This document shows positions 1 through 64,000 of a DNA stretch of 64,000 nucleotides, in pieces. The notes beneath the pieces were generated by a model. It searched no databases and had not been told where the DNA came from. It saw only the letters and a program-made list of their open reading frames with translations. How positions within the stretch are numbered: the stretch's first letter is position 1; each line of letters opens with the position of its first letter. Origin of the DNA: Crocinitomicaceae bacterium (GTDB lineage Bacteria; Bacteroidota; Bacteroidia; Flavobacteriales_D; Crocinitomicaceae); the NCBI GenBank assembly GCA_033791225.1, contig JASJHD010000008.1, forward strand, positions 189,814 to 253,813. The letters run 5' to 3'. The position numbers and the translations under genes were made by a program.

Positions 1-2363
1 AAATCATTTTCTGCCAAACATGTTCCGTTGTTTGTTGAGGTTAGCGTTAAAAAGACTGTCCCACTTGAAATCTCTCCTGCCGTTGGAGAATAACTTGTAA
101 TCAAATCAGTATCACTTGGTGCATATGTTCCTGCTCCACCTGTCCACTCTCCAGTAGTTGTTGCTCCAGAAATTGCTCCACTCAAATCAACTGATACATC
201 GTTAGTACAAGCCAAAATATTAGCCCCAGCACTCACGGTTGGAGGTACAGTAAATATGACCAATAAACTATCCGTTACAGGAATACAATCATTGTTCGAT
301 GTTGATTCCAAATAAATCCAAACACTTCCGTTTGTTATGTCTTGTGGGCTTGGTTGATACGTTGCGTTTAAATCTTGATTATCCGGAGAGAATACGCCGT
401 TACCACTAGACAACCATTTCCCTGTTGTAGTAACTCCTGTTACCGTCCCCATCAAACCAACATCTGGTGCATTTTCACAAACATATATTGTATCGGCTCC
501 CGCGTCAACGGTTGCAGAAATAGTGAAGGTGATAACCACTGTATCCGTTTCAATAACACAGGACCCAACATTAGTTGAAGTCAATACTAACTGCACATTT
601 CCATTGGTAAGGTCAGCTGCTGAAGGAATGTAAGAAGCAGCTAAAGTCATTGTGTCTGGACTAAAGGTTCCGGTTCCCAATGTACTCCACCCTCCCGTTG
701 TTGAACCACCTGAAACGGTTCCGGCAAGTTGCACTACAGCATTGTTTTCACATACCGCCTGATCAGCAGAGGCACTCACGATTGGAGCAGGATCCACTTG
801 TAAAAACAGTGTGTCTTTCAATACCGGACAAGGTCCTGTTGAAGTTAAGATCAATTCAATTGGAGAAATCAAAGTATCCAATGGGCTTGGTACGTATTCG
901 TTAAGCAACACATCGTTCGTGCTGCTAAAAGCACCGAAACCATTACTACTCCATATCCCAGTTACACTTCCTCCTCCTACTAATCCAGTAAGGTTTAGCG
1001 AAGTGTTGGCACAAATTGTATCATTTAATCCAGCATCTACAAAAGGATATGAATTGAATTCTGACATATAACCATATCCACTTCCATTTCCGTCGTTACC
1101 GTAGAGAACGCCTAAACCAAATACGTCTCCAGCGTTCGTTACTTTGTTGTATGAATTTACCGGAACATCTGCTGTTGAATAGTGAATAACTGCCACTTTG
1201 TACGCTCCAGCTGTACCTGGTACATTTGAAAAAGCTCCAGGAGGAATTAATGAGGCATTACCATTCAATGCAAACTGCCCTTCAAATCCTGTTCTAGTGT
1301 AGAGTATGATTCCCAATGAATCACCAGAAGTTCGAGTGAAAGATGATTCGTACGTTCCTGCACACACCATACTTGGCACTTGCGACCCACTTAATTCACA
1401 ACCGTATCCGGAAGCATGCCATACATAAACTGGTTTTGATGCAGATATGTAGTTGATTGCATCAGACAAAGCAATTTCATAGGTTTCTCCCCAATTGATC
1501 AAAGTACTTGTTGTTCCAGAATTTTCAATGGTAAGCGCTGTTCCATTTTGTGTTGCTAGAATGTAAACACGGTCGTTTCCTGAAGTTCCGGAATGTACAA
1601 TATACTCTGTTCCTACATAGGCTTCCGTTGTTATTTGGTCACCAATTGTACTCATACAAGTACCTTGACTCAATGCACCGTTGAACAAGGTCAAGGCGAT
1701 AGGTTTATTGGAAGAAACAATAGATCCAGCTAGAGTGGAAGCTCCCGTAGTATTCATATCACGAGCGCTGTATGTTTCTCCCTCTTGTAAGACAATCGAA
1801 AACGATACATCTTGCAAATGTCCAGTAATATCAGTTCTAGGAGTGATTAGTACAGTCGTATTGTCTTCTGTTGCAACAATATCTATAGAAGAAAACGATG
1901 CTGGAGCAGTTCCTCCATTGTCCCAAAAATTTTGAAAAGGCGTGTAGAAGTTATCTCCAAGGGCTTTATTCCCTTTCAATGTAAAAATCTCTTTATTTGA
2001 AGCACTTTTTAATTCATAAAAAACACTGACATTCTCATCAGAAACTATTTTCAACCCATTGTTGGCTACCGCATTACCAGCTGGGCTTTCAATAGAGGCG
2101 ATGAATGCTGTTAAGTTAATACTGTCAACACTATTTGCAGGAATTGCCAAGTTGATTGGTGTAAATGCTCCGTTTGCAGGCTGCGTAACCGTAATGTTTG
2201 CTGCGTTGTCATAGGTTAAAATCCTTAAATATAAAGGACTCTCACCGACAGAAGCAGACACTTCAGGTGGCGCAAACCAAAACAACGTGTCAATCTGTGC
2301 ATTGACGTTTAGTTGTAACAATAGGAAGATGAGTAGGCAGCTGCTTTTCCAGTGCGTTTTCAT
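1..2363 (-). CDS. Large secreted adhesin-like protein, N-terminal part only (ORF stays open to the window start)
   Basis: Hand translation of the minus strand from the ATG at 2363 gives MKTHWKSSCLLIFLLLQLNVNAQIDTLFWFAPPEVSASVG... This is a signal peptide followed by a beta-rich N-domain like the IgGFc-binding-like N-domain of Bacteroidota gliding/CHU-type surface proteins. At least 4 tandem ~88-aa modules follow (approx 1-1045), of the form V[DS]AG.D..C.N....L.G.V.G.TTG.W...G.G.F.P......Y.PS..[DE]...G.V.L.L.ST. It is missing from the ORF track because no stop codon lies in the window. The + strand ORFs 375-578, 680-904, 811-1071 and 1681-1935 are antisense noise. Confidence 0.8.
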   Translation of the reverse strand, partial: MKTHWKSSCLLIFLLLQLNVNAQIDTLFWFAPPEVSASVGESPLYLRILTYDNAANITVTQPANGAFTPINLAIPANSVDSINLTAFIASIESPAGNAVANNGLKIVSDENVSVFYELKSASNKEIFTLKGNKALGDNFYTPFQNFWDNGGTAPASFSSIDIVATEDNTTVLITPRTDITGHLQDVSFSIVLQEGETYSARDMNTTGASTLAGSIVSSNKPIALTLFNGALSQGTCMSTIGDQITTEAYVGTEYIVHSGTSGNDRVYILATQNGTALTIENSGTTSTLINWGETYEIALSDAINYISASKPVYVWHASGYGCELSGSQVPSMVCAGTYESSFTRTSGDSLGIILYTRTGFEGQFALNGNASLIPPGAFSNVPGTAGAYKVAVIHYSTADVPVNSYNKVTNAGDVFGLGVLYGNDGNGSGYGYMSEFNSYPFVDAGLNDTICANTSLNLTGLVGGGSVTGIWSSNGFGAFSSTNDVLLNEYVPSPLDTLISPIELILTSTGPCPVLKDTLFLQVDPAPIVSASADQAVCENNAVVQLAGTVSGGSTTGGWSTLGTGTFSPDTMTLAASYIPSAADLTNGNVQLVLTSTNVGSCVIETDTVVITFTISATVDAGADTIYVCENAPDVGLMGTVTGVTTTGKWLSSGNGVFSPDNQDLNATYQPSPQDITNGSVWIYLESTSNNDCIPVTDSLLVIFTVPPTVSAGANILACTNDVSVDLSGAISGATTTGEWTGGAGTYAPSDTDLITSYSPTAGEISSGTVFLTLTSTNNGTCLAEND

Positions 2364-2505
2364 AAGTCGTGGTTATTGGTAGTTATATTCTTAATCACTC
2401 TTTTTTTCAAGTAATTAACTGCAAAGGTAAGTCATTTTAGCAAATCTATAAAATCAAACTGCCAAAATGCTAAAAGTTCGTAGTCTTCCCTTTTGAATTA
2501 TCGAG

Positions 2506-2513
2506 TATATTTG
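2506..2513 (+). promoter_or_regulatory. Bacteroidota sigma-A -7 box (TAnnTTTG) upstream of cysS
   Basis: TATATTTG is an exact match to the consensus and lies 27 nt upstream of the ATG at 2541. It sits inside the TTG-initiated extension of the track ORF (2493), which argues for the shorter start. Confidence 0.4.
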
Positions 2514-2540
2514 TTGTCATACATTGAATATAAAGCACCA

Positions 2541-4007
2541 ATGAAAGCAACGGCAAACGAATTAAAAATTTATAATAGTCTCAAAGGAGACAAAGAATTT
2601 TTTACTCCATTGAAAGATGGCTTTGTAGGGTTATATGTTTGTGGACCAACCGTCTACAGCAACGTTCACTTGGGAAATTGCCGTACGTTTATTTCATTCG
2701 ATATGATCTACCGTTATTTGATACATCTCGGTTATAAAGTGCGTTACGTGCGTAATATAACTGATGTTGGACATTTGGTGGATGATGCTGACGAAGGGGA
2801 AGATAAAATTGCAAAAAAGGCACGATTGGAGCAGCTAGAGCCTATGGAAATAGTTCAGCAGTATACTTTAGATTTTCACAAGGTGCTGGATCAATTCAAC
2901 AATTTAGCTCCGAATATTGAGCCTACTGCAACGGGACATATTATTGAGCAAATCGAGATGATTAAAACGATTCTTGACAATGGATTTGCTTATGAATCGA
3001 ACGGCTCCGTATACTTCGATGTAGAAAAATACAACGAAACACATCCATATGGTGAGTTATCTGGTCGAAAAATTGAAGATTTAATCTCCAATACACGTGA
3101 TTTGGATGGTCAAAATGAAAAACGAGCTCCTTTGGACTTTGCTTTGTGGAAGAATGCATCTGACGAACATATTATGAAATGGCCCTCACCTTGGGGAGTT
3201 GGGTTTCCGGGTTGGCATCTTGAATGTTCAGCGATGAGTACAAAATACTTAGGTGAACAATTCGATATTCACGGTGGTGGAATGGACTTAAAGTTCCCGC
3301 ATCATGAATGTGAAATAGCACAAGGAACAGCTTCAACTGGAAAATCACCCGTAGGATATTGGATGCATGGAAACATGCTAACATTGAACGGAAAGAAGAT
3401 GAGTAAGTCAACGGGAAATTCAATTTTACCTGATGAATTATTCTCGGGAGAAAATAACTTTATGGAAAAGCCATTCGATGCAATGGTGGTTCGTTTCTTT
3501 ATGATGCAAGCGCACTATAGAAGTACATTGGACTTTACTTCAGAAGCTTTATTGGCTGCAGAAAAAGGGTATAACAAATTAATGGAAGCGTTAAAATTGA
3601 TGAGTTCTTTAAAAGTTGGAAACTCTTCTTCGGAGGACGTGAACAAGATGATTGAAGGATTTTACACGGCAATGAATGATGATTTCAATGCTCCTATTCT
3701 TCTTGCCAATCTTTTTGACGCAGTAAGGTACATCAACTCTATCAACGATGGGAACGCTGAGATTTCTTCAGATGATTTAACAGCTTTACAGAACGCCATG
3801 AAAGCATTTACGCAAGATGTGTTAGGCTTGAAAACAGCAAGTGCGGGAAGTGATGAAAAATTGAATCCTGTAATGGATCTTGTTTTGGATTTAAGACAAG
3901 AAGCTCGTGCAAACAAGGACTGGGGAACTTCTGATAAAATTCGTGACGGTTTGGCTGCGGCAGGAATTGTTGTGAAAGACTCGAAGGAAGGAACTAGTTG
4001 GAACTAA
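2541..4007 (+). CDS. cysS: Cysteinyl-tRNA synthetase
   Basis: Class I aaRS motifs are present: [15 protein letters not shown] (HIGH-type) and KMSKSTGN (KMSKS). The overall layout is CysRS-like, including [10 protein letters not shown]. The start was moved from TTG 2493 to ATG 2541 ([14 protein letters not shown]). Confidence 0.97.
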
Positions 4008-4009
4008 GT

Positions 4010-4603
4010 CTAATTTACTTTTTTGAATTTTAAAGAGTGAAATGCTTTCTGCATTTCTTTCAGATGAACATTAATATCGTTGCTCATGTAGGTGACAATG
4101 GCATCCGTTACATCGTCTTTATGAAGATAAATGAACTGCCCAATTTTATACCCTTCGCCAAATTGACAATCGAATTCAAAGACACAAGTCCCACCATCGT
4201 CTGCGTTAAATTCCTTTTTAACTGCGCTAGGTGGAAATGACTCGATTTCTGGGAGCTGCCCATTGGTCATATTCATGGCATTAGCCATGATCATACTTTT
4301 GTACAACCTATTTGGCTCGAGCATCATTCTATTAGTGTCTTTCAATGATTCTTCATACTCTTTGAGAAAATCGTCCAATGGCCAAATAGTATAGCGCACT
4401 TCCGTCGTTTCTTCTTCATTCATGATAGCGAAATGATAGCTCAGGTCTCTATTTTCCTTAATATCAACAACTTTAAACCCCTCCGGCATTGTAAATACCA
4501 TTCCCGCCTGATCAACAAGCTTCATGAATTTTTTTAGTGCTCCTCTTTGCCCGTAACTTGCAAATGTGAGTAATAGAATGATTAGAACATTGGCTATTTT
4601 CAT
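4010..4603 (-). CDS. Hypothetical secreted protein
   Basis: Long ORF with a signal peptide (MKIANVLIILLLTFASYGQ) starting at ATG 4603. The track start at 4624 is TTG. I recognise no family motif. Confidence 0.7.
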   Translation of the reverse strand: MKIANVLIILLLTFASYGQRGALKKFMKLVDQAGMVFTMPEGFKVVDIKENRDLSYHFAIMNEEETTEVRYTIWPLDDFLKEYEESLKDTNRMMLEPNRLYKSMIMANAMNMTNGQLPEIESFPPSAVKKEFNADDGGTCVFEFDCQFGEGYKIGQFIYLHKDDVTDAIVTYMSNDINVHLKEMQKAFHSLKFKKVN

Positions 4604-4632
4604 GATTCGTGGATTGTCTTTCAAGTTCTAAT

Positions 4633-5172
4633 TTAAGGAACTATTTCAATTTTAGTTCCATCACCTATTGACTTATATAAATCTGTAATGTCTGCATTGG
4701 TAAGTGAGATGCAACCCAAGGTCCAATTGGTTTTATTTTTAATCATGCTGTCTGACCCTTCAGGAACTCCATGAATTCCTATTTCACCACCAATAGTGGC
4801 ACCGCTTCCTATAACTCCATCTGCTTTGCGTTTATTAAATCTACTCCAAGATTCTTTGTTAGGATAGTCGATCCAAATGAAATACTTCCAAGAGCCGTGT
4901 GCATACTTGCTTCTAATTCCAAAGGTTCCTTCTGGTGTGCAGCCATCTCCTTCTTGGTGCTTGTCTTTAATTGCATCGAAGCCAAAAACACACGGGTATG
5001 TTATCAGCAGCTTTGACTTATGATAGACCGAAAGAGTATAATCCGATTTATCAATGAGAACTTTCAATTCACTTTTTGGAATATGTTGACTTCGGACAAT
5101 GTCTTGCAATTTAGTTTGCCCATAAACTGCTGTGCCCAAAAGAATTAGAGCTGTTAGAATTATATATCGCAT
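4633..5172 (-). CDS. L,D-transpeptidase (YkuD domain)
   Basis: Signal peptide followed by the YkuD catalytic signature IGIHG....NWTLGCISL (His ... Gly-Cys). Confidence 0.85.
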   Translation of the reverse strand: MRYIILTALILLGTAVYGQTKLQDIVRSQHIPKSELKVLIDKSDYTLSVYHKSKLLITYPCVFGFDAIKDKHQEGDGCTPEGTFGIRSKYAHGSWKYFIWIDYPNKESWSRFNKRKADGVIGSGATIGGEIGIHGVPEGSDSMIKNKTNWTLGCISLTNADITDLYKSIGDGTKIEIVP

Positions 5173-5412
5173 AAAGATGTTTCCTTTTTAAATGTAAATT
5201 TCATTAAAAGTAACAAATATTACGCCTTGATCTTTTAGGCCTACTAAACCGTTTAGCTGTGTCGTTTTTCTTGTGCTTGCATATTACTTTCGCTCATAGT
5301 GGCAAAATATTCATGCATGCCGTTGCTTTGTTCGTTTGCTCGGGATCTTCAAGAATCATTGCTTAACTTCTAAGTAGTTCTTTCGAGTATTCATCCCGTA
5401 AATTGTTCCATT

Positions 5413-6072
5413 ATGATCCGTTCTGCTATCTTTTCGATCCTATTTATCATTCCTTTCGGCGCTCTTTGTACTATTGATGACAATACTATTTCCACTATCG
5501 ATTTTGTACAATTAGAAGCGCGGACTTCAGCAAATGTTGTTCACTTCAAATGGGATGTCAATTCCGAAATCAACGGTGCTACATTCTTTATCGAAAAATC
5601 TGGCAACGGAGACGATTGGAAAGAAATTGAGGAAATCCCTTCTTTGGGAAATCACATTGCTCCTCATACTTATAGAACTTCTGAAATTAACTCTGCCGAA
5701 AATGCATTGGAGTATTTTAGAATTAAGCGTGTAGATAAATTCGGAAATGCTTCAATTATGGATCAAGTAGAAATTGAACATGCAACATTATTGAGTCTTA
5801 GTTTAATTCCTTCACTCAAGAGCTCAAAAAAGCAACTCATCGTATCTTACAATTCTCTAATTATCACGAAAGGTGTCTTGCGTGTTCTGGATCAAGACGA
5901 CAACATATTGGAAGAGATTAAAGTAAACATTGACAAGGGCTACAATCGCTTGGTAATTAACACGAAGAATTATTTAAAGCAGCGCTATACTGTTGTTTTG
6001 GTAAATGCTGACGGTGGAGCTCTTCAAAAGATCTATGAGCACGGCAAGAAAATAGGGAAGACGAAATTCTAA
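5413..6072 (+). CDS. Hypothetical secreted protein (Fn3-like N-part, beta-rich C-part)
   Basis: ORF with an N-terminal hydrophobic leader. No diagnostic motif. Its 3' end overlaps the convergent DUF58 gene by 4 nt. Confidence 0.6.
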   Translation: MIRSAIFSILFIIPFGALCTIDDNTISTIDFVQLEARTSANVVHFKWDVNSEINGATFFIEKSGNGDDWKEIEEIPSLGNHIAPHTYRTSEINSAENALEYFRIKRVDKFGNASIMDQVEIEHATLLSLSLIPSLKSSKKQLIVSYNSLIITKGVLRVLDQDDNILEEIKVNIDKGYNRLVINTKNYLKQRYTVVLVNADGGALQKIYEHGKKIGKTKF

Positions 6073-7421
6073 ATCGAGCCCTTTGCCTTTAGCTCAAGGT
6101 ATTTGTTGATTGTGTTAATCGACAACTCATCTGGCAACGTAAGCACTGTTTGAATTCCATTCTGACGTAACTCTCTGGCAATTTTTGATTTGATTGAGAT
6201 CATTCGTTCTGCAACTGTTGCCTGATAAACTTCTTGAATAGAGGTCGAAGGACGATACGCCAACTCCTGCAGTTCGCTATTCTGGAAGAAAACAACCACG
6301 AGAACATGCTTTTGATTTAACCTACGCAACATTGGAATAGCTCTGCGCATTGCAAATTCAGATTCGAAATTGGTAAACAATACCAATAGAGAACGCGTTT
6401 TAATTGTACGACGAATAGAATTGTACAATAACTCGTAATTCCCCTCCTTGTACTGTGTACGTTGGTTGTACAAAGTCTCTTGAATTCTACGCATTTGTCC
6501 ACTGGAACGATCTGCACCAAGCAATGTTCCTATTTTATCAGAGTAGGTGATTAATCCAGCTTTATCTCCTTTTCTCAGTGCAATATTCGAGAACACCAAG
6601 GTAGAGTTGATCGAATAATCAAGCATCGATAAGCCGTCAAATTCCATTTGCATACTACGACTCTTGTCAATGATACAGTAGATACTTTGCGACTTTTCCT
6701 CTTGGTATTGATTCACCATGAGTTCATTTCTACGACTCGTCGCTTTCCAGTTTACGGTTTTCAATTCGTCTCCTTGAACATAGGTTTTAATCTGCTCAAA
6801 TTCACTGTTGTTACCAAGTCTACGAATCTTTTTTATCCCTGCGCTTGTCTTTTGCTGCTGGAAAACGAGCAATTCGTACTTCTTCATTTGAAGCACCGAA
6901 GGATATACGTGAACTGTTTCCTCTAGGTCTAGATCTAATCTTCGAGAGGCCAAATAGAATATTGACCGAATCATAACAAACGGGCTCCCGAACTCATATT
7001 CTCCTCTTCTTTTTGGAGTGAAAGTATAGCTGAACACTTCTTTCGTAATTGGTTTCAACATCCCGCTAAACGAAGACGTTCTGTCTTGCATTTCAACAGG
7101 GTACCCTTCAATTAACGTAAAGCTGATCAATTGTGAAGTTGCATTTGTTACCTCAAGCGTAACTTTGTTCTTATCACCTAAATCCAATCGACTTTTAACG
7201 TTTCTCTTGACAATTAGCGGATGCTTTTCGCTGAATACCAGCACAACGTCAATGATAGTTAATCCAAATAGTGAAGCAAGAACCACCGTTGCTACGAATT
7301 GCAATTCTGGCATTGAATACGCCAAAACGAACAAAGCGATGACAACCACAAACAATGCAAAAAACCACTTGGTTAAATGGATGTTGTGAAAAAACTTAGC
7401 TATGAGGGAAATTGCTCTCAA
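6069..7421 (-). CDS. DUF58 (vWA-like) protein, MoxR partner
   Basis: Two N-terminal TM helices, then the DUF58-type segment EFEQIKTYVQGDELKTVNWKATSRRNELMVNQYQEE followed by IIDKSRSM. The apparent TTG start lies 1 nt after the MoxR stop. Confidence 0.85.
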   Translation of the reverse strand: MRAISLIAKFFHNIHLTKWFFALFVVVIALFVLAYSMPELQFVATVVLASLFGLTIIDVVLVFSEKHPLIVKRNVKSRLDLGDKNKVTLEVTNATSQLISFTLIEGYPVEMQDRTSSFSGMLKPITKEVFSYTFTPKRRGEYEFGSPFVMIRSIFYLASRRLDLDLEETVHVYPSVLQMKKYELLVFQQQKTSAGIKKIRRLGNNSEFEQIKTYVQGDELKTVNWKATSRRNELMVNQYQEEKSQSIYCIIDKSRSMQMEFDGLSMLDYSINSTLVFSNIALRKGDKAGLITYSDKIGTLLGADRSSGQMRRIQETLYNQRTQYKEGNYELLYNSIRRTIKTRSLLVLFTNFESEFAMRRAIPMLRRLNQKHVLVVVFFQNSELQELAYRPSTSIQEVYQATVAERMISIKSKIARELRQNGIQTVLTLPDELSINTINKYLELKAKGSI

Positions 7422-7422
7422 A

Positions 7423-8601
7423 TTATCTTGGTACTTCTAGTGTTTTAATGATTTCTTGGATCACATCTTCTGTTCTAACACCTTCCATTTCTGCTTCTGG
7501 AGTCATGATTAATCTGTGATTCAAAACGTGTGGTGCAACAAACTGGATATCATCTGGCGTTACAAAGTCACGTCCGCGGATTCCAGCAATTGCCTTCGCC
7601 GATTTAATAATTGACAAAGATGCTCTTGGCGAACCTCCGAGATATATTTTTCCGTGATTTCTAGTTTTGTGCGTAATTGCAGCAATGTATTTCACCAAGT
7701 TGTCTTCAACAACAACCTTTTCGATCGCGTCTTGAATCTTTTGAATTTCATTTGCAGTAAATACGGCATTAATTGTACTTAAATCTGGCTGCTTGATTGA
7801 ATTCTTGTATCTGTGTAAAATTTCTTCTTCTTCATGCAATGCTGGGTAGTCCAGTTTTACTTTGAATAAAAATCTATCCAATTGTGCTTCCGGAAGATTA
7901 TAAGTTCCTTCTTGGTCAATTGGATTTTGTGTTGCTATTACTAAAAATGGGAACGACATTGGATAGCATTCTCCATCGTAAGTGATTTGACGCTCTTCCA
8001 TTACCTCAAATAAGGCGGCTTGTGTTTTTGCAGGAGCTCTATTGATCTCATCAATCAACACAATATTTGAGAAAATTGGTCCTTCTCTAAAACTAAATTT
8101 CGCATCCTTCATGTTGAAAATCGATGTTCCAATAACATCAGAAGGCATCATATCTGGAGTAAACTGAATTCTTGAGAAGTCTACATCTAAACACTTCGAA
8201 AGTACTTTTGCAGACAAAGTCTTTGCCACACCCGGTGCTCCTTCTAACAATAGGTGCCCGTTAGAAAAGATACCCGTCAATAATAAGTCAACCATTTGAG
8301 TTTGTCCGATAACGAACTTGGACAATTCATTTCTTACTTCAGTTACTTTTTGAGCTACCCAAATCAATTCTTGGTTCTGACGTTCAAAACTGTATGATTG
8401 AATAGGTGCCGCTTCGCCAACATCAGCTGCTGCACCAGGCGTTGGGACTGAAGGCGTAGATGATTCCGTCTTATTTTCAGGCATATAAGACGAGTGATCC
8501 AATTCATCTGCTTTGTTTTCTGCCGTTCCTTCCTGATTATTGGTGCTTGCATCCTCTGATGCTCCTCCTAACGCTTCTGCGTTTTCTTCTTCATTTATCA
8601 T
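7423..8601 (-). CDS. MoxR-family AAA+ ATPase with ~70-aa acidic/low-complexity N-terminal extension
   Basis: Walker A is LEGAPGVAKT and Walker B is VLIDEINRAPAKTQAALFEVMEE, on a MoxR-type scaffold. Its ATG overlaps the upstream stop as ATGA (8598-8601). Confidence 0.93.
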   Translation of the reverse strand: MINEEENAEALGGASEDASTNNQEGTAENKADELDHSSYMPENKTESSTPSVPTPGAAADVGEAAPIQSYSFERQNQELIWVAQKVTEVRNELSKFVIGQTQMVDLLLTGIFSNGHLLLEGAPGVAKTLSAKVLSKCLDVDFSRIQFTPDMMPSDVIGTSIFNMKDAKFSFREGPIFSNIVLIDEINRAPAKTQAALFEVMEERQITYDGECYPMSFPFLVIATQNPIDQEGTYNLPEAQLDRFLFKVKLDYPALHEEEEILHRYKNSIKQPDLSTINAVFTANEIQKIQDAIEKVVVEDNLVKYIAAITHKTRNHGKIYLGGSPRASLSIIKSAKAIAGIRGRDFVTPDDIQFVAPHVLNHRLIMTPEAEMEGVRTEDVIQEIIKTLEVPR

Positions 8602-10298
8602 AATTCTAGCGTATTAAGTTTGTTTACAAAACGATTGAATTGTTCTTTGTTTTTATAATAGGTTGTTATGTCGATTGTATGAATATTTAGCTTCTTTCCT
8701 CCCTCAAAATATAGAGCAACTACATTTTTACTTCTCTCTAATCCTGTGAATTTATCTCTTTTATACTCGCGTTTTCCGAAGAACATTCCATGCACGGTTA
8801 TCGTTTCGGCATCAACAAAAATAAATGGTTTGATGAGTCTTCGAATACCGACATACAACATAAACATTCCAATAGGAATTAATATAATTCCTATCCATTG
8901 AGCGATCATTAATGCATACACACCGCCAATAAAGATGTCCAATGCGAAATGTATGATCAATATCGAAATCCACAATGTTCTTCTGAAAGTTAATTCTCTT
9001 TCCTCTATTTTCCGCGCCAATTCTTGCGAAATAACCCCTGTTTCTCGGTAGAAATTGTGAATGATTTTCAAGGTTTCTGCTACAAAGCCATCATTGACAG
9101 AGAATGCTTTTTGAGTTTCAAGTCGACGCAATAGACTTTTGATTTCATCCAAGTGAATATCACTTTTTTCAGCCAATATTTCCAGCGGTTTATCATCTTC
9201 TCGACGTTGAATGTCTACAAAGAAATGCTTGTGAACAGTAGCATAAAAGTTCTTTTTCTGAACTTGTAAGATTCCATAAGGATTTCGTTTCGCAAAGTAA
9301 ATTGATGTGATTGTATCGGCAAAAGCCAATGTCATGTCCTTCTTTTTTGGAACAAAAGGAACGATTGGTCGTGTGCGCTTTGATCTGAAAATAACAAATA
9401 GAATCAATCCGAGGATACTCAACATTAAAGCGGCAAGCAATGTTGGGTTTTTGAAAATCAAGCGTAAGTAACTGTCTTCATCTTCGCCGTCAACACCTTC
9501 CTGGCTATCAATGTCATAATTCCCATAATTATCGGACAACCTCCCAAGTTCCAATAGGTAAATATCTCTGTTCTTTGGGAGGGCATTTAAAACATATTCG
9601 GCATATTTAAACCCATGTAAACGTTTCAACTGGTAGTTGTAGAACATTTTAGGTGTAGTGACCAAGTACAAATTTCCGTCACCATGTGGTATGCGAACGA
9701 AATTACTTAGCTCCATGAAAGAGGAGAGCGTTTCAAAATCTACATCTTCTTCTGCATCACTGATCCCATTCCACTCACAGGCTATCGTATCATTTTGATA
9801 CAAGTTGATCATAGAGTATTTCGTGCCTCCCGCAAAGACATTTACTTGACGGGTATAATCAAACTTAAACTCGAAATCATAAATGAGATCATATGCGATG
9901 TTTTCTGTCAACTCATTGTATCCAAGAATAAAGTCGGAGCCTTCCTCCACCTGATCCATGATTTCGCCTAACTCACTGTTTTTTAGTCCAAACTTGTTCC
10001 CAATGAACATGAAGGTTTTCTTCTCTTCATTGTCTTTAACAAGCGTATCAAACTGTAACCAATCGTCCACTTCAATTAAATCGTGGCTTTGATCTAAGTG
10101 TACTTTGGTCAGAGAAGTGAACAAATACAATCCCAAAGGGTTTTTATCGTACAGTTGGAATTTTTTCGACCAATTGGTAGAAACAAAGGTGTCTCTATTC
10201 TTCTCATCGATTGTTTCACTACCGGACATGAGCCAAACCATCAACATCATAAATGCGAAGGTTCCTAAAACGAGCAATATTTTGGTTTGCTTATTCAT
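8598..10298 (-). CDS. DUF4350-like membrane-anchored protein
   Basis: N-terminal TM helix, a large extracytoplasmic part (YDKNPLGLYLFTSL...) and further TM helices near the C-terminus. It sits between the DUF4129 and MoxR genes, as in the conserved cluster. The family is assigned from memory of that cluster, not from a search. Confidence 0.55.
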   Translation of the reverse strand: MNKQTKILLVLGTFAFMMLMVWLMSGSETIDEKNRDTFVSTNWSKKFQLYDKNPLGLYLFTSLTKVHLDQSHDLIEVDDWLQFDTLVKDNEEKKTFMFIGNKFGLKNSELGEIMDQVEEGSDFILGYNELTENIAYDLIYDFEFKFDYTRQVNVFAGGTKYSMINLYQNDTIACEWNGISDAEEDVDFETLSSFMELSNFVRIPHGDGNLYLVTTPKMFYNYQLKRLHGFKYAEYVLNALPKNRDIYLLELGRLSDNYGNYDIDSQEGVDGEDEDSYLRLIFKNPTLLAALMLSILGLILFVIFRSKRTRPIVPFVPKKKDMTLAFADTITSIYFAKRNPYGILQVQKKNFYATVHKHFFVDIQRREDDKPLEILAEKSDIHLDEIKSLLRRLETQKAFSVNDGFVAETLKIIHNFYRETGVISQELARKIEERELTFRRTLWISILIIHFALDIFIGGVYALMIAQWIGIILIPIGMFMLYVGIRRLIKPFIFVDAETITVHGMFFGKREYKRDKFTGLERSKNVVALYFEGGKKLNIHTIDITTYYKNKEQFNRFVNKLNTLEL

Positions 10299-11184
10299 CT
10301 AATGGCTCCAGCGATTTATAGTATTGCTCTAATGTTGGCTTCAATAATTCGTAAATGTCTTTGTCAATTTTGTACTCTCCGTACCACACCAAATCATAGA
10401 TGCGCACGCATTCATTGAATTGATGCGAACCGGGTTGTTTGTGCATTTCTAACACATAATGATAATTGGTTTTTTCACGGCGCCACTGAATCCATCTTTT
10501 ACGGATCAATTCCTTAAGTATGAAGGTGAAATAAACTCGAATTCCTTCTCTATAGTTCTCATTCAATAGAGCTTCTTCGAGCTTTAATTCCAATTCTGTC
10601 TTGGTAATTACAATAGGGTTCCAATTGTTTTCAACGTCTATAGAATCTACCACCAATGCTGCATTGCTTGGCTTTCTGTTACGCACTATCAACCATACTA
10701 CAATAACGAGCACTGCAAAGATCAAAATGAACAAGAGCACATTCCAAAAAGAAGTTGGAATCTTCGGTGGATCAATATCGATATCTGGAGCATCAATGTC
10801 TGGAGCATCAATATCAGGAAGGTCAAGTGGCTCAGGCACATCAACTTCAGGATCTGATGGCAGGTCGCCATTTCCGCTTCCACCACGATTAAACCCGCGG
10901 TTCACTTCTCTGTCCTGTTGTAATTGCTGTGGACTGTATTGAATTCCAGAAGGTGTATATCCGCTACCACTAGGTGTACTAGTCCCATAAGTGGAGGTGA
11001 TATCTTCATCCATTGTGGCAGGATAAGAGCCGTACCAATCGTCTGGACCTTTGTATTTCTCCCCTTTTCGGTATTCGAGATAGTCTTTTTCACTTTCCCA
11101 AATTTCAACTTTGTCATCCTTTACTTGGGCTGTTGCCAACAAGGGAAATACAATGAATGCGATATGGAGTAGTTGCTTAATCAA
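10291..11184 (-). CDS. DUF4129-like protein with signal peptide, acidic PDIDA repeats and one TM helix
   Basis: The C-terminal part (NYREGIRVYFTFILKELIRKRWIQWRREKTNYHYVLEM...VRIYDLVWYGEY) resembles DUF4129. Overlaps of 8 nt occur at both ends. The apparent start is TTG. Confidence 0.6.
   Translation of the reverse strand: MIKQLLHIAFIVFPLLATAQVKDDKVEIWESEKDYLEYRKGEKYKGPDDWYGSYPATMDEDITSTYGTSTPSGSGYTPSGIQYSPQQLQQDREVNRGFNRGGSGNGDLPSDPEVDVPEPLDLPDIDAPDIDAPDIDIDPPKIPTSFWNVLLFILIFAVLVIVVWLIVRNRKPSNAALVVDSIDVENNWNPIVITKTELELKLEEALLNENYREGIRVYFTFILKELIRKRWIQWRREKTNYHYVLEMHKQPGSHQFNECVRIYDLVWYGEYKIDKDIYELLKPTLEQYYKSLEPLDE
10771..10825. repeat. Short in-frame 15-bp tandem repeat (encodes DAPDIDAPDID)
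   Basis: The units tctggagcatcaatg and tctggagcatcaata are adjacent, and flanking units are degenerate. Confidence 0.7.
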
Positions 11185-13120
11185 AATCTACAGGTGTTTC
11201 TTTGATTCTACTTCGTTTTCCGAATTTTTCATATTGCTTTCGAAGTCCGGCTGCATCTACTTTTTCTCGTCCTGTGAAGTATCCGAAGGCCATGGTTATT
11301 ACCACCAAAGGCATTACTCCTAAAAGAACGATAACATATACAAGTTGTCTAAAGGCGTTACTCCAAATCATGTAGTCCCCAGTAAATAGTTGAGCTATTC
11401 TTTTAACGAAATCGCTTACAACGTCAAGGGCATCAGACATCATTGGCTCTCCCGTCCAAGTATCATGAATACTAAAATACAAGGCAATTGGTTGAACAAG
11501 AATAAAGACGATCAAGAACAAGATACATACAAGAAGAATCGACTTCCAATAGTGTTGAGTACTGTATTTAAACCCTTCTCTAAATCGACTTCCTATTGAC
11601 CCTGTGCCAAGCCCCATTGATACCGCAATTAAGAAAGGAAGTGGAATCAAGAACAGGGCTGGAACGAAAAAGAACCAATTGATCCACATTGCAAAAACTC
11701 CTTGGAAAATCAACATGATTAAGCATAGTAGGAGATTCCCCAACCAAATACCGAAAAATCGTTGTTTGACAAATTGAAAGAAACTGCTCCAAGAAAATTT
11801 TTCATCAATGGAGTGGACACACCAAATAACTGAAGTAAATACAAATGCGGTGATGAAGGTCCAAAGTCCAAACACGATAAAGTCTTGCACATTGAGGAAG
11901 CTATACCCCATAATAAATTCCAATTGTGCGGCCCAGTCATACCAATATTCTGTCTGCTGTAAATTGTAATGATTAATATCTTGCAAGTACACAATCAGTA
12001 GAATCAGCGGTAATGTGATCCGAGTATTGATCTTGGCAAACTTGGAAAATTGCAAACGGTACATGCGGAATGAATCGGCCACGACTTCACCTACATTGCG
12101 AATTTTATAAAAATCAAATTTCTTGTTTTTATGGAAGTTTCCGACATCCTCTTTGTCCACCAATTCAGGATATTTTCGCGCTACGTGAATCGGGTAGAAG
12201 ACATATACGAATAAGATGATTGCGAATGAGAACATGATGATGGCCCATTTCGACCAATTTGGTAAATCTTGATAATTGGCAGTTACAAAACTCTCGAGAA
12301 ACCCTGCTGCAATAATAAAAGGCACTAGACTCAACATTATTTTCAACCCTCTTTTGGTAGAGAGCTGCAAAGATTGAAGTCGGGTATAGCTTTTGGGGAA
12401 GAGCAGCCCATTTCCGGCGGTTATCCCAGCACCTCCTGCCAAAACAATGGCCGAAATTTCAAATGCTCCGTGAATCCAAATCCCTAAGAAACTTGTAATA
12501 AGCAAGCCTTTTACATGAAAGAAGTATTGGAAAGAACCCAACATTACACCGTTGTAGAACAAGAGCATATGTGTGCCTAGTGTGAAGAAAAATCCTACGA
12601 AAAAGGTTAGAAAGGCGACTTTCAGGTTGTTGGTCGTAATCTGAATAAACATCGCAGTCTGGTTCTCGTCCTCATAGACCGCAAGCGGATTACCGTTCTG
12701 AATATTTTGAATAGTCATGTCAACGTAACCGTCCCCCAAAACATCTCTTGGGAATTCAGGATCAACGTACGTAGTAAAGGCACCAATTGCAGCATAGATC
12801 AAAAAAGCCACAAGTGCGAACAGGAGGTTTTTACGCGATCGATATATTTCTAAAGGCAGCGATATTTGCCAAACTGTGATAAATTTCTTTAATGATTCTC
12901 CTTTTTGCTTATGAACACCTGTATATACTTTTTGTGCGAGTTGATTTAAATACACACGTACTGTTCTTCTCTTGTAAAATGTCTGAGCATAACTAAGATC
13001 ATCAGTGATGTCCATGTATAAATCACTCAGTTCTTCAGGATCATTGGATTTTGACTCGTACAGTTCTTCGAAACGGTTCCACTTCTTCTTATTTTCTTCT
13101 ATAAACTTGGTTTCTTTCAA
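11177..13120 (-). CDS. SpoIIM-like polytopic membrane protein fused to a second ~300-aa multi-TM region
   Basis: The N-terminus (MKETKFIEENKKKWNRFEELYES...LSDLYMDITDDLSYAQTFY) and the following TM block look like the stage II sporulation protein M family members that head this cluster in Bacteroidota. Start is TTG. It is the first gene of the operon. Confidence 0.6.
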   Translation of the reverse strand: MKETKFIEENKKKWNRFEELYESKSNDPEELSDLYMDITDDLSYAQTFYKRRTVRVYLNQLAQKVYTGVHKQKGESLKKFITVWQISLPLEIYRSRKNLLFALVAFLIYAAIGAFTTYVDPEFPRDVLGDGYVDMTIQNIQNGNPLAVYEDENQTAMFIQITTNNLKVAFLTFFVGFFFTLGTHMLLFYNGVMLGSFQYFFHVKGLLITSFLGIWIHGAFEISAIVLAGGAGITAGNGLLFPKSYTRLQSLQLSTKRGLKIMLSLVPFIIAAGFLESFVTANYQDLPNWSKWAIIMFSFAIILFVYVFYPIHVARKYPELVDKEDVGNFHKNKKFDFYKIRNVGEVVADSFRMYRLQFSKFAKINTRITLPLILLIVYLQDINHYNLQQTEYWYDWAAQLEFIMGYSFLNVQDFIVFGLWTFITAFVFTSVIWCVHSIDEKFSWSSFFQFVKQRFFGIWLGNLLLCLIMLIFQGVFAMWINWFFFVPALFLIPLPFLIAVSMGLGTGSIGSRFREGFKYSTQHYWKSILLVCILFLIVFILVQPIALYFSIHDTWTGEPMMSDALDVVSDFVKRIAQLFTGDYMIWSNAFRQLVYVIVLLGVMPLVVITMAFGYFTGREKVDAAGLRKQYEKFGKRSRIKETPVDFD

Positions 13121-13196
13121 CTGGGTCGAGCAATTTTTCGAGAGTAGTAAATATAATTAGGAAAAGTGAATTAGAAACATAGTTCTCAATATATCG

Positions 13197-13204
13197 TAAT
13201 TTTG
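13197..13204 (+). promoter_or_regulatory. Candidate -7 box TAATTTTG upstream of 13264
   Basis: Exact TAnnTTTG match, 59 nt upstream of the ATG, in the divergent intergenic region. Confidence 0.3.
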
Positions 13205-13263
13205 TTAATCACAGCCACAACACTATTGATTCAAAATCTATCTGTATAATTATAAAAAAGCAT

Positions 13264-14508
13264 ATGTCCTTCCTCAAAAAATATTACACTTCTGAAAAGG
13301 CCATTGTTAATGCTGCTTTATTAATTTATCTGATTTCGCTGCTTTTTATTCTTCCATTTACAGCCTCCGATTCACTCTTGTTTTTTACGGTAGACTCTAA
13401 AGAATATTACTCCACCCTTATGGAGTTTTTTCAGTTTGATCAGACCGGATATTCGGAGACTAGACCCATTTTATACCCCTTGATTCTTTGGCTTCTACAT
13501 TCAGTTGGAGGCGCCACTTTAGTAACTTTTATTCAATTATTCTTGTGGCTGATTTCTGCCAATTTAATCTACTTTTCTGTAAAAAACTTTACTCAAAACA
13601 GAGTAGTGGCTGTACTTGCCTTAGTTTTATTCTCTTTAAACATCTCATTAATCGCTTTAACTTTTCATGCACTAACTGAAGTTGTAACTGTGTTCTTTCT
13701 ATCGCTTTTAATCTTCCAGTTAGTCAAACGTAAAGGCGTTCTATTTGAAATAAAAACGTACAAGATTGTAGTTTCCCTTTTTGTAGTATTGACGTTAATC
13801 AAACCTCTTTTCTTCATCCCGCTTCTTGCTTTTCTATTCATAGGAACTTTCTTTTATTTTAAAAAATTCAGCGCTCAACCCAAGAAAATTATTGGTGTAA
13901 TTATCATTCTTTTGCCGTTACTCTTTCAAATGACCGTGATGAAAACAAAGTATGATGAATTCACTGTCTCCAGAATTAGTGAATTGACTGTTCGGCGCTA
14001 TTTCGTCGCTCAGCGATTTGAACGCGTAGAAAATATTCCCCGAGAAGAGGCCATTATTCTCGCTGAAGAACTAACAAAAGATGAAGTTATCTCCAGCTTA
14101 CTGTCAGATCAGCCCCATTACTGGCAGTATTTTCATGAAAACGTAAATGAAAATATAAGCGGTATTCCTGTTTTTTTATCTCTATCTGAGACTCTCAAAC
14201 ATCCTGCATCCTTGGATCTCATGCAAAATTACAATGATTGGTATAAATCAGTTTATGGGATTTTCAAGTATCTTTTCCTCGGTTTCGTCTTTGTGCTCCT
14301 ATTGAAAAAGAAGATATTAGATAATGCAGTAATCATTTTTGTTTTTCTTCTATCATTTTACATTATCTGGACCACTGGAATCTCTTTTTCACAAGGAGAC
14401 AGGTTGACGCTCCCTAGTATTCCCCTTTCTATATTTGGATATCTCGTCTTAATACACATTGTAGTAAAGCAATGTGGAATTCTATTAAAGACCAAAAAAA
14501 ATAAGTGA
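13264..14508 (+). CDS. Polytopic membrane protein, function unknown
   Basis: The 414-aa ORF has roughly 10 or more hydrophobic segments and no diagnostic motif. Confidence 0.7.
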   Translation: MSFLKKYYTSEKAIVNAALLIYLISLLFILPFTASDSLLFFTVDSKEYYSTLMEFFQFDQTGYSETRPILYPLILWLLHSVGGATLVTFIQLFLWLISANLIYFSVKNFTQNRVVAVLALVLFSLNISLIALTFHALTEVVTVFFLSLLIFQLVKRKGVLFEIKTYKIVVSLFVVLTLIKPLFFIPLLAFLFIGTFFYFKKFSAQPKKIIGVIIILLPLLFQMTVMKTKYDEFTVSRISELTVRRYFVAQRFERVENIPREEAIILAEELTKDEVISSLLSDQPHYWQYFHENVNENISGIPVFLSLSETLKHPASLDLMQNYNDWYKSVYGIFKYLFLGFVFVLLLKKKILDNAVIIFVFLLSFYIIWTTGISFSQGDRLTLPSIPLSIFGYLVLIHIVVKQCGILLKTKKNK

Positions 14509-14559
14509 TTTCCAGGTCAGTTCTAATTTTTGTAAATTACTTCACAAATAAAATACGCT

Positions 14560-16425
14560 ATGAAAAGTCATCAACTACTCCTATTCAATTTCATGTTTTT
14601 ACTTTTCACATCTTCGGCACAGTTGACCCCAACTTTTGACGATATCATGATTCCAATGCGGGATGGTTTGAGTTTAGAAGCCGACATTTACATCCCTTCT
14701 GGGGTTGATTCTGCAGAGGTAATTCTCATCCAAACGCCTTATAACAAGGACCTTTTGAGTTGGTCATTGCCAATGGGAGTCCAGCAAAATTTAGATGGTC
14801 AGCCATTCATTTGGGTAATTGTTGATTGGCGTGGATTTTATGGTTCTTTTGGAGCTCTAATTCCACAACCCAATCGTGGAGAAGATGGCTATGATGTGTG
14901 TGAATGGATCAAAGATCAAATTTGGTTTAAAGACAGAATTGGAACTTGGGGACCGTCTGCTTTAGGAGGTGTGCAGTATTATTTAGCAAGAGAACAACAC
15001 CCAAATCATACCTGCGCGGTTCCTATGGTTGCAACAGCTCATCAATCTTACGATTCATACTTCACAAATGGTGTTTTAGAAAAAGCACGCTTGGAACAAT
15101 TAGATGCTCTAGGATATGGATTGTCCCCTATTGTTTTGGCTAATCCGTACGACAACATCACATGGCAATTCGCCGCAAGTACAACTTGGTTTCCTTCAGA
15201 CATTCATATTCCAACATTGCAAATTGGCGGATGGTATGATCACAATATTGACTTAATGATGGATTTTTACGAAGATGCACGAAACACTGCTGACATCACT
15301 GTTCAGGATGAACAATGGCTGTTGGTTGGACCATGGGTGCATGGCGGAACTGGAGCAGCCAATGTTGGAACCTCCATTCAAGGTGAACTTACTTACCCAA
15401 ATGCTGAATTTGTTAGCGATACGATGGCTTGGGATTTTCTCAATTACTATTTGCTAGATGCACCAAACAATTGGCAGAACACCGATAAAATTACGTATTA
15501 CGAACCTGGAATAGACGCCTGGAACTCGTCAAATGCTGCGAGCATTGAATCCTTGACCAACGACGTACTTTACTTCAATGATGGAGGAGCTTTATCTCCT
15601 TCGCTTGGTAGTGGATCGACTACATTGGTTTCAGATTCTCAAAACCCATCACCAACTATTGGTGGAGCAACATTGCACTCAACACTTGATCAGGGGCCAT
15701 ATGATCAATCAAGTTTAGAAGGAAGAAATGACATTTTGGTATTTTCAACGGCAACATTAGGTCAAGAAGTTACAATTTCTGGAAGAGTAGGCTTGAACTT
15801 GGAAATTGAGGCAGATCAGGAAGACTGCGACGTTTCCATTCGTTTGATTGATGAATATCCAGATGGTAGAAACATGTTAATCACGGATGGAATTGCACGC
15901 ATGCGTTTCAGAAATGGCTATGAACAGACAGATGAAGCATTTATGGTTACCGGCACCGTTTACAACAGACAATTTGATCTTCCATTTACTAATTATACAT
16001 GGCTCGCTGGACATAAGATAAAAGTGCTTGTTGGAGGAAATAGCTCGTACCGATGGGATGTTAACCTTCAAAATGGCGGACCTATGTACACTGCGGGGGA
16101 CACAAATATTGCGAACATCTCATTGCACCATAGCACGACTAATACATCGTCTATTACGCTTCCTGGTGATAATCCACATTTAGGGACAAATGAACTTTCA
16201 ACTATTGCTATGAACATTTACCCGAATCCGGTTCAAGACGAATTGATTGTTGATTCAAAGGTTGTATTCACCCATGTAGAAGTGATTGACCTCAGCGGAA
16301 GAGTTCTTATTTCAATGTCTAAGTTTGAAGGAACGCTGAATACGCAATCCTTAAATTCTGGTGTATATCTTTTACGTGTATCAGATGGGGAATCTTGGAC
16401 AGAGAAGCGATTTGTAAAATTCTAA
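14560..16425 (+). CDS. CocE/NonD (S15 X-Pro dipeptidyl-peptidase-like) hydrolase with T9SS type-A C-terminal domain
   Basis: Signal peptide; LIQTPYNKD, DWRGFYGS and GTWGPSALGG (nucleophile elbow). The C-terminus NIYPNPVQDELIV...SGVYLLRVSDG...KRFVKF is a typical T9SS sorting domain. Confidence 0.85.
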   Translation: MKSHQLLLFNFMFLLFTSSAQLTPTFDDIMIPMRDGLSLEADIYIPSGVDSAEVILIQTPYNKDLLSWSLPMGVQQNLDGQPFIWVIVDWRGFYGSFGALIPQPNRGEDGYDVCEWIKDQIWFKDRIGTWGPSALGGVQYYLAREQHPNHTCAVPMVATAHQSYDSYFTNGVLEKARLEQLDALGYGLSPIVLANPYDNITWQFAASTTWFPSDIHIPTLQIGGWYDHNIDLMMDFYEDARNTADITVQDEQWLLVGPWVHGGTGAANVGTSIQGELTYPNAEFVSDTMAWDFLNYYLLDAPNNWQNTDKITYYEPGIDAWNSSNAASIESLTNDVLYFNDGGALSPSLGSGSTTLVSDSQNPSPTIGGATLHSTLDQGPYDQSSLEGRNDILVFSTATLGQEVTISGRVGLNLEIEADQEDCDVSIRLIDEYPDGRNMLITDGIARMRFRNGYEQTDEAFMVTGTVYNRQFDLPFTNYTWLAGHKIKVLVGGNSSYRWDVNLQNGGPMYTAGDTNIANISLHHSTTNTSSITLPGDNPHLGTNELSTIAMNIYPNPVQDELIVDSKVVFTHVEVIDLSGRVLISMSKFEGTLNTQSLNSGVYLLRVSDGESWTEKRFVKF

Positions 16426-17465
16426 TGTCTTCTTGAGATTTGGAAATTTCCAATCTTAATAAAGAATCCACCTGGCTTATCTTCCGTTTTCTTCTGTCTT
16501 CGGAAATCAACTTCGGTATTAATGTTCTCTTGAACAAACTTTGTAAGGGGCTCAATTGGGTTTTCCATTTCTGCAAATGCCGTTGTTGCGTAGTCTCTAG
16601 TTGGACTTGTATTTTCAACGTTATCGTCGCTAAATGTTTCATCAGCAATTCCTTGAATTTCCTGATTTCCAAAAGTTGCTAAAATGTTATTGATTGGGCG
16701 TAATTCCATATTCTGAATTGGCGTCAATTGATCATTTAAAGAAGGCCGAGAACTATCTTGCACAGCAATACGATTGTCTAAATCAATATCGTTGTTCATT
16801 CTTGATTCAGTTTCGTTATTGAAGGCCACTTGCGGTACGGGTGTATCATTTTCATCAACGAAAACCCCGTTAGTTTCATCCTCCAATTCCTCTTGGATTC
16901 TTTCTTCTTGTAATTCTGGTGAGTCCTCTTGATCTTCTGCCACAGTAGTTCCTTGATCAAAAACTCCTGAAGTTGGAGAGCCCGACCAGAGCATGATGAA
17001 AGCAATAATTCCAGCTGCGGCAGCCACAGAAATGTATGGCCATAAAACAATTCCTTTCTCTTTCAGTCCTTCTTTGTCATCATATACTACATTCAAATCG
17101 GGAGAAAAGTAAACCGCAGTAAACAACGCCCTTTCTCGTTCAAGTTCTGGTGTATTTGCAACAAATTGCTCGAGTTCTTTTGCCTTCTCAATACTCAATA
17201 AACCTTCAGCATGTGATATCATGAAGAACTCAACATTCTCAAGGGTAATTATTTCCTCTCCTGAGTGTTGTTTCAAATCTTGTTTCACCCCAGCGGCCAA
17301 GATTAGATCTTCTGCATTGAAACTTGGAAGGCTTTCATCATCCATGACCAAGTCTGGGTTCTCTTTTAAGAACGCTAGCAACAACGCAGTATCCTCCTCG
17401 TTCAAGTTCCCTTCTAGGAAATCGAGGTAAAATGCTTCGTAATTAAAAATGCTAATTCGTTCCAT
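16422..17465 (-). CDS. Putative anti-sigma factor (single-pass membrane protein)
   Basis: It overlaps the ECF sigma gene stop by 1 nt. It has a cytoplasmic N-domain, one TM helix (VLWPYISVAAAAGIIAFIMLW) and an acidic periplasmic tail. The call rests on context only. Confidence 0.55.
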   Translation of the reverse strand: MERISIFNYEAFYLDFLEGNLNEEDTALLLAFLKENPDLVMDDESLPSFNAEDLILAAGVKQDLKQHSGEEIITLENVEFFMISHAEGLLSIEKAKELEQFVANTPELERERALFTAVYFSPDLNVVYDDKEGLKEKGIVLWPYISVAAAAGIIAFIMLWSGSPTSGVFDQGTTVAEDQEDSPELQEERIQEELEDETNGVFVDENDTPVPQVAFNNETESRMNNDIDLDNRIAVQDSSRPSLNDQLTPIQNMELRPINNILATFGNQEIQGIADETFSDDNVENTSPTRDYATTAFAEMENPIEPLTKFVQENINTEVDFRRQKKTEDKPGGFFIKIGNFQISRRH

Positions 17466-17947
17466 TATATCACCAGCTCTAATCGTTTTATATACTCTTT
17501 CAGTCCTTTGCGTGCACGAAAAATGTACACTTTCACTTGCGATTCGCTAAGCCCTGTTATTTTCGCAATCTCTGTATAATTGTACCCTTCGTAATCGCGT
17601 AATAAAACCACCGTCTTTTGCATTTCTGGTAGTTTCTCCATCGCATCATTCAACACCTCTTTCACATCAAAATTGATACTTGGGTCTTGTCTTTGTTCTT
17701 CTGCATTTTCAATGTCACCTGAACGTTTTTCTTTCTTTGCCCAATCAACAATTGCATGGTAGGCCGTGGTAAACAAATACGATTTCACTTTTTCGTAATT
17801 GATTTCCTCATGTTTTATCCAAACTTTCGTAAATGTTTCTTGTACAATATCTTTTGCCGACATCTCATTTCTAAGATGCTTCATCGCGAAACGGAAAATA
17901 TTATCCGAATATTCGTCTACCGATAAATTGTACTCTCTACGTGTCAT
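17465..17947 (-). CDS. ECF-type sigma-70 family RNA polymerase sigma factor
   Basis: The 160-aa protein shows region 2 (DIVQETFTKVWIKHEE) and region 4 (YEGYNYTEIAKITGLSESQVKVYIFRARKGLK). Confidence 0.9.
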   Translation of the reverse strand: MTRREYNLSVDEYSDNIFRFAMKHLRNEMSAKDIVQETFTKVWIKHEEINYEKVKSYLFTTAYHAIVDWAKKEKRSGDIENAEEQRQDPSINFDVKEVLNDAMEKLPEMQKTVVLLRDYEGYNYTEIAKITGLSESQVKVYIFRARKGLKEYIKRLELVI

Positions 17948-18088
17948 TTACAGTTTGCAAGTTACTCTTTTCCCCTTTCACCTTCTTTTCTCAACCGCTC
18001 AACTTCACTAATAAGACTTTCAACTTCTAAAAAAGTTACAGACGACTCAAAAATTGTATATTTAGGTTAAATAAAAATTTATAATACT

Positions 18089-18652
18089 ATGATGGGTTTA
18101 CTTATAGGTGGTGGAATTTTATTAATTCTTATCATTTGGTACATTTCGGCGAACAACAAATTGGTCGCGTTAAAAAACAACAGAGAAAATGCTTTTGCGG
18201 ACATTGATGTTCAATTGAAGCAACGGCACGATTTGATTCCTCAATTAATGGGAGCTGTTAAAGGTTACATGGACCATGAGTCTGGAGTTTTAACACGCGT
18301 TACTGAAGCACGCTCAAGAGCAATGGGTGCTGGAAGTGTAAATGATAAAATTTCGGCGGAAGCTGAGTTGGGTGCTGCGATGAGCGCATTTAACATTCAG
18401 GTTGAAGCATATCCAGATTTAAAGGCAAATACTAACTTCTTGCAATTACAGGGTGAGATCTCTGATATTGAAAACAAGTTGGCTGCTGTTAGACGTTACT
18501 TTAACTCTGCAACAAAAGAGTTGAACAACGCTATCGAATCTATTCCTTCGAACATTGTTGCGAACATGAAAGGAATGACACGTCAACCAATGTTTGATTT
18601 GGGTGAAGCACAACGTGCGACAATGGACAAAGCTCCAGAAGTTAAGTTCTGA
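18089..18652 (+). CDS. LemA family protein
   Basis: N-terminal TM helix plus LemA-type sequence (NKLVALKNNRENAFADIDVQLKQRHDLIPQL...YPDLKAN..F..LQ.E...EN.....RR.YN). Confidence 0.9.
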   Translation: MMGLLIGGGILLILIIWYISANNKLVALKNNRENAFADIDVQLKQRHDLIPQLMGAVKGYMDHESGVLTRVTEARSRAMGAGSVNDKISAEAELGAAMSAFNIQVEAYPDLKANTNFLQLQGEISDIENKLAAVRRYFNSATKELNNAIESIPSNIVANMKGMTRQPMFDLGEAQRATMDKAPEVKF

Positions 18653-18662
18653 TTTTTCCTGA

Positions 18663-19583
18663 ATGAAATACGTCGGATTACAGGGCCAAATCAGTAAAAA
18701 CAACAGGAAATCTATTCTAATGTTAATGGGATTTCCTGCCCTGATATTGGCTGCAACATATGCATTTGTTTACTTTCTCGGTGGCTATGACAATATTTAT
18801 GACATAAATATTATCTTTTTAGAAACGCTTCCGTTTGTACTTATCGGAGTGGCAATCTGGTTTCTGATTGCCTTTGCTTCTCACTCAGCTCTGATCAAAT
18901 TATCGACCGGAGCAAAATCACTCGAGCGAAAAGAAAATATGCGCATTTACAACCTTACGGAAAACCTCTGTATGTCAGTTGGAATAACGATGCCTCAATT
19001 GTATGTCATCGAGTCAGATGCCCTGAACGCTTTTGCCTCGGGAATTAACGAGAAATCGTACGCGGTCACATTGACGCGTGGGATTATTGAGACCTTGGAT
19101 GATAAAGAACTCGAAGGTGTTATTGCTCATGAGTTAACTCACATTCGAAACAGAGATGTTCGGTTGCTAATTATCTCTATCATTTTCGTTGGGATTTTTG
19201 GCTTCCTTGTTCAGATGATTTTACGAACACTTATTTTTGGAGGTAGAGGGCGTGGGAACAAAAAAGTAGATGGTCGAGTCATGCTCATTGCACTGGTGAT
19301 CGCTATTGTGGTCTATATTCTGTCTATACTTTTCAAGTTTGCACTGTCACGTAAACGGGAATACCTCGCTGATGCGGGTGCCGTTGAAATGACCAAAGAT
19401 CCGATGGCAATGGCTTCGGCTCTGCGTAAGATTTCTGGCAATAGTGAATTAGAACTTAAGAGTGATGACATGAAGCAAGCATTTATTGAAAACGGTCCGA
19501 AGAAGGAGGCTGTTGGATTATCTGGCTGGTTTGCAACGCATCCGCCGATCGCAAAGCGAATTGAGTTCTTAGAGAAAATGTAA
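18663..19583 (+). CDS. M48 family (HtpX-like) zinc metalloprotease
   Basis: TM helices, the HEXXH motif in VIAHELTHIRNRD, and a downstream EYLADAGA segment. Confidence 0.88.
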   Translation: MKYVGLQGQISKNNRKSILMLMGFPALILAATYAFVYFLGGYDNIYDINIIFLETLPFVLIGVAIWFLIAFASHSALIKLSTGAKSLERKENMRIYNLTENLCMSVGITMPQLYVIESDALNAFASGINEKSYAVTLTRGIIETLDDKELEGVIAHELTHIRNRDVRLLIISIIFVGIFGFLVQMILRTLIFGGRGRGNKKVDGRVMLIALVIAIVVYILSILFKFALSRKREYLADAGAVEMTKDPMAMASALRKISGNSELELKSDDMKQAFIENGPKKEAVGLSGWFATHPPIAKRIEFLEKM

Positions 19584-19594
19584 TTGGGGAATTT

Positions 19595-19966
19595 ATGTCA
19601 ATTGATCGAAATATTCCGCTCAAGAAGCCCTATATCTTCACACTAGTGTTGTTGATTATCGCTGGTGTTTTTTTAACACTCGTCGTTTGGTTTCAACAAA
19701 AAAGTGGAAGTGTTTTTGCCTTGGGCGCAATGGGAACACTGATTGGTACAGTAGTTTGTGGAGTGCTCAACTTGATTTACCTTATTCCATCTGAAAGTTT
19801 GTTTGTTCGTCTGATTACTCCAGGGGTTTGTTCGGTACTATTGTTTTTAACTCTGTTCCATTCATCTCCGACAGATCTATTAATTTTCTTATTCTTCGGT
19901 GTCGTTAATCTCTTACTTGGGATTTACTGGTACGTTTCGATTAATCGCTTGAAGAAAGAGAATTGA
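19595..19966 (+). CDS. Small membrane protein, unknown function
   Basis: The 123-aa ORF has 4 hydrophobic segments and follows the M48 gene by 11 nt. Confidence 0.6.
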   Translation: MSIDRNIPLKKPYIFTLVLLIIAGVFLTLVVWFQQKSGSVFALGAMGTLIGTVVCGVLNLIYLIPSESLFVRLITPGVCSVLLFLTLFHSSPTDLLIFLFFGVVNLLLGIYWYVSINRLKKEN

Positions 19967-20071
19967 AAACCACATGCTATGCTGACTTCAAAAAATGAAG
20001 GCCGTGGAGCTTCCGTAAGAACTATTCTTAACTTTAGAAGTCAAACTATTGACAATTAAAAAGACCAACCA

Positions 20072-20878
20072 ATGCTTAAAAGTCCTGTTTATTTAGTTCC
20101 ATTTGATTTTACTCCTATCACTGAAAACGCATTGCGAATAGGGCTTGATTTTGCTGCCTCGAATGATGGGTGTGTTTTTCTTCTACATGTTGTAAAGACG
20201 GAATTAGAACGCAAGAAACAAAGCGAAGTATTAGATGCTTTCGTTAAAGGGCTCAGCCATGAAGATCAAAAGAGAATTGTTCCTAAATTATTGGTTGGAG
20301 ATCTCTACAAGGAAGTTGCCAAAGCTGGAGATATTCTAGGTGCTCCGTTAAGTATAATGGGAACACATGGAGCCAAAGGATTGCAGAAAATTTTTGGGAG
20401 CAATGCTGTCAAGATGATTTCCAAATCTCCAACACCATTTTTAGTAACGGTGAACGAAAAGCCGATCGCAAAAATTGAAACAATTGTAATGCCTTTTTCA
20501 TTTGTGAAGGAGAGCCTTCAAGTGCTGGATTGCGTTCGTTTCATTGCCAAAGAATTCAATGCTATGATTCACTTAGTAGGATATCATGATGACAAAGTTT
20601 GGTTAAAAGAGCTCTCCATAGAAAACCAACAAATTGCCCGAGATGTTCTTGCCAAGAGTGGCATTCCGTGTGAGATCGTCAATCTACCCAGAAAGAAATC
20701 CTATGAAGACGAGCTTTCTGACTATCTATTTAGCGTTCGCGCAGACTTGATAGCAACAACCTATTTCAAAAATGGAATTCTTCCTCCACCAAATACATTT
20801 GTGCAAGTGATGTTAGAAAACGATCATGAAATCCCTGTATTAACAGTCAATGCGGATGAATTGAACTTATCTATTTAA
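20072..20878 (+). CDS. Universal stress protein family (tandem Usp domains)
   Basis: The 268-aa protein has Usp-like features: an N-terminal beta strand (VPFDFTP) and the MGTHGAKGLQKIFGSNAVKMI ATP-loop-like motif. Confidence 0.75.
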   Translation: MLKSPVYLVPFDFTPITENALRIGLDFAASNDGCVFLLHVVKTELERKKQSEVLDAFVKGLSHEDQKRIVPKLLVGDLYKEVAKAGDILGAPLSIMGTHGAKGLQKIFGSNAVKMISKSPTPFLVTVNEKPIAKIETIVMPFSFVKESLQVLDCVRFIAKEFNAMIHLVGYHDDKVWLKELSIENQQIARDVLAKSGIPCEIVNLPRKKSYEDELSDYLFSVRADLIATTYFKNGILPPPNTFVQVMLENDHEIPVLTVNADELNLSI

Positions 20879-23391
20879 ATCTTAAACTTCCGATTTCTGT
20901 ATAAACTGGCTTCAACTTGATTGATCATTTTTTGCTGATCCAAATTTACTTCTAGAAATTCTTGAATGCGGTCGACCTCTTTTGCAGGAGCATCAACAAC
21001 ATCAGAATATGAAACCTTAAGCAATTGTATTCCAGGTTCTTTGTCACACCAATCGTCCAATTTTTTTAACTCTGCTTCGAACGATTGCTTTACACCCTCT
21101 TTTGGAGATGCTGTTCCTTTCTTCAACATTGTTTGTTGAGAAGCTAAAACTTCGTCCAAATCACGCGTCATAAAAACAACCTTGTAACGGAAATCACGCG
21201 GTAAGAACTTTAGTAATTGGGCAACAACCTTAAGCACCTTTCCTTCTGCTTCATCTAACCAATCACTGTTTTTATGAAGTCCTTTAGTTTTCTCATATTC
21301 AAAATAGCCTTTCGGATTGCTTTCATCATCTTTTCTCACGCCATCAACAAGAGGAGTTATTCCCCCTTCACTGAGCATTTGCATCATCATCGAAGTACCA
21401 GATCTAGGAAGTCCTGAAACAATTGTTATCTCAGGGAATTGTGACATCTCTCTAATCGTTTTGTGCTCCCCTTCCTGTTGATGGACAATATTCTCTTTGG
21501 CTATTGTCGCCTTTTTAATTTTTGGTTGAAGCGCTTCAGATGTGGCATATGCCTGTTTCGCACCCTCTAGGTCTCCCATTAATTCCAATGCTTCACCAAT
21601 AGTATAATGAGCGTCTGGAAAATACCGAACAAGTTCAATGCTTTTTAGTGAATGATCCAATGACTCCTCTGGTTGTTTCAACCGTAAATAGGCAACAGAC
21701 AATGCATGCTGATATTTAGCGCTTTCTGGATTAATTTCAATCGCCTTCTTTAGATGAACGAGTGCTTTATCATATTCCTGTAATCGCATGAACAGTTTTC
21801 CTAATTCATGATGTGCTGTTCCTGCCATAGCAGGCCGTTTACTAACTTCCTCCAAAATCTGTCTTCCTTGCTTCACCAACCCTTCTCCAAATAGTATTTT
21901 GGCCTCGGCAAGCTTAGTTTTATTCAGTGACTTCGGTTCCAGTTTTCTCAATTGTGCGAGATAGGAACTGGCTTCTTTAAATTTCTTCTGAACGATACAA
22001 ATGTGGATAAGGTCCGTTAAAAATGGAGTGATATTTACATCCTCTTTTAATAATTCAAGCAGTATTTTCTCACTTTCCTCATAGTCACGCTTCCCTAGGT
22101 AAACCCTAGCCAAGTTGAAACGAAGATCGCATTTGGTCTGATGAATAGCTTTTTCAATGTTGGTGTCTGGCTTATCAATGTATCCCAATTCTATGAGTTG
22201 TTCCATTGCCGCTTGTTCACTCAAAGGATCGCTCGCAATTTCTTTTTGATGTACTGCAAAATCACCTTCCACGGTTTCCCAAGACTCTATAAATTTGCAT
22301 GAGTTCATAGAGTCAAATGCATCCGACATAGATCTCCCATCCATGTCTCTACCGACAGGTAAATCAAAGTAATTAAGAATAGTCGGGGCAATGTCTAAAA
22401 GTGTTGTCCCATAAATTGTCTGCCCCTTTTTAACACCTGGACCGTTCATGACAAACATTCCAAATTCTCTATGTTCTAATGCTGGTGCAGCATGTATATC
22501 AGGCATTACTAAGATCCTGTTTTGATCGGACACATAGCCATGGTCAGACATTACAATCACAAGTGTATCTTCTCCGGCAAGCTTTAATGTTCGTTCGAGC
22601 ATCATATCCTGAAACATATAAGCGCTATCTACGACAGACTTGTACATGTCGTATTGCTTCTGTGGAACAGCCGTCAATTTGGGAGGATGAAATTTCATAA
22701 ACCCATGGCAAAAATGATCAATCATGTCATAATAAATCCCCATGAAATCCCATTCACTATTTTCCATTGCCCATGTAGAGCATGCATGAATGGAGGCATT
22801 GTGCGCCATTATTTTGGAAAACCCCTTCAAACCTGATTGATCCTTTTCATCAATTTTAGCGGCATCAGGAATGAAAGGTAAAATGTGTGCTGCTGTAATC
22901 TCTTCTGGATGTACTCGTAAATCTTCAATCTTTTTTGTCAACGATGATGGGTGAACACTCCCTTTTGTCACAGGCCAAGGTTTACCAATACTTCCTATCG
23001 GCTTTGGAAACAAATCAGATACGATTACACCATCTATTGGCTCAGCTGGATGGCTTGGCCACCACCCAATCATATTGGATTTCATTCCCTGATTATGGAA
23101 AATATTCCATAGTGCTTTCACTTTTCGATGCGCAACCGTGACAGGTCGAACGAGTTGATTGTGCGTGTCTAATTCAATAAACCCGAGAATTCCATGCTTG
23201 TCAGGTGTCTTTCCTGTAGCAACGGATGTCCATAACATTGGCGAATATGGAGGGTTCATAGTACTAAGGTTCCCTCGTACACCACCCTTAATCAGTTTTT
23301 CAAGAGCTGGAAGCCTCCCAGCCTTAAGCAAAGGATCTATGATGTTCCAATCAGCTGCATCCCAGCCTATTAGTAGTACCTTTTTTTTCAT
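20875..23391 (-). CDS. Three-domain fusion: alkaline-phosphatase-superfamily phosphodiesterase/pyrophosphatase + TPR repeats + sulfotransferase
   Basis: The N-part (KVLLIGWDAADWNII...PPYSPMLWTSVATGK.PDKHGI...VMSDHG) is type I phosphodiesterase-like. The middle ~250 aa are TPR-like. The C-part has VSGLPRSGTSMMMQML (a PAPS 5'-phosphosulfate-binding loop) and FMTRDLDEVLASQ. Confidence 0.8.
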   Translation of the reverse strand: MKKKVLLIGWDAADWNIIDPLLKAGRLPALEKLIKGGVRGNLSTMNPPYSPMLWTSVATGKTPDKHGILGFIELDTHNQLVRPVTVAHRKVKALWNIFHNQGMKSNMIGWWPSHPAEPIDGVIVSDLFPKPIGSIGKPWPVTKGSVHPSSLTKKIEDLRVHPEEITAAHILPFIPDAAKIDEKDQSGLKGFSKIMAHNASIHACSTWAMENSEWDFMGIYYDMIDHFCHGFMKFHPPKLTAVPQKQYDMYKSVVDSAYMFQDMMLERTLKLAGEDTLVIVMSDHGYVSDQNRILVMPDIHAAPALEHREFGMFVMNGPGVKKGQTIYGTTLLDIAPTILNYFDLPVGRDMDGRSMSDAFDSMNSCKFIESWETVEGDFAVHQKEIASDPLSEQAAMEQLIELGYIDKPDTNIEKAIHQTKCDLRFNLARVYLGKRDYEESEKILLELLKEDVNITPFLTDLIHICIVQKKFKEASSYLAQLRKLEPKSLNKTKLAEAKILFGEGLVKQGRQILEEVSKRPAMAGTAHHELGKLFMRLQEYDKALVHLKKAIEINPESAKYQHALSVAYLRLKQPEESLDHSLKSIELVRYFPDAHYTIGEALELMGDLEGAKQAYATSEALQPKIKKATIAKENIVHQQEGEHKTIREMSQFPEITIVSGLPRSGTSMMMQMLSEGGITPLVDGVRKDDESNPKGYFEYEKTKGLHKNSDWLDEAEGKVLKVVAQLLKFLPRDFRYKVVFMTRDLDEVLASQQTMLKKGTASPKEGVKQSFEAELKKLDDWCDKEPGIQLLKVSYSDVVDAPAKEVDRIQEFLEVNLDQQKMINQVEASLYRNRKFKI

Positions 23392-23540
23392 TTTTCCGAC
23401 GCTTTCTTATTGGCTTTTTCTTCTTCCTTGACTTTTCTCCAAGCCCGAATACCACGGTCTCCCAGAGCCAATAGACCCAATGATCCACTAAGTGGAATAT
23501 CAAAGGGTACACCTTTCTTTTGTGAACTTTCTTGTTTCAT
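23388..23540 (-). CDS. Unlisted 50-codon ORF translationally coupled (ATGA) to the fusion enzyme
   Basis: Hand translation gives MKQESSQKKGVPFDIPLSGSLGLLALGDRGIRAWRKVKEEEKANKKASEK. Its TGA shares 3 nt with the ATG of the 838-aa gene. A -7 box (TATATTTG on the minus strand) lies 14 nt upstream of its ATG. It is below the 60-aa cut-off of the track. Confidence 0.45.
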   Translation of the reverse strand: MKQESSQKKGVPFDIPLSGSLGLLALGDRGIRAWRKVKEEEKANKKASEK

Positions 23541-23554
23541 GTGAAGAATATTTT

Positions 23555-23562
23555 CAAATATA
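23555..23562 (-). promoter_or_regulatory. Candidate -7 box (TATATTTG on minus strand) for the small ORF plus fusion-enzyme transcript
   Basis: The + strand reads CAAATATA, whose reverse complement is an exact TAnnTTTG match. Confidence 0.35.
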
Positions 23563-23574
23563 GAGCTTATTGCT

Positions 23575-23582
23575 TACTTTTG
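23575..23582 (+). promoter_or_regulatory. Candidate -7 box TACTTTTG for 23636 gene
   Basis: Exact TAnnTTTG match, 53 nt upstream of the ATG. Confidence 0.3.
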
Positions 23583-23635
23583 CGTGACTAAGAATACTAC
23601 TACCAAACCACTATTCTATATTCAAAATAATATCG

Positions 23636-25600
23636 ATGAAAAACGAAAAGAAAGACCTTAAAAAAAGGTTAGCAAAATATGGTATGTTAGCCGCTGCCAT
23701 TACAGGTGCAAATGAGGCTCAAGCAAACATTATTTATACTGACGAAAATCCCGATTTCTCTGGAGCAGTTGGAAGTCAGTATTTTCTTGATTTGAACAAT
23801 GATGCCATTGATGATTTTAGAATATGGCACAATGGAAGTAGTAATCTTTACATCTCGCCATTGACAGCATCCAATGAAGTATTGGGATCAGGTGGAGCAA
23901 CATTTGCTTATCCATTTGCGCTCTCTTCAGGAGCTGCTATTAGTTCAGGAGCTGGAACTTTTTTCAACAACGGATTTTCCGCAGGGTATCAGTCTTTGAA
24001 CTATGGTTCTTGTAGTTTTGGTAACTGGTGCAGTATAACTGATAAATTCATCGGTGTTCGATTTAACATCGGCGGGAACATTCATTATGGATGGGTTCGT
24101 TTAGATGTGAATGCAGCAGGATCAATTTGGACTGTAAAAGACTACGCATATGAAGATATTATCGGTAACAGCATTCCTGCAGGTTCAATGGGGTCGCCAG
24201 GATCGGCTTCTGCTGCTTCAGGAATTGTAGGGACAGATATCGCGGATAATAATAGTGGTCTTGATTTACAGATTGACTTTAACGCATCTGCAGATGAAAC
24301 TTCTATTAATGAGTATAGATTGATTGTAATTAAGTCTTCACTGGTTGGTACATTCGATCAAGTAGCGGCTGAAGCATTACCATTGGCAAATTACACGTCT
24401 ATTAGTCCTACAGCAAGTCCGACATATTCGACCGTGTTAACAGCACTTTCAGTTGACTCTGATGGAGATTTATTAATCATTAATCAGCCTTATAGAATAT
24501 ACATTCTAAATATGGCGGATGGCGTTGTAGCTACAACAAACTCTTTATCACCTGGTGGAACTGATGTAACGTTGAACATTATAGCGAATGCTGCTCAATC
24601 AATTGTAGGAACTGACATTAGCGATAATGCAAATGCTTCAGATATTCAGGTTGATTTCAATGCTGCTATATCGGAACTAGGAATAACGGAATACAGAGTT
24701 ATGGCTGTTAAAAGTGGTTCAGCTGGAACATTTAGTTTAGCCGCAGCACAAGCTGTTGCACCTACTGCCTATGAGCCTGTTACTCCAACTGGAGGTCCAT
24801 ATACACATGTTTTTAGCGCAGCAACAACCGATACTGATGGTGATGCTATCGCGTTATCACAGCCGTATACATTCTTCATCTTGAGCGTTTCAGATTTGAC
24901 CAATGTAAATATTGACAGTTTAAGCTATTCTGCGGCCGATCTTACTCTCGGTGCTACTGCTCAACTTGCTTCAGGAATTATTGGAACTGATATCGCTGAC
25001 AATGCAAATGGTTTAGACCTTCAGGTTGATTTCACCGAAGCTGGTAGCGAATTAGGAATCTTAGCATATAGAGTAATTGCAGTGAAAGAAAGTGCAGCTC
25101 TGGCATTCACCTTGAATGATGGTTTAGCATTGCCCGCTACGGCATTTATGTTCATCAACCCAATGCCTACAGGAAACCCTACTTATACAACTGTATTTGA
25201 AGCAACTAAAACGGATTCTGATGGAGATGCAATTGTTGAAAATCAACCATATACAATTTTTGTGTTGAGTTTTGCGGATGCAGTTGATGCAACTATGAGT
25301 TCTATGACGAGCTCTGCAAATACTGTGACATTGCTCAGCTACATAGGTCTCGACGAGATTAGTTTGGATGCAATTTCTGCATTTTCAAATGGTGAGCAAC
25401 TGGTGATTAATACACCGGAAGAACTGCTTGCTTCATCTATTGAGGTTTCTTTGGTGTCTATGCAAGGGCAAATACTGAAAACATTGAAATTGAATGACAC
25501 TTCAACGACAATGGAAACAAATGAACTTGTTAGTGGTGTGTACTTTGTACGATTCACAAACGAGACTGGGAGTGAAAAAACAATCAAGGTTTACTTGTAG
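23636..25600 (+). CDS. Secreted repeat protein with T9SS type-A C-terminal domain
   Basis: Signal peptide (LAKYGMLAAAITGANEAQA), an N-domain, three ~125-aa repeats, and the C-terminus SGVYFVRFTNETGSEKTIKVYL. Confidence 0.85.
   Translation: MKNEKKDLKKRLAKYGMLAAAITGANEAQANIIYTDENPDFSGAVGSQYFLDLNNDAIDDFRIWHNGSSNLYISPLTASNEVLGSGGATFAYPFALSSGAAISSGAGTFFNNGFSAGYQSLNYGSCSFGNWCSITDKFIGVRFNIGGNIHYGWVRLDVNAAGSIWTVKDYAYEDIIGNSIPAGSMGSPGSASAASGIVGTDIADNNSGLDLQIDFNASADETSINEYRLIVIKSSLVGTFDQVAAEALPLANYTSISPTASPTYSTVLTALSVDSDGDLLIINQPYRIYILNMADGVVATTNSLSPGGTDVTLNIIANAAQSIVGTDISDNANASDIQVDFNAAISELGITEYRVMAVKSGSAGTFSLAAAQAVAPTAYEPVTPTGGPYTHVFSAATTDTDGDAIALSQPYTFFILSVSDLTNVNIDSLSYSAADLTLGATAQLASGIIGTDIADNANGLDLQVDFTEAGSELGILAYRVIAVKESAALAFTLNDGLALPATAFMFINPMPTGNPTYTTVFEATKTDSDGDAIVENQPYTIFVLSFADAVDATMSSMTSSANTVTLLSYIGLDEISLDAISAFSNGEQLVINTPEELLASSIEVSLVSMQGQILKTLKLNDTSTTMETNELVSGVYFVRFTNETGSEKTIKVYL
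24215..25340. repeat. Three in-frame tandem repeats of ~375 bp (~125 aa)
   Basis: Each copy has the pattern G[IV][IV]GTDI[AS]DN.N..D[IL]Q[IV]DF......[EL]..I.EYR[LV][IM][AV][IV]K......F......A...Y..[IV].P........Y..VF.A...D.DGD.....QPY.I[FY][IV]L. Copy starts (at the [IV]-[IV]-G residues following the leading G) are near 24224, 24602 and 24977. Confidence 0.85.
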
Positions 25601-25679
25601 TATAAGTATTTAAAAATTAAATAATACAATGATGCCCTGTCTACTAACTATGGATATGCTTCATTAAAATTAAAATAGA

Positions 25680-28670
25680 ATGAAAAATAATTTACGATTA
25701 GCAGCAATGATCCTATTTGCAGTTTTTACAGCAAATGTATCTAACGCTCAAACTATAACAACCTTTCCATACGCGGAAGATTTTGAGTCCTTTGCGACTT
25801 GCGGAACTGGTTGTGGTGCCGTTTGTCCTCTTGTAGGAGGTACAAATGCCTGGTTCAATGACCTTGGAGATAATCTCGATTGGTCAGTAAACACCGGACC
25901 TACCTCTTCAGGAAATACAGGTCCATCTATCGATCTTAATCCTGGAACGGTTTCAGGGAAGTATTTGTATGTTGAAACTTCATGCAGTGGTACAGGATTT
26001 CCAAGTATGACTGCCAACTTGGAGTCACCTCAAATTGATCTGTCTGGTGCAAACGCAATGCAATTTCAATTTGGTTGGCATATGTACGGTTTAGATATGG
26101 GGACTGCCCATATAGATGTTAGTAATGATTTAGGTGTGACTTGGGTTACTGATGTGATTCCTTCTTGGACAGATGACCAGGATTTATGGCAACAAACTAC
26201 CGTGGATTTATCTGCTTGGAATGGGGATATAGTAATCGTTCGTATTCGCCATATTACTGGAGCAAATTTTACTAGTGACATGGCCGTCGATGATATTCTG
26301 ATTTACGACCTTATTCCAGATGACGCTGGGATAGCGACTTTTATCAATCCATCTTTCCCAACATGTACATTCAATGATTCAGTAGAAGTTGAGTTGCATA
26401 ACTACGGTACAGATCCTTTGACTTCGGTTGACATTGATTGGCTTTGGAATGCTACTCCAGGTACACAAGTAAACTGGACTGGTACTATGGCGCCAGGAGC
26501 TTCGGAAACGGTATACCTTGGAAGTGTTCCCTACGTAAATGGAGATGTTATTGTTGCTCAAACTAGCATGCCAAATGGTGTTCCTGAAATGCCTTCGGGA
26601 ATTGGAAATGACCAGTCAACGATCACAGTTAGTACCGGTTTAAGTGGTAGCTATACAGTTGGTGCTACAGGTGTTTACCCTACATTGAATGCTGCCGTTG
26701 CCGATCTAAATACGTTTGGTGTTTGTGGTCCAGTTATCTTTGATGTTGAAGACGGTATTTATAACGAGCAAATCACGTTGATGGAGGTGCTTGGAATGGA
26801 TGCGACAAATACTGTTACGTTCCAAGGATTGAATGCTGATCCAAGTTTAGCGACTCTAGAATTTGCTGGTACTGGTACTCCTGACAACTTTGTTGTTTGG
26901 ATGGACGGAGGTGATAATTACCACTTCAACAATCTTACCTTGTCAGCTACTGGAGTTACATACGGAACGGTTGTTCTTATGCAAAATGAAGCGACGAATA
27001 ACTCATGGAGCAATAACGTAATCAAAGGAGATGCGAACGTTTCATCAACTTCAACAAACATGGCACTTGTTTATTCTCCAACGGGAACTTCAATTGATTC
27101 AATGAATGTTTTTGATAACAATACTTTTGAATATGGATCATACGTAATGTATTCATATGGTAACAGTACAACTGATCTTGAAAGTGGTACACGAGTTACC
27201 AATAACACAATGACAGGTTTCTATTACCGTGGACTGCACATGTACTACCAAAATGATATGGAAATAAGTGGAAACACATTCACTCCTGGTCCAAACTACA
27301 CAGGTGCTGTCTATAGAGTTTACATGGTATATGCAGATGGTGCTTTAAGAGTAGACAACAACAGAATTCAAGGAATGAATTACGGGTATGGTATTTACAT
27401 GTCAAATTGTGATGCCTTAAACACGAATCGTGGTTACACTTATAATAACTTCATGCATGTAGGTGATACGGCAAGCACAAGTACTTCTTACGGCATATAT
27501 ATGACTGCTTGTAATAACCAAGTTATTACATTCAACAGTGTCAACTTGGAGTCAAATGGTACTACTTCGAGGTCTATTTATGTAACTGGTGGTAATCAAA
27601 ACTATATTTTAAACAACGCCTTTAGCAATAACGGACCTGGATATGGAATGTATTACGTTTCTGGCGTTACTGGTTCTGAGAATAATAATATTTACGTGCC
27701 AAATGGAATTCCATTCTACTCTGGTGGAGATATAATGGATATCAACTCATGGCAAGGGCTTACTTCTTTTGATTTGGCCTCTGATACTTTAGATCCATTG
27801 TTCATGTCATCTGAAGATTTACACACATGTCAAGACCTATCGCTAGATGGAGGAGCACTTCCTGACACATTAGTTCTTTATGATATTGATGGTCAAATGA
27901 GAGATTTGAATACACCAGATATAGGAGCAGATGAATTCCTAGGTTTAGCAAACATTTCATTCGGAGCGGACACATTGTTGAAATGTTCAGATACACCATT
28001 AGTACTTGGTGGATGGGAGCCAGCTTCAGATGTTATTTCTTATTTGTGGAATACAACAGAATCATTACCAACAATTGCTGTAACATCACCAGGACCGTAT
28101 AGTGTTACTTTAACAACTGCATGTGGTACGGCAAATGCCGGAGTTTATGTTGAAGAAATTCCAGATGCAGTTGCAGGTTTCGATTTGTTCGCATCTTTCT
28201 TAACTGCAGACTTGACGAACATGTCATCTGGTACGATTGATTCATTTGTTTGGGATTTTGGTGACGGTACATCGTCATCAACTGATCTGAATCCTACTCA
28301 CCTGTACCCAGACACAGGAGTGTATATCATTACACTTACAGTAACTGGACCTTGTGGATCGGATGTGTACGTAGATACAATGGGATCAAGCTTTGTTGGA
28401 ATCGAAGATTTACCTTTCTTCAACTCTTTGGAAGTGTATCCAAATCCTAACAAAGGAGAATTCGCAATTGACTTCGAACTTGAGCAAGGAGCAAATGTTT
28501 CTTTCAATCTTACGAACATGCAAGGAGCTAGCATTTGGAAATCTGAATTGGGTACTGTCAATGGAACACATTCAGAAGTTGTTCAATTGTCTGACCAATC
28601 TGCAGGAATTTACTTGCTTGAAATTACAATGAATGACCATGTGTCAACACGAAAGATAATTATAGAGTAA
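25680..28670 (+). CDS. MAM domain / right-handed beta-helix / PKD domain surface protein with T9SS type-A CTD
   Basis: The N-terminus shows a MAM signature (FEDFESF...DWSVNTGPTSSGNTGPSID...GKYLYVETS...DMAVDDILIYD). Long NN-rich beta-helix-like repeats follow, then a PKD motif (WDFGDGTSSS...HLYPDTGVYIITLTV) and the CTD VYPNPNKGEF...AGIYLLEITMNDH. Confidence 0.85.
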   Translation: MKNNLRLAAMILFAVFTANVSNAQTITTFPYAEDFESFATCGTGCGAVCPLVGGTNAWFNDLGDNLDWSVNTGPTSSGNTGPSIDLNPGTVSGKYLYVETSCSGTGFPSMTANLESPQIDLSGANAMQFQFGWHMYGLDMGTAHIDVSNDLGVTWVTDVIPSWTDDQDLWQQTTVDLSAWNGDIVIVRIRHITGANFTSDMAVDDILIYDLIPDDAGIATFINPSFPTCTFNDSVEVELHNYGTDPLTSVDIDWLWNATPGTQVNWTGTMAPGASETVYLGSVPYVNGDVIVAQTSMPNGVPEMPSGIGNDQSTITVSTGLSGSYTVGATGVYPTLNAAVADLNTFGVCGPVIFDVEDGIYNEQITLMEVLGMDATNTVTFQGLNADPSLATLEFAGTGTPDNFVVWMDGGDNYHFNNLTLSATGVTYGTVVLMQNEATNNSWSNNVIKGDANVSSTSTNMALVYSPTGTSIDSMNVFDNNTFEYGSYVMYSYGNSTTDLESGTRVTNNTMTGFYYRGLHMYYQNDMEISGNTFTPGPNYTGAVYRVYMVYADGALRVDNNRIQGMNYGYGIYMSNCDALNTNRGYTYNNFMHVGDTASTSTSYGIYMTACNNQVITFNSVNLESNGTTSRSIYVTGGNQNYILNNAFSNNGPGYGMYYVSGVTGSENNNIYVPNGIPFYSGGDIMDINSWQGLTSFDLASDTLDPLFMSSEDLHTCQDLSLDGGALPDTLVLYDIDGQMRDLNTPDIGADEFLGLANISFGADTLLKCSDTPLVLGGWEPASDVISYLWNTTESLPTIAVTSPGPYSVTLTTACGTANAGVYVEEIPDAVAGFDLFASFLTADLTNMSSGTIDSFVWDFGDGTSSSTDLNPTHLYPDTGVYIITLTVTGPCGSDVYVDTMGSSFVGIEDLPFFNSLEVYPNPNKGEFAIDFELEQGANVSFNLTNMQGASIWKSELGTVNGTHSEVVQLSDQSAGIYLLEITMNDHVSTRKIIIE

Positions 28671-28682
28671 AACACTATAGCC

Positions 28683-28722
28683 AAAAAAAGCCCCTGCCAA
28701 TTTTGGTAGGGGCTTTTTGTTT
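28683..28722. terminator. Bidirectional rho-independent terminator between convergent genes
   Basis: The sequence is AAAAAAAGCCCCTGCCAATTTTGGTAGGGGCTTTTTGTTTT. It forms an 11-bp stem (one G-U pair) flanked by an A-run and a T-run. Confidence 0.85.
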
Positions 28723-28723
28723 T

Positions 28724-31000
28724 CTATAAACTCAATATCATTGCCTTCAATTCCTCCTCGTCTTCTCCGATTGGGTCAAACGATTTTGCAATTTTCTTAA
28801 GCTTAATCGCTGTCATTTCACCTTTGAACATTGAATCTCGTAGTAACAATCCAAAGGACGCTACAAGATTTACCAATTCTCCCTCTAGAACTTCTTGATC
28901 TTCTCTTAAGGTGAAGTTCCGCTCAACGCTTGACGTATCTTCAAACGACTTATAGCGGAGTCGAACGTACGCCAATTCTCCATCACCTGCAGTTACTCGG
29001 GTTCGTGTAAAATGTGTTCTCTCACGATCTGCATCTCCTAATTTAATTTCATACACGGCAGTAACACTATGGTTGTAGCCTATTTCTCCCGCATCCTTGG
29101 TGTCGTCTTCAAAATCTTTTGGCTTCAACATTCTGTTTTCGTAGCCGATCAAACGGTACTCTGTAACAAGGTTAGGGTTGAATTCAACGTTCAGTTTTAC
29201 ATCTCGAGCAATATTGATTAGGTTTCCAACTTCATCCACCAATACTCGTTTACATTCTTTCATATCACCAATATAAAAGTGGTTACCATCTCCTCTGTCA
29301 GCCAAAGACTCCAAGATATCATCGCGTAAGTTCCCCATTCCAAATCCCAAGGCTGTAAGGTAAATTCCTGAACCTCTTTTTTGCGCTATATACTTTTCAA
29401 GGTCACCTGTATTACTGATCCCAATATTAAAATCTCCGTCTGTACAAAGTATAATTCTATTGTTCAATTCAGGATCGTAGTTCTCTGCAGCCACTGCGTA
29501 CGCTGTTTGAATTCCTCCAGCTCCATCCGTTCCCCCTTCAGCATAAAGTGCATCAATGCGACCAATAATGGAATCTTTGTCTTCACACAATATTGATCCA
29601 AGAAGGATTTCTACACGGCCTGAATATGTGACAATTGCGACACGGTCAGTTGGTTCTAAGGTTTTAACAAAGCTTATCAAACCTTTCTTCACTAACTCCA
29701 ACTTATTGGAAGATCCCATTGAGCCTGAAACATCTACTAAAAACACAAAATTATGAGACATTCTTGGAGCATTACTTGGCATGTCACGTGCTTGAAGATG
29801 AATTGTGACCAACTGGCTCTCTTCATTCCATGCACACGTTGAACGCTCTATTTCTATCTGCATCAATTCATTCTCTGGCACCTCTATTTTCTTGTACTTA
29901 AATGCATTGATCATTTCTTCCATTCTCACCGCATCGCGACTAATTAATGCGCGTTCCGAAAATCGTTTTTTTACATAGGTCCATGAAGCTCTGTCTACAT
30001 CTACTCCAAAGGTTGAATTCGGATGCACAACGGTTGACTGAAAATCATTCTCATAAATGGAAGCAAAACGATCCAGATTTAACGATGGTCGTGGTACATA
30101 TGCTGGCGTATCATCATAGGAATTCGCAACTGCTCGACTATCATATACTCCCATTGGGGCATCATATGAACGCGTTTCAACAGCTATCACTCCCCCTGTT
30201 AAATCTCCATAATTCGCAGGTACTCCTCCAGCATATACTGTAACTGAGTTAATCGTTGATTTAGGGATTCCGTACATATCTGTTACGCGCACACCATCTA
30301 AATAATACGCGGACGCATCCGCTCTCGACCCACGGATATAAAGGTCTTGACTTAGTTCATTTTGATAGACCCCACCAACTGTTCCTGCGATACTATTTAC
30401 AGAACGCATGGGCAAGCTCTGGATATCACTTCTGCTAATCGTCAACAAGTTCAGTGCAATCATACCACCACTAAGCCTATTTGCTCTGGTACTTGAGCTA
30501 ACGCTCATTTCATTGATCTGCTGAACTCCAGCTAGAACGGAAATGTCATTGACCGAACCTACGTTAGGAACCCTCGTAACTGAGGCTAATCCCCTCGATT
30601 CTGATAGAACCACGTCCTCTGTTATTACAATTTCTTCTCCTTGATTGCCGATTACAAAATCGTTCGATTCTTCCTCATTATTTACAAGACTACCTTGCTC
30701 AACTTCAATAACCACCTGAAACAATTGACCGTCTTGGATGAACGCTTGTCGCAAATCAACAGTGCCGTCACTAAGAGCTATTTGCAATTCGACCATACCG
30801 ACAGGTAAACCCGAAAAGCGAACACGTCCGTGCTTATCTGTGCTTTCTGCGGCGAGAATAATTGTGTCTTTCTTTATTTCTACCAGTGTCTGAACAGAAT
30901 TTCCAGTTTGTTCGTTTAAGCAGCGAACAGCCAGACTCCCAGTTTGAGCAAATGATTGAATTGAGAATAAAAATCCGAAAACTAAGCATGTATATTTCAT
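28724..31000 (-). CDS. YfbK-like von Willebrand factor A protein with N-terminal CarboxypepD_reg-like and TonB-plug-like domains
   Basis: Signal peptide, then a GSLAVRCLNEQTGNSV...GRVRFSGLPVG beta-sandwich and a plug-like stretch (SDIQSLPMRSVNSIAGTVGGV...LYIRGSRADASAYYLDGVRV...GGVIAVETRS). The vWA MIDAS motif is FVFLVDVSGSM. The C-terminal part resembles DUF3520. Confidence 0.8.
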   Translation of the reverse strand: MKYTCLVFGFLFSIQSFAQTGSLAVRCLNEQTGNSVQTLVEIKKDTIILAAESTDKHGRVRFSGLPVGMVELQIALSDGTVDLRQAFIQDGQLFQVVIEVEQGSLVNNEEESNDFVIGNQGEEIVITEDVVLSESRGLASVTRVPNVGSVNDISVLAGVQQINEMSVSSSTRANRLSGGMIALNLLTISRSDIQSLPMRSVNSIAGTVGGVYQNELSQDLYIRGSRADASAYYLDGVRVTDMYGIPKSTINSVTVYAGGVPANYGDLTGGVIAVETRSYDAPMGVYDSRAVANSYDDTPAYVPRPSLNLDRFASIYENDFQSTVVHPNSTFGVDVDRASWTYVKKRFSERALISRDAVRMEEMINAFKYKKIEVPENELMQIEIERSTCAWNEESQLVTIHLQARDMPSNAPRMSHNFVFLVDVSGSMGSSNKLELVKKGLISFVKTLEPTDRVAIVTYSGRVEILLGSILCEDKDSIIGRIDALYAEGGTDGAGGIQTAYAVAAENYDPELNNRIILCTDGDFNIGISNTGDLEKYIAQKRGSGIYLTALGFGMGNLRDDILESLADRGDGNHFYIGDMKECKRVLVDEVGNLINIARDVKLNVEFNPNLVTEYRLIGYENRMLKPKDFEDDTKDAGEIGYNHSVTAVYEIKLGDADRERTHFTRTRVTAGDGELAYVRLRYKSFEDTSSVERNFTLREDQEVLEGELVNLVASFGLLLRDSMFKGEMTAIKLKKIAKSFDPIGEDEEELKAMILSL

Positions 31001-31148
31001 AAGCGGTTGTTTGTACTAGGATGCTAGTACACTACCTATTCCATAAAGTTCATCCAATTCAGAATAAAGTATGAGTGAGGATGTTTTAAGAGTAAGGGAA
31101 TCATACTTCAAGACGTAAACACTATGTTAAGAGAAATGTGTTTTATCC

Positions 31149-31395
31149 ACCACAAGGGCACTAAGACACAAGGACGTTGTCGGTTCTAGGCACAAGTTCA
31201 ACCAAGTTGATCGGTAATAACTGATCTCGAATCAGTGTTAAAATATAATTGTGTTTCGCTTTAGCGGAATTGCGGCTTTGCGGTCGATAAACCACGATGA
31301 GTAATTGACCACAAGGGCACCAAGCCACAAATTTTCCGTTCGTTTTAGGCACAAGCTTGACAATGTTGGTCGAAAGACCCTGATCCTAAATCGTG
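31149..31395. repeat. Two imperfect ~88-nt direct repeats 159 bp apart in the vWA/pgk intergenic region
   Basis: Copy A (31149-31237) and copy B (31308-31395) share ACCACAAGGGCAC[TC]AAG[AC]CACAA ... TAGGCACAAG[TC]T..AC.A.GTTG.TCG ... CTGATC. Identity is roughly 70% by eye. Copy B abuts the pgk stop codon. Confidence 0.6.
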
Positions 31396-31396
31396 A

Positions 31397-32593
31397 TTAG
31401 CTCTCACGAATTGCCTTGATGCCTGGAAGTTCTTTCCCCTCCAGGTATTCTAGCATTGCACCACCGCCTGTAGAAACGTGGCTGACCTTGTCTGCTAAAT
31501 TAAATTTGTTAATTGCTGCTACAGAATCTCCACCTCCAATCAATGAGTAAGCACCATTACTTGTGGCATCAACAATTGCTTGGGCTACTCCTAATGTTCC
31601 TGTTTGAAAATTCTCCATTTCGAAAACACCCATTGGGCCATTCCACAGAATCACTTTTGATGCTTTGATTAGCACCTCACACTCTTTCAGGGTTTTAGCT
31701 CCCACATCCAATCCCATCCAACCATCAGGAATTTCATTGATGTTTACCTCAGCACGATTTGCATCATTGCTAAATGCGTCTGCAATAACTGTATCTGTAG
31801 GAATTAATAAACGAACGCCTTTTGTTTCGGCAGCCTTCATGATTTTTTTCGCGACATCAATACAATCATCTTCTACCAAAGAGTTTCCAACTTTACCACC
31901 ATTCGCCTTTACGAAAGTATAAGCCATTCCACCACCAATAATGATGTTATCAACCTTGTCCAATAATCGCTCAATGATGGTGATTTTAGAAGATACTTTT
32001 GCCCCTCCAACGATCGCTGTTACGGGCTTATACGTACTGTTCAAAACCTTGTCTACGCTTTTAATCTCTGCTTCAATTAAGAACCCGAACATTTTATCAT
32101 TTGGGAAGAACTTGGCCACAACTGTTGTACTTGCATGGGCTCTGTGAGCTGTTCCAAAAGCATCGTTTACAAACACATCTCCGTGCTTTGCCAATTGTTC
32201 TGCAAAACTTTCCGTCCCAGTTGTCTCATGTTTGTAGTAACGCACATTTTCCAAGATCATCACTTCTCCAGGCTGCAGGTCTGCACTCATTTCTAATCCT
32301 CCTGAACCAATGCAATCTCCACCAAACTTTACATCTACTCCAAGTACTTGAGAAGTATGTTCAATGATATTTTTCAATGAAAATCGAGGCTCGCTACCAT
32401 CTTTTGGCCGACCCAAATGTGACATCAATACAATACTTCCACCTTTTCCAAGAATGTGCTTAATTGTTGGAACCGCTGCTCTAATTCGAGTATCATCGGT
32501 TATTTCTAATGTTTCCTTGTTCAATGGAACGTTGAAATCAACACGAATAAGTGCTCTCTTTCCTGAAAAGTCGTACGAATGAATGTCTTGCAT
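31397..32593 (-). CDS. pgk: Phosphoglycerate kinase
   Basis: Matches PGK along its full length ([16 protein letters not shown]-type, [27 protein letters not shown]). The start was moved from TTG 32617 to ATG 32593 ([13 protein letters not shown]). Confidence 0.97.
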
Positions 32594-32614
32594 GTATAGC
32601 TGTTTTTGTGGTGA

Positions 32615-32622
32615 CAAATTTA
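32615..32622 (-). promoter_or_regulatory. Candidate -7 box (TAAATTTG on minus strand) for pgk
   Basis: The + strand reads CAAATTTA, 21 nt upstream of ATG 32593. It overlaps the TTG of the longer track ORF, which supports the shorter start. Confidence 0.35.
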
Positions 32623-32724
32623 GTGAAATTTCAATGGTTCAAGGTGCGAACAAATCGATTAATTGATCCTTGGAAAAATTCAACTTTCAATCAATTGGAT
32701 CGATGAAACTACTATCTTTATCTC

Positions 32725-34110
32725 GTGTCAGATCAGCCCCAAATATTTACACTTAGACAAGTCGTTTCTTCCATTCGTAAAACAATCGAGGAACGTTATA
32801 ACCGTGAATATTGGGTAAAGGCAGAAATGCACAAGCTTGGTCAAACTAGGAGTGGACATTGCTACCCAGAGCTGGTGCAAAAAGAAGATGGGAAAATCGT
32901 AGCAGAAATGCGAGGAACTATCTGGGCACATCAATTCGAAAGGATTAACGAACGATTTATCAAAGTCGTAAAAGAACCTTTAAAAGAAGACACTACTTTA
33001 TTGATGAAGGTCAAAGTGAGTTTTCACGAAATTTACGGAATGAGCCTGCAGATTCTGGACATTGATCCGAATTACGCACTTGGAGAATTACAACGCGAAC
33101 GGACTGAAACACTCAAGCGATTGCAAAAAGATGGCTTGTTAGACGCCAACCAAAAAGTAGCGTTTCCAATGTTGCCTAAACGAGTGGCAGTCATCAGTGC
33201 AGAGTCAAGTAAAGGTCTTTCAGACTTCATGCAAGTAATTGAACAGAATACCTGGAATTACACCTTCTTTACAATGCTGTTCCCTGCGACTTTACAGGGT
33301 GATCAAGCCGAGCATACAATCATTGCACAACTTGAAAAAATTAAACGTGTAAGAGATCATTTTGATATCGTTGTTATCGTTCGGGGTGGTGGTGGTGAAG
33401 TAGGCATGTCGTGCTATAACAATTACAACCTATGTAAAGCAATCGCTTCTTTTCCTTTGCCTGTTCTAACGGGTATTGGGCACTCTACCAACCTCACCGT
33501 TGCCGAAATGATTTCGTTCAGAAACGCTATTACTCCAACCGAACTCGGAGAATTTTTAATTCAGGCGTTTCACAATTTTTCAGTTCCGCTAAAGGACGCG
33601 GCAAAAAGTATACGTGTACACACTAAAAACTTATTGGATCAGGAACGTTCCCTTTTCTCACAAGCTTCGCAAGGATTTAAGCATTCAACTCAACATTATC
33701 TTACATCAAATAACCACTCTCTTGTTAATCTGGGAAAATCTTTAAAATCCAGTGTACATGATTCTTTACATCATCGAAGAGAGCGACTTGGACGGATAGC
33801 CCAACAATCGACTGGAGCCACGAAAATTGTCTTCCAAAAACACCATTCCTTATTGGACCAAACGCTACGCGAATTACCAATTCACGGCAAGACCATTTTA
33901 AAGGATGCGCGAGTGAACCTTGAAAACATTGAACAGTCTATTCGACTCATGAACCCAAAAAATGTATTGCTACGTGGCTACTCAATTACGACCATCAATG
34001 GGAAAAGCGTTTCAGAACAAAATGATATTGAAGTAGGTGATGAAATCCTTACGAAAACTGCAGATTTTGACTTGACTTCCACGGTGAAATCAAAAAAAGA
34101 CGCAAATTAA
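32725..34110 (+). CDS. xseA: Exodeoxyribonuclease VII large subunit
   Basis: GTG start. OB-fold N-part (YWVKAEMHKL.....GHCYPEL), catalytic core (VAVISAESSKGLSDF...IVRGGGG....CYNNY.L..AIA....PVLTGIGH) and a long coiled-coil tail. Confidence 0.92.
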   Translation: MSDQPQIFTLRQVVSSIRKTIEERYNREYWVKAEMHKLGQTRSGHCYPELVQKEDGKIVAEMRGTIWAHQFERINERFIKVVKEPLKEDTTLLMKVKVSFHEIYGMSLQILDIDPNYALGELQRERTETLKRLQKDGLLDANQKVAFPMLPKRVAVISAESSKGLSDFMQVIEQNTWNYTFFTMLFPATLQGDQAEHTIIAQLEKIKRVRDHFDIVVIVRGGGGEVGMSCYNNYNLCKAIASFPLPVLTGIGHSTNLTVAEMISFRNAITPTELGEFLIQAFHNFSVPLKDAAKSIRVHTKNLLDQERSLFSQASQGFKHSTQHYLTSNNHSLVNLGKSLKSSVHDSLHHRRERLGRIAQQSTGATKIVFQKHHSLLDQTLRELPIHGKTILKDARVNLENIEQSIRLMNPKNVLLRGYSITTINGKSVSEQNDIEVGDEILTKTADFDLTSTVKSKKDAN

Positions 34111-35837
34111 TTTGCGAAGATCATTCGTTTTGTGCTGACTACAATCCCGTCCACAACAAGAGAATACGAATAGATTCCTGTTGCTCCGTATCCATGTTCA
34201 TACACAACATCATTTAACTGTTTATTTAGATCAATTGGCAAGGCCTTTACGATACTTCCATTAAAATCGCGCACCACAATCTCCGCACGTTTGTAATCAT
34301 TTGCATCAGTGACATGCACAGAAATTATTGTTGACTCATCAAAAGGGTTTGGCCGATTTTGTAAGAGCTCATAATTTGCTTTTGGAAGGTCTAGCTCATC
34401 TGTTTCCAACCAACCACTGTAGACAGAAACTTCATTTGAAAATAAACTTTCCACCCCACTGCTATCCACACTTGCTACACTTAAGAAATTCCAATTCGCT
34501 GGGTCAACTTGTAGTGTTGCAACCAAATTATTCGTTGTATATACAGTGTCCCAATCGTTGTCTACTGTTCTCAATGCCATTCTGTATTGTGGATACTGTG
34601 TTTCTGTAGTGATCGTGAGTGTGATGGTAGTATCCGTGTAAGAAATCATTTGAAAGTCAGGAGTTCTTGGTCCAATCGCTACCATTGCTGAGGCAACACC
34701 ATTTATTACAGCGTTCCTTCCCAAATAATTGAAGTCAACAAAGAAGCTATCAATGATCTGGTCACCATTGGTATCGATCCCTAAAATGTCATCACTTGTA
34801 TGTTGTCTATCACTATATCCTGGCGCATTGGATGCGTCACCATGTTCATTTGCGGAGGTCGTCCGAATCGCTGTAAATCCATCTTCGCGAAACGGGATAT
34901 GATCTCCACCTCTTCCCGTTCGGTCTTCAGCACTCATGATGTGAATTGCCATTTGAATTGTCACCAACTGAAGCAACTCTTCCTTGTATTGCAACTTGGT
35001 GTATCGTGCCAATTGTTTGTGCTGTGTGTTACTTCCTTTAGAAAATAACCTGACAGCCAAGCTATCAACATCATTCAATCCAGGACATGATGGTGCAGAG
35101 GATGTTTGTCCACAGATGACGCCACCTACAACATCATTGTTAAACACTGCCTTGATTGGAAGTGAGTTGTCTACAGAATACTGTGAGAATGCATTAGCTC
35201 CATACAGTCCTTGTTCTTCACCGATGGTCAACATAAAAACAATCGTGTTGTTATATGTGTACTTACTCATGACCCTAGCGAGTTCAAGTACCAAGGCACT
35301 TCCTGTTGCATTGTCCTCCATGCCTTGCGCCAAACATGCCGTATCACATGAAACATCACATCGGCTATCAAAATGCCCTTCTATTATAATTACCTGATGA
35401 TTGGATGTGTCTCTTCCTGGCAACACCGCAAATATATTTCTGTGCTGTGCCATTGCACAGATGTCTTGATCGAATTGTAAATAGGAAACAATTAATCGAT
35501 TTTCACTTGCCGCACTAAATGAAAGGAATTTATCATACGCCCATCGTCTTGCCGCTCCAATTCCGCTGGTAGTAGAAACCGTGTCAGACCCTGTGTTACG
35601 CGTGTTAAACTCACCCATTCTAACGATGTAGGCCATTAATGAATCTGCATTGACATTGTCATTAATTCCTTGAGTTAAAGCAGTCTTTGAGTCTATTACC
35701 GTGGTAGCCTGATAATTAGAAGGAGTATAGTTCCCATGCACTATCGCCTCAGCTTCAGGATTAGTTATTAGAATGTTGTTCTGCGAAATTCCAATTGCAC
35801 TGCTTCCCAAGAAACAGATAAGTAGAATGTTTTTCAT
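34107..35837 (-). CDS. M28 family metallopeptidase with T9SS type-A C-terminal domain
   Basis: The signal peptide starts at ATG 35837 (MKNILLICFLGSSAIGISQ); the track start at 35873 is TTG. M28 metal ligands are in context (IIEGHFDS, DNATGSALVLELARV, EEQGLYGANAF, NNDVVG). The CTD is NRPNPFDESTII...GIYSYSLVVDG. Confidence 0.85.
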   Translation of the reverse strand: MKNILLICFLGSSAIGISQNNILITNPEAEAIVHGNYTPSNYQATTVIDSKTALTQGINDNVNADSLMAYIVRMGEFNTRNTGSDTVSTTSGIGAARRWAYDKFLSFSAASENRLIVSYLQFDQDICAMAQHRNIFAVLPGRDTSNHQVIIIEGHFDSRCDVSCDTACLAQGMEDNATGSALVLELARVMSKYTYNNTIVFMLTIGEEQGLYGANAFSQYSVDNSLPIKAVFNNDVVGGVICGQTSSAPSCPGLNDVDSLAVRLFSKGSNTQHKQLARYTKLQYKEELLQLVTIQMAIHIMSAEDRTGRGGDHIPFREDGFTAIRTTSANEHGDASNAPGYSDRQHTSDDILGIDTNGDQIIDSFFVDFNYLGRNAVINGVASAMVAIGPRTPDFQMISYTDTTITLTITTETQYPQYRMALRTVDNDWDTVYTTNNLVATLQVDPANWNFLSVASVDSSGVESLFSNEVSVYSGWLETDELDLPKANYELLQNRPNPFDESTIISVHVTDANDYKRAEIVVRDFNGSIVKALPIDLNKQLNDVVYEHGYGATGIYSYSLVVDGIVVSTKRMIFAN

Positions 35838-35926
35838 AGAGAATCTTTGTAGAAAAGTACGAAAATTTGGCAAGAAGGACTACTTTTAGTCTCAAGGACC
35901 CACCCGTTTATAAATTATTGAATCAG

Positions 35927-36124
35927 ATGAGTAAAGACGCAACTTATACGGAAGCATTTGAAGAGTTACAGCAAATTGTTGCGGACATTGAAGATGGAGA
36001 AATCTCTGTCGACGAGCTCAGTATTCGTGTGAAACGTGCTGCAGAACTTATTAAGATTTGCAAAACGAAACTCTCATCTACAGAAGAAGATGTTTCTAAG
36101 ATATTGAAGGAACTAGAGGAGTAG
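35927..36124 (+). CDS. xseB: Exodeoxyribonuclease VII small subunit
   Basis: The 65-aa helical protein MSKDATYTEAFEELQQIVADIEDGEISVDELSIRVKRAAELIKICKTKL is typical XseB. The track ORF (35867) is a TTG extension that overlaps the M28 gene region. Confidence 0.85.
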   Translation: MSKDATYTEAFEELQQIVADIEDGEISVDELSIRVKRAAELIKICKTKLSSTEEDVSKILKELEE

Positions 36125-36211
36125 GTCTCGACTTCTCTCGACCTACGTTAGATCATGGTGACAAGCAAGAAAAAGTAAGAGTTTTTAATCATCCGAGAGC
36201 ACCATTATACA

Positions 36212-36880
36212 TCAAAGGTCTTCCTCAAGCAATCGTCCAATATCATGAATCAAAGAATCGATGCTTGTAGGTGAGGTTCCGTCATAATATCCTCGAATTC
36301 TACTTTTTCTGTCCACCAGGACAAAGTTATTGGTATGAATAAAATCACTGCCTGCATCTCCTAGGTTTTGAGCTTCAGCTGGTTTTAAAACGAAGTATGA
36401 TTTTCGAGCGAGTCCATATAAATTCTCCTTTGTTCCTGTTAAAAAGTGCCACTGATTACTGTTCGCTCCATGTTCATCAGCATAGCGCTTCATTTGCTCA
36501 ACTGTATCAACATCTGGATCAACAGTATAACTTAATATTTTAAGATCTTTTTCGTATTGATAGACTTTATGAACGCGCTGCATTTGCTCATTCATGATTG
36601 GGCAGATTGATTTACATGTGGTGAAAAAATATTCTGCTACATAGACCTTTCCATCAACCTCTAAGTTTGTAATTGTTTCCCCATCCTGATTAGTGAACAA
36701 GAATTCTCCAATTGTATGACCATACCCTTGACGCTCCATCAAAAGATCAAAATCAACCATTTCAGGTTCCAAATCTACAGGGTTAATTACTGGCAACAAT
36801 CCTTCACTCGGCTGAATCATGAAGTACGTGATTGTGATTCCAACGGTTAAGAATACAACGAAGAAGATGAACTTGTTCAT
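36212..36880 (-). CDS. SCO1/SenC family thioredoxin-fold copper chaperone
   Basis: N-terminal TM helix, the CxxxC motif in FFTTCKSICP, and a downstream His (DFIHTNNFVLVD). Confidence 0.85.
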   Translation of the reverse strand: MNKFIFFVVFLTVGITITYFMIQPSEGLLPVINPVDLEPEMVDFDLLMERQGYGHTIGEFLFTNQDGETITNLEVDGKVYVAEYFFTTCKSICPIMNEQMQRVHKVYQYEKDLKILSYTVDPDVDTVEQMKRYADEHGANSNQWHFLTGTKENLYGLARKSYFVLKPAEAQNLGDAGSDFIHTNNFVLVDRKSRIRGYYDGTSPTSIDSLIHDIGRLLEEDL

Positions 36881-36937
36881 AGAACAAAGTTAGCCTTTCT
36901 AAAATCATTATTACTTTTAGAGATCAAAGAAAATAAT

Positions 36938-37987
36938 ATGTCAATAAATACAGATTTACTCAATAAAATATGCACTACACCAGGTGCTCCAGGATTCGAA
37001 CAACAAGTAAGAGAGCTTGTTATCAAGGAGGTAAAAGACCTCGTGGATGAAGTGGAAGTAGATAACATGGGAAATGTTTACGCGATTAAACGAGGAACAG
37101 GAAACAAGAAAGTGATGATCGGAGCCCATATGGATGAAATCGGGTTTATCGTAACGCACATTGACGACAATGGATTTATACGTTTTCATACCCTCGGTGG
37201 ATTTGATCCAAAAACACTCACTGCTCAACGCGTTCTTGTTCACGGAAAGAAAGATGTAATTGGTGTAATGGCTTCTAAGCCCATCCATGTTATGACTGCC
37301 GACGAGCGAAATAAAGTGGCGAAAATCAAGGATTACTTTATTGATACAGGACTAAGTGCTGACGAAGTTAAAGAGCTTGTGACCATTGGGGATTCTATAA
37401 CCCGAGAGCGCGAATTTATTGAAATGGGGAATTGCGTAAATGGAAAATCATTGGATAACCGTTTGGCTGTTTTCATTCTCATCGAAACTCTACGAAATTT
37501 GAAGGACAAGAAGGTTCCTTATGATATTTACGGTGTATTCACTGTTCAAGAAGAAGTTGGAATTCGTGGAGCAAATGTATCAGCATTGCGCATCAATCCA
37601 GACTTTGGGTTTGGATTAGACACTACCATCGCTTTTGATTTACCAGGAGCAGCGAAACATGAAATGATTACTGAGCTTGGAAAAGGTACTGCTATTAAAT
37701 TGATGGATGCTTCAACTATTTGTGATTATCGCATGATCAATTACATGAAACAGACAGCCGACAAACATAAGATCACATGGCAACCAGAAATTCTCACAGC
37801 TGGCGGTACTGATACTGCAGGAATTCAGCGTATGACAGAAGGAGGATCAATTGCTGGGGCGATATCTATTCCTACACGCCACCTACATCAGGTGATTGAG
37901 ATGGCGAACAAAGACGACATTCAAGGAAGCATCGACTTATTGCAAGCATGTGTGTCTGACCTTGATAAATTTGATTGGAGTTTCTAA
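36938..37987 (+). CDS. M42 family peptidase (FrvX/glutamyl aminopeptidase-like)
   Basis: GAPGFE, IGAHMDEIGF, DNRLAV, QEEVGIRGA and GGTD motifs appear in M42 order. Confidence 0.88.
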   Translation: MSINTDLLNKICTTPGAPGFEQQVRELVIKEVKDLVDEVEVDNMGNVYAIKRGTGNKKVMIGAHMDEIGFIVTHIDDNGFIRFHTLGGFDPKTLTAQRVLVHGKKDVIGVMASKPIHVMTADERNKVAKIKDYFIDTGLSADEVKELVTIGDSITREREFIEMGNCVNGKSLDNRLAVFILIETLRNLKDKKVPYDIYGVFTVQEEVGIRGANVSALRINPDFGFGLDTTIAFDLPGAAKHEMITELGKGTAIKLMDASTICDYRMINYMKQTADKHKITWQPEILTAGGTDTAGIQRMTEGGSIAGAISIPTRHLHQVIEMANKDDIQGSIDLLQACVSDLDKFDWSF

Positions 37988-38067
37988 ACTCTTTTGTTAA
38001 ATAGTTCTTAACGCGTTACCCTTGGCACAGCCCTTGTAAAGTACAGGTCATACTAATTTTAAAACGT

Positions 38068-38886
38068 ATGACTATGAAAATTTTTACAATCGTTAGTGCA
38101 TTATTTTTAAGCATAACACTTTATGCTGGGCACGCAGGAGAAATCGCAATCATCTCACCATCTGGAGAGCAGTTTTATGTTGTTCTCAATGGACAGTATC
38201 AAAACTATCAGCCTCAGAGCAACGTTAATTTTCAGGCTTACACCAATAACTGGAATAAATGTCAAATTGTAGCGGCGGACAACCATTTTACAATTGACAA
38301 GCACATTACAGTGCGACCAGACAAGAAAGTTACATACAAGATCATGAATTACCATGGTCGTCATCTTTTACAGTTTGTATCAGAGCAACCACTCTATTCG
38401 AATTCAGGATATGGTAACCAAAATGGACCTCCAAACGGCAATTCACAGGGAATGGGACAATGCGGAAGTTCGAACTCGAATAATCAATCCTATGGATACC
38501 CACATGGTCAACCTTATGGACAGCCTCACGGACAACCACAAGGTCAATACCAAGGTGGCGGGTACTACAACACAAATTACAACGGGTACAACTCGAACAA
38601 TATGATGGACGATCAATCGTACCAGCAGTTAAAAAAGGCCGTTAACGCTGAGTCATTCTCGGATGATCGTTTACGAGTAGCCAACCGTGCGGCTCGAAGC
38701 AAGCGAATGTCAGTTGATCAAATCAAAGGAATCATGAAGATTTTTTGGTTCTCAAGTGAAGGACTTGATTTTGCCAAAGCAGCCTACGCGAATTGTGTGA
38801 ACAAAAGTGATTATTACCAATTGTTGAATCAACTTACTTTCTCATCTGAAAAGGATGATTTGGAAGCATTCCTTGACCAACAGTAG
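38068..38886 (+). CDS. DUF4476-like secreted protein with central Q/N/G/Y-rich low-complexity segment
   Basis: Signal peptide. The C-terminal FSDDRLRVANRAARSKRMSVDQIKGIMKIFWFSSEGLDFAKAAYANCVNKSDYY resembles DUF4476 (from memory). Confidence 0.7.
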   Translation: MTMKIFTIVSALFLSITLYAGHAGEIAIISPSGEQFYVVLNGQYQNYQPQSNVNFQAYTNNWNKCQIVAADNHFTIDKHITVRPDKKVTYKIMNYHGRHLLQFVSEQPLYSNSGYGNQNGPPNGNSQGMGQCGSSNSNNQSYGYPHGQPYGQPHGQPQGQYQGGGYYNTNYNGYNSNNMMDDQSYQQLKKAVNAESFSDDRLRVANRAARSKRMSVDQIKGIMKIFWFSSEGLDFAKAAYANCVNKSDYYQLLNQLTFSSEKDDLEAFLDQQ

Positions 38887-38888
38887 TA

Positions 38889-39179
38889 CTATTTGTCAAG
38901 TACTTTTGGAATTCTGAAATAATCAGAATCCTTCTTAGGGGCGTTTTTTAACGCCTCTTTTTGCGTTACGGTAACGTGTGGAGTATCCTCTCTCAAGTTG
39001 CCGATTTCGTTGGTCATGAAAATCAGTGGCTCAACATTCTCTGTGTCGACTTCTTGCAATTTGTCCATGAATGTAACAATGCGTTCCATATCGGCCATGA
39101 TCGCTTGCTTCTTGTCTCCTTCGAATTCTAAACGAGCAAGGTGTGCAATGTGATCAACTACGTCTTCTGTGATTTTCAT
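38889..39179 (-). CDS. gatC: Asp/Glu-tRNA amidotransferase subunit C
   Basis: MKITEDVVDHIAHLARLEF...M...VD.ENVEP is typical GatC. The start was moved from TTG 39188 to ATG 39179. Confidence 0.9.
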   Translation of the reverse strand: MKITEDVVDHIAHLARLEFEGDKKQAIMADMERIVTFMDKLQEVDTENVEPLIFMTNEIGNLREDTPHVTVTQKEALKNAPKKDSDYFRIPKVLDK

Positions 39180-39212
39180 AGGTTGCAAAGTTAAAAGAAA
39201 TTGAGAATTCTA

Positions 39213-39971
39213 CTATGCTTTCGCTTTCAACACTTCTTTGATAGGTTCATTGATAATTGCAAAGCACCTTTCCCTTAATTCAATTTGGCTGTATTGTTCA
39301 ATTTCCTCCGCGGTGATCGCAGGGTGAATATATACATGGCTAACCCCAGGACGGGCTGGCCCAAAAAAATCACTCGGGTCTGAAAACAATTTGTAATGAT
39401 TTGTATATGTAACTGGGACTATAGGAACTCCCAAATTCTTCGCCAATTGAAATGCCCCATCTTTAAATTCAATCATTTTTGGTCGATCACCATCCGGAAT
39501 TCCGCCCTCGGGAAAAATCATTAAAGACCACCCTTCTTTTACTGCTCTCCCTGCCTTAATCAAGGCCCGTGCCGACTTTATTGGACTTGATCGGTACACT
39601 GGGATGTTCATTTTTTTGAAATATGTTTTAATCAAAGGGTAGCTCAATATTTCACTCTTGCCTAGAAATAAAAATGGACTTTGTGGGAAAATCGAATACA
39701 TCAAAAAGATGTCGAGGAAAGAAGAATGGTTTGAAACTATGATGTGGGGTTCATTGGGAATAGGATTCGATACCTTTTTTACCACGAAATAGAAACAAGC
39801 TATGCGTACGCTCCAACTCCAAGCAACAAACAGCCGAAAAGCCTTTCTTTTTCCCTTCTCACTACCTAAAAATGGGACTATCACAGGATAGAAGACAAGA
39901 GCAGTTATCCCAAAAATAACGGCTACATAGATCTTCCACAACATAGATGGTATCCCAATTATTAAGCGCAT
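39213..39971 (-). CDS. plsC: 1-acyl-sn-glycerol-3-phosphate acyltransferase
   Basis: HX4D motif in VSNHSSFLDIF and block III in MIFPEGG. ATG 39971 is preferred to TTG 39986. Confidence 0.85.
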   Translation of the reverse strand: MRLIIGIPSMLWKIYVAVIFGITALVFYPVIVPFLGSEKGKRKAFRLFVAWSWSVRIACFYFVVKKVSNPIPNEPHIIVSNHSSFLDIFLMYSIFPQSPFLFLGKSEILSYPLIKTYFKKMNIPVYRSSPIKSARALIKAGRAVKEGWSLMIFPEGGIPDGDRPKMIEFKDGAFQLAKNLGVPIVPVTYTNHYKLFSDPSDFFGPARPGVSHVYIHPAITAEEIEQYSQIELRERCFAIINEPIKEVLKAKA

Positions 39972-40061
39972 TTGCCAAATGTACAAAATTCGAATGTTCG
40001 TTGTCGCTGCCGGTACATATTCCTCACAAAATGACTAAATTCGTCTGAAATTAAACACAGC

Positions 40062-41030
40062 ATGGCGCGTATTTTAACAGGTATACAAAGCACTGGCACT
40101 CCACATTTGGGTAATATCCTTGGGGCCATTGTTCCTGCAATTGAAATGGCGAAGAGTCCAGGGAATGATTCTTTTCTATTTATTGCGGATTTACATTCTT
40201 TGACCCAAATTAAAGATGGGAAAGTAATGCATGAAAACACATTGTCTACTGCTGCTACATGGCTTGCCTTCGGAATTAATCCAGAAAAAACAGTTTTTTA
40301 CAGACAGAGTGATGTCTCTGAAGTAACTGAGTTAACGTGGTATTTAATGTGCTATTACCCATACAATCGATTACAATTGGCCACAAGTTTCAAGGATAAG
40401 TCCGACCGTTTAACCGATGTGAATGCAGGACTATTTACTTATCCGATGCTAATGGCGGCAGATATTTTGTTGTACGATGCGGAAATTGTTCCTGTAGGGA
40501 AAGATCAAGCTCAGCACCTTGAAATGACACGAGATGTTGCGAGCAGGTTTAATCATGCAATGGGGGATACTTTTGTGTTGCCGGAGGCTAAACACAACGA
40601 AGACACAATGCTCATTCCTGGTACAGATGGTGAGAAAATGAGTAAATCTCGCGATAATTTCATCGATATTTTTCAGTCAGAGAAGAAGTTGCGCAAGAAA
40701 ATCATGACAATTGAAACAGATTCTAGGGAGCTAGAAGACGTGAAAGATCCAGATACCTGCAACATTTTTGCACTGTACAAAATTATTGCAACACCGACGG
40801 AAATTGAACAAATGAGAGTCAATTATCTTGGTGGTGGATATGGCTATGGTCATGCTAAACAAGCGCTTTTCGAAGCAATTGTGGAACGTTTTAAAACTGA
40901 GCGTGAGCGCTATAATCATCTCATGGAAAACCCCTCGGAAATTGAAGAAGCATTGAAAATTGGTGCGGCAAAAGCAAAAACCGTAGCAAAAACTGTTTTA
41001 GAAAGGGTTAGAGATAAAGTCGGGTATTGA
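40062..41030 (+). CDS. trpS: Tryptophanyl-tRNA synthetase
   Basis: GIQSTGTPHLGNILG (HIGH-type), VPVGKDQAQHLEMTRD and KMSKS motifs. Confidence 0.97.
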   Translation: MARILTGIQSTGTPHLGNILGAIVPAIEMAKSPGNDSFLFIADLHSLTQIKDGKVMHENTLSTAATWLAFGINPEKTVFYRQSDVSEVTELTWYLMCYYPYNRLQLATSFKDKSDRLTDVNAGLFTYPMLMAADILLYDAEIVPVGKDQAQHLEMTRDVASRFNHAMGDTFVLPEAKHNEDTMLIPGTDGEKMSKSRDNFIDIFQSEKKLRKKIMTIETDSRELEDVKDPDTCNIFALYKIIATPTEIEQMRVNYLGGGYGYGHAKQALFEAIVERFKTERERYNHLMENPSEIEEALKIGAAKAKTVAKTVLERVRDKVGY

Positions 41031-41050
41031 TTAATCAACGTTTTTTTTTA

Positions 41051-41058
41051 TATTTTTG
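41051..41058 (+). promoter_or_regulatory. Candidate -7 box TATTTTTG upstream of 41073
   Basis: Exact TAnnTTTG match, only 14 nt before the ATG, which implies a very short leader. A T9 run directly precedes it. Confidence 0.3.
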
Positions 41059-41072
41059 TACCTACTAACTAT

Positions 41073-42800
41073 ATGAACATGCGTTACATAATATTTTCAA
41101 TCTTTTTACTTGCTGGTCTATCATTCACGTCTTGTACTGAAACTGAGACTAAAGTGGAAGACCTCGTTGCAATAGGCGGAAAAAAATATGGAGGAGAATT
41201 CAAATTCATGTCTTCAGAAAAGGTAGCTTCCTTATTTCCAACTTCATCGGCCGATCAATATTCATCAAGAATGGTTTCTCAAATCTATGAGTCACTTGTA
41301 AGATTGGATCCAGAAACAATGAAGGTAGTTCCTTCGGTAGCTGACAGTTTCTACTGGAATAGTGATGCTAGTGTCTACACCTTTAACATCCGAAAAGGAA
41401 TCAAGTTTCATGAAGATGATTGCCTGAGTGAAGGTCATGAGTTGGATGCGAATGATGTTAAATTTGCTTTGGACTTGGCATGTTCAGGAATGGAAGTTAA
41501 TCATGTTAGTTATTTATTGGTACACAAAATTAAGGGTTCCGCTGACTTCTTTGAGGCATCAAAAACAAGTATTCCTGCAGGTGGAGTTCCTGGTGTTAAG
41601 GTGATTGATGATTACACCATTGAAATCACTTTGGAGCACTCATTCTCAGGATTCGAATACATTTTGACACATTCAAGTTTAGGGATTTTCCCGAAAGAAG
41701 CTTGGGACACTTATGGTGAAGACATGGCCACACATCCTGTTGGAACTGGACCGTTCGCTTTGGAATCAATGTCGGATGAAAAAATGGTGTTGAAACGTAA
41801 CAACAATTATTGGAGAGAGGATGAATTTGGAAATCAACTGCCATTCTTGGGCAAGGTGATCATGACTTACACTCAGGACAAGCGTAGTGAGCTATTAGCA
41901 TTTAGAAGCGCTGAATCTGATTTAGTATTGGAAATTCCAGTTGAAGAAATTGAGCACATCCTTGGAACACTTCAAGAAGCACAAGAAGGAAAAAACATTA
42001 AGCACAAAGTTGAGTCAGAAGCAAGTTTGAGTATGACTTACGTTGCGATGTCTATCGAAAGTGAAGAGTTTTCGGATATGCGCGTTCGTAAAGCATTCAA
42101 CATTGCTATTGATAGAGACGATATTATAGACTCATATTTAGAAGGTGAAGGCTGGGCCGCAAACAATGGTTTTGTTCCAACTATGAGTAACTACCCTTCT
42201 GATGAAGTGAATGGACACAAATTCAACGCTGAACGTGCTCAATCATTAATGAGTGAGGCAGGTTATGCAAATGGAAATGGGTTCCCTACATTGGATTTTT
42301 ATGTGAATACTTTGGAAGGTTCTCCAGTTCACAAATTGTGTTTGGCAATTGCCGATCAATTGAAAAAGAATATCAATGTTGATTTGAATATCAAGCTATG
42401 TACAATTGAAGAACGTGGAGAAGCGATCGCATCAGGTGCTGCTAAAATTTGGCGAGCTGGATGGATTGCAGATTATCCAGATCCTGAAAACTTCCTTGCA
42501 ATGTTCTATGGAGGAAATATTACAGATCAATCATCTATGATGAATCGTTTTAAATTCCAAAGTGATGCATATGATGCTTTGTATGAGCAAGCCATCAAGG
42601 AGTCGAACGCTGAAAAGAGAACGGCACTTTTCATTCAATGTGATCAAATGATAATTGATGAAGCTGCAATTATGCCGATGCTTACTGATGATCATATCAT
42701 TATGATTAATGCACGTGTCAGAGACTTCAAAGCAAATTCTATGGAGAGCTTAAACTTAACAGAAGTCTTTATTAAAGAACCTAAGAAAACGGAAGAGTAA
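41073..42800 (+). CDS. ABC transporter substrate-binding protein, family 5 (peptide/nickel type), lipoprotein
   Basis: Lipobox LSFTSC. The 575-aa protein has a family-5 SBP layout (YESLVRLDPETMKVVP..A.S, PVGTGPF, and a C-terminal W.ADYPDPENFL). Confidence 0.85.
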   Translation: MNMRYIIFSIFLLAGLSFTSCTETETKVEDLVAIGGKKYGGEFKFMSSEKVASLFPTSSADQYSSRMVSQIYESLVRLDPETMKVVPSVADSFYWNSDASVYTFNIRKGIKFHEDDCLSEGHELDANDVKFALDLACSGMEVNHVSYLLVHKIKGSADFFEASKTSIPAGGVPGVKVIDDYTIEITLEHSFSGFEYILTHSSLGIFPKEAWDTYGEDMATHPVGTGPFALESMSDEKMVLKRNNNYWREDEFGNQLPFLGKVIMTYTQDKRSELLAFRSAESDLVLEIPVEEIEHILGTLQEAQEGKNIKHKVESEASLSMTYVAMSIESEEFSDMRVRKAFNIAIDRDDIIDSYLEGEGWAANNGFVPTMSNYPSDEVNGHKFNAERAQSLMSEAGYANGNGFPTLDFYVNTLEGSPVHKLCLAIADQLKKNINVDLNIKLCTIEERGEAIASGAAKIWRAGWIADYPDPENFLAMFYGGNITDQSSMMNRFKFQSDAYDALYEQAIKESNAEKRTALFIQCDQMIIDEAAIMPMLTDDHIIMINARVRDFKANSMESLNLTEVFIKEPKKTEE

Positions 42801-42822
42801 TCCAACGTTTATAGATACAAAG

Positions 42823-42851
42823 AGAGCCTTTCTTTCGAGAAGGGCTTTTTT
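42823..42851. terminator. Rho-independent terminator shared by convergent SBP and recO genes
   Basis: AGAGCCTTTCTTTCGAGAAGGGCTTTTTT forms an 8-10 bp stem with a 6-nt loop and a T6 run. Confidence 0.8.
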
Positions 42852-43545
42852 ATGCTCCCAAAACTTCTTTGACGATGTCGTAAGAATCCAATGTCTCAAA
42901 ACGAGGTATGTGGATTCTGAAATATTCTAGCATGATTTCTAGCGCTTCTTCTCGCTCCTGTTTGTTAGGATTCTCTTTAGGTGATTGTCCGTTTAGCAAA
43001 CTTCTTATAAGAATAACAGATGGACCAGAGTAAGATCTTTCAGCTATGCTTGAGGTCATTTGAAAGATTCCTGAATCCAAATTGAAAACACCTGCCTCTG
43101 GAATCTCACAAAGCGGTGCAAATCCTAAATTATCGCAACATTCAATTAAGAACTGAACTGGAAACAAGCCGAGTTCATCTGTCGTGTCTAGGTGTTCAAT
43201 AGACTTCTTAATGAACTGATAAAAAACCTCATCAACATCGCCTTGATGTACACACTTGTTAATGGTTTCAGCCATAAAAAATGCAACCGCACCCTTTATT
43301 GGATTGAATTGAAATGTAAGTGCTTTACTGCTCTCCACTTGAGTAAGGTTCAAAAGGTCACTTTCCTTTCTTCCGTAATAAGTTAGTTCTGATATTGATA
43401 GAGGATAAATGTTGTGAGCTTTCTTCTTCCCACCTTTAAAAATAAATTTTTGAAGGCCTCCTTTTTGGGTATAGAATGTTGTGATTAAACTGGAGTCGGA
43501 ATATGGAGTTCTCTGTAAAAATATTCCTTCGTCAGTCGATTTCAT
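42850..43545 (-). CDS. recO: DNA repair protein RecO
   Basis: The N-terminal OB-fold pattern DEGIFLQRTPYSDSSLITTFYTQKGG and the 231-aa size are typical of RecO. Confidence 0.88.
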   Translation of the reverse strand: MKSTDEGIFLQRTPYSDSSLITTFYTQKGGLQKFIFKGGKKKAHNIYPLSISELTYYGRKESDLLNLTQVESSKALTFQFNPIKGAVAFFMAETINKCVHQGDVDEVFYQFIKKSIEHLDTTDELGLFPVQFLIECCDNLGFAPLCEIPEAGVFNLDSGIFQMTSSIAERSYSGPSVILIRSLLNGQSPKENPNKQEREEALEIMLEYFRIHIPRFETLDSYDIVKEVLGA

Positions 43546-43555
43546 GTGTCATCGA

Positions 43556-45871
43556 TTAATTGACTACGAGTACTTTTCCAACCTTTCGGCCTTTTGTTTC
43601 ATCATCGTTTGGAGCGGTCCAAATCAGGTAAACTCCGGTTGAAACTCTCTCTCCTTGCAATGTTCTTCCATCCCAAGTTGCGGTTCCACCGTTGGATGTT
43701 GTTTTGTACACCAAATTACCAGCGATATCTGTAATCTTGACATCTGAATCATACTTTATCCCTTGAATGGTGATTGGTCCATCATAATCAGGTCGGGCAG
43801 GATTTGGGAAAACGGTAACGTTGTCGTAATTCCTTGTCCCTTGTGTGGCATCCGTTCTATACGAGATCAATCCTTGATCAGTAATGATATACAATTCTCC
43901 TGTTTGCTGATCCAGCTCAATATCCATGATGTTGTTAGACGGGAGTGGTGAATTCTCAATCGTATGTTGCTCGATGATTTCTAATCCGTCTTCCGAAAGC
44001 AAAATGACTCCAGCATTCGATGTTGCGAACCACTTTCTATTCGCGCCGTCTACCTCAATGTCTGTAATATTTGTTGAACCCAAAACATACTCCACATTTC
44101 CTTCAAACTCAAGTTTAATACGCTGAGCGTTGTATTCTCCTGCTGCTGCACCAAAGGCACTTGAAGAATTATACAACACTGCGAAACCATTGTCCGTTCC
44201 AATCCAAATTTCATCGTCTAAATCAACGGCAATTGCATTGATCTCATTGGACGGTAATGCTCCAGTATATTCCCCAGAATTCAAGACAACGTATTCATCA
44301 TCAGAAGGACTTGAAATTGTTCCATTGTCATTAAATCCAATTACTCCAACATTTCGTGCTAGAAACCACTTATTGTCATTGTTGTCAATTACAATCTTCT
44401 TTGTGAACTTATTAATTGTAGATCCACCTGTGTACATCGAATACCATTCGCCGTCAGCTGTGTATACTTTCAATGCATTGTTACAATGCCCATTGACCAC
44501 CCACAAATTTCCCATATCATCATAGGCCAAGTCGCTTACGAATGTCCCTCCTTGGTTATTGGAGTGATATTCCAATCCTGAATTAACTGGCGTTAAAGTA
44601 TCGTGATCACCAGACCTGTTTACAATTGTGACTGGAATTTCGGAGAATGATCCGATAGCAATTTCATCCTCATTTGCAGGGTTAACAGAAACACCCAAGA
44701 CGTCATAGACTTCAGCACCATTCCATTTAGACAAGGTACTATTGTCATACAATGACCAGCCTTCATCTTCAAAGACATAGGCCCCTGAAGTATTGTATGT
44801 TTGGAAAATTCCTGAGAGCCCTCCGCCGGCCACGGCCAAACGACCACTGTTCCAATCCATTGCGTAAAAATTGCTTTTTGGCGGACCAGTGATTGAAATT
44901 CTTGTTCCAGACAATCCGTTTAGTTCAACCAAACCATATCTGTCATCAGCCACGTAATATTTTCCATTATTGATAGTAATTGCATTTGGCCTTACACCAT
45001 CAAACGTATATGTGTAAAGCAGATTGCTCACACTCAAATCAGAATTATACAATTTAGATGCATCGTAATAGTTCACCACCAACATTCCGTTCACTTCTTG
45101 CACAGATCTGATATCAGAATTAAACGTTTCTGTAAATGCAGTATCCATTGATGTTTCCGTCAGGCGATAAACTGTATCAACACCACTCCAACCAGCTGCT
45201 ATAAGAGAAAAGTAAATCTCATCACCAACGGTAACAATGTTTTTGTATTCGTCTATAAATAACACCTCAACTCTAGCATCTTCTGTCCATTGTGTTGGGT
45301 CAGCAAGTGCTGGATTGTTTATTAATCCAACATACATTCGGTCTGTTGAAATTGCAAATATGGAATCATTTCTGAAGCACAAATCGTTGATCGGGGCTGT
45401 ACCATTTGTAGGGTAGTAAGTATCTCTCACTTCGTCCTTAGTAGGATCAATCTTTACAATAGCAAATCCTGTAGCCAAATAAACATAATCGCCATGGGCC
45501 ACAATGCTGTTGATCTTTTTCGACCCTTGGATTTGTGCCAAATTAATCGCTGGAATATTCGTGACTCTGTTGTCTTTGATTTTGTCCAGGTTCCCATTTT
45601 CATATCCAACAAAGACAGAATTATTGGATGGTGAATAACCCAAACATGAAATAGCAACATCTGAAAGTCCATTCACTGCATCCCAAAGAGCTGTCTCGTT
45701 GTTGTGCACGTCATATTCAGAAACACCAAATTCATAAGCTGTAAAGATTTTGGATCCTAGGCTTACAACGTCTATTGACTTAGACGCCGGAACGTGCATA
45801 CGCCATTGTCCAGTACCCACCTGAGCGGACAGTCCAAAAGCACCAAAAACAAAGATGATAAGTAGTCGCAT
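43556..45871 (-). CDS. Double beta-propeller (two-component-regulator-propeller type) protein with T9SS CTD; PorZ-like
   Basis: Signal peptide, ~650 aa of propeller-blade repeats, and the CTD VTVFPNPARPDYDGPITIQG...TGVYLIWTA. Its size (771 aa) and architecture match PorZ of Porphyromonas gingivalis. Orthology has not been verified. Confidence 0.6.
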   Translation of the reverse strand: MRLLIIFVFGAFGLSAQVGTGQWRMHVPASKSIDVVSLGSKIFTAYEFGVSEYDVHNNETALWDAVNGLSDVAISCLGYSPSNNSVFVGYENGNLDKIKDNRVTNIPAINLAQIQGSKKINSIVAHGDYVYLATGFAIVKIDPTKDEVRDTYYPTNGTAPINDLCFRNDSIFAISTDRMYVGLINNPALADPTQWTEDARVEVLFIDEYKNIVTVGDEIYFSLIAAGWSGVDTVYRLTETSMDTAFTETFNSDIRSVQEVNGMLVVNYYDASKLYNSDLSVSNLLYTYTFDGVRPNAITINNGKYYVADDRYGLVELNGLSGTRISITGPPKSNFYAMDWNSGRLAVAGGGLSGIFQTYNTSGAYVFEDEGWSLYDNSTLSKWNGAEVYDVLGVSVNPANEDEIAIGSFSEIPVTIVNRSGDHDTLTPVNSGLEYHSNNQGGTFVSDLAYDDMGNLWVVNGHCNNALKVYTADGEWYSMYTGGSTINKFTKKIVIDNNDNKWFLARNVGVIGFNDNGTISSPSDDEYVVLNSGEYTGALPSNEINAIAVDLDDEIWIGTDNGFAVLYNSSSAFGAAAGEYNAQRIKLEFEGNVEYVLGSTNITDIEVDGANRKWFATSNAGVILLSEDGLEIIEQHTIENSPLPSNNIMDIELDQQTGELYIITDQGLISYRTDATQGTRNYDNVTVFPNPARPDYDGPITIQGIKYDSDVKITDIAGNLVYKTTSNGGTATWDGRTLQGERVSTGVYLIWTAPNDDETKGRKVGKVLVVN

Positions 45872-45936
45872 TCTGTTTATTTACTCTGCAATAACGGCAA
45901 AATTTCAAAGTTATTGGATTTCATTGTGAAAACGGC

Positions 45937-47364
45937 TTATTCAAGGACTTTTCTGTACAAACTTGTACCGATGTCATCATACGTTTCGATGACCTCATAC
46001 TGTGTTGTATCAAACTCGAACTGATCTGTGAAGTTGTAAACGAATGTTGTCGTCGAATCTGGATCGTGCAATGCAGTTTCAATGTGTAAACTTTGCGAGT
46101 TGATGTAGTAATTCAACGTAGATTCAAAAAGCCAATGATTGCTCAAGGTAACTTTCTCTCCCTTCTCTTTATCTGTCAAAGACTCAATAGTCGCAGCGAC
46201 ATCACTCGTATGCGCATCGAATTTCCAGACCTTAGTGTATTGGGCTCCTGTGTCGGCCCACTTAAAAAAGTTCAAGGTGATTATTGTCATAATTGCAAGT
46301 ATGATTACCGTTCCTGATATCCGCGCAACTTTTGAAGAAAAATGAAGGTAGAATTCACTGGACAAATAATAAACTATCAAACCAAAAACAGGAACAAAAT
46401 ACATCGCGGTTCGTTCCGCTGGGTACTTTGCATCAAATAAAATATGCTGCGCTATAGTTGCAATCACCAACATTCCCAAAATTAAAAGCAACTTGAATAG
46501 AGGAGAGTCGAACCGTTTTTTAACAACTACAATGATCACTGACAAAACTAGAATGATGCACACGACCGTTGTCAGAATATAGAAATTGTTGAAACGTTCC
46601 AACACATTAATGTACAACGTTGCAAGTGTGTCACTAAAGGAGTCCACTCCAAAATACAACTGTTTGAGCTCCTTAAGAAATAACAAGCGTCTGATTGCTA
46701 GGATCAATGGTACAATTGCCAGCAAAATAATGATGGAAAATTGCACATGGTTTTTCTTGTTGATACCCTCTGAATTCTTTGTCAACCAGTAATATTGAGC
46801 AATGCACAAGAATAGAATCGTCATGAAGAAATTGATGGTCGAAAGATTTGAAAACATCGCCAATATTGCCATCACAATGCACAAGGTCATATCGTTGATG
46901 TACGATTTGAAGGTATGCTTCACCATGCCAGTTCGAAGGAAAAAGTACAAACTACCCATCATGAAACCGATGGAAAGGCCATAGCCCCGTGCTAACGAGA
47001 AGAAATCAACGAGAAAAGGGTTCCAGAGTAAGACAAACGCCCCAAGCAAAACAGCTGCCTCATGCTTTTCATTTTTAAGAATACGAAATACAAAGAGTAT
47101 GTAAACGGCACACAAAAGAACATTTGGAAGTCGAAGTGCAAATTCTCCTTCGCCGAAAATAGCACTACTAATCCTCATCAAAAAGGTGTTCAAGATATGA
47201 TGATTGGCTGTTGTCAATTGTGTTTCATTCCCTTGAAGGATCGTATACGTAATTGATTCATCGATAGTGAAGGATAAGTAAAATGCTCGAAGAGCCACCA
47301 TCAGTAAGATTAACGCTCCCGACAATAAGACAGGGCTGATAATCGATCTCTTAGTGCTAGCCAT
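45937..47364 (-). CDS. GT-C fold glycosyltransferase (ArnT/PMT_2, GT39/83-like) polytopic membrane protein
   Basis: The first loop has the acidic motif FTIDESITY, followed by ALRLPNVLL, which is typical of PMT_2/ArnT-like enzymes. There are at least 10 TM segments and a soluble C-terminal domain. Confidence 0.7.
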   Translation of the reverse strand: MASTKRSIISPVLLSGALILLMVALRAFYLSFTIDESITYTILQGNETQLTTANHHILNTFLMRISSAIFGEGEFALRLPNVLLCAVYILFVFRILKNEKHEAAVLLGAFVLLWNPFLVDFFSLARGYGLSIGFMMGSLYFFLRTGMVKHTFKSYINDMTLCIVMAILAMFSNLSTINFFMTILFLCIAQYYWLTKNSEGINKKNHVQFSIIILLAIVPLILAIRRLLFLKELKQLYFGVDSFSDTLATLYINVLERFNNFYILTTVVCIILVLSVIIVVVKKRFDSPLFKLLLILGMLVIATIAQHILFDAKYPAERTAMYFVPVFGLIVYYLSSEFYLHFSSKVARISGTVIILAIMTIITLNFFKWADTGAQYTKVWKFDAHTSDVAATIESLTDKEKGEKVTLSNHWLFESTLNYYINSQSLHIETALHDPDSTTTFVYNFTDQFEFDTTQYEVIETYDDIGTSLYRKVLE

Positions 47365-47373
47365 CTGTTGTGA

Positions 47374-48087
47374 TTATTTTAATCGAAGTACGCCGTAAAG
47401 AAATATTGTTCTGAAAACACGTAATGCATCAATGGTCCGGAGCTTTTTCCCTTGTCCCACATTACGTGGAAAATAGTGCACTGGAACTTCTGCAACGTTG
47501 TTCCTTTTGATACGAAGTGCCTTCATGATTAACTCTGCTTCAAAGCCAAATCGGTTTTCCTTGAGGTTGATCTGTTCGTATAAATTTCGAGTAATGAGTT
47601 TGTATCCGCATGCCATGTCTGTCAATTTTACATTGATCAAAACAGAAGTCACAAAAGTGAAATATTTGTTACCGATGTAGCGTCTATACGAACTAATAGG
47701 TCGTATAAGTCCCGGTAAATAACGTGAGCCGTTTACGAATTCCACTTTCAATTCATGCATGGCGATCAACATGGACGGAATATCTGAAGGCAGTAATTCC
47801 AAATCTGCATCTTGAATGAAAAACACATCTCCTGTTGCCTGCTCAAACCCGTAACGTACGGCAGCACCCTTGCCACTATTCACTGGCATTTCGAAAACGC
47901 GAAAGTTCTCTTTCTGCTCAACAAAGTCAGTTACACGTTTCATGCTCTCGTCTGATGAAGCGTCATTGACACAAATAATCTCTGTTGATTCAACAAATTC
48001 TGGCCAGTCCATATTTGCCAAACGTCCAAGCGTCACAAGAACGGTATCTTGCTCATTGTAAAATGGTACGACGATGGAAAGCTTCAT
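47374..48087 (-). CDS. GT2 glycosyltransferase, polyprenyl-phosphate sugar synthase-like (Dpm1/ArnC/GtrB type)
   Basis: LSIVVPFYNE, NDASSDES, GKGAAVRYG and FIQDADLE (DXD) motifs. Confidence 0.85.
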   Translation of the reverse strand: MKLSIVVPFYNEQDTVLVTLGRLANMDWPEFVESTEIICVNDASSDESMKRVTDFVEQKENFRVFEMPVNSGKGAAVRYGFEQATGDVFFIQDADLELLPSDIPSMLIAMHELKVEFVNGSRYLPGLIRPISSYRRYIGNKYFTFVTSVLINVKLTDMACGYKLITRNLYEQINLKENRFGFEAELIMKALRIKRNNVAEVPVHYFPRNVGQGKKLRTIDALRVFRTIFLYGVLRLK

Positions 48088-48093
48088 TCAGCG

Positions 48094-50811
48094 TTATTGG
48101 ATAATTTTGGCTCTAAAGTTAGAAAACGTAAAAGTCTTTGACGAATTATTCCATAAATACATTTTGAAGGAACGGCCGTCTTCGAGTACAGGTAATAAGT
48201 AGCCGTCTGCAAAGCTTGTTGATTCTTCCGAGTAGAGTAATTCATGCATGGGTATTGTTGTAGCGAAGAGGATTCGATCTTCTATTTTGGTTTCGATCAC
48301 TACATAAAAGTCTTGAACCCCGACTGATTCATGCACGTTCATTCCGAACAACAGTTGTCCTTTTAAATCAGTCAGTCCATAACTGTTCAAATCAATGTCG
48401 AAGTATCCTTTAGATGGAATGACATGCTGTGTAGTGTCAATGTCGTATTTGCCCCTTGAGAATATAAACGATCCATCTTGTTCTATCTGTTCATCGTTGA
48501 AGAAACTTAGAATTGACAACAGTTTTGGGTCAATATCCATGTTGCAATCAGTAAGAGTAATCTCACCTTGATTCTCATTTGCGAAACGGTAGACCTCTTG
48601 ATAATCTTCTGTGACCAAATTGGAATTGAACTCCACTATTTTTTCACCACTGACCAATTTAAACCCTTCCGATGGAGTTGGACCAAAGCTTAAATAGCGT
48701 GCAATGACTAAGACGAAAACAACTCCAACCAGAATAAAACGATTTCTGACAGATCCTACTCTTGATTGTTGAACGAAGTAGATGAGGAGTATTGCAATGA
48801 ATCCAAATGTGCTCAGGTAGTACAACCATTGAATTCGGTCATTTTCATACATGAATTCGACAACTGACCTGCCTTCATTGAGCACAACTCCTTGTTCAAA
48901 TACATTGACGTCAACAATCTTTGCAGCCTCTCCATTTACTTGTGTAATCCACCCTGGAAAAGAGCCTTGTTGGTAAATGAGGGTGTCTCCTGAATGAGCA
49001 TTAAGTACTTCAATCTCTATCCTGTTCGGGCTAAATTTCCTAATGTTTTCGGAACCACTTACGCCAGTCAAATACACCATGGAATTATTACCTAATTCTT
49101 CGTTTAATGGAGCATTCTCTATGTGCACATCGTCACGCCCTGCCAAATGAAAGGAAGAATAACTTTCAAGCGTTGGGAGGTTTGTGAAGTTCCCTTGGTT
49201 TCTCCAAATCGAAGCATAGATTCCTTGTTGTAGGTTGTGCCCCATAGTGACACCATTGTTTGGAATAAAAAAGCCTTCTTTCTTGGTCGATAATTGATTG
49301 TCTAACGTGGCAACCTTATATTCACCGTGAACAGTAACAGGCATGTTGAATTGAGAAATAATCCCCAGTTCTAGCACCACAAAAAGTAAAACAACCGATC
49401 GAGATTGTCGTTTCAATAAAATCAACAAGAACACCAGTAAGAGAACTGCGTGTCCAATGGATTGCAAGAGAATTCCAGCGCTCCAGCCCATTCTTCTGAA
49501 CGTATATGCCCATGACCCATTGAAGGCTTCACTCACTATTTCCCAAGAATCGGAACTGATAATGGCACTCACCCCGTAAAACACAACACTGATGGCTACG
49601 AAAATCATTAGGTGTTTTTGTTTCCCTTCTTGCAAGTAATTCTGAATTCCGAAACACACCAAGATGAGTAAAGCTATCCATGTGAAGTAGCGGAAAAAAG
49701 AAGCGTAATAGAATTGATCACAACCCGGAACGAACTTATAGAAAAAGGGCTGGACCGGTGTGTATGGTCCAAGAGCCGCTAGGCCATAAATGAAGCCGAA
49801 AATAAGTAAAATGATAACTGTTGGAGTAAGTCGTTTCTTTAATCCACGGATGGCATATAGTATAAAGAAGAAAGATAAAACTCCTGAAAAAATGTTCTGC
49901 GCCGATCGTGATGTTCCTTGGTATTCTTCCTGAACAGAAGCCAATGGAAATATGGAGGACCCCAATGATTTAGGGTGAAAATGAATCAATTGTGATTCTT
50001 CCAAAGTTAAGCCTGAAAGCCTTGATAAATGCGGGAAAACTTCTGATAAGGAGACAACAATTCCTGCGAGTAAAAGAGCTAACCCCGCAAAGGTCCATAA
50101 ATGGCCAATCACGAATCGCTTGAGCCGTTCCATTTCTTTTTTCCGGATGAAATCAATGAGATAATAGCCGCCAATTGCAACCACTACATAAAACAACATG
50201 ATCGACACGGCCTGATATCCTGCTGCGAGCATGAGGAACATAAACAAGATCAATCCGACAATGTCTTTTCGATTAAAATCGCTGTTCAGGGCTTTTATAT
50301 ACGAGCCCAAAGCCCAAGGCAACCAAACCGCTCCGAGAATAGAAATCATTGACTGGCCGTGCCCTACAACAATACCCGAAAGCATAAACAATACACCGCC
50401 AATAAACCAAACCGATTTATCGAGCTTGAGTTGTTTAAGTAAGAATCGGAAGCCCAATCCGCCTATGGCAAGATAGAACAGAAACAACCAGTGCAAAGTG
50501 CTTACATTGAATCGGGTGAACAAGGAAACAAGAAATAATTCAGGGTTCCAAATAGAGTACTGATGATCGGCATAAAAAGGATAGCCTCCGTCTTGAAATG
50601 GATTCCATAACGGTACCATTCCTTGTCTTAATGATTCCGAACCATAGAATCTCCATGGTAAATACACATCGATGGCATCGTATTGGAGGGCATAAATTCC
50701 TAAAGAAATCGGCCACATAACAATAACTGCAATCAAGAAATAAAGCAGAAAAGGATACTTCTCCGACAAGTACTTGACAACGGTCTTGCTACTGTTCCAA
50801 AAATTTCTCAA
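48094..50811 (-). CDS. YfhO family membrane protein (GT-C-like)
   Basis: The 905-aa protein has an N-terminal DAIDVYLPWRFYGSESLRQGMVPLWNPFQDGGYPFYAD segment, about 13 TM helices and a large C-terminal extracytoplasmic domain. Apparent TTG start. Confidence 0.75.
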   Translation of the reverse strand: MRNFWNSSKTVVKYLSEKYPFLLYFLIAVIVMWPISLGIYALQYDAIDVYLPWRFYGSESLRQGMVPLWNPFQDGGYPFYADHQYSIWNPELFLVSLFTRFNVSTLHWLFLFYLAIGGLGFRFLLKQLKLDKSVWFIGGVLFMLSGIVVGHGQSMISILGAVWLPWALGSYIKALNSDFNRKDIVGLILFMFLMLAAGYQAVSIMLFYVVVAIGGYYLIDFIRKKEMERLKRFVIGHLWTFAGLALLLAGIVVSLSEVFPHLSRLSGLTLEESQLIHFHPKSLGSSIFPLASVQEEYQGTSRSAQNIFSGVLSFFFILYAIRGLKKRLTPTVIILLIFGFIYGLAALGPYTPVQPFFYKFVPGCDQFYYASFFRYFTWIALLILVCFGIQNYLQEGKQKHLMIFVAISVVFYGVSAIISSDSWEIVSEAFNGSWAYTFRRMGWSAGILLQSIGHAVLLLVFLLILLKRQSRSVVLLFVVLELGIISQFNMPVTVHGEYKVATLDNQLSTKKEGFFIPNNGVTMGHNLQQGIYASIWRNQGNFTNLPTLESYSSFHLAGRDDVHIENAPLNEELGNNSMVYLTGVSGSENIRKFSPNRIEIEVLNAHSGDTLIYQQGSFPGWITQVNGEAAKIVDVNVFEQGVVLNEGRSVVEFMYENDRIQWLYYLSTFGFIAILLIYFVQQSRVGSVRNRFILVGVVFVLVIARYLSFGPTPSEGFKLVSGEKIVEFNSNLVTEDYQEVYRFANENQGEITLTDCNMDIDPKLLSILSFFNDEQIEQDGSFIFSRGKYDIDTTQHVIPSKGYFDIDLNSYGLTDLKGQLLFGMNVHESVGVQDFYVVIETKIEDRILFATTIPMHELLYSEESTSFADGYLLPVLEDGRSFKMYLWNNSSKTFTFSNFRAKIIQ

Positions 50812-50880
50812 TCCCTTGTGCGTTTATGAATATTGGGTTCGGGTGTTGCTAAAGATAGTTGTTTGCGTGTAAATCGTTGA

Positions 50881-51582
50881 TTACGCTTTTACTTCATGGT
50901 CTGGGAAATCCGAAATCTTCCAAAGCCCCATGCTTTTGTCTGTGAATTTTTTGCCTTCTGTGCATTTCTCATTGAACACATACAAAGGTTCGGGGAAATT
51001 AAAAGGCGCTTCCTGAAAATTTAACCATCGCCAACCGCCAGTAACTATGTCCATATTTTTGGTCTTCTCAGGGAAGGTTGTCGTTAGCAGATAGGTCGAA
51101 TTACTTTTCTTAATGTTATTCAAGGCTTTCAAGATATTTTCCTGAGACAAATGCACGAAACAATCACGTACAAACACAAGATCGTAAGATTCCATGGAAT
51201 CTGAAACCAAATCCAATTGAATGAAGTTCTTCTCTGGATATTTTTTCGCTGTGCGGTCAATTAACTCTTGTACAATATCTGCTCCTGTGTACTTTATATC
51301 TTTCAGATCTACTTGGCTTATCCAATAATGATCTCCACAAGGTGCATCTAAAATTGATTTAATGTCGAACTTCTCAATGATTTTTGGTAATTCTCCACGG
51401 ACAACTTCCGTTTGCTCAAGGTCAGAGCCTTGTCCTGAAACCGATTCATCGCCTTCCCAACTATTGGACGCATAGATAGAATCAAATACCTGTTGGGTTG
51501 ACTTATCCTTGTATTTATAGCGTGCATAAACGTTAAAAAACGTAAGCACAAAGGGAAAGTACTTTTTGAGGAATTTTCTCAT
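50881..51582 (-). CDS. Class I SAM-dependent methyltransferase
   Basis: Motif I (SILDAPCGDHYW) and the post-I acidic residue (YTGADIV) are present in a 233-aa protein. Confidence 0.75.
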   Translation of the reverse strand: MRKFLKKYFPFVLTFFNVYARYKYKDKSTQQVFDSIYASNSWEGDESVSGQGSDLEQTEVVRGELPKIIEKFDIKSILDAPCGDHYWISQVDLKDIKYTGADIVQELIDRTAKKYPEKNFIQLDLVSDSMESYDLVFVRDCFVHLSQENILKALNNIKKSNSTYLLTTTFPEKTKNMDIVTGGWRWLNFQEAPFNFPEPLYVFNEKCTEGKKFTDKSMGLWKISDFPDHEVKA

Positions 51583-51620
51583 GAATGAGGTCTAAAGGTA
51601 GCAGTTCTAATCATACACTT

Positions 51621-54600
51621 CTAACGCAACACATTCACATGTCCCGTTGCTGTATGGTCTTTATCACTCATCAATTCTTGAAACTGAATAGTCCAAGTGT
51701 AGGTTCCGCTTTGAACAAGGTGTCCCATATATGTTCCGTCCCAGCCCGAAGATACATCTGACGTTTCAAAAATCAATTCTCCCCAACGATTGTAGATTCG
51801 CATGACAAAGTTAAATTCATCAATTCCAGAAGTAAATACCGGTCGGAAGTCTTGATTAAATTCATCACCATCTGGTGTGAAAGTGTTCGGTACATAGTAC
51901 ACAATAACATCGTTGATGGAAACTACCGCTTGAACAGTATCGACACACACACCGTTGGTTGCAATTAGTGTTACGATGTAGTCCGCATCTGCGTCATCTG
52001 GGAAAATATGGGTAGGGTTTTCCTCTGTTGACACTGATTCATCTCCGAATATCCATTCATACGTAACCGCATCCACCGAAGTGTTTTCGAAATCGACCTC
52101 TGTGTCAAAGATATCCAACTCGTACTGATCAGCAATAAAACCAGCTAATGGAGAATCAAACACGGCGATATAATCTACGTACTCCAAGGTGTCAACACAG
52201 CCAAATACATCCGTGATGTTCAGCTGAATAGTAAAGGCCCCACTTTCATCAAAAACATGCGTAACACTAGTACAACCTGAATCAAACTCACCATCTCCAA
52301 AACTCCACTCACAGTTGATCGGGTCTCCAAGGGATACATTGGTAAAGGTTACACTCAGTGGAGAACAACCACTTAGCGTGTCTGCTAAAAATAGCGCTTG
52401 TGGGTTTAGATGTACGTTCACGTTTACATCATCTGTCGCAATACAACCATCCGCACTTGTTGCAGTTACCGTATATGTTGTAGTAACAGCAGGAGTAAAT
52501 TCTACTCCATCGTTAACTGCATTGTCCCAAGCGATTGTTGCACCACTTGGATTGATTGCTGTTAAAGTCACTGATTCTCCTTCACAAATTTCTACACTTG
52601 TACCGGCGTCGACAGTAGGGAGTGGATTAACGGTCACATTCGTTATTATTAAACTATCACAGCCTCCCAAACCAGCAAACTGCGAAGTATATACTTCGTC
52701 AAGTAGTATGTTGGTGTGTGTAATCCCATCTGGATAGGTAAAGTCGTCTCCTTCACATATCGCAACGTCAACAGTTGTTGAATATGTTGGAAGCATTGTA
52801 ACATTGGTCGTGATTATTGAATCGCAACCATTTATTGATAGTAAATCACTGATATGAGTAACGTCGACTAAAATGGTTTCTACCGTACCATCAGGATAGG
52901 TATACGCCTCATTTTCACACACCGAAACAGCATCTATGGTGGCATAAACAGGATTCATTGTAACGTTAGTAGTAATGATTGAATCACACCCAAGTGCTGT
53001 TGTTAAATTGCTTACATGAGATGAATTTGCTATGATTGTCTCTACTGTTCCATCTGGGTAGGTATGATCATCCCCTTCACAAACTCCAACATCCACTATT
53101 AATGCGTAGACTGGAAGCATTGTGACATTGGTCGTGATGATTGAATCGCAACCATTTATCGATAGTAGATTACTGGCATGCGTAACATTCGCTAATATCG
53201 TTTCTACAACTCCGTCAGGATAGGTATAATCGTCATTTTCACATACTGAGACTGCATCTACCGAAGCGTATACCGGATTCATTGTAATGTTGGTAGTAAT
53301 GATTGAATCACAGCCCAATGATGATATCAAGTTGCTCACTTGAGTAGTATTTCCAAGGATGGTCTCAATGGTTCCATCTGGGTAGGTATAATCATCTCCT
53401 TCACATATCGCAACGTCGACTATTGCTGCGTACGTCGGAAGCATTGTGATGTTTGTTGTAATTGTTGAATCACATCCATTTACCGAAAGCAGATTACTAA
53501 CATGCGAGACGTTCGCTGTGATCGTTTCAATGACTCCATCAGGATAGGTATAATCATCATTTTCACACACTGAAACATCATCCACAGACACGTATATTGG
53601 GCTCATGGTAACATTGGTTGTGACAATAGAATCACAGCCAAGCACTGAAGTTAAAGTACTCAAGTGAATTGTATTACCAATGATTAGCTCCACTGCTCCA
53701 TCTGGGTATGTATGGTTTGTGTTCTCGCATACGGATGTATCTTCAATACTACTTTCCACTGGGTAAACGACAACAGAATCCATAGTCCCAAGGGCTTGTG
53801 GACAATTTCCATCATCGATTGAATCGAGCAACAAGACTTGATTCACGGATACAGCGGGAATGATAATGGTTCCTACTCCACCTGTTAATGTGATAGTTTG
53901 ATTCGCTCCACCATTGATCGAATAGGTAACTAAGGCATCAACGGCACCTGTTAAATCGAACTGTGCATCCTCTCCATCACAAATAGGCCCGTTATGCGCA
54001 ATTAATACAGTTGGAATTGGATTTACAACTACAGTCGCTGTCGTTCCAAGGGTGTTTGAACAATGGACGTCCCCAATGGAAATTAGGTTCATTGTTAAAT
54101 CAGTCGTGACATTGTATACCGTAACATACATCGTGTCACTTGTAAATAATAAGGTTGAATCCAAACCGCCAAAATTATAAATCAGGGTAGCGCCGTCATG
54201 TCCAATAATTGAGAAATAGGCAGAATCTCCAGAGCAAATAGGTCCATTCGTAATCACTTCAGCATCCGGCATGTGGTGTTCTGGAATATCAAATGTTACT
54301 GTCGATGAACATCCTAAAGCATCCGTAGCCGTTACCCAATATGCACCTTCAGCAAGTCCTGTAAGCGTTGGGCCAACATCTGTAGTGCTCCAAGTAAACA
54401 CAATTGGAGCAGCTCCGCCTGAAGCGTTTGCTGTTGCTTCACCATCAGTAAATCCTTCACATGTTCCAGTTAAGGATTGAATATATACCACTGGAACACT
54501 TGCAGATGGGAAAACATCAATGCTATCCGTTATTGCACAACCCGTTGTAGCATCCGTAATCGTTACCCCATAATTGGCAAATGGCAATCCAGTAATCGTT

Positions 54601-57600
54601 GAACTCGTAACGCCATTTTCAATAATTCCATTGTCCCATGAGAAATTGTATAATCCTGGAGAACTCACAGTTGCAGTAGCTGTACCATCATCTGAGCAAA
54701 GGACATCTGTTGAAGACATCGTTACTGTAGGGAATTGGTTTACTGTTACGGTGAAGTCGATAGAAGTTGGACAAGAAACTATCATTTGCCCGCCAACTAT
54801 CGTCGTTGAATATACTGTCGCAGTATAGGTTGTTGTTGTCAAAGGATTAACGCTTACACTCCCAATTCCCGCTGGAACAAGGCCTGTTGTTGGTGACCAT
54901 ACCACAGAATCCGTTGGCGCTAAACCAAAAAGAGAAAGTACGGAAGACTCTCCTTCGCACATTGTAACGTCTCCAGAACCACCTACAGCTGGTACCGGCA
55001 ACACATGCAAATAAACAATATCTGCAGGTGCCATTCCACAACAATCAGTTGTCATCACCATAGAAATTGTGAAAAATCCAGGTGTATTGAATTGACTTGT
55101 TACTACTTGTATATTCCCTGGATTTGGAATTGCTCCGTCGAAATCCCATAAATAAGTATCACCGTAATAAAGGCTTTCAAATGTTGCAAAATCACCTACA
55201 CATAAAATAAATGTATCAGGCGTTAAGGCAGGTGCCGTTGATATAATTTCAGGTATAATATTGTTTGAAAAAGCAATGTTATGGAATCCTGTATAGGTAT
55301 CCACACCGGCAATAATATCGTATCTATCGACTACGGAAAATTGAGTCGTCACCAATGCTCCAGTTGGGCTTTGTGGCGTTGCATTTCCTGTGAAATTCCA
55401 TGTTACAGATCCTGGTGCTGTAAAATCAACATCCGTATCTGTACAGTTGATGTTTTCTGCTGTGATTGTCGGCTGTGTCGTTAATCCGAAGTTGGTAATT
55501 GACGTTGCAAGTGCACTTCCGCCTCCAGTATATGTTTGACTGGTCTCTCCTGGCTGACCGCTTCCACCGTCACCGCCATTGCCACCTTTTCCTCCGATAC
55601 CGCCGTCACCGCCACAACCAACTTCACCTCCAGTATATGTTGAACCGTTTCCTCCATTCCCTCCATTTCCTCCATTCCCTCCAGCACCCGCTGTACCTCC
55701 AGCACCAAGAGTCCCTGAAGTCAAATCAGAATCTATAATATTTCCATTTGTACCGTTCAAGAATAAATAAACCGCAAATGAAGAACCTCCTCCAGTTCCA
55801 CCTGCTCCCGCGGTTCCAGCCTGTCCGCCACCGCCGCCGCCGCCGCCACCTGACCCATGACCATCGATGCAGAAAAGTCCTCCTTCACCAGCACCACCGC
55901 CACCGCCGCCTCCGCCAGCACCACCGGTTCCATTCGTTCCATTTCCTCCAATTCCTCCTGGAGTCCAAAATCCTCCAATATGTGCTCCAGCAGAACCTGC
56001 AGCTCCATTCGTTCCATTCGCACCAGCTACTCCGTTTCCTGCATCATTCCCTGATTCTGAAGATCCACAGTTAACACTACTATTACAACCACTTTCTTGT
56101 CCAGCAGTTCCTGAAGCTCCACCTCCTCCGCCACCGTTTCCGCCGACTCCACCATCACGGTCTTCACCTCCACCGGAACCACCGCCTGCGCCACCGCCTC
56201 CGTTTATTCCAACTGGAGCACCTCCAGCTCCACCATTAAATGCATTTACACTGCAACAGTTTCCGCCGGCTCCTGCATTAGCAGCACCGCCACCATTTCC
56301 GCCGTTTCCACCACCGCCACCATTGTTGTCGTCGTCGTTATTTCCATTTTGACCTCCTGCGCCATTTACACCGGTTTCCCCAGGTGCTCCTAAGGATCCG
56401 AGTATGCCTTGCGCAGCATCTCCAGAGAATATTTGGCATCGCACAATGTTGTAATCACCACACGCTGTTAGGTGTAGACCATACGTTGACATTCCTGGTT
56501 GATTTCCATTGTCTGTGGTAACAGTTAAGTCTTGCAATCTAAATCCAATACTTCCATTTGCATAGAACGCGACTAGACGCTGACCATTTACCGGTCCTTC
56601 AGGGTTTGCAGATGTTCTATTAATGGTTGTCGCTCCAGGTAGACTTGTTTTTGTCCATCCTGCTCCTTGATTAAATCCACCTTCCAGTGTCACAAAACTC
56701 CCTATTGTAAGAGCGTTATCAATGTTGTATGTTCCAGTTGCCAACTTAATGACAGCATCGTTACAGGCCGCCATGTTAAGTCCTTCCGCTAAGGTTGTTG
56801 GTGCTGTTTGAGTTCCCGCCGCAGCAGCATTTCCCGTGGTTGAAACGTAGATGTTTACACAGCTAGGTAAGGCTGGAGGTGTTCCAACAGTTAAATATGC
56901 CGTGTCGGTTGATTGACATCCTGAAGTTGGATTAGTTACTACTAAAATATATGCATACGTTCCGGCTGTAGAAGGTACCGTAACCGACATTGTCGTTTGT
57001 GATCCCGCTACTGTTCCAGTGCCAAGTGAAGTCATCGCTGGATCGAACCATTCGAAATTCATTCCTACTTGATCCGTTGTACCTGTTAGCAAGAAGTTTG
57101 CTCCAGCACAAGCATCAGCTGCATCAGGAAATACGTCCGCAGCTGGATCAGACAATACCGTAATCATTGCAGCGTCGGTAGATGTACAGCCATCAGTATA
57201 AGTTAGTGTAACAGTATAAGAAGTTGTGGAGCCAGGGGTTGCATCTGTTGTAGCGTTTGCCGGATTAGTTAAGTCTGTAACAGGTGTCCATTCATAAGAA
57301 GCAATTGTCAATGGATCTGCCCCGCTAGTTGCATTAAGAATAACTGTTTCCCCCGCACAAATACTTTGGTCCAATCCTGCATCTACAACAGGGTGCGGAT
57401 TAGGAACTACATTAATTGTATAAACTGCTGTGTTTTGTCCAATCAAAGGACAAGCGTCATCTTCTGATGTAATGCTAAACGGATAACTTCCCACGTCTCC
57501 AATAGAAGTGCTCCAACAGAATGTTCCAACAGGGTTTGTTGGTGTTCCGCCTAAATTAAACACTGCCCCAGGTATTGAATTGTCGTATACCATACTCACC

Positions 57601-58526
57601 AATTGTCCAGCATCTGCATCTGAAGCATTGACATCGAAACAGATTGTCGCACCTTCACAAATGGTGATTTCGTAAACTCCTGGAACACCATTAATTCCTG
57701 ATATTGTGGGGATGGTATTGGTACATGGACGAATCACGAATTGGATGTCACGCATGATTGACCCAATCAGTACTCCATTTCTATACTCTTCAATTAATAT
57801 GGCTACTACAGCTACTTGAGGGACGTTTGGCGTGAAAGTTATTTGTCCAGTTGCGGGGTCCAATACTAAAGGAACTGTAAAAGGGTTTACTCCACTAAAC
57901 CCACCGTTATAGTTTACGGAGGTTCCTGCGGATTGCAAAGCATTCACAAGTGAATAAACCAACAAATCACCGTCAGCATCAAATGCCAATTGCTGAAAAT
58001 TTATCGTTTGCCCAACGCATCCAAAGAACTGAGGGACGCTTGAAAAGGCAGGAGATGTATCTGCTAAACCTCCAGTGTTGTCTAAGTGAGCTTCAATATA
58101 AATCGCTTGACTACTGGGTCCAGATAAATTCGTGATTGCGGCGTTTCTACAGCACGCGCTGGTCCACAGTACCCAATCAGAACAACCTGGAGGTAAATTT
58201 AATGTTCCTTCAAATACCAATAATTCTATTCCCAAACTTCCCCCACCGTTACAAGCGCTGGGTTCTGAAGGACACAATGGAGTAACATCTGTTGTTGACT
58301 GTAGGCTCAGTGTAATGCTTGAATTCACTCCGCATGACGCCGATGAATAATTTACGGTTTGTGATGTTCCTACGGTGACCCCGTTACAATCACGGTATAC
58401 TTTAAATGTTACCAAGTATTGATTTGGCCCAACGTATGTATAAGTAAGTTCTCCACCTGAATAGTGCGACGCGCTTGCCATAAGCCCAAATGAAATTGTA
58501 AAAATAAGAGCTAAAATGGCGCGCAT
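51621..58526 (-). CDS. Giant (about 2301 aa) cell-surface adhesin with T9SS type-B (gliding-motility-associated, CHU_C-type) C-terminal domain
   Basis: The signal peptide starts at ATG 58526 (MRAILALIFTISFGLMASA), followed by SHYSGGELTYTYVG...YRDCNG. Ig-like modules, a beta-helix-like segment, a Gly-rich core, 7 x 54-aa repeats and a PKD-like module (WSFGDGE) follow. The C-terminus is YYVPNTFTPDGDEFNQDFRPV...IYNRWGELIFE...WDG......SGTYTW. The track start at 58673 adds 49 non-signal residues and would contain the promoter box. Confidence 0.9.
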   Translation of the reverse strand: MRAILALIFTISFGLMASASHYSGGELTYTYVGPNQYLVTFKVYRDCNGVTVGTSQTVNYSSASCGVNSSITLSLQSTTDVTPLCPSEPSACNGGGSLGIELLVFEGTLNLPPGCSDWVLWTSACCRNAAITNLSGPSSQAIYIEAHLDNTGGLADTSPAFSSVPQFFGCVGQTINFQQLAFDADGDLLVYSLVNALQSAGTSVNYNGGFSGVNPFTVPLVLDPATGQITFTPNVPQVAVVAILIEEYRNGVLIGSIMRDIQFVIRPCTNTIPTISGINGVPGVYEITICEGATICFDVNASDADAGQLVSMVYDNSIPGAVFNLGGTPTNPVGTFCWSTSIGDVGSYPFSITSEDDACPLIGQNTAVYTINVVPNPHPVVDAGLDQSICAGETVILNATSGADPLTIASYEWTPVTDLTNPANATTDATPGSTTSYTVTLTYTDGCTSTDAAMITVLSDPAADVFPDAADACAGANFLLTGTTDQVGMNFEWFDPAMTSLGTGTVAGSQTTMSVTVPSTAGTYAYILVVTNPTSGCQSTDTAYLTVGTPPALPSCVNIYVSTTGNAAAAGTQTAPTTLAEGLNMAACNDAVIKLATGTYNIDNALTIGSFVTLEGGFNQGAGWTKTSLPGATTINRTSANPEGPVNGQRLVAFYANGSIGFRLQDLTVTTDNGNQPGMSTYGLHLTACGDYNIVRCQIFSGDAAQGILGSLGAPGETGVNGAGGQNGNNDDDNNGGGGGNGGNGGGAANAGAGGNCCSVNAFNGGAGGAPVGINGGGGAGGGSGGGEDRDGGVGGNGGGGGGASGTAGQESGCNSSVNCGSSESGNDAGNGVAGANGTNGAAGSAGAHIGGFWTPGGIGGNGTNGTGGAGGGGGGGGAGEGGLFCIDGHGSGGGGGGGGGQAGTAGAGGTGGGSSFAVYLFLNGTNGNIIDSDLTSGTLGAGGTAGAGGNGGNGGNGGNGSTYTGGEVGCGGDGGIGGKGGNGGDGGSGQPGETSQTYTGGGSALATSITNFGLTTQPTITAENINCTDTDVDFTAPGSVTWNFTGNATPQSPTGALVTTQFSVVDRYDIIAGVDTYTGFHNIAFSNNIIPEIISTAPALTPDTFILCVGDFATFESLYYGDTYLWDFDGAIPNPGNIQVVTSQFNTPGFFTISMVMTTDCCGMAPADIVYLHVLPVPAVGGSGDVTMCEGESSVLSLFGLAPTDSVVWSPTTGLVPAGIGSVSVNPLTTTTYTATVYSTTIVGGQMIVSCPTSIDFTVTVNQFPTVTMSSTDVLCSDDGTATATVSSPGLYNFSWDNGIIENGVTSSTITGLPFANYGVTITDATTGCAITDSIDVFPSASVPVVYIQSLTGTCEGFTDGEATANASGGAAPIVFTWSTTDVGPTLTGLAEGAYWVTATDALGCSSTVTFDIPEHHMPDAEVITNGPICSGDSAYFSIIGHDGATLIYNFGGLDSTLLFTSDTMYVTVYNVTTDLTMNLISIGDVHCSNTLGTTATVVVNPIPTVLIAHNGPICDGEDAQFDLTGAVDALVTYSINGGANQTITLTGGVGTIIIPAVSVNQVLLLDSIDDGNCPQALGTMDSVVVYPVESSIEDTSVCENTNHTYPDGAVELIIGNTIHLSTLTSVLGCDSIVTTNVTMSPIYVSVDDVSVCENDDYTYPDGVIETITANVSHVSNLLSVNGCDSTITTNITMLPTYAAIVDVAICEGDDYTYPDGTIETILGNTTQVSNLISSLGCDSIITTNITMNPVYASVDAVSVCENDDYTYPDGVVETILANVTHASNLLSINGCDSIITTNVTMLPVYALIVDVGVCEGDDHTYPDGTVETIIANSSHVSNLTTALGCDSIITTNVTMNPVYATIDAVSVCENEAYTYPDGTVETILVDVTHISDLLSINGCDSIITTNVTMLPTYSTTVDVAICEGDDFTYPDGITHTNILLDEVYTSQFAGLGGCDSLIITNVTVNPLPTVDAGTSVEICEGESVTLTAINPSGATIAWDNAVNDGVEFTPAVTTTYTVTATSADGCIATDDVNVNVHLNPQALFLADTLSGCSPLSVTFTNVSLGDPINCEWSFGDGEFDSGCTSVTHVFDESGAFTIQLNITDVFGCVDTLEYVDYIAVFDSPLAGFIADQYELDIFDTEVDFENTSVDAVTYEWIFGDESVSTEENPTHIFPDDADADYIVTLIATNGVCVDTVQAVVSINDVIVYYVPNTFTPDGDEFNQDFRPVFTSGIDEFNFVMRIYNRWGELIFETSDVSSGWDGTYMGHLVQSGTYTWTIQFQELMSDKDHTATGHVNVLR
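52620..53745. repeat. Seven in-frame 162-bp tandem repeats with a 324-bp (two-unit) super-period
   Basis: Protein unit: [VI]CE[NG]..[YH]TYPDG..E.I..N..H.S.L.S..GCDSI[IV]TTN[IV]TM.P.Y......V. Units alternate between VCEN-type and ICEGD-type. At the DNA level, units two apart are visibly about 90% identical (for example 52795-52860 against 53119-53184). Confidence 0.9.
55520..56400. repeat. Glycine-rich low-complexity coding segment (~295 aa)
   Basis: GGNGGNGGNGGNG, GGGGGGGGAGEGG and GGIGGKGGNGGDGGSG tracts are interspersed with Cys-containing islands (GNCCSVNAF, GCNSSVNCG, LFCIDGHG, EVGCGG). By eye, roughly half the residues are Gly. Confidence 0.9.
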
Positions 58527-58600
58527 AAGTAGAGTTTTGTCTACACCGTAAGATGCAGGTTGAAGTAGTAATAGTCTTATCCAATCGAAATCGGAATACT

Positions 58601-58608
58601 CAAAGTTA
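58601..58608 (-). promoter_or_regulatory. Candidate -7 box (TAACTTTG on minus strand) for the giant adhesin gene
   Basis: The + strand reads CAAAGTTA, 74 nt upstream of ATG 58526. Confidence 0.3.
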
Positions 58609-58747
58609 TAGAAAACCCAGCGTTTAACAAATAATGGAGTGAGATACCTGCTATTTCTCCATTTCAAATTCATTAAATTATTGTGAGAAATTGCGAGAGC
58701 AATGTTAACTTTGCGACATGATTAGTAGGAATTCGACTAATTGTACT

Positions 58748-58786
58748 GCCTCGTGGCGCAACTGATACTTTGGTGTATTTCGTCAC
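58748..58786 (+). pseudogene. Degenerate copy of the 5' half of tRNA-Arg
   Basis: GCCTCGTGGCGCAACTGATA aligns with tRNA positions 2-22 (GCCCTGTGGCGCAACTGAATA). GGTGTATTTCGTCAC aligns with the anticodon arm (CTGGATTTCGGCTCC). There is no T-arm or 3' acceptor strand. Confidence 0.55.
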
Positions 58787-58801
58787 TACACATAGCAAAA
58801 T

Positions 58802-58875
58802 GGCCCTGTGGCGCAACTGAATAGCGCACTGGATTTCGGCTCCAGCGGTTACAGGTTTGAATCCTGTCAGGGTCA
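58802..58875 (+). tRNA. tRNA-Arg (anticodon TCG)
   Basis: Manual fold of 74 nt: acceptor GGCCCTG/CAGGGTC, D-stem GCGC/GCGC, anticodon stem CTGGA/TCCAG with loop TTTCGGC, 5-nt variable loop, T-stem ACAGG/CCTGT with loop TTTGAAT, discriminator A. CCA is not encoded. Confidence 0.9.
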
Positions 58876-58880
58876 CAGAT

Positions 58881-58915
58881 AAAGTCCTTCCTTAATTGGA
58901 GGGACTTTTATTTTG
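58881..58915 (+). terminator. Rho-independent terminator after tRNA-Arg
   Basis: AGTCCTTCC-TTAATT-GGAGGGACT forms a 9-bp stem (one G-U pair) followed by TTTTATTTT. Confidence 0.8.
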
Positions 58916-59143
58916 TCTAAAGGTCTGATGGTTTGCCTAAGTTTGAAATGTTGAGATGGGACGGGATTTGGGACAGAATATATCACAAACCTACTCCGAC
59001 CGCACTTTGATTCTTCTAACTACCATCCCTATTTATCTTTAGAATTAAGGTGCAATATGTGTGTATGTGATAGTAGAGTCGAGAGCATCAGTAACTGTCA
59101 TAGTATATGACACTGTTCCCGTATCACCAATAATGGTTATAAA

Positions 59144-59455
59144 TCAATTTAACCAAGTGGTATCTGGTGCTGGATATACAAAGTACATGATTCCTTCTTC
59201 ATCTGTAAAAATGCTGTCTTCACCATGCTGATTTAATAAAGCTATATCACTTTGTGGTCCTAGCTCATATTCCCTACCGTTTTCATCAACATACGGTTCA
59301 TATATCATCGTTTCAGTAGACTCATCAATTGTAAGACTGTCGGTTGTTTGTGAATCCGTTTCAGAGGTTTCGGTCGTGGAATTATCTGATCCACATGAAC
59401 CTAATAATATCGCTATTCCTAAAATAAAGTAGTTTGTCTTTTTCATATCTAACAA
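59144..59455 (-). CDS. Small acidic lipoprotein, unknown function
   Basis: Signal peptide with lipobox LLGSCGSD. 103 aa. Confidence 0.6.
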   Translation of the reverse strand: MLDMKKTNYFILGIAILLGSCGSDNSTTETSETDSQTTDSLTIDESTETMIYEPYVDENGREYELGPQSDIALLNQHGEDSIFTDEEGIMYFVYPAPDTTWLN

Positions 59456-59540
59456 TTTATTGAATTACAATTTCCTGAACCTATGTTGACTATAGTCCTC
59501 GTAGATTACCTTTTCTGGTGAAAATTGAGTGACATTAATA

Positions 59541-61364
59541 TTAAAAGGTTCTAACCGCTCTTACTTGTAGCACCATTGATTTATTTGTAGCACCCCCTCC
59601 AGCATCAATTGAAATTCCTCTTGCTTCAAGGTCACCCAGTGATACATTCTCAGATGAGCTCCAATAATCATCGAACGGAACAAGTCCACTTCCACCAGCC
59701 GCAACAAAATTTGCGTTTAAACTTGAGCCGCCCATTATTTCACCCAAACTCGGTAAATACCAATCACCAAATCCACCGGACGTGTAATCAAGACAAAGTT
59801 TTGCTGCTATGTTCGGTGTGGCGCAACCAGCTGCAATACTTGAAGTGTTCGATGATCCCAATCCCATTGCTGTGCCGTTGACACCTATTTCTGTTCCTTC
59901 ACATCCCCATTCTGCTGATCCTGCATCAGTAAGGGCGCAAACTATTCCATGCTCACCTGTTCCGTCTAAGTAGATAATTATTCCACCTTCATGGAAATCT
60001 CCTATTGCCAAACCGCCAATTGTTACGGTAGCGTTAAACGTCTGTGATATGTTAACGTGTCCATCATCGTAAACTAAATCGTATGAAAAGTCTTGATCTT
60101 CTACTGTATTATCCGTAGCAATGGCTACTTGCCAATTGTCGTCAACTATTTGAGTGTTTAATAAAATTACTTCACTATTATTAATATTAGCAACAGAGAG
60201 GAAACGATCAAAATCTACAACCTTAGTTTGACTTATAAATTCAGGTCTCCAGATCAGGGCTTGGCTAACATGCTGAATATAATCATCATATGCACTAATG
60301 AAATCATTAAAAGTACTTGCGAAATCCCCAAGAATTCCTGTTTGAGTGACGTCCGATGGGTTAAGACTTCTAAATTTAATTGTCGTAAAAATGTTTTTCA
60401 CTTCACCGTTTGACCATGTTAAAGCTGCCTTTTCTCCCTCCGCTTGTATCTCTTCAGCAACAAACTCATCAGTACCTGTCTGAAATAAGTTATCTGTGAA
60501 AGCCTTAATTCTTCTTCCCAACAAATTAATAAAGGTGAATTGAGCAAATTGGTTTTCAGTTGCCTCATACAGCGTAGCCAGTTTACTAAGCGTGTTATCA
60601 GTTTTAGCATTAATGTATTCCGAAGCCTGGCACCACTTATATTGTACAATTAGACCCAATCCTTTAAATAGGTGTCCATTAGCTCGAGCATCTACTGCGG
60701 CTTGATGTATGTTATCACACTCCATGGATTTCAAATCAAGATAACTGTTGGAGGAAACATTAGAAAAAGCATTAATCCATTCAATATTTGCTTCTAAAAT
60801 ATTCGCTAATTTCTGCTTTTCTTGAGGTGTCATCGCTGCTAATTGAGCATCCGCTTGTTGCTGAATATTATCCCATACTGCAGCGTCGCTTGATGTTGTA
60901 GAAGGGTCAAGCACTCCATCAGCCAACAATGAATCAACAAAAATGTTGTTTGCATCAATAATCAAATCCAATTGAGAAATGTAATCTAGGATATATTGAT
61001 CGGGATTTGCGACTGAGATTGGTGCTAAAATTTCTAACGTAAATGAATAATCCGTTCCATCAATCGACACATTCAAGTCATAGTCTCCAGCGCCTAAATC
61101 TGGAACGCTAAAACTGATGCTTTTCCCAGCTCTTATTAGCTCAACGTCAGTACTGCCAACTGTCCCAAAATAAGTCTGAGCCGAAAGTGACATATATGTT
61201 TCAACCGTGAGTATCTCACCTGGATGTCCACTGGTTTTATCCAATTGAATCGTTTCTCCACTTTCTATTATTGGAGAATCTGGATCTGCTATGTCCTCTT
61301 TCTTACAAGAATCGACCGTAAAAAGGAATGATACGGCTAAACAAGCTACAAGTAGTTTTTTCAT
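59541..61364 (-). CDS. Lipoprotein with C-terminal DUF1566 (Lcl C-terminal-like) domain
   Basis: ATG 61364 gives MKKLLVACLAVSFLFTVDSC (lipobox); the track start at 61385 is TTG. The C-terminus GGIIIYLDGTGEHGIVCALTDAG.AEWG...G.SNT..I...C.....AAKLC.....GGFGDWYLPSLGE...DYWSSSE matches the DUF1566 pattern (from memory). Confidence 0.75.
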   Translation of the reverse strand: MKKLLVACLAVSFLFTVDSCKKEDIADPDSPIIESGETIQLDKTSGHPGEILTVETYMSLSAQTYFGTVGSTDVELIRAGKSISFSVPDLGAGDYDLNVSIDGTDYSFTLEILAPISVANPDQYILDYISQLDLIIDANNIFVDSLLADGVLDPSTTSSDAAVWDNIQQQADAQLAAMTPQEKQKLANILEANIEWINAFSNVSSNSYLDLKSMECDNIHQAAVDARANGHLFKGLGLIVQYKWCQASEYINAKTDNTLSKLATLYEATENQFAQFTFINLLGRRIKAFTDNLFQTGTDEFVAEEIQAEGEKAALTWSNGEVKNIFTTIKFRSLNPSDVTQTGILGDFASTFNDFISAYDDYIQHVSQALIWRPEFISQTKVVDFDRFLSVANINNSEVILLNTQIVDDNWQVAIATDNTVEDQDFSYDLVYDDGHVNISQTFNATVTIGGLAIGDFHEGGIIIYLDGTGEHGIVCALTDAGSAEWGCEGTEIGVNGTAMGLGSSNTSSIAAGCATPNIAAKLCLDYTSGGFGDWYLPSLGEIMGGSSLNANFVAAGGSGLVPFDDYWSSSENVSLGDLEARGISIDAGGGATNKSMVLQVRAVRTF

Positions 61365-61533
61365 GGCAATGGCTTTGAGGGTCAAATGTACTGATAACCA
61401 TCCATCTAACCTATACCTACAAATGGGTACTACTATCTGTACAGGTCAATACAACACAAGGTAGCAGTTTACGTTACATCAAACATTTTAAATCCTCTAT
61501 AAAGTTTGAACTGGAGACCGTTGGGGTCACATT

Positions 61534-61564
61534 TAAAAGCTCAGACTTTGTCTGGGCTTTTTTG
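61534..61564. terminator. Hairpin terminator downstream of the 61578 gene (usable on both strands)
   Basis: TTAAAAGCTCAGACTTTGTCTGGGCTTTTTTG forms an 8-bp stem (one G-U pair) with a 3-nt loop and A/T runs on both sides. Confidence 0.7.
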
Positions 61565-61577
61565 TTCCCAAAAGGGT

Positions 61578-62675
61578 TCAAACATCTTCAATGATTTCAA
61601 GGATTGCCTCCTTGGCTATTTTTAGACCTTTTCTCTTCTCGTTCTTTTTCAATTTATATTTTTCTTCGGAATCAACATTACCCCCTTTACTGATCTCAAG
61701 AATTGCAAATTTTAGTAAAAGTGATGACCTCAAGTCAACATAGCCTGACTGCCAAAATTTCTCAACATTCAACCCGAGTCTTTGTACGTTACAATCCTTC
61801 ATTTGAAATTGGGATAACCCTTCAAACAAAGTATTTAAGTTCGCTTTATTGAGTATTATAGAATTTGAGCCTTTAAAAGACGAATTAATTCTATTGGTCA
61901 ATACTCTTTTAATTAAAATCGTATGTTGCTTTCTGTGAATTCGAGCAAATACAAAATCGATTGAGTTCCGATAATAAAAAGAAGATATTGATGTAAAAAT
62001 TTTTACAGATTTATATAATCTATTTTCACTGAGCGTAGGTTCAAATTTAAACTGAAACTGAAACTTGGGTTCCTTGGTGATAACAGCCTCCTTCGTACTG
62101 TGTGAATCACGATGAGCAAAATTATATTGTGGGCTAAAATCTATGTCATCTAACTTATACCAATCTTTCGCATCATTCATTCTACCTATTGAGAATCCCC
62201 CATCTTCTTGTGGCCACATTACCCCATAAAAATCAGAAACCAATTGGAATCCACTTTCATTAAGGTAAAACTCTGCAGTTCCAACATTATCCTTGACGGG
62301 ATTCCAATAAGATTTGCAATAATCGATTTTCAGGGTGATCCAACTACCTAGTTCCTTATGAATTTGTGAACCTGTTTGTATACCCAATATTGCTGCATTA
62401 CTCAAATCAAACTTTTTAAGCCTTTCGTGTTTGGTGAGTAGTTTAGTAGAAATGAATTGACCGAATTCATCCCATCGGATCTTCTGTGCCCAAGAACTGA
62501 ATTTACGACCGAAATAAGTAGATGAAGGGTAAAATATCTGCAGCTCTATTTCAGACTCTGTAAGAATTAAGTGTCCATGAAAGCTTTCAGGGCAAAGTTC
62601 CTTCCCAGAATAAAAAGAGTCAAAACCGACATCTTTAAATTTTATTTCAAGACAATATTCTTTGTTCTCACTCAT
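61578..62675 (-). CDS. Uncharacterised 365-aa protein; possible ApeA-like/HEPN-type effector (speculative)
   Basis: ATG 62675 is preceded by AGGAGGGGT, an AGGAGG box that is unusual for Bacteroidota. The track start at 62741 is a TTG overlapping the Fic gene. ARIHRKQH fits the HEPN Rx4-6H pattern. The N-terminus GHLILTESEIELQIF is reminiscent of ApeA N-domains. The gene is very AT-rich. I recognise no family with confidence. Confidence 0.7.
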   Translation of the reverse strand: MSENKEYCLEIKFKDVGFDSFYSGKELCPESFHGHLILTESEIELQIFYPSSTYFGRKFSSWAQKIRWDEFGQFISTKLLTKHERLKKFDLSNAAILGIQTGSQIHKELGSWITLKIDYCKSYWNPVKDNVGTAEFYLNESGFQLVSDFYGVMWPQEDGGFSIGRMNDAKDWYKLDDIDFSPQYNFAHRDSHSTKEAVITKEPKFQFQFKFEPTLSENRLYKSVKIFTSISSFYYRNSIDFVFARIHRKQHTILIKRVLTNRINSSFKGSNSIILNKANLNTLFEGLSQFQMKDCNVQRLGLNVEKFWQSGYVDLRSSLLLKFAILEISKGGNVDSEEKYKLKKNEKRKGLKIAKEAILEIIEDV

Positions 62676-62709
62676 ACCCCTCCTACAATTTTTATCTTCT
62701 TCTAATTCA

Positions 62710-63960
62710 TTATACGTATTTGCAATTAAGTTCCATTTCAAAGTTCTCTACTTCTGTCAGAAGCTCTAACTCATAGGTGACATGTGTAGTGCCTTCAGGT
62801 AATTCAAGTTCCATAAACCGATGATTCCTATCAAAAAACAAAACACCATCAATTACAGGATTGATAGTCATCTCATTTAATAAATAGTCATCTGTTACAT
62901 CAATGGTTTTATTTTCCGCTTTAACAGTTAATTTGAAGGAGTTTTTCAGATTAATTGGATTGAGCTTAATGTTTTCTAATTGAATCTTTGTGAATCCTTG
63001 ACTTAGATCTACTCTCCATGTTTTGAATTTTGATTCCAATGGGTTTTGATAGAATTTATAGGGAGGAAACTCTGAAGGTATAATGATCTCTTTTCGTTGT
63101 GGACCTCTTGTTGTCAATTTAGCAATTAGCTTAGTAAAATCTTCTATGTCCAACTCTGTGCTGGCCTTCTCTAACGCTTTCATGTAATCATTTCGTTCTT
63201 CAACCGTGACAACAGTCCAAGGATAACCTCCTGAAGCCAGCATCGTATTCATAAGAAAACGTCCCATTCTTCCATTTCCATCCATATAAGGGTGGATATA
63301 TACAAAAATGAAATGTCCCAAAACGGCTCTAACAGATGCTTCAGGTTCTTGTTTCAATAATTCAAATAACGTTGGCATTGCATCACGTACTGCATTTTTG
63401 TTGAGTGGTACGTGTTTAGATTGACCAATGTAAACTTGACCAGAACGATATCCTGCTAAGTCGGAAGGTTTAAGTATTCCGGCAGTAACACTTGGGGAAA
63501 ACAATTCAAGATACCAATCACCATGTTCATCTTCAATGACATCACCTGCATTTTCACCAGCCATTATTTTACGAATGCTATCACGAACTTTTTGAGTGGC
63601 TTGCCAATATCCTCTAGCTGCCATTGCATCACGTTGTTTTTTATCTTCCGCATTGTCAGTTGTGTCCCATTCTCCACTTCGTACACGATCAATCAACTCC
63701 CAGCTTACCTTATACCTCTCAATAGACAACGAATGATAAGCATCCAGCACGTAAATTGCTTCTACTTGTTTCATGTAATTGTCCACGTTTTTTGGAATGC
63801 CTGGTGCTTTTGGGAAATTTGCTATTACAACCTCTCGCATATCTGTCCAAATCAATTTAATACGTGTCGCATAGGGTGACACCTCCCTTTGACTTAATAG
63901 AGTAGTGGTTGGGTTTTCAAAAGGATCTGACTCTCTTACATCGTACCCAACTTTCTGCAT
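62710..63960 (-). CDS. Fic family protein (AMPylase-type) with ~130-aa non-canonical C-terminal extension; start may lie beyond window
   Basis: The Fic active-site motif is HPYMDGNGRMGR (HxFx[DE]GNGRxxR). An upstream helix, HSLSIERY, resembles the [ST]xxxE[GN] inhibitory motif with R in place of G/N. The reading frame upstream of Met 63960 stays open to position 64000. Confidence 0.88.
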   Translation of the reverse strand: MQKVGYDVRESDPFENPTTTLLSQREVSPYATRIKLIWTDMREVVIANFPKAPGIPKNVDNYMKQVEAIYVLDAYHSLSIERYKVSWELIDRVRSGEWDTTDNAEDKKQRDAMAARGYWQATQKVRDSIRKIMAGENAGDVIEDEHGDWYLELFSPSVTAGILKPSDLAGYRSGQVYIGQSKHVPLNKNAVRDAMPTLFELLKQEPEASVRAVLGHFIFVYIHPYMDGNGRMGRFLMNTMLASGGYPWTVVTVEERNDYMKALEKASTELDIEDFTKLIAKLTTRGPQRKEIIIPSEFPPYKFYQNPLESKFKTWRVDLSQGFTKIQLENIKLNPINLKNSFKLTVKAENKTIDVTDDYLLNEMTINPVIDGVLFFDRNHRFMELELPEGTTHVTYELELLTEVENFEMELNCKYV

Positions 63961-64000
63961 TGTTTTAAGAATCTCATCAGCAATTTTACCTTTACCTATA

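Follow-up and report, generated by a model that had tools for sequence, protein, structure and literature searches.

The stretch of DNA analysed here (the window, 64,000 nt of a Crocinitomicaceae genome) carries a row of seven genes leading from recO to the gene of a giant adhesin (Table 1). All seven open reading frames were found on the minus strand, where the sequence-only reading had placed them. The row described in that reading is therefore real and its family calls hold, the YfhO call by way of homologues and a predicted fold rather than a direct Pfam match. The intergenic gaps, counted from the recO end to the adhesin end, are 10, 65, 9, 6, 69 and 38 nt. A terminator scan of these gaps found none, and a sigma-70 promoter scan gave no enrichment of promoter-like sites (42 observed, 44.6 expected).

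Table 1. Features of the porZ locus (positions in the window)
Feature	Position	Strand	Basis
recO	42850..43545	(-)	TIGR00613 and RecO_N/C matches
porZ, T9SS attachment-complex component	43556..45871	(-)	NF052228, TIGR04183, PDB 5m11
Promoter-like box TAACTTTG	45906..45913	(-)	Bacteroidota -7 consensus match
475-aa PMT_2 GT-C (ArnT/GT39-like)	45937..47364	(-)	PMT_2 profile, hydropathy
237-aa Dpm1/GtrB/ArnC-like GT2	47374..48087	(-)	Glycos_transf_2, PDB relatives
905-aa YfhO-like GT-C	48094..50811	(-)	PF09586 matches of orthologues, predicted fold
233-aa class-I SAM methyltransferase	50881..51582	(-)	Methyltransf_25/12/23/11
Giant T9SS type-B-CTD adhesin, 2350 aa	51621..58673	(-)	TIGR04131, CHU_C
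18-nt partial copy of tRNA 5' end	58748..58765	(+)	
tRNA-Arg(TCG), divergent from the cluster	58802..58876	(+)	

The assignment of PorZ, proposed from the sequence alone, was confirmed. The protein scored 525.7 bits against the NF052228 equivalog (cut-off 260), aligned over its full length with PorZ of P. gingivalis (PDB 5m11; E 5e-73, residues 21-751) and consists of two beta-propellers followed by a type-A CTD (TIGR04183, 24.6 bits, cut-off 23); the gene is present in a single copy in the genome. The box TAACTTTG, situated 42 nt ahead of the porZ start codon, fits the Bacteroidota -7 consensus TAnnTTTG, as a consensus match only, and the same box was found at -41 to -43 in L137, L026, L025, L019, L031, L028, L060 and L012. 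The recO gene (TIGR00613, 65.7 bits, cut-off 48.7) lies 10 nt downstream of porZ, and this pairing of neighbours recurs in most Flavobacteriales as well as at other Bacteroidia loci. It is probably co-transcribed with porZ and functionally unrelated to it.

The YfhO-like gene starts with a TTG codon to give a protein of 905 aa, a start supported by the N-terminal transmembrane helix that the homologues share; the database call of 874 aa is too short. Direct scans of the 905-aa protein gave no match in Pfam, even at E<=10, or in NCBIfam, and a profile search with the orthologue alignment against PDB sequences returned only noise. PF09586 was matched by 20 of 30 orthologues (best E 1.9e-8), and more distant homologues carry precomputed matches to the same family. 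The AlphaFold2 model (pLDDT 86.5, pTM 0.86) matched the GT-C enzymes AftD, EmbA/B/C, AglB and ArnT with a Foldseek probability of 1.0. By this predicted structure the fold is that of a GT-C enzyme, with a multi-helix membrane core, a beta-sandwich, another pair of transmembrane helices and, at the C-terminus, a further beta-rich domain that is variable. The first outer loop of the core contains the motif QYDAIDVYLPWR (Asp45/Asp48, at about 50668-50679). Both aspartates are invariant among 30 orthologues, and the motif D-x-x-D...PWR...PLWNPYQ is kept throughout the whole Bacteroidia family. The family comprises 844 clusters at E<=1e-30 in a 50%-identity library, only 8 of which are of the full-length type found in the window.

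The product of the neighbouring gene, a GT2 of 237 aa (Glycos_transf_2, 98 bits), has no transmembrane helix. Its best PDB relatives are DPMS 5mlz, GtrB 5ekp and ArnC 9hwj, and the closest solved relatives all produce polyprenyl-phosphate sugars. Partial NCBIfam matches to PgfS, AglJ, ArnC and PpgS were obtained, the best of them to PgfS (77 bits, cut-off 500). Judged by these relatives, the GT2 is a putative polyprenyl-phosphate-sugar synthase; its gene, separated by 6 nt from the YfhO-like gene upstream, places a candidate synthase beside a GT-C as in a three-component system. A profile search of the whole genome for a GtrA/GtcA flippase (PF04138) gave nothing above the cut-off (best 22.7 bits, for a frame interrupted by stop codons), and a flippase of another type may serve in its place.

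The 475-aa GT-C matched PMT_2 (PF13231, 34.4 bits, cut-off 26.1) and shows about 9-10 transmembrane segments in its hydropathy profile. Its homologues are annotated by their sources as 'ArnT family glycosyltransferase', and a sequence search for solved relatives gave none. Between the GT2 gene and porZ, the gene is an insertion specific to this lineage. A same-position orthologue (59 % identity) occurs in L137 only, where the order GT2, GT-C, PorZ is as in the window (GT2 88 %, PorZ 75 % identical), and a search for orthologues in 40 relatives gave none. One homologue, P0080, sits within an O-antigen-like cluster with a Wzy_C gene. The methyltransferase of 233 aa (Methyltransf_25, 28.9 bits, cut-off 27) has no transmembrane segment and is present in three loci, those of the window, L063 (84 % identity) and L017 (62 %), each time upstream of the YfhO-like gene. 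Homologues at 36-46 % identity are placed elsewhere in genomes without a YfhO-like orthologue.

The YfhO-like gene adjoins porZ-recO in at least 10 distinct relatives belonging to two Flavobacteriales lineages (PorZ only 34 % identical). In the window and in L036, L011, L015, L037, L017 and L060 it immediately precedes porZ-recO. In the second lineage (L012, L013, L059 and L065) only a tRNA-Arg gene separates it from porZ, and because this tRNA is on the opposite strand the genes do not form one transcript there. The outer flanks vary among these loci. The GT2 is kept in the genus-level clades of the window, being 70-88 % identical in L011, L015, L017, L036, L037 and L137, and is always found between the YfhO-like gene and porZ. 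As controls, the paralogues in the relatives were inspected: none of the 28 PMT_2 and none of the 38 GT2 paralogues was near porZ. An orthologue of the YfhO-like gene was present in 3 of the 25 genomes in the genus and in 1 of the 401 in the order. In the PorZ tree, proteins with and without a neighbouring YfhO-like gene are interleaved, and at least three changes between presence and absence of the neighbour are needed. Horizontal transfer between the two Flavobacteriales lineages, hinted at by incongruence in a quick tree, is not claimed; a careful tree of the YfhO-like proteins puts the genus-level rows on one side of a branch, and transfer is therefore not required.

The linkage was then viewed across the class in 56 sampled Bacteroidia genomes carrying both a homologue of the YfhO-like family and porZ; the family is absent from 343 of the 401 porZ-bearing genomes sampled in the class. 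The homologue was within 2 kb of porZ-recO in 12 of the 56 genomes, from 8 further families, against a chance expectation of about 0.002 per genome. With Y for the YfhO-like gene, P for porZ and R for recO, six gene orders were seen: Y-P-R, Y-tRNA-P-R, divergent, P-R-Y, P-Y-R and convergent. In about three quarters of the family-carrying genomes the YfhO-like gene stands away from porZ (e.g. in families f36 and f57 and at locus L061). Partner genes also occur in these distant families: GT2-methyltransferase-YfhO-like and PMT_2-YfhO-like rows were found near porZ in f20, and a methyltransferase-YfhO-like pair in f46. The methyltransferase, GT2 and PMT_2 partners there are non-orthologous to the window genes, and since YfhO-like genes repeatedly have such methyltransferase and PMT_2 neighbours, the four-part composition is no one-off. 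The YfhO-like family is recurrently linked to porZ, in many diverged genomes and at least nine Bacteroidia families in all, so the tie to PorZ proposed in the sequence-only reading stands. No paper naming PorZ together with YfhO was found in the literature searched, and the recurrence is apparently an unreported link. It suggests that the YfhO-like enzyme modifies the anchor. However, recO is equally faithful to porZ without a plausible functional tie, and adjacency alone is therefore no proof of function.

In P. gingivalis, A-LPS is delivered to PorU by PorZ (PMC8545088), and in C. hutchinsonii the anchoring of CTD proteins needs the O-antigen ligase (PMC11611037). The best reading of the locus, with a probability that we put at roughly 45 %, is that of a CsbB/YfhO-type periplasmic glycosylation module decorating the glycan handled by PorZ. 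The enzymatic logic suggested by the sequence-only reading, a GT2 making a polyprenyl-phosphate sugar together with outward-facing GT-C enzymes, holds for the putative functions assigned above. The core would be a two-enzyme module of the CsbB/YfhO (GtrB/GtrC, ArnC/ArnT) type working outside the cytoplasm: a lipid-linked sugar would be turned over by a flippase, and the YfhO-like GT-C would move the sugar onto a periplasmic acceptor using the acidic motif of its first outer loop. To this the lineage would have added a cytoplasmic SAM methyltransferase, probably methylating the sugar, and the PMT_2-type GT-C, probably attaching a second sugar. Since the YfhO-like family stands at porZ-recO in many Bacteroidia, the acceptor would most likely be an LPS-type surface glycan that is bound by PorZ and handed to the PorU sortase as the T9SS cargo anchor. 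Being optional, the module would serve to decorate this anchor but would not be needed to build it. The giant adhesin would be a neighbour through recent history only. Donor lipid, topology and acceptor, like the functions given to the methyltransferase and the PMT_2 enzyme, are inferred in this scheme. Counting against it are the many genomes in which the YfhO-like family is absent or stands away from porZ, the tRNA between the two genes in the second lineage, the negative search for a GtrA-type flippase and the promoter-like box that porZ retains for itself. To our knowledge, moreover, A-LPS-like anchoring is established in Bacteroidales only, not in Flavobacteriales. A broader proposal, on balance less likely than not, is that the Bacteroidia-specific YfhO-like family is an unrecognised accessory of T9SS attachment, which by a periplasmic glycosylation step would make or tune the PorZ-recognised glycan, or would glycosylate PorZ, and would thus set the type-A-CTD anchor in non-Porphyromonas Bacteroidota.

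It is somewhat unlikely that the genes perform an ordinary, optional decoration of an envelope glycan (O-antigen, capsule or some other polymer) not specially connected with the T9SS, and that their position reflects old synteny or an insertion-prone tRNA-Arg spot, locally reshuffled. The functionally unrelated porZ and recO stay adjacent across the class, the distribution of the module in genus and order is patchy, the majority of the YfhO-like family members are away from porZ, and the YfhO-like tree fits vertical descent plus losses. In the ancestral Flavobacteriales layout the tRNA-Arg gene is divergent from porZ, and the module is found on either side of this tRNA. In relatives without the module the tRNA-Arg gene is 40-300 nt from porZ, so the 12.9 kb between the two in the window represent an insertion. 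As an integration site the tRNA was rejected and is kept only as part of this alternative, since families f29, f20, f51, f38 and f46 are also linked and have no tRNA at the locus. Moreover, neither an integrase nor an att repeat pair was found at the locus, and 14 genomes lacking the YfhO-like gene carry no other insertion in the tRNA-porZ interval. Copies similar to the 18-nt partial tRNA are also present in the empty-site genomes L025, L030 and L034, so this sequence is old rather than a scar left by the insertion. The six gene orders holding the YfhO-like gene less than 2 kb from porZ-recO in at least nine families, and the GT2 and PMT_2 paralogues without porZ linkage, also argue against this alternative.

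A protein acceptor is distinctly unlikely. The YfhO-like GT-C would then O-glycosylate PorZ, T9SS cargo or proteins of the attachment complex during their periplasmic passage. YfhO-family enzymes modify proteins as well as teichoic acids, as PgtC2 and PgfM1 do in streptococci (PMC12041528), PgfS is the best NCBIfam match of the GT2, PorZ is itself exported by Sec and the T9SS, and the porZ linkage speaks for a protein acceptor in the same way as for the decoration of a PorZ-handled glycan. However, no Ser/Thr-rich disordered tract, the known type of target, was found in PorZ or in the adhesin (no 40-aa window at 45 % Ser+Thr). The interleaving of PorZ proteins with and without the YfhO-like neighbour and the presence of a homologue of the 475-aa GT-C in an O-antigen-like locus also speak against modification of proteins.

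The adhesin at the other end of the row has a type-B CTD (TIGR04131, 46 bits, cut-off 35; CHU_C, 50.7 bits, cut-off 27) and contains PKD, Ig_7 and glycine-rich regions; a signal peptide near 58526 probably marks its true start. Of the relatives, L063 alone, the nearest, has it beside the methyltransferase (76 % identity across the final 159 aa). Upstream of the module elsewhere are the HMG-CoA reductase gene with a tRNA (L017), a tRNA (L015) or pgk (L012, L013 and L059). As L063 is closely related (76-84 % identity), the common junction reflects shared recent history, and the adhesin, kept only there, was treated as a bystander. The proposal of the sequence-only reading that the module is dedicated to this adhesin, as partner or target of glycosylation, therefore fails as most improbable: the adjacency in the window and the identical adhesin-methyltransferase junction in L063 are outweighed by the different upstream gene in every more distant locus and by the lack of a Ser/Thr-rich tract in the protein.

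The CsbB-GtcA-YfhO system of Bacillus subtilis and GtlA/GtlB of Listeria resemble the module in the adjacent genes of a GT2, making an undecaprenyl-phosphate sugar, and of a YfhO-family GT-C whose acidic loop faces outward and which has a large extracytoplasmic domain. These systems glycosylate teichoic acids, whereas the host here, a Gram-negative, lacks teichoic acid. The module further differs in that its GT2 is of the short 237-aa form without transmembrane helices, that the genome search gave no GtcA/GtrA flippase, and that its GT-C is too diverged for a direct PF09586 match, has an extra transmembrane helix pair and a second C-terminal beta domain, and is linked to porZ. Proteobacterial GtrA/GtrB/GtrC (O-antigen glucosylation) and ArnC/ArnT (lipid A) decorate LPS in the periplasm from a polyprenyl-phosphate sugar, a putative likeness to the module. 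The optional, patchy distribution and the 475-aa PMT_2 enzyme of the ArnT/GT39-like group are shared with them; unlike them, the module has GT-C enzymes of other families and lacks both a phage context and aminoarabinose pathway genes. Streptococcal protein O-glycosylation by PgfS/PgfM1/PgfM2 and GtrB/PgtC2 likewise uses YfhO-family GT-C enzymes, two of them at a single locus, along with a GT2 (PMC12041528). The pgf genes adjoin adhesin genes in streptococci, but the adhesin linkage here is not conserved, and the Ser/Thr-rich disordered regions targeted by Pgf and PgtC2 are absent from PorZ and the adhesin. With the PorU/PorV/PorZ/PorQ attachment system of P. gingivalis the locus shares a true PorZ orthologue; a dedicated glycan presented by PorZ is, here, an idea. 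The A-LPS and the Wbp/Vim linking-sugar pathway of P. gingivalis are assembled in the cytoplasm, with no YfhO-type periplasmic step reported (PMC8545088, PMC7468200).

According to a review on C. hutchinsonii, the mechanism of T9SS cargo anchoring 'deserves further study'. Cargo anchoring beyond Porphyromonas and Tannerella, and the ligand of PorZ there, are the questions on which the YfhO-like family may bear, and a glycosyltransferase family recurring at porZ provides a concrete, deletable candidate for the enzyme shaping the anchor glycan. If the link is only historical, it would be an example, like porZ-recO, of deep synteny without shared function. If the decoration of a PorZ-handled glycan is true, YfhO-type three-component glycosylation, so far studied in Firmicutes, would be extended to Gram-negative Bacteroidota.

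The seven minus-strand open reading frames of the sequence-only reading were confirmed at their positions, with gaps of 10, 65, 9, 6, 69 and 38 nt counted from recO to the adhesin gene, in an assembly of 4.33 Mb with a completeness of 99.8 %. The G+C content is even over the whole stretch except for the glycine-rich part of the adhesin. The identities of recO and porZ are secure. The single-copy porZ of this genome encodes a protein that has a type-A sorting domain and scored 525.7 bits with the NF052228 equivalog (cut-off 260), and the PorZ assignment was upheld by an end-to-end alignment with the P. gingivalis PorZ structure 5m11 (E 5e-73). The 475-aa protein, with approximately 10 hydrophobic segments, exceeded the PMT_2 cut-off (34.4 vs 26.1 bits) and its homologues are called ArnT-family or GT39 by some sources. 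The 237-aa GT2 is devoid of a transmembrane helix; its nearest solved relatives, Pyrococcus dolichol-phosphate mannose synthase, GtrB and ArnC, are all polyprenyl-phosphate glycosyltransferases. The methyltransferase is a class-I SAM enzyme. The adhesin bears a type-B CTD and probably starts about 49 codons past the first ATG, at a signal peptide (MRAILALIFTISFGLMASA).

Coordinates of the features discussed (window positions unless another locus is named)
Feature	Location	Strand
recO	42850-43545	-
porZ	43556-45871	-
PMT_2 GT-C (475 aa)	45937-47364	-
GT2 (237 aa)	47374-48087	-
YfhO-like gene (905 aa)	48094-50811	-
YfhO-like start region	50719-50811	-
Methyltransferase (233 aa)	50881-51582	-
Adhesin (2350 aa)	51621-58673	-
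Adhesin start region	58526-58673	-
Partial tRNA-Arg copy	58748-58765	
tRNA-Arg(TCG)	58802-58876	+
GT2 orthologue and hydrolase gene	L136 (G036:C3) 6903-9152	
Split YfhO-like gene	L146 (G477) 4846-7027	
Split YfhO-like gene	L149 (G500) 1962-5056	
Second YfhO-family gene	G000:C15:306697-306900	

The weakest family call in the row was 'YfhO' itself; the 905-aa protein gave no Pfam or NCBIfam match even at E≤10. The call was rescued by the homologues, since 20 of 30 orthologues matched PF09586 (best E 1.9e-8). An AlphaFold2 model built from the orthologue alignment was confident (pLDDT 86.5, pTM 0.86), and the predicted fold matched the GT-C enzymes AftD, EmbA/B/C, AglB and ArnT (Foldseek probability 1.0; TM-score 0.49 for ArnT). 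Asp45 and Asp48 in QYDAIDVYLPWR, numbered on the 905-aa form, are invariant. In the model the membrane core is followed by a beta-sandwich, two further helices and another, beta-rich domain of low conservation; both soluble domains would be expected to face the periplasm because two helices lie between them. The TTG at 50811 is the correct start since the homologues have the same first transmembrane helix, which is missing from the too short database call (874 aa, ATG start). A second YfhO-family gene of the same genome, a 995-aa frame far from porZ, matched PF09586 directly (36.2 bits).

Orthologue neighbourhoods were drawn from public contigs and from the genomes of relatives. The gene order, read earlier as suggesting a dedicated pathway that decorates either the adhesin or the glycolipid anchor of T9SS cargo, turned out to be conserved in a nested manner: the YfhO-like gene stands beside porZ in many loci, and the adhesin is kept (76 % identity) in locus L063 only. 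The YfhO-like gene immediately precedes porZ-recO in the window as well as in L036 (G021), L011, L015, L037 (G023), L017 and L060, whose PorZ proteins are 48-66 % identical to that of the window. A second lineage (L012, L013 = L064, L059 = L068, L065) likewise has it next to porZ; there pgk is the upstream gene and PorZ is only 34 % identical to the window's, as distant as in other families of the order. One gene separates the two in L062, and L061 is a true exception to the adjacency. The GT2 (70-88 % identity) separates the YfhO-like gene from porZ in the genus-level clades only, the methyltransferase lies upstream in the window, L063 (84 %) and L017 (62 %), and the 475-aa GT-C is present in the window and L137 (59 %). 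The YfhO-like orthologue is uncommon: among the genomes sampled, 3 of 25 in the genus and 1 of 401 in the order carry it, and it makes up 8 of the 50 %-identity clusters of a library with 1.8 billion proteins. Its presence requires at least three changes on the PorZ tree, and its own tree is compatible with vertical descent and losses. The nearest GT2 orthologue outside the YfhO-like-bearing genomes (L136, 56 % identity) stands immediately before the gene of a PETase-like hydrolase that has a T9SS type-A CTD and a SprB repeat.

A profile of the YfhO-like orthologues was run on 401 evenly drawn Bacteroidia genomes and the hits, present in 58 of them, were compared with porZ positions. A homologue was located within 2 kb of porZ in 12 of the 56 other genomes having both, from eight further GTDB families; a random gene is expected that close in approximately 0.2 % of genomes. 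Ten of the 12 loci were verified by tblastn and ORF maps, and those of G452 and G743 come from coordinates alone. In two further genomes of family f20 the genes are 5-9 kb apart. With Y, P and R denoting the YfhO-like gene, porZ and recO, the order is Y-P-R in f58, f38 and the window's family, Y-tRNA-P-R in the second Flavobacteriales lineage, P-R-Y in f20, f51 and metagenome locus L077, P-Y-R in f71, divergent in f29 and f46 and convergent in f23; several linked loci have no tRNA. As a control in 40 relatives, none of 28 PMT_2 and none of 38 GT2 paralogue matches were near porZ. The YfhO-like proteins constitute one well-supported Bacteroidia clade with a common N-terminal motif, through which the porZ-linked members are scattered. 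Partner genes recur as GT2-MT-YfhO-like and PMT_2-YfhO-like rows in f20 and MT-YfhO-like in f46, with methyltransferases (MT) non-orthologous to the window's. The porZ-linked YfhO-like gene of L146 and L149 is broken into two overlapping ORFs, which could reflect a frameshift, gene decay or assembly error. In L147 (G476) and L150 (G553) of f20 a T9SS-sorted S8 subtilase stands between porZ and recO, and the L147 block also holds an Acyl_transf_3 gene and two PMT_2 GT-C genes.

Adjacency to porZ does not by itself denote a common function: recO is as faithful a neighbour as any gene, across the class Bacteroidia, with no evident functional link or obvious functional reason. The module is optional, since most carriers of the family keep the YfhO-like gene elsewhere and most porZ genomes are without the family. 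As the sampled genomes are related, family counts are the fairer measure, and the linkage occurs in about 9 of roughly 24 families having the gene.

A divergent tRNA-Arg is found 40-300 nt upstream of porZ in nearly all sampled Flavobacteriales genomes, and tRNA-Arg(TCG) beside porZ-recO is the ancestral layout across the order (window, L018-L034). In the window's lineage the module was inserted between the two (12.9 kb in the window, 4.3 kb in L017, 3.5 kb in L015). The second lineage has the YfhO-like gene 9 nt after pgk, past the tRNA 3' end, where it cannot share a transcript with porZ; G038 has the corresponding empty site (pgk-tRNA-porZ). A TAnnTTTG box approximately 42 nt before the porZ start codon is retained whether the module is there or not. 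Neither an integrase nor an att repeat pair was present at the locus. The 18-22-nt partial copy of the tRNA-Arg 5' end beside the tRNA, seen also in the L025, L030 and L034 intergenic regions, is an old conserved feature rather than an integration scar because module-free genomes also have it.

Three-component periplasmic glycosylation is well known. The literature search revealed no publication pairing PorZ with YfhO or with recO and no description of a recurrent coupling of such glycosylation to T9SS porZ; the literature searched likewise describes no role for YfhO-type enzymes in Bacteroidota, as had been supposed. The parts of a CsbB/YfhO-type system are present, the YfhO-like protein has a conserved candidate catalytic loop, and its gene is recurrently tied to porZ. 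The GT2 would charge undecaprenyl phosphate, a flippase would presumably act next (no GtrA-family gene was present in the window's genome), and the YfhO-like enzyme would carry out the periplasmic transfer of the sugar. A methyl group from the methyltransferase and a further sugar from the PMT_2 enzyme may be added in the window's lineage. Of the acceptors proposed earlier, the adhesin or a glycolipid anchor, the adhesin, like PorZ, lacks Ser/Thr-rich tracts, in contrast to the targets of YfhO-type protein glycosylation in streptococci (PMC12041528). An LPS-type glycan presented by PorZ to PorU is therefore the favoured acceptor, also because A-LPS is the only known PorZ ligand (PMC8545088), C. 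hutchinsonii needs the O-antigen ligase for cargo anchoring (PMC11611037), and an O-antigen-type cluster that has a Wzy_C gene includes a homologue of the 475-aa GT-C.

Follow-up and report, generated by a model that had tools for sequence, protein, structure and literature searches.

An intact Fic gene and a 3′-truncated gene of a rare HEPN family that are probably neighbours by chance

Two open reading frames in the same orientation, a Fic gene followed by a second gene that will be called gene 2, are found on the minus strand of the window, the whole 64-kb stretch of DNA that was analysed. We consider that they are probably two unrelated accessory genes, an intact Fic gene and a decayed gene of a HEPN family, which became adjacent by chance and do not form a co-evolved module. 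The genes were never neighbours in the other sampled genomes, and therefore what we see is an apparent chance adjacency and not a new two-gene defence system. Gene 2 is a copy of a rare ~460-aa defence-island protein that has lost its final ~100 codons, including those for the helix that carries the motif R[ND]x[IL]xHG, and it is most likely the decaying remnant of a defence gene. The domain content, the truncation, the missing conserved synteny and the composition, on which this reading draws, were observed directly.

Two co-oriented genes 34 nt apart had been described at this locus in the earlier note, and both reading frames and the gap, which runs from the Fic stop codon (62710-62712) to the ATG of gene 2 (62675), were found in the sequence. 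This ATG was preferred as the start codon, giving 365 aa, over an upstream TTG because it is backed by the N-termini of the homologues. The Fic reading frame is open at the window edge and only its last 429 codons are inside the window. The full protein, of 636 aa, was taken from an identical contig, L001 (a Logan contig, run SRR23135032), where it starts at the equivalent of window position 64620. Comparison of L001 with the 266.8-kb NCBI contig, which is part of a metagenome-assembled genome (MAG), showed 0 mismatches over 5171 nt, the 3′ junction of gene 2 included, although the two contigs may share source reads. Downstream of gene 2, a DUF1566-like gene is coherent, and so is the terminator. 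Table 1 collects the coordinates. An ORF of 75 aa that matches only AbiJ_NTD5 is located just beyond the window, near Fic and gene 2.

Table 1. Features of the Fic and gene 2 locus, in window coordinates
Feature	Position	Strand	Remarks
Fic gene part	62710..64000	(-)	429 codons + stop, the 3′ two-thirds; 636 aa in full
Predicted auto-inhibitory helix motif (class II Fic), SLSIER	63715..63732	(-)	aligned with FICD TVAIEGN; Glu kept
Fic active-site loop, HPYMDGNGRMGR	63259..63294	(-)	direct reading of the sequence
Fic C-terminal beta-sandwich extension, ~125 aa	62713..63087	(-)	AF2 strands 301-415, pLDDT ~85-93
AGGAGG	62679..62684	(-)	3 nt 5′ of the gene 2 ATG
Gene 2	61578..62675	(-)	365 aa; 3′-truncated member of a ~460-aa family
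ARIHRKQH	61923..61946	(-)	fits Rx5H; unconserved, predicted beta-hairpin
HEPN domain remnant, first helices only	61581..61733	(-)	~residues 315-365; start coordinate approximate; ends ...EIIEDV*
Terminator-like hairpin	61535..61561 (approx.)	(-)	begins 16 nt past the gene 2 stop

The signals around gene 2 were as they had been described. The terminator proposed after the gene pair was confirmed by folding as a stable hairpin of -16.7 kcal/mol (z = -4.0 against shuffled sequences, none of 200 of which reached this stability), preceded by an A-tract and followed by a T-tract. A simple terminator scan missed this hairpin because there is one mismatch in the stem. The AGGAGG placed immediately before the gene 2 ATG was said to have no counterpart at the other genes inspected, and this was borne out over the 38 ORF starts inspected in the window, among which it was the sole such box; none of the 25 further AGGAGG copies in the window is immediately upstream of any of these starts. 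The box is not present upstream of the genes of the gene 2 homologues. A sigma-70 promoter scan produced 7 sites, compared to 8.9 expected, with a consensus that does not cover Bacteroidota promoters.

The composition of the genes was less unusual than had been claimed. Hand counts had suggested a GC content of 27-28% for the pair against ~43% in the neighbouring DUF1566 gene and in trpS. The computed GC content is 34.2% in gene 2 and 37.6% in the part of Fic inside the window; the DUF1566-like neighbour has 39.3% and the window as a whole 39.7%, a far smaller dip. Of 39 ORFs, gene 2 is the poorest in total GC; its GC3 of 0.31 is typical, and its synonymous codon choice ranks 23 of 39. The synonymous codon choice of Fic, at rank 34 of 39, is also typical. 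Composition was thus largely typical, and strong compositional foreignness of the gene pair was rejected.

The first gene encodes a genuine, intact and ordinary FICD-like Fic protein from a very large, mostly Bacteroidota family. The Fic domain (Pfam PF02661) was recognized with E = 1.2e-11 and 45.8 bits, against a gathering cut-off of 24 (44.8 bits with the full 636 aa), and the active-site loop HPYMDGNGRMGR is complete, so that the Fic active site is intact, as had been noted before. The loop fits HxFx(D/E)GNGRxxR except for a Y in place of F at the second variable position, which is a family-wide trait. The H, D, G, N, G and R of the motif and its final R are invariant columns of the family alignment (A3), and every invariant family residue is kept in this protein. 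The best match among PDB sequences was FICD (E = 1e-18), and Foldseek returned FICD chains with E values from 5e-7 to 1e-5 and a probability of 1.00, on a model in which the confidence of the Fic core is only moderate (model mean pLDDT 73). The match to NCBIfam DOC_P1 was very weak (E = 0.085).

The likeness to FICD/HYPE-type (class II) proteins extends beyond the Fic motif to the predicted inhibitory helix, which is N-terminal to the core and includes the glutamate (SLSIE compared to TVAIE in FICD). The putative auto-inhibitory SLSIER helix of the earlier note is present and aligned with that of FICD. The sequence DAYHSLSIE is invariant in 32 members of the Fic family, and the residue that follows the glutamate is R, K or Q. 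With respect to the class II motif (S/T)xxxE(G/N), the S and the E match, the last position has R, K or Q where the motif calls for G or N, and inhibition is a prediction. The protein also differs from FICD in that a conserved bacterial N-terminal domain of ~210 aa, which is outside the window, replaces the TPR region, and in that there is an extra C-terminal domain where a wHTH might be. This extension, previously described as beta-looking, is a beta-sandwich in the AF2 model and is common to ~20 of the best 120 homologues, which are of a ~640-aa type as opposed to a ~515-aa type. It has no match in Pfam or PHROG, and its structural matches were weak (jelly-roll, CBM and nucleoplasmin folds, E = 0.01-0.06, Foldseek). 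By analogy with FICD and other Glu-inhibited Fic proteins, the protein would act alone, as an AMP-transferase (or de-AMPylase) that is auto-inhibited.

Fic proteins are represented among known defence genes by SoFic (Shewanella SO_4266), the single-gene Fic defence entry in PADLOC and DefenseFinder. The PADLOC SoFic HMM matched the core of the window Fic with E = 6.7e-21 over profile positions 52-258 of 361. Nonetheless, the window Fic is not an orthologue of SoFic: the NCBIfam SoFic equivalog NF046030 requires 550 bits and gave 25.6, the match to SoFic in the PDB reached only E ~6e-4 over ~50 residues, and the N- and C-terminal domains differ.

Gene 2 (locus tag QNK23_07925) received no direct family assignment from Pfam, NCBIfam, PADLOC, PHROGs, PDB sequences or a PDB profile search, and no HEPN domain was recognized in the 365-aa protein by Pfam, NCBIfam, PADLOC or PHROG. 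Its nature became apparent in the comparison with its homologues. The protein covers positions 2-361 of the 458 of the family HMM, and the 84 other aligned members are 435-484 aa long (median 460). Gene 2 stops just short of the region that bears the R[ND]x[IL]xHG motif of the family, and two helices of its model (residues 315-329 and 344-361, AF2) are the remnant of the HEPN domain. The nearly invariant residues L138, Y150, I199, K201, P203 and E327 are kept, and the AF2 model is of high confidence (pLDDT 91.9, pTM 0.86). An HMM of the last 96 positions of the family recognized all full-length homologues (1e-30 to 1e-35) but had no match in either the window or L001, and tblastn found no HEPN 3′ end anywhere in the 64-kb window. 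A 3′ end concealed by a frameshift or in a separate ORF was rejected, since tblastn and the C-terminal HMM run on six-frame translations of the window and L001 were both empty. Homology continues up to the final codon with nothing homologous after it, and therefore the end was lost by deletion or rearrangement; a point nonsense mutation does not account for it. In its present form, gene 2 cannot be a HEPN RNase.

The earlier note had proposed ARIHRKQH as a HEPN Rx4-6H motif. The pattern fits, and it is the only Rx5H in the gene 2 protein, but the columns are not conserved: of the 85 aligned sequences, 39 have arginine at the position of R245, 43 have leucine at that of R248, and just 8 have histidine at that of H251. 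Furthermore, the motif is within predicted strands (E241-247 and E252-257, AF2). ARIHRKQH was rejected as a HEPN active site on the basis of its unconserved columns and its placement in a beta-hairpin.

The truncated gene resembles degraded defence genes in being a 3′-truncated ORF of a defence-island family whose effector motif is gone and which is beside conflict-type genes. It differs from them in that its reading frame remains clean, its predicted fold is confident and it has an SD-like box of its own, and because of these properties a complete loss of function is something that we only infer from the truncation. The 365 open codons in AT-rich DNA, the conserved N-terminal residues and the high-confidence model are compatible with a truncation of very recent date as well as with selection that still acts on the fragment.

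The family to which gene 2 belongs is rare, with 167 clusters among 1.84 billion representatives, and its ~460-aa members consist of a beta-rich N-terminal region of ~300 aa and a C-terminal ApeA-like HEPN domain. The R[ND]x[IL]xHG motif is nearly invariant: an Rx4H was found in the C-terminal region of 83 of 84 members, and conservation is highest in the R, H and G columns. HEPN_Apea (PF18739) matched 17 of 85 members (best E = 7.9e-7) and 7 of 10 remote members, with matches in the homologues that start at residues ~303-347 and end at ~435-440; the scores are below the gathering cut-off, the best listed being 24.2 bits against 24.4. Other family members were matched by the RiboL-PSP, HepT, Swt1 and MAE_28990 HEPN models, and the remote members score alike. 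The full-length relatives would be expected to have RNase activity. The N-terminal 300 residues of the family are without Pfam, PADLOC or PDB assignment, and a Foldseek search of this region of gene 2 against PDB and BFVD returned nothing at E <= 1e-3, with a weak likeness to Hcp and tail-tube folds. ApeA_NTD1 (PF18862) matched none of the 95 family members scanned. A profile search of a 5.8-billion-protein collection with the N-terminal region, directed at a link to ApeA_NTD1, retrieved 6 proteins, none of them annotated in Pfam. PADLOC gave no ApeA hit. The suspicion that gene 2 is reminiscent of ApeA thus held at the level of the superfamily, since the C-terminal HEPN domain of its relatives scores best, below threshold, against HEPN_Apea; it failed for the N-terminal region, where ApeA_NTD1 was not matched.

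Characterised ApeA proteins have a helical N-terminal and Mid domain, cleave the tRNA anticodon loop and act as a ligand-activated oligomer. The full-length relatives of gene 2 share with them a long N-terminal region, a C-terminal HEPN domain with Rx4H and a location in defence or restriction-modification (R-M) islands. However, the N-terminal region of the gene 2 family is beta-rich (AF2), and the window copy is devoid of the catalytic part. The experimentally studied ApeA proteins, of ~580 aa, are predominantly helical and form doughnut-shaped oligomers, and Ec2ApeA is likewise predominantly helical (bioRxiv 10.64898/2026.01.26.701840).

The pairing of the two genes was examined by HMM searches of six-frame translations at seven loci with gene 2 relatives (L002-L006, L010, L016) and ten with Fic relatives (L007-L009, L011-L015, L017-L018), small samples that consist chiefly of short metagenomic contigs. 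One of these loci, L010, was the only one yielded by a genome-collection scan with a 5-sequence alignment of the gene 2 family. The relatives of gene 2 reside in defence islands, where their neighbours include MmeI, type I R-M, SIR2, SLFN, HigB, NYN and TIR genes. In three of the seven loci, those of the closest relatives (L002, L004 and L005/L006), the gene is preceded by an abutting upstream gene, which in L002 and L004 encodes a DUF4365 protein. Searches with tblastn of PLSDB and INPHARED for the gene 2 family on plasmids and phages were without match. The Fic relatives are single genes beside integrases, MobC-relaxase-T4CP genes, Tox-ART/Macro genes or ordinary genes; their neighbours vary and include no conserved partner. 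Those with the C-terminal extension are mostly beside integrase, relaxase or defence genes in the sampled loci. No Fic gene was next to a gene 2 relative (0/7 loci), and no gene 2 relative was next to a Fic relative (0/10 loci). The synteny for which the earlier note had proposed a test was not found at these loci. Its proposal of a horizontally acquired effector pair survives as the association of both families with mobile elements or defence islands, and falls as to the recurring pair and the nuclease motif in gene 2. Of the three outcomes that the note itself had named as counting against its proposal, two were obtained, namely an R and H without conservation and genes that do not co-occur, and the third, a typical composition, was obtained for the most part.

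The close spacing of 34 nt, a lone terminator behind gene 2 and an AGGAGG that no other inspected start shares would suit co-expression with Fic, and they are among the observations against a chance adjacency. They could indicate a re-wired module in which gene 2, deprived of its HEPN effector, contributes its N-terminal region as a putative sensor that works with Fic, either gating AMPylation on infection or being the target or partner of Fic, and in which Fic replaces HEPN as the toxic effector. In favour of this idea, the fragment is an intact ORF that is predicted to fold confidently, and Fic proteins are listed as defence genes, as the match to the SoFic HMM illustrates. Also, the closest full-length relatives are beside an abutting upstream DUF4365 gene, which means that the family can accommodate a partner in this position, and here it is Fic that holds it. 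Nevertheless, we regard the idea as unlikely. The pairing was found in 0 of 17 other loci, the Fic protein is typical for its family and has its own inhibitory glutamate in cis, and it has no detectable similarity to the DUF4365 partner. By analogy, a protein deprived of two-thirds of the HEPN domain would probably be unable to sense as well. A homology of the Fic C-terminal extension to the DUF4365 partner, as a shared adaptor, was considered and discarded (best BLASTP E = 0.17, not significant). The broader proposition that the gene 2 family is an undescribed anti-phage system whose sensor half was captured here by Fic, an effector swap from HEPN to Fic in trans, we also consider unlikely. 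What may still be expressed from the Fic transcript is no more than a folded sensor or N-terminal fragment of gene 2.

The adjacency and common orientation of the genes, together with the known participation of Fic/Doc toxins in toxin-antitoxin pairs and the very weak DOC_P1 match, might instead suggest that Fic is a toxin for which gene 2 provides the antitoxin or immunity protein, as in VbhT/VbhA or other class I Fic systems. In those systems the inhibitory glutamate is supplied in trans by a small antitoxin, and the two genes are a conserved bicistronic pair. Here, the glutamate helix is in cis within Fic and is invariant in the family, the Fic relatives are monocistronic, gene 2, which encodes 365 aa of a longer HEPN-family protein, is not a small antitoxin, and its relatives occur without any Fic, all of which makes this interpretation extremely improbable. 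It is also very unlikely that gene 2 is in reality full-length and that its 3′ end was collapsed or mis-joined in the MAG assembly, or was an artefact of the gene call. The metagenomic source, the junction exactly at the stop codon and the hairpin directly after it would be compatible with such an error. However, the MAG and Logan contigs are identical across the junction, with the reservation that they may share reads, the downstream gene and terminator are coherent, and the 64-kb window includes no HEPN remnant elsewhere. A chance adjacency of an intact Fic gene and a decayed HEPN-family gene is thus the explanation that we favour.

The outcome is mainly a correction of an attractive but unsupported new Fic and nuclease defence pair. 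If it were true that the truncated gene 2 cooperates with Fic, the locus would exemplify how immune systems exchange effectors as modules; none of the present findings calls for such cooperation. A by-product of the analysis is a rare, uncharacterised HEPN family in which ~300 N-terminal amino acids form a confidently modelled beta-rich region that has no significant structural match. Full-length members of this family, such as P0002 and P0003, would be better candidates for phage-defence tests than the copy in the window.

Inspection of the open reading frames showed that the region carries two minus-strand ORFs, the Fic gene (gene 1) and a gene coding for a 365-aa protein (gene 2), which are positioned as listed in the table. 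The hairpin that follows gene 2 has a folding energy of -16.7 kcal/mol (z = -4.0), a stability not reached by any of 200 shuffled sequences. The Fic frame is free of stop codons from its first ATG (63960) out to the window edge. The Logan contig L001 (run SRR23135032) is identical to the window, which comes from a MAG annotated as Crocinitomicaceae bacterium, across 5171 shared nt. On L001 the Fic protein is 636 aa long, and therefore the window holds just the last two-thirds of it; the earlier note had recognized an intact Fic protein and misjudged its extent. The best-supported reading of the locus is an intact, self-contained Fic gene adjoining the 3′-truncated remnant of a HEPN-family defence gene.

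Positions and surroundings of the two genes and of their relatives (unprefixed coordinates refer to the window; L001 is the Logan contig, L002-L018 are the loci of the relatives)
Feature	Position	Strand	Remarks
Fic ORF 3′ end	62710	-	read from sequence
AGGAGG	62679-62684	-	3 nt before gene-2 ATG
Gene-2 start ATG	62675	-	34 nt downstream of Fic ORF end
Hairpin	~61535-61561	-	begins 16 nt past gene-2 stop
AbiJ_NTD5 75-aa ORF	L001:2392-2619 (window-equivalent 64866-65093, just outside window)	-	divergent from, upstream of Fic gene
Upstream partner genes of gene-2 relatives	L002:3396-5072, L004:220-1902, L005:2-163		
Gene-2 relative	L002		MmeI-type R-M genes; abutting upstream 558-aa DUF4365 gene
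Gene-2 relative	L004		upstream partner of L002 type (DUF4365)
Gene-2 relatives	L005, L006		abutting upstream gene; NYN gene downstream
Gene-2 relative	L003		SIR2, SLFN, type I R-M, HigB nearby
Gene-2 relative	L016		TIR, FRG genes nearby
Gene-2 relative	L010		between ftsY and ordinary genes
Fic relatives with extension	L007, L011		adjoin tyrosine integrase, which lies upstream
Fic relatives with extension	L014, L015		directly after MobC, relaxase, T4CP; near ThsB_TIR genes
Stretches with a 677-aa Fic relative	L014:292-7034, L015:20-5201		Fic relative immediately 3′ of MobC, relaxase, TraG-type coupling protein
Fic relative with extension	L009		Tox-ART, Macro, ThsA_Macro adjacent
Fic relatives with extension	L012, L013		SRA-HNH, NUDIX, AbiEi-like adjacent
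Fic relative, 517 aa, Fluviicola	L017, L018		monocistronic, among housekeeping genes

The gene-2 protein had no matches in Pfam, NCBIfam, PADLOC, PHROGs or the PDB sequences. Four relatives (35-46% identity, each 462-463 aa) were found among 5.8 billion proteins, and their alignment showed that all extend ~100 residues past the end of the window protein (...EIIEDV*), with KVRDSITHGS in the extra tail. Searching 1.84 billion representatives with a profile gave 167 clusters, nearly all of 440-480 aa and covering the profile to about position 455. The columns conserved in ≥90% of an 85-sequence alignment were L138, Y150, I199, K201, P203 and E327, all six kept by the window protein, and a C-terminal R, H and G. 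These three belong to the motif R[ND]x[IL]xHG, which 83 of the other 84 aligned sequences carry and the window protein lacks. Pfam HEPN_Apea matched 17 of the 85 family members (best E = 7.9e-7) and 7 of 10 remoter ones (up to 24.2 bits, cut-off 24.4), and other members matched the RiboL-PSP, HepT, Swt1 and MAE_28990 HEPN models. These matches indicated that the C-terminal domain of the family is an ApeA-like HEPN domain, of which the window copy keeps just the first predicted helices. The 96 missing positions, built into an HMM, matched each full-length homologue at 1e-30 to 1e-35, whereas neither the window nor L001 gave a match in six-frame translation; a tblastn search for the missing 3′ part agreed. 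Since homology continues up to the last codon and stops there, the 3′ end was lost by deletion or rearrangement rather than by a nonsense mutation. Gene 2 as encoded cannot be a HEPN RNase. The ARIHRKQH sequence, previously taken for the RNase motif, falls in predicted beta strands (241-247 and 252-257) and in unconserved columns (R245 is R in 39/85 sequences, R248 is L in 43/85, H251 is H in 8/85). The HEPN/ApeA superfamily suggested earlier was the right one for gene 2, but the window copy is not an active nuclease.

The AlphaFold2 model of gene 2, built on the 85-sequence alignment (pLDDT 91.9, pTM 0.86), is beta-rich at residues 1-260 and helical at 280-361. Foldseek searches of PDB and BFVD with this model returned nothing at E ≤ 1e-3; the N-terminal region (~1-260) had weak similarities to Hcp/tail-tube and contractile-injection proteins, all at E ≥ 0.005, the best hint being the T6SS Hcp 7fcf_C (probability 0.99, TM 0.41 across 136 columns). 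Characterized ApeA proteins cleave the anticodon loops of tRNAs, with deoxydinucleotides activating one of them (Ec2ApeA); they are predominantly helical, ~580 aa long, composed of N-terminal, Mid and HEPN domains and assembled into decamers or dodecamers (bioRxiv 10.64898/2026.01.26.701840). The gene-2 family, at ~460 aa and with its beta-rich N-terminal model, differs in size and fold and thus falls outside ApeA as so characterized. Pfam ApeA_NTD1 matched none of 95 family members.

Pfam Fic matched gene 1 above the gathering score (E = 1.2e-11), and the closest solved relative is human FICD (sequence E = 1e-18; Foldseek 5e-7), whose inhibitory TVAIEGN aligns with SLSIER. Within a 32-member alignment of the Fic family the active-site loop is conserved, the putative inhibitory Glu is kept in cis, and an invariant DAYHSLSIE is followed by R, K or Q. 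The Fic assignment is real, and the deviation from [ST]xxxE[GN] noticed earlier is therefore a feature of the whole family. This family is very large (at least 8000 candidates scored, every one at E ≤ 1e-10) and has two architectures, one of ~515 aa (N-terminal domain and Fic) and another of ~640 aa with an additional conserved C-terminal extension (FPPYKFY...LxCxY), present in ~20 of the best 120 matches. The extension was modelled as a beta-sandwich (pLDDT 85-93) with weak structural matches to jelly-roll, CBM and nucleoplasmin folds (Foldseek E = 0.01-0.06). Although the PADLOC SoFic HMM matches the Fic core (E = 6.7e-21), the NCBIfam SoFic equivalog falls far short of its cut-off (25.6 bits vs 550). 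Given its surroundings on L007, L011, L014 and L015, this Fic subfamily seems to be carried by integrative mobilisable elements.

The pair had been described as AT-rich. Gene 2 is GC-poor, with the lowest total GC (34.2% over the whole gene) among 39 ORFs tested, and ranks within the first percentile when set against 1100-nt windows. However, hand counts of 27-28% against 43% exaggerated the contrast: the Fic part in the window has 37.6% (core 40.1%, extension 32.1%), the DUF1566-like neighbour 39.3% and the window as a whole 39.7%. GC3 was within the window's range (gene 2, 0.31; Fic, 0.29-0.30; DUF1566-like gene, 0.29; giant ORF, 0.30), and in their fit to the window's pooled synonymous codon usage gene 2 and Fic ranked 23 and 34 of 39 ORFs (1 = worst fit). 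These typical values indicated that the GC dip derives from amino-acid composition and not from foreign codon usage. The worst codon-usage fits belong to ORFs 13264-14508 (+) and 18663-19583 (+) (mean log-likelihood -1.19 and -1.21), the former also low in GC (0.347); by composition, a foreign origin is more plausible for both of them than for the Fic/gene-2 pair. A 2350-aa ORF at 51621-58673 (-) has a long Gly/Asn-rich low-complexity core, which raises GC locally to 0.53-0.56 (at ~55500-56500) and makes the GC skew strongly negative. Outside the core the protein consists of repeated beta-rich modules of the type usual in surface adhesins of Bacteroidota.

The two-gene cassette proposed in the earlier note was not recovered elsewhere and is not a conserved one. 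A Fic HMM found no Fic in six-frame translations of the gene-2-family loci, and the gene-2 family HMM found no gene-2 relative in those of the Fic loci, so the pairing is unique to this genome, as far as a small sample of 17 loci goes. With the putative inhibitory Glu located in cis and no conserved partner gene beside the Fic relatives, a toxin-antitoxin pair of Fic and gene 2 is unlikely. It is improbable, too, that a sensor fragment has been re-wired into a module with Fic. That idea draws on features that all speak against simple decay: the intact ORF and confidently predicted fold of the fragment, its close spacing with Fic and the single terminator after the pair, and the AGGAGG, borne out as the only such box at 38 inspected ORF starts (none of the remaining 25 window copies directly precedes any of these starts). 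The box is absent upstream of all the homologues' genes and thus not a family trait, and its spacing is below that of a canonical SD. An assembly artefact is unlikely since two assemblies agree, though they may draw on the same reads.

In the reading as an intact Fic gene beside a truncated remnant, the Fic is FICD-like and predicted to be Glu-inhibited; several of its sampled relatives adjoin mobile-element genes. The truncated neighbour, as encoded, is excluded as a HEPN RNase. The 75-aa ORF on L001 consists of AbiJ_NTD5 only (PF18865, E = 9.2e-20) and has no HEPN region. This ORF may represent a second abortive-infection gene fragment in the same patch that lacks its effector, and it agrees with the locus being a small group of conflict genes that has been partly eroded.

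Each of the three closest full-length gene-2 relatives is directly preceded by another gene (gap 0-6 nt), a partner absent in the remoter members on L003, L010 and L016. The partner on L002 and L004 is ~560 aa long, with an N-terminal, restriction-endonuclease-like DUF4365 domain (Pfam E = 1.5e-6 and 2e-4), and has no similarity to Fic. DUF4365 and HEPN proteins may form a two-gene system. The full-length gene-2 family elsewhere, rather than the window locus, is the more interesting lead.
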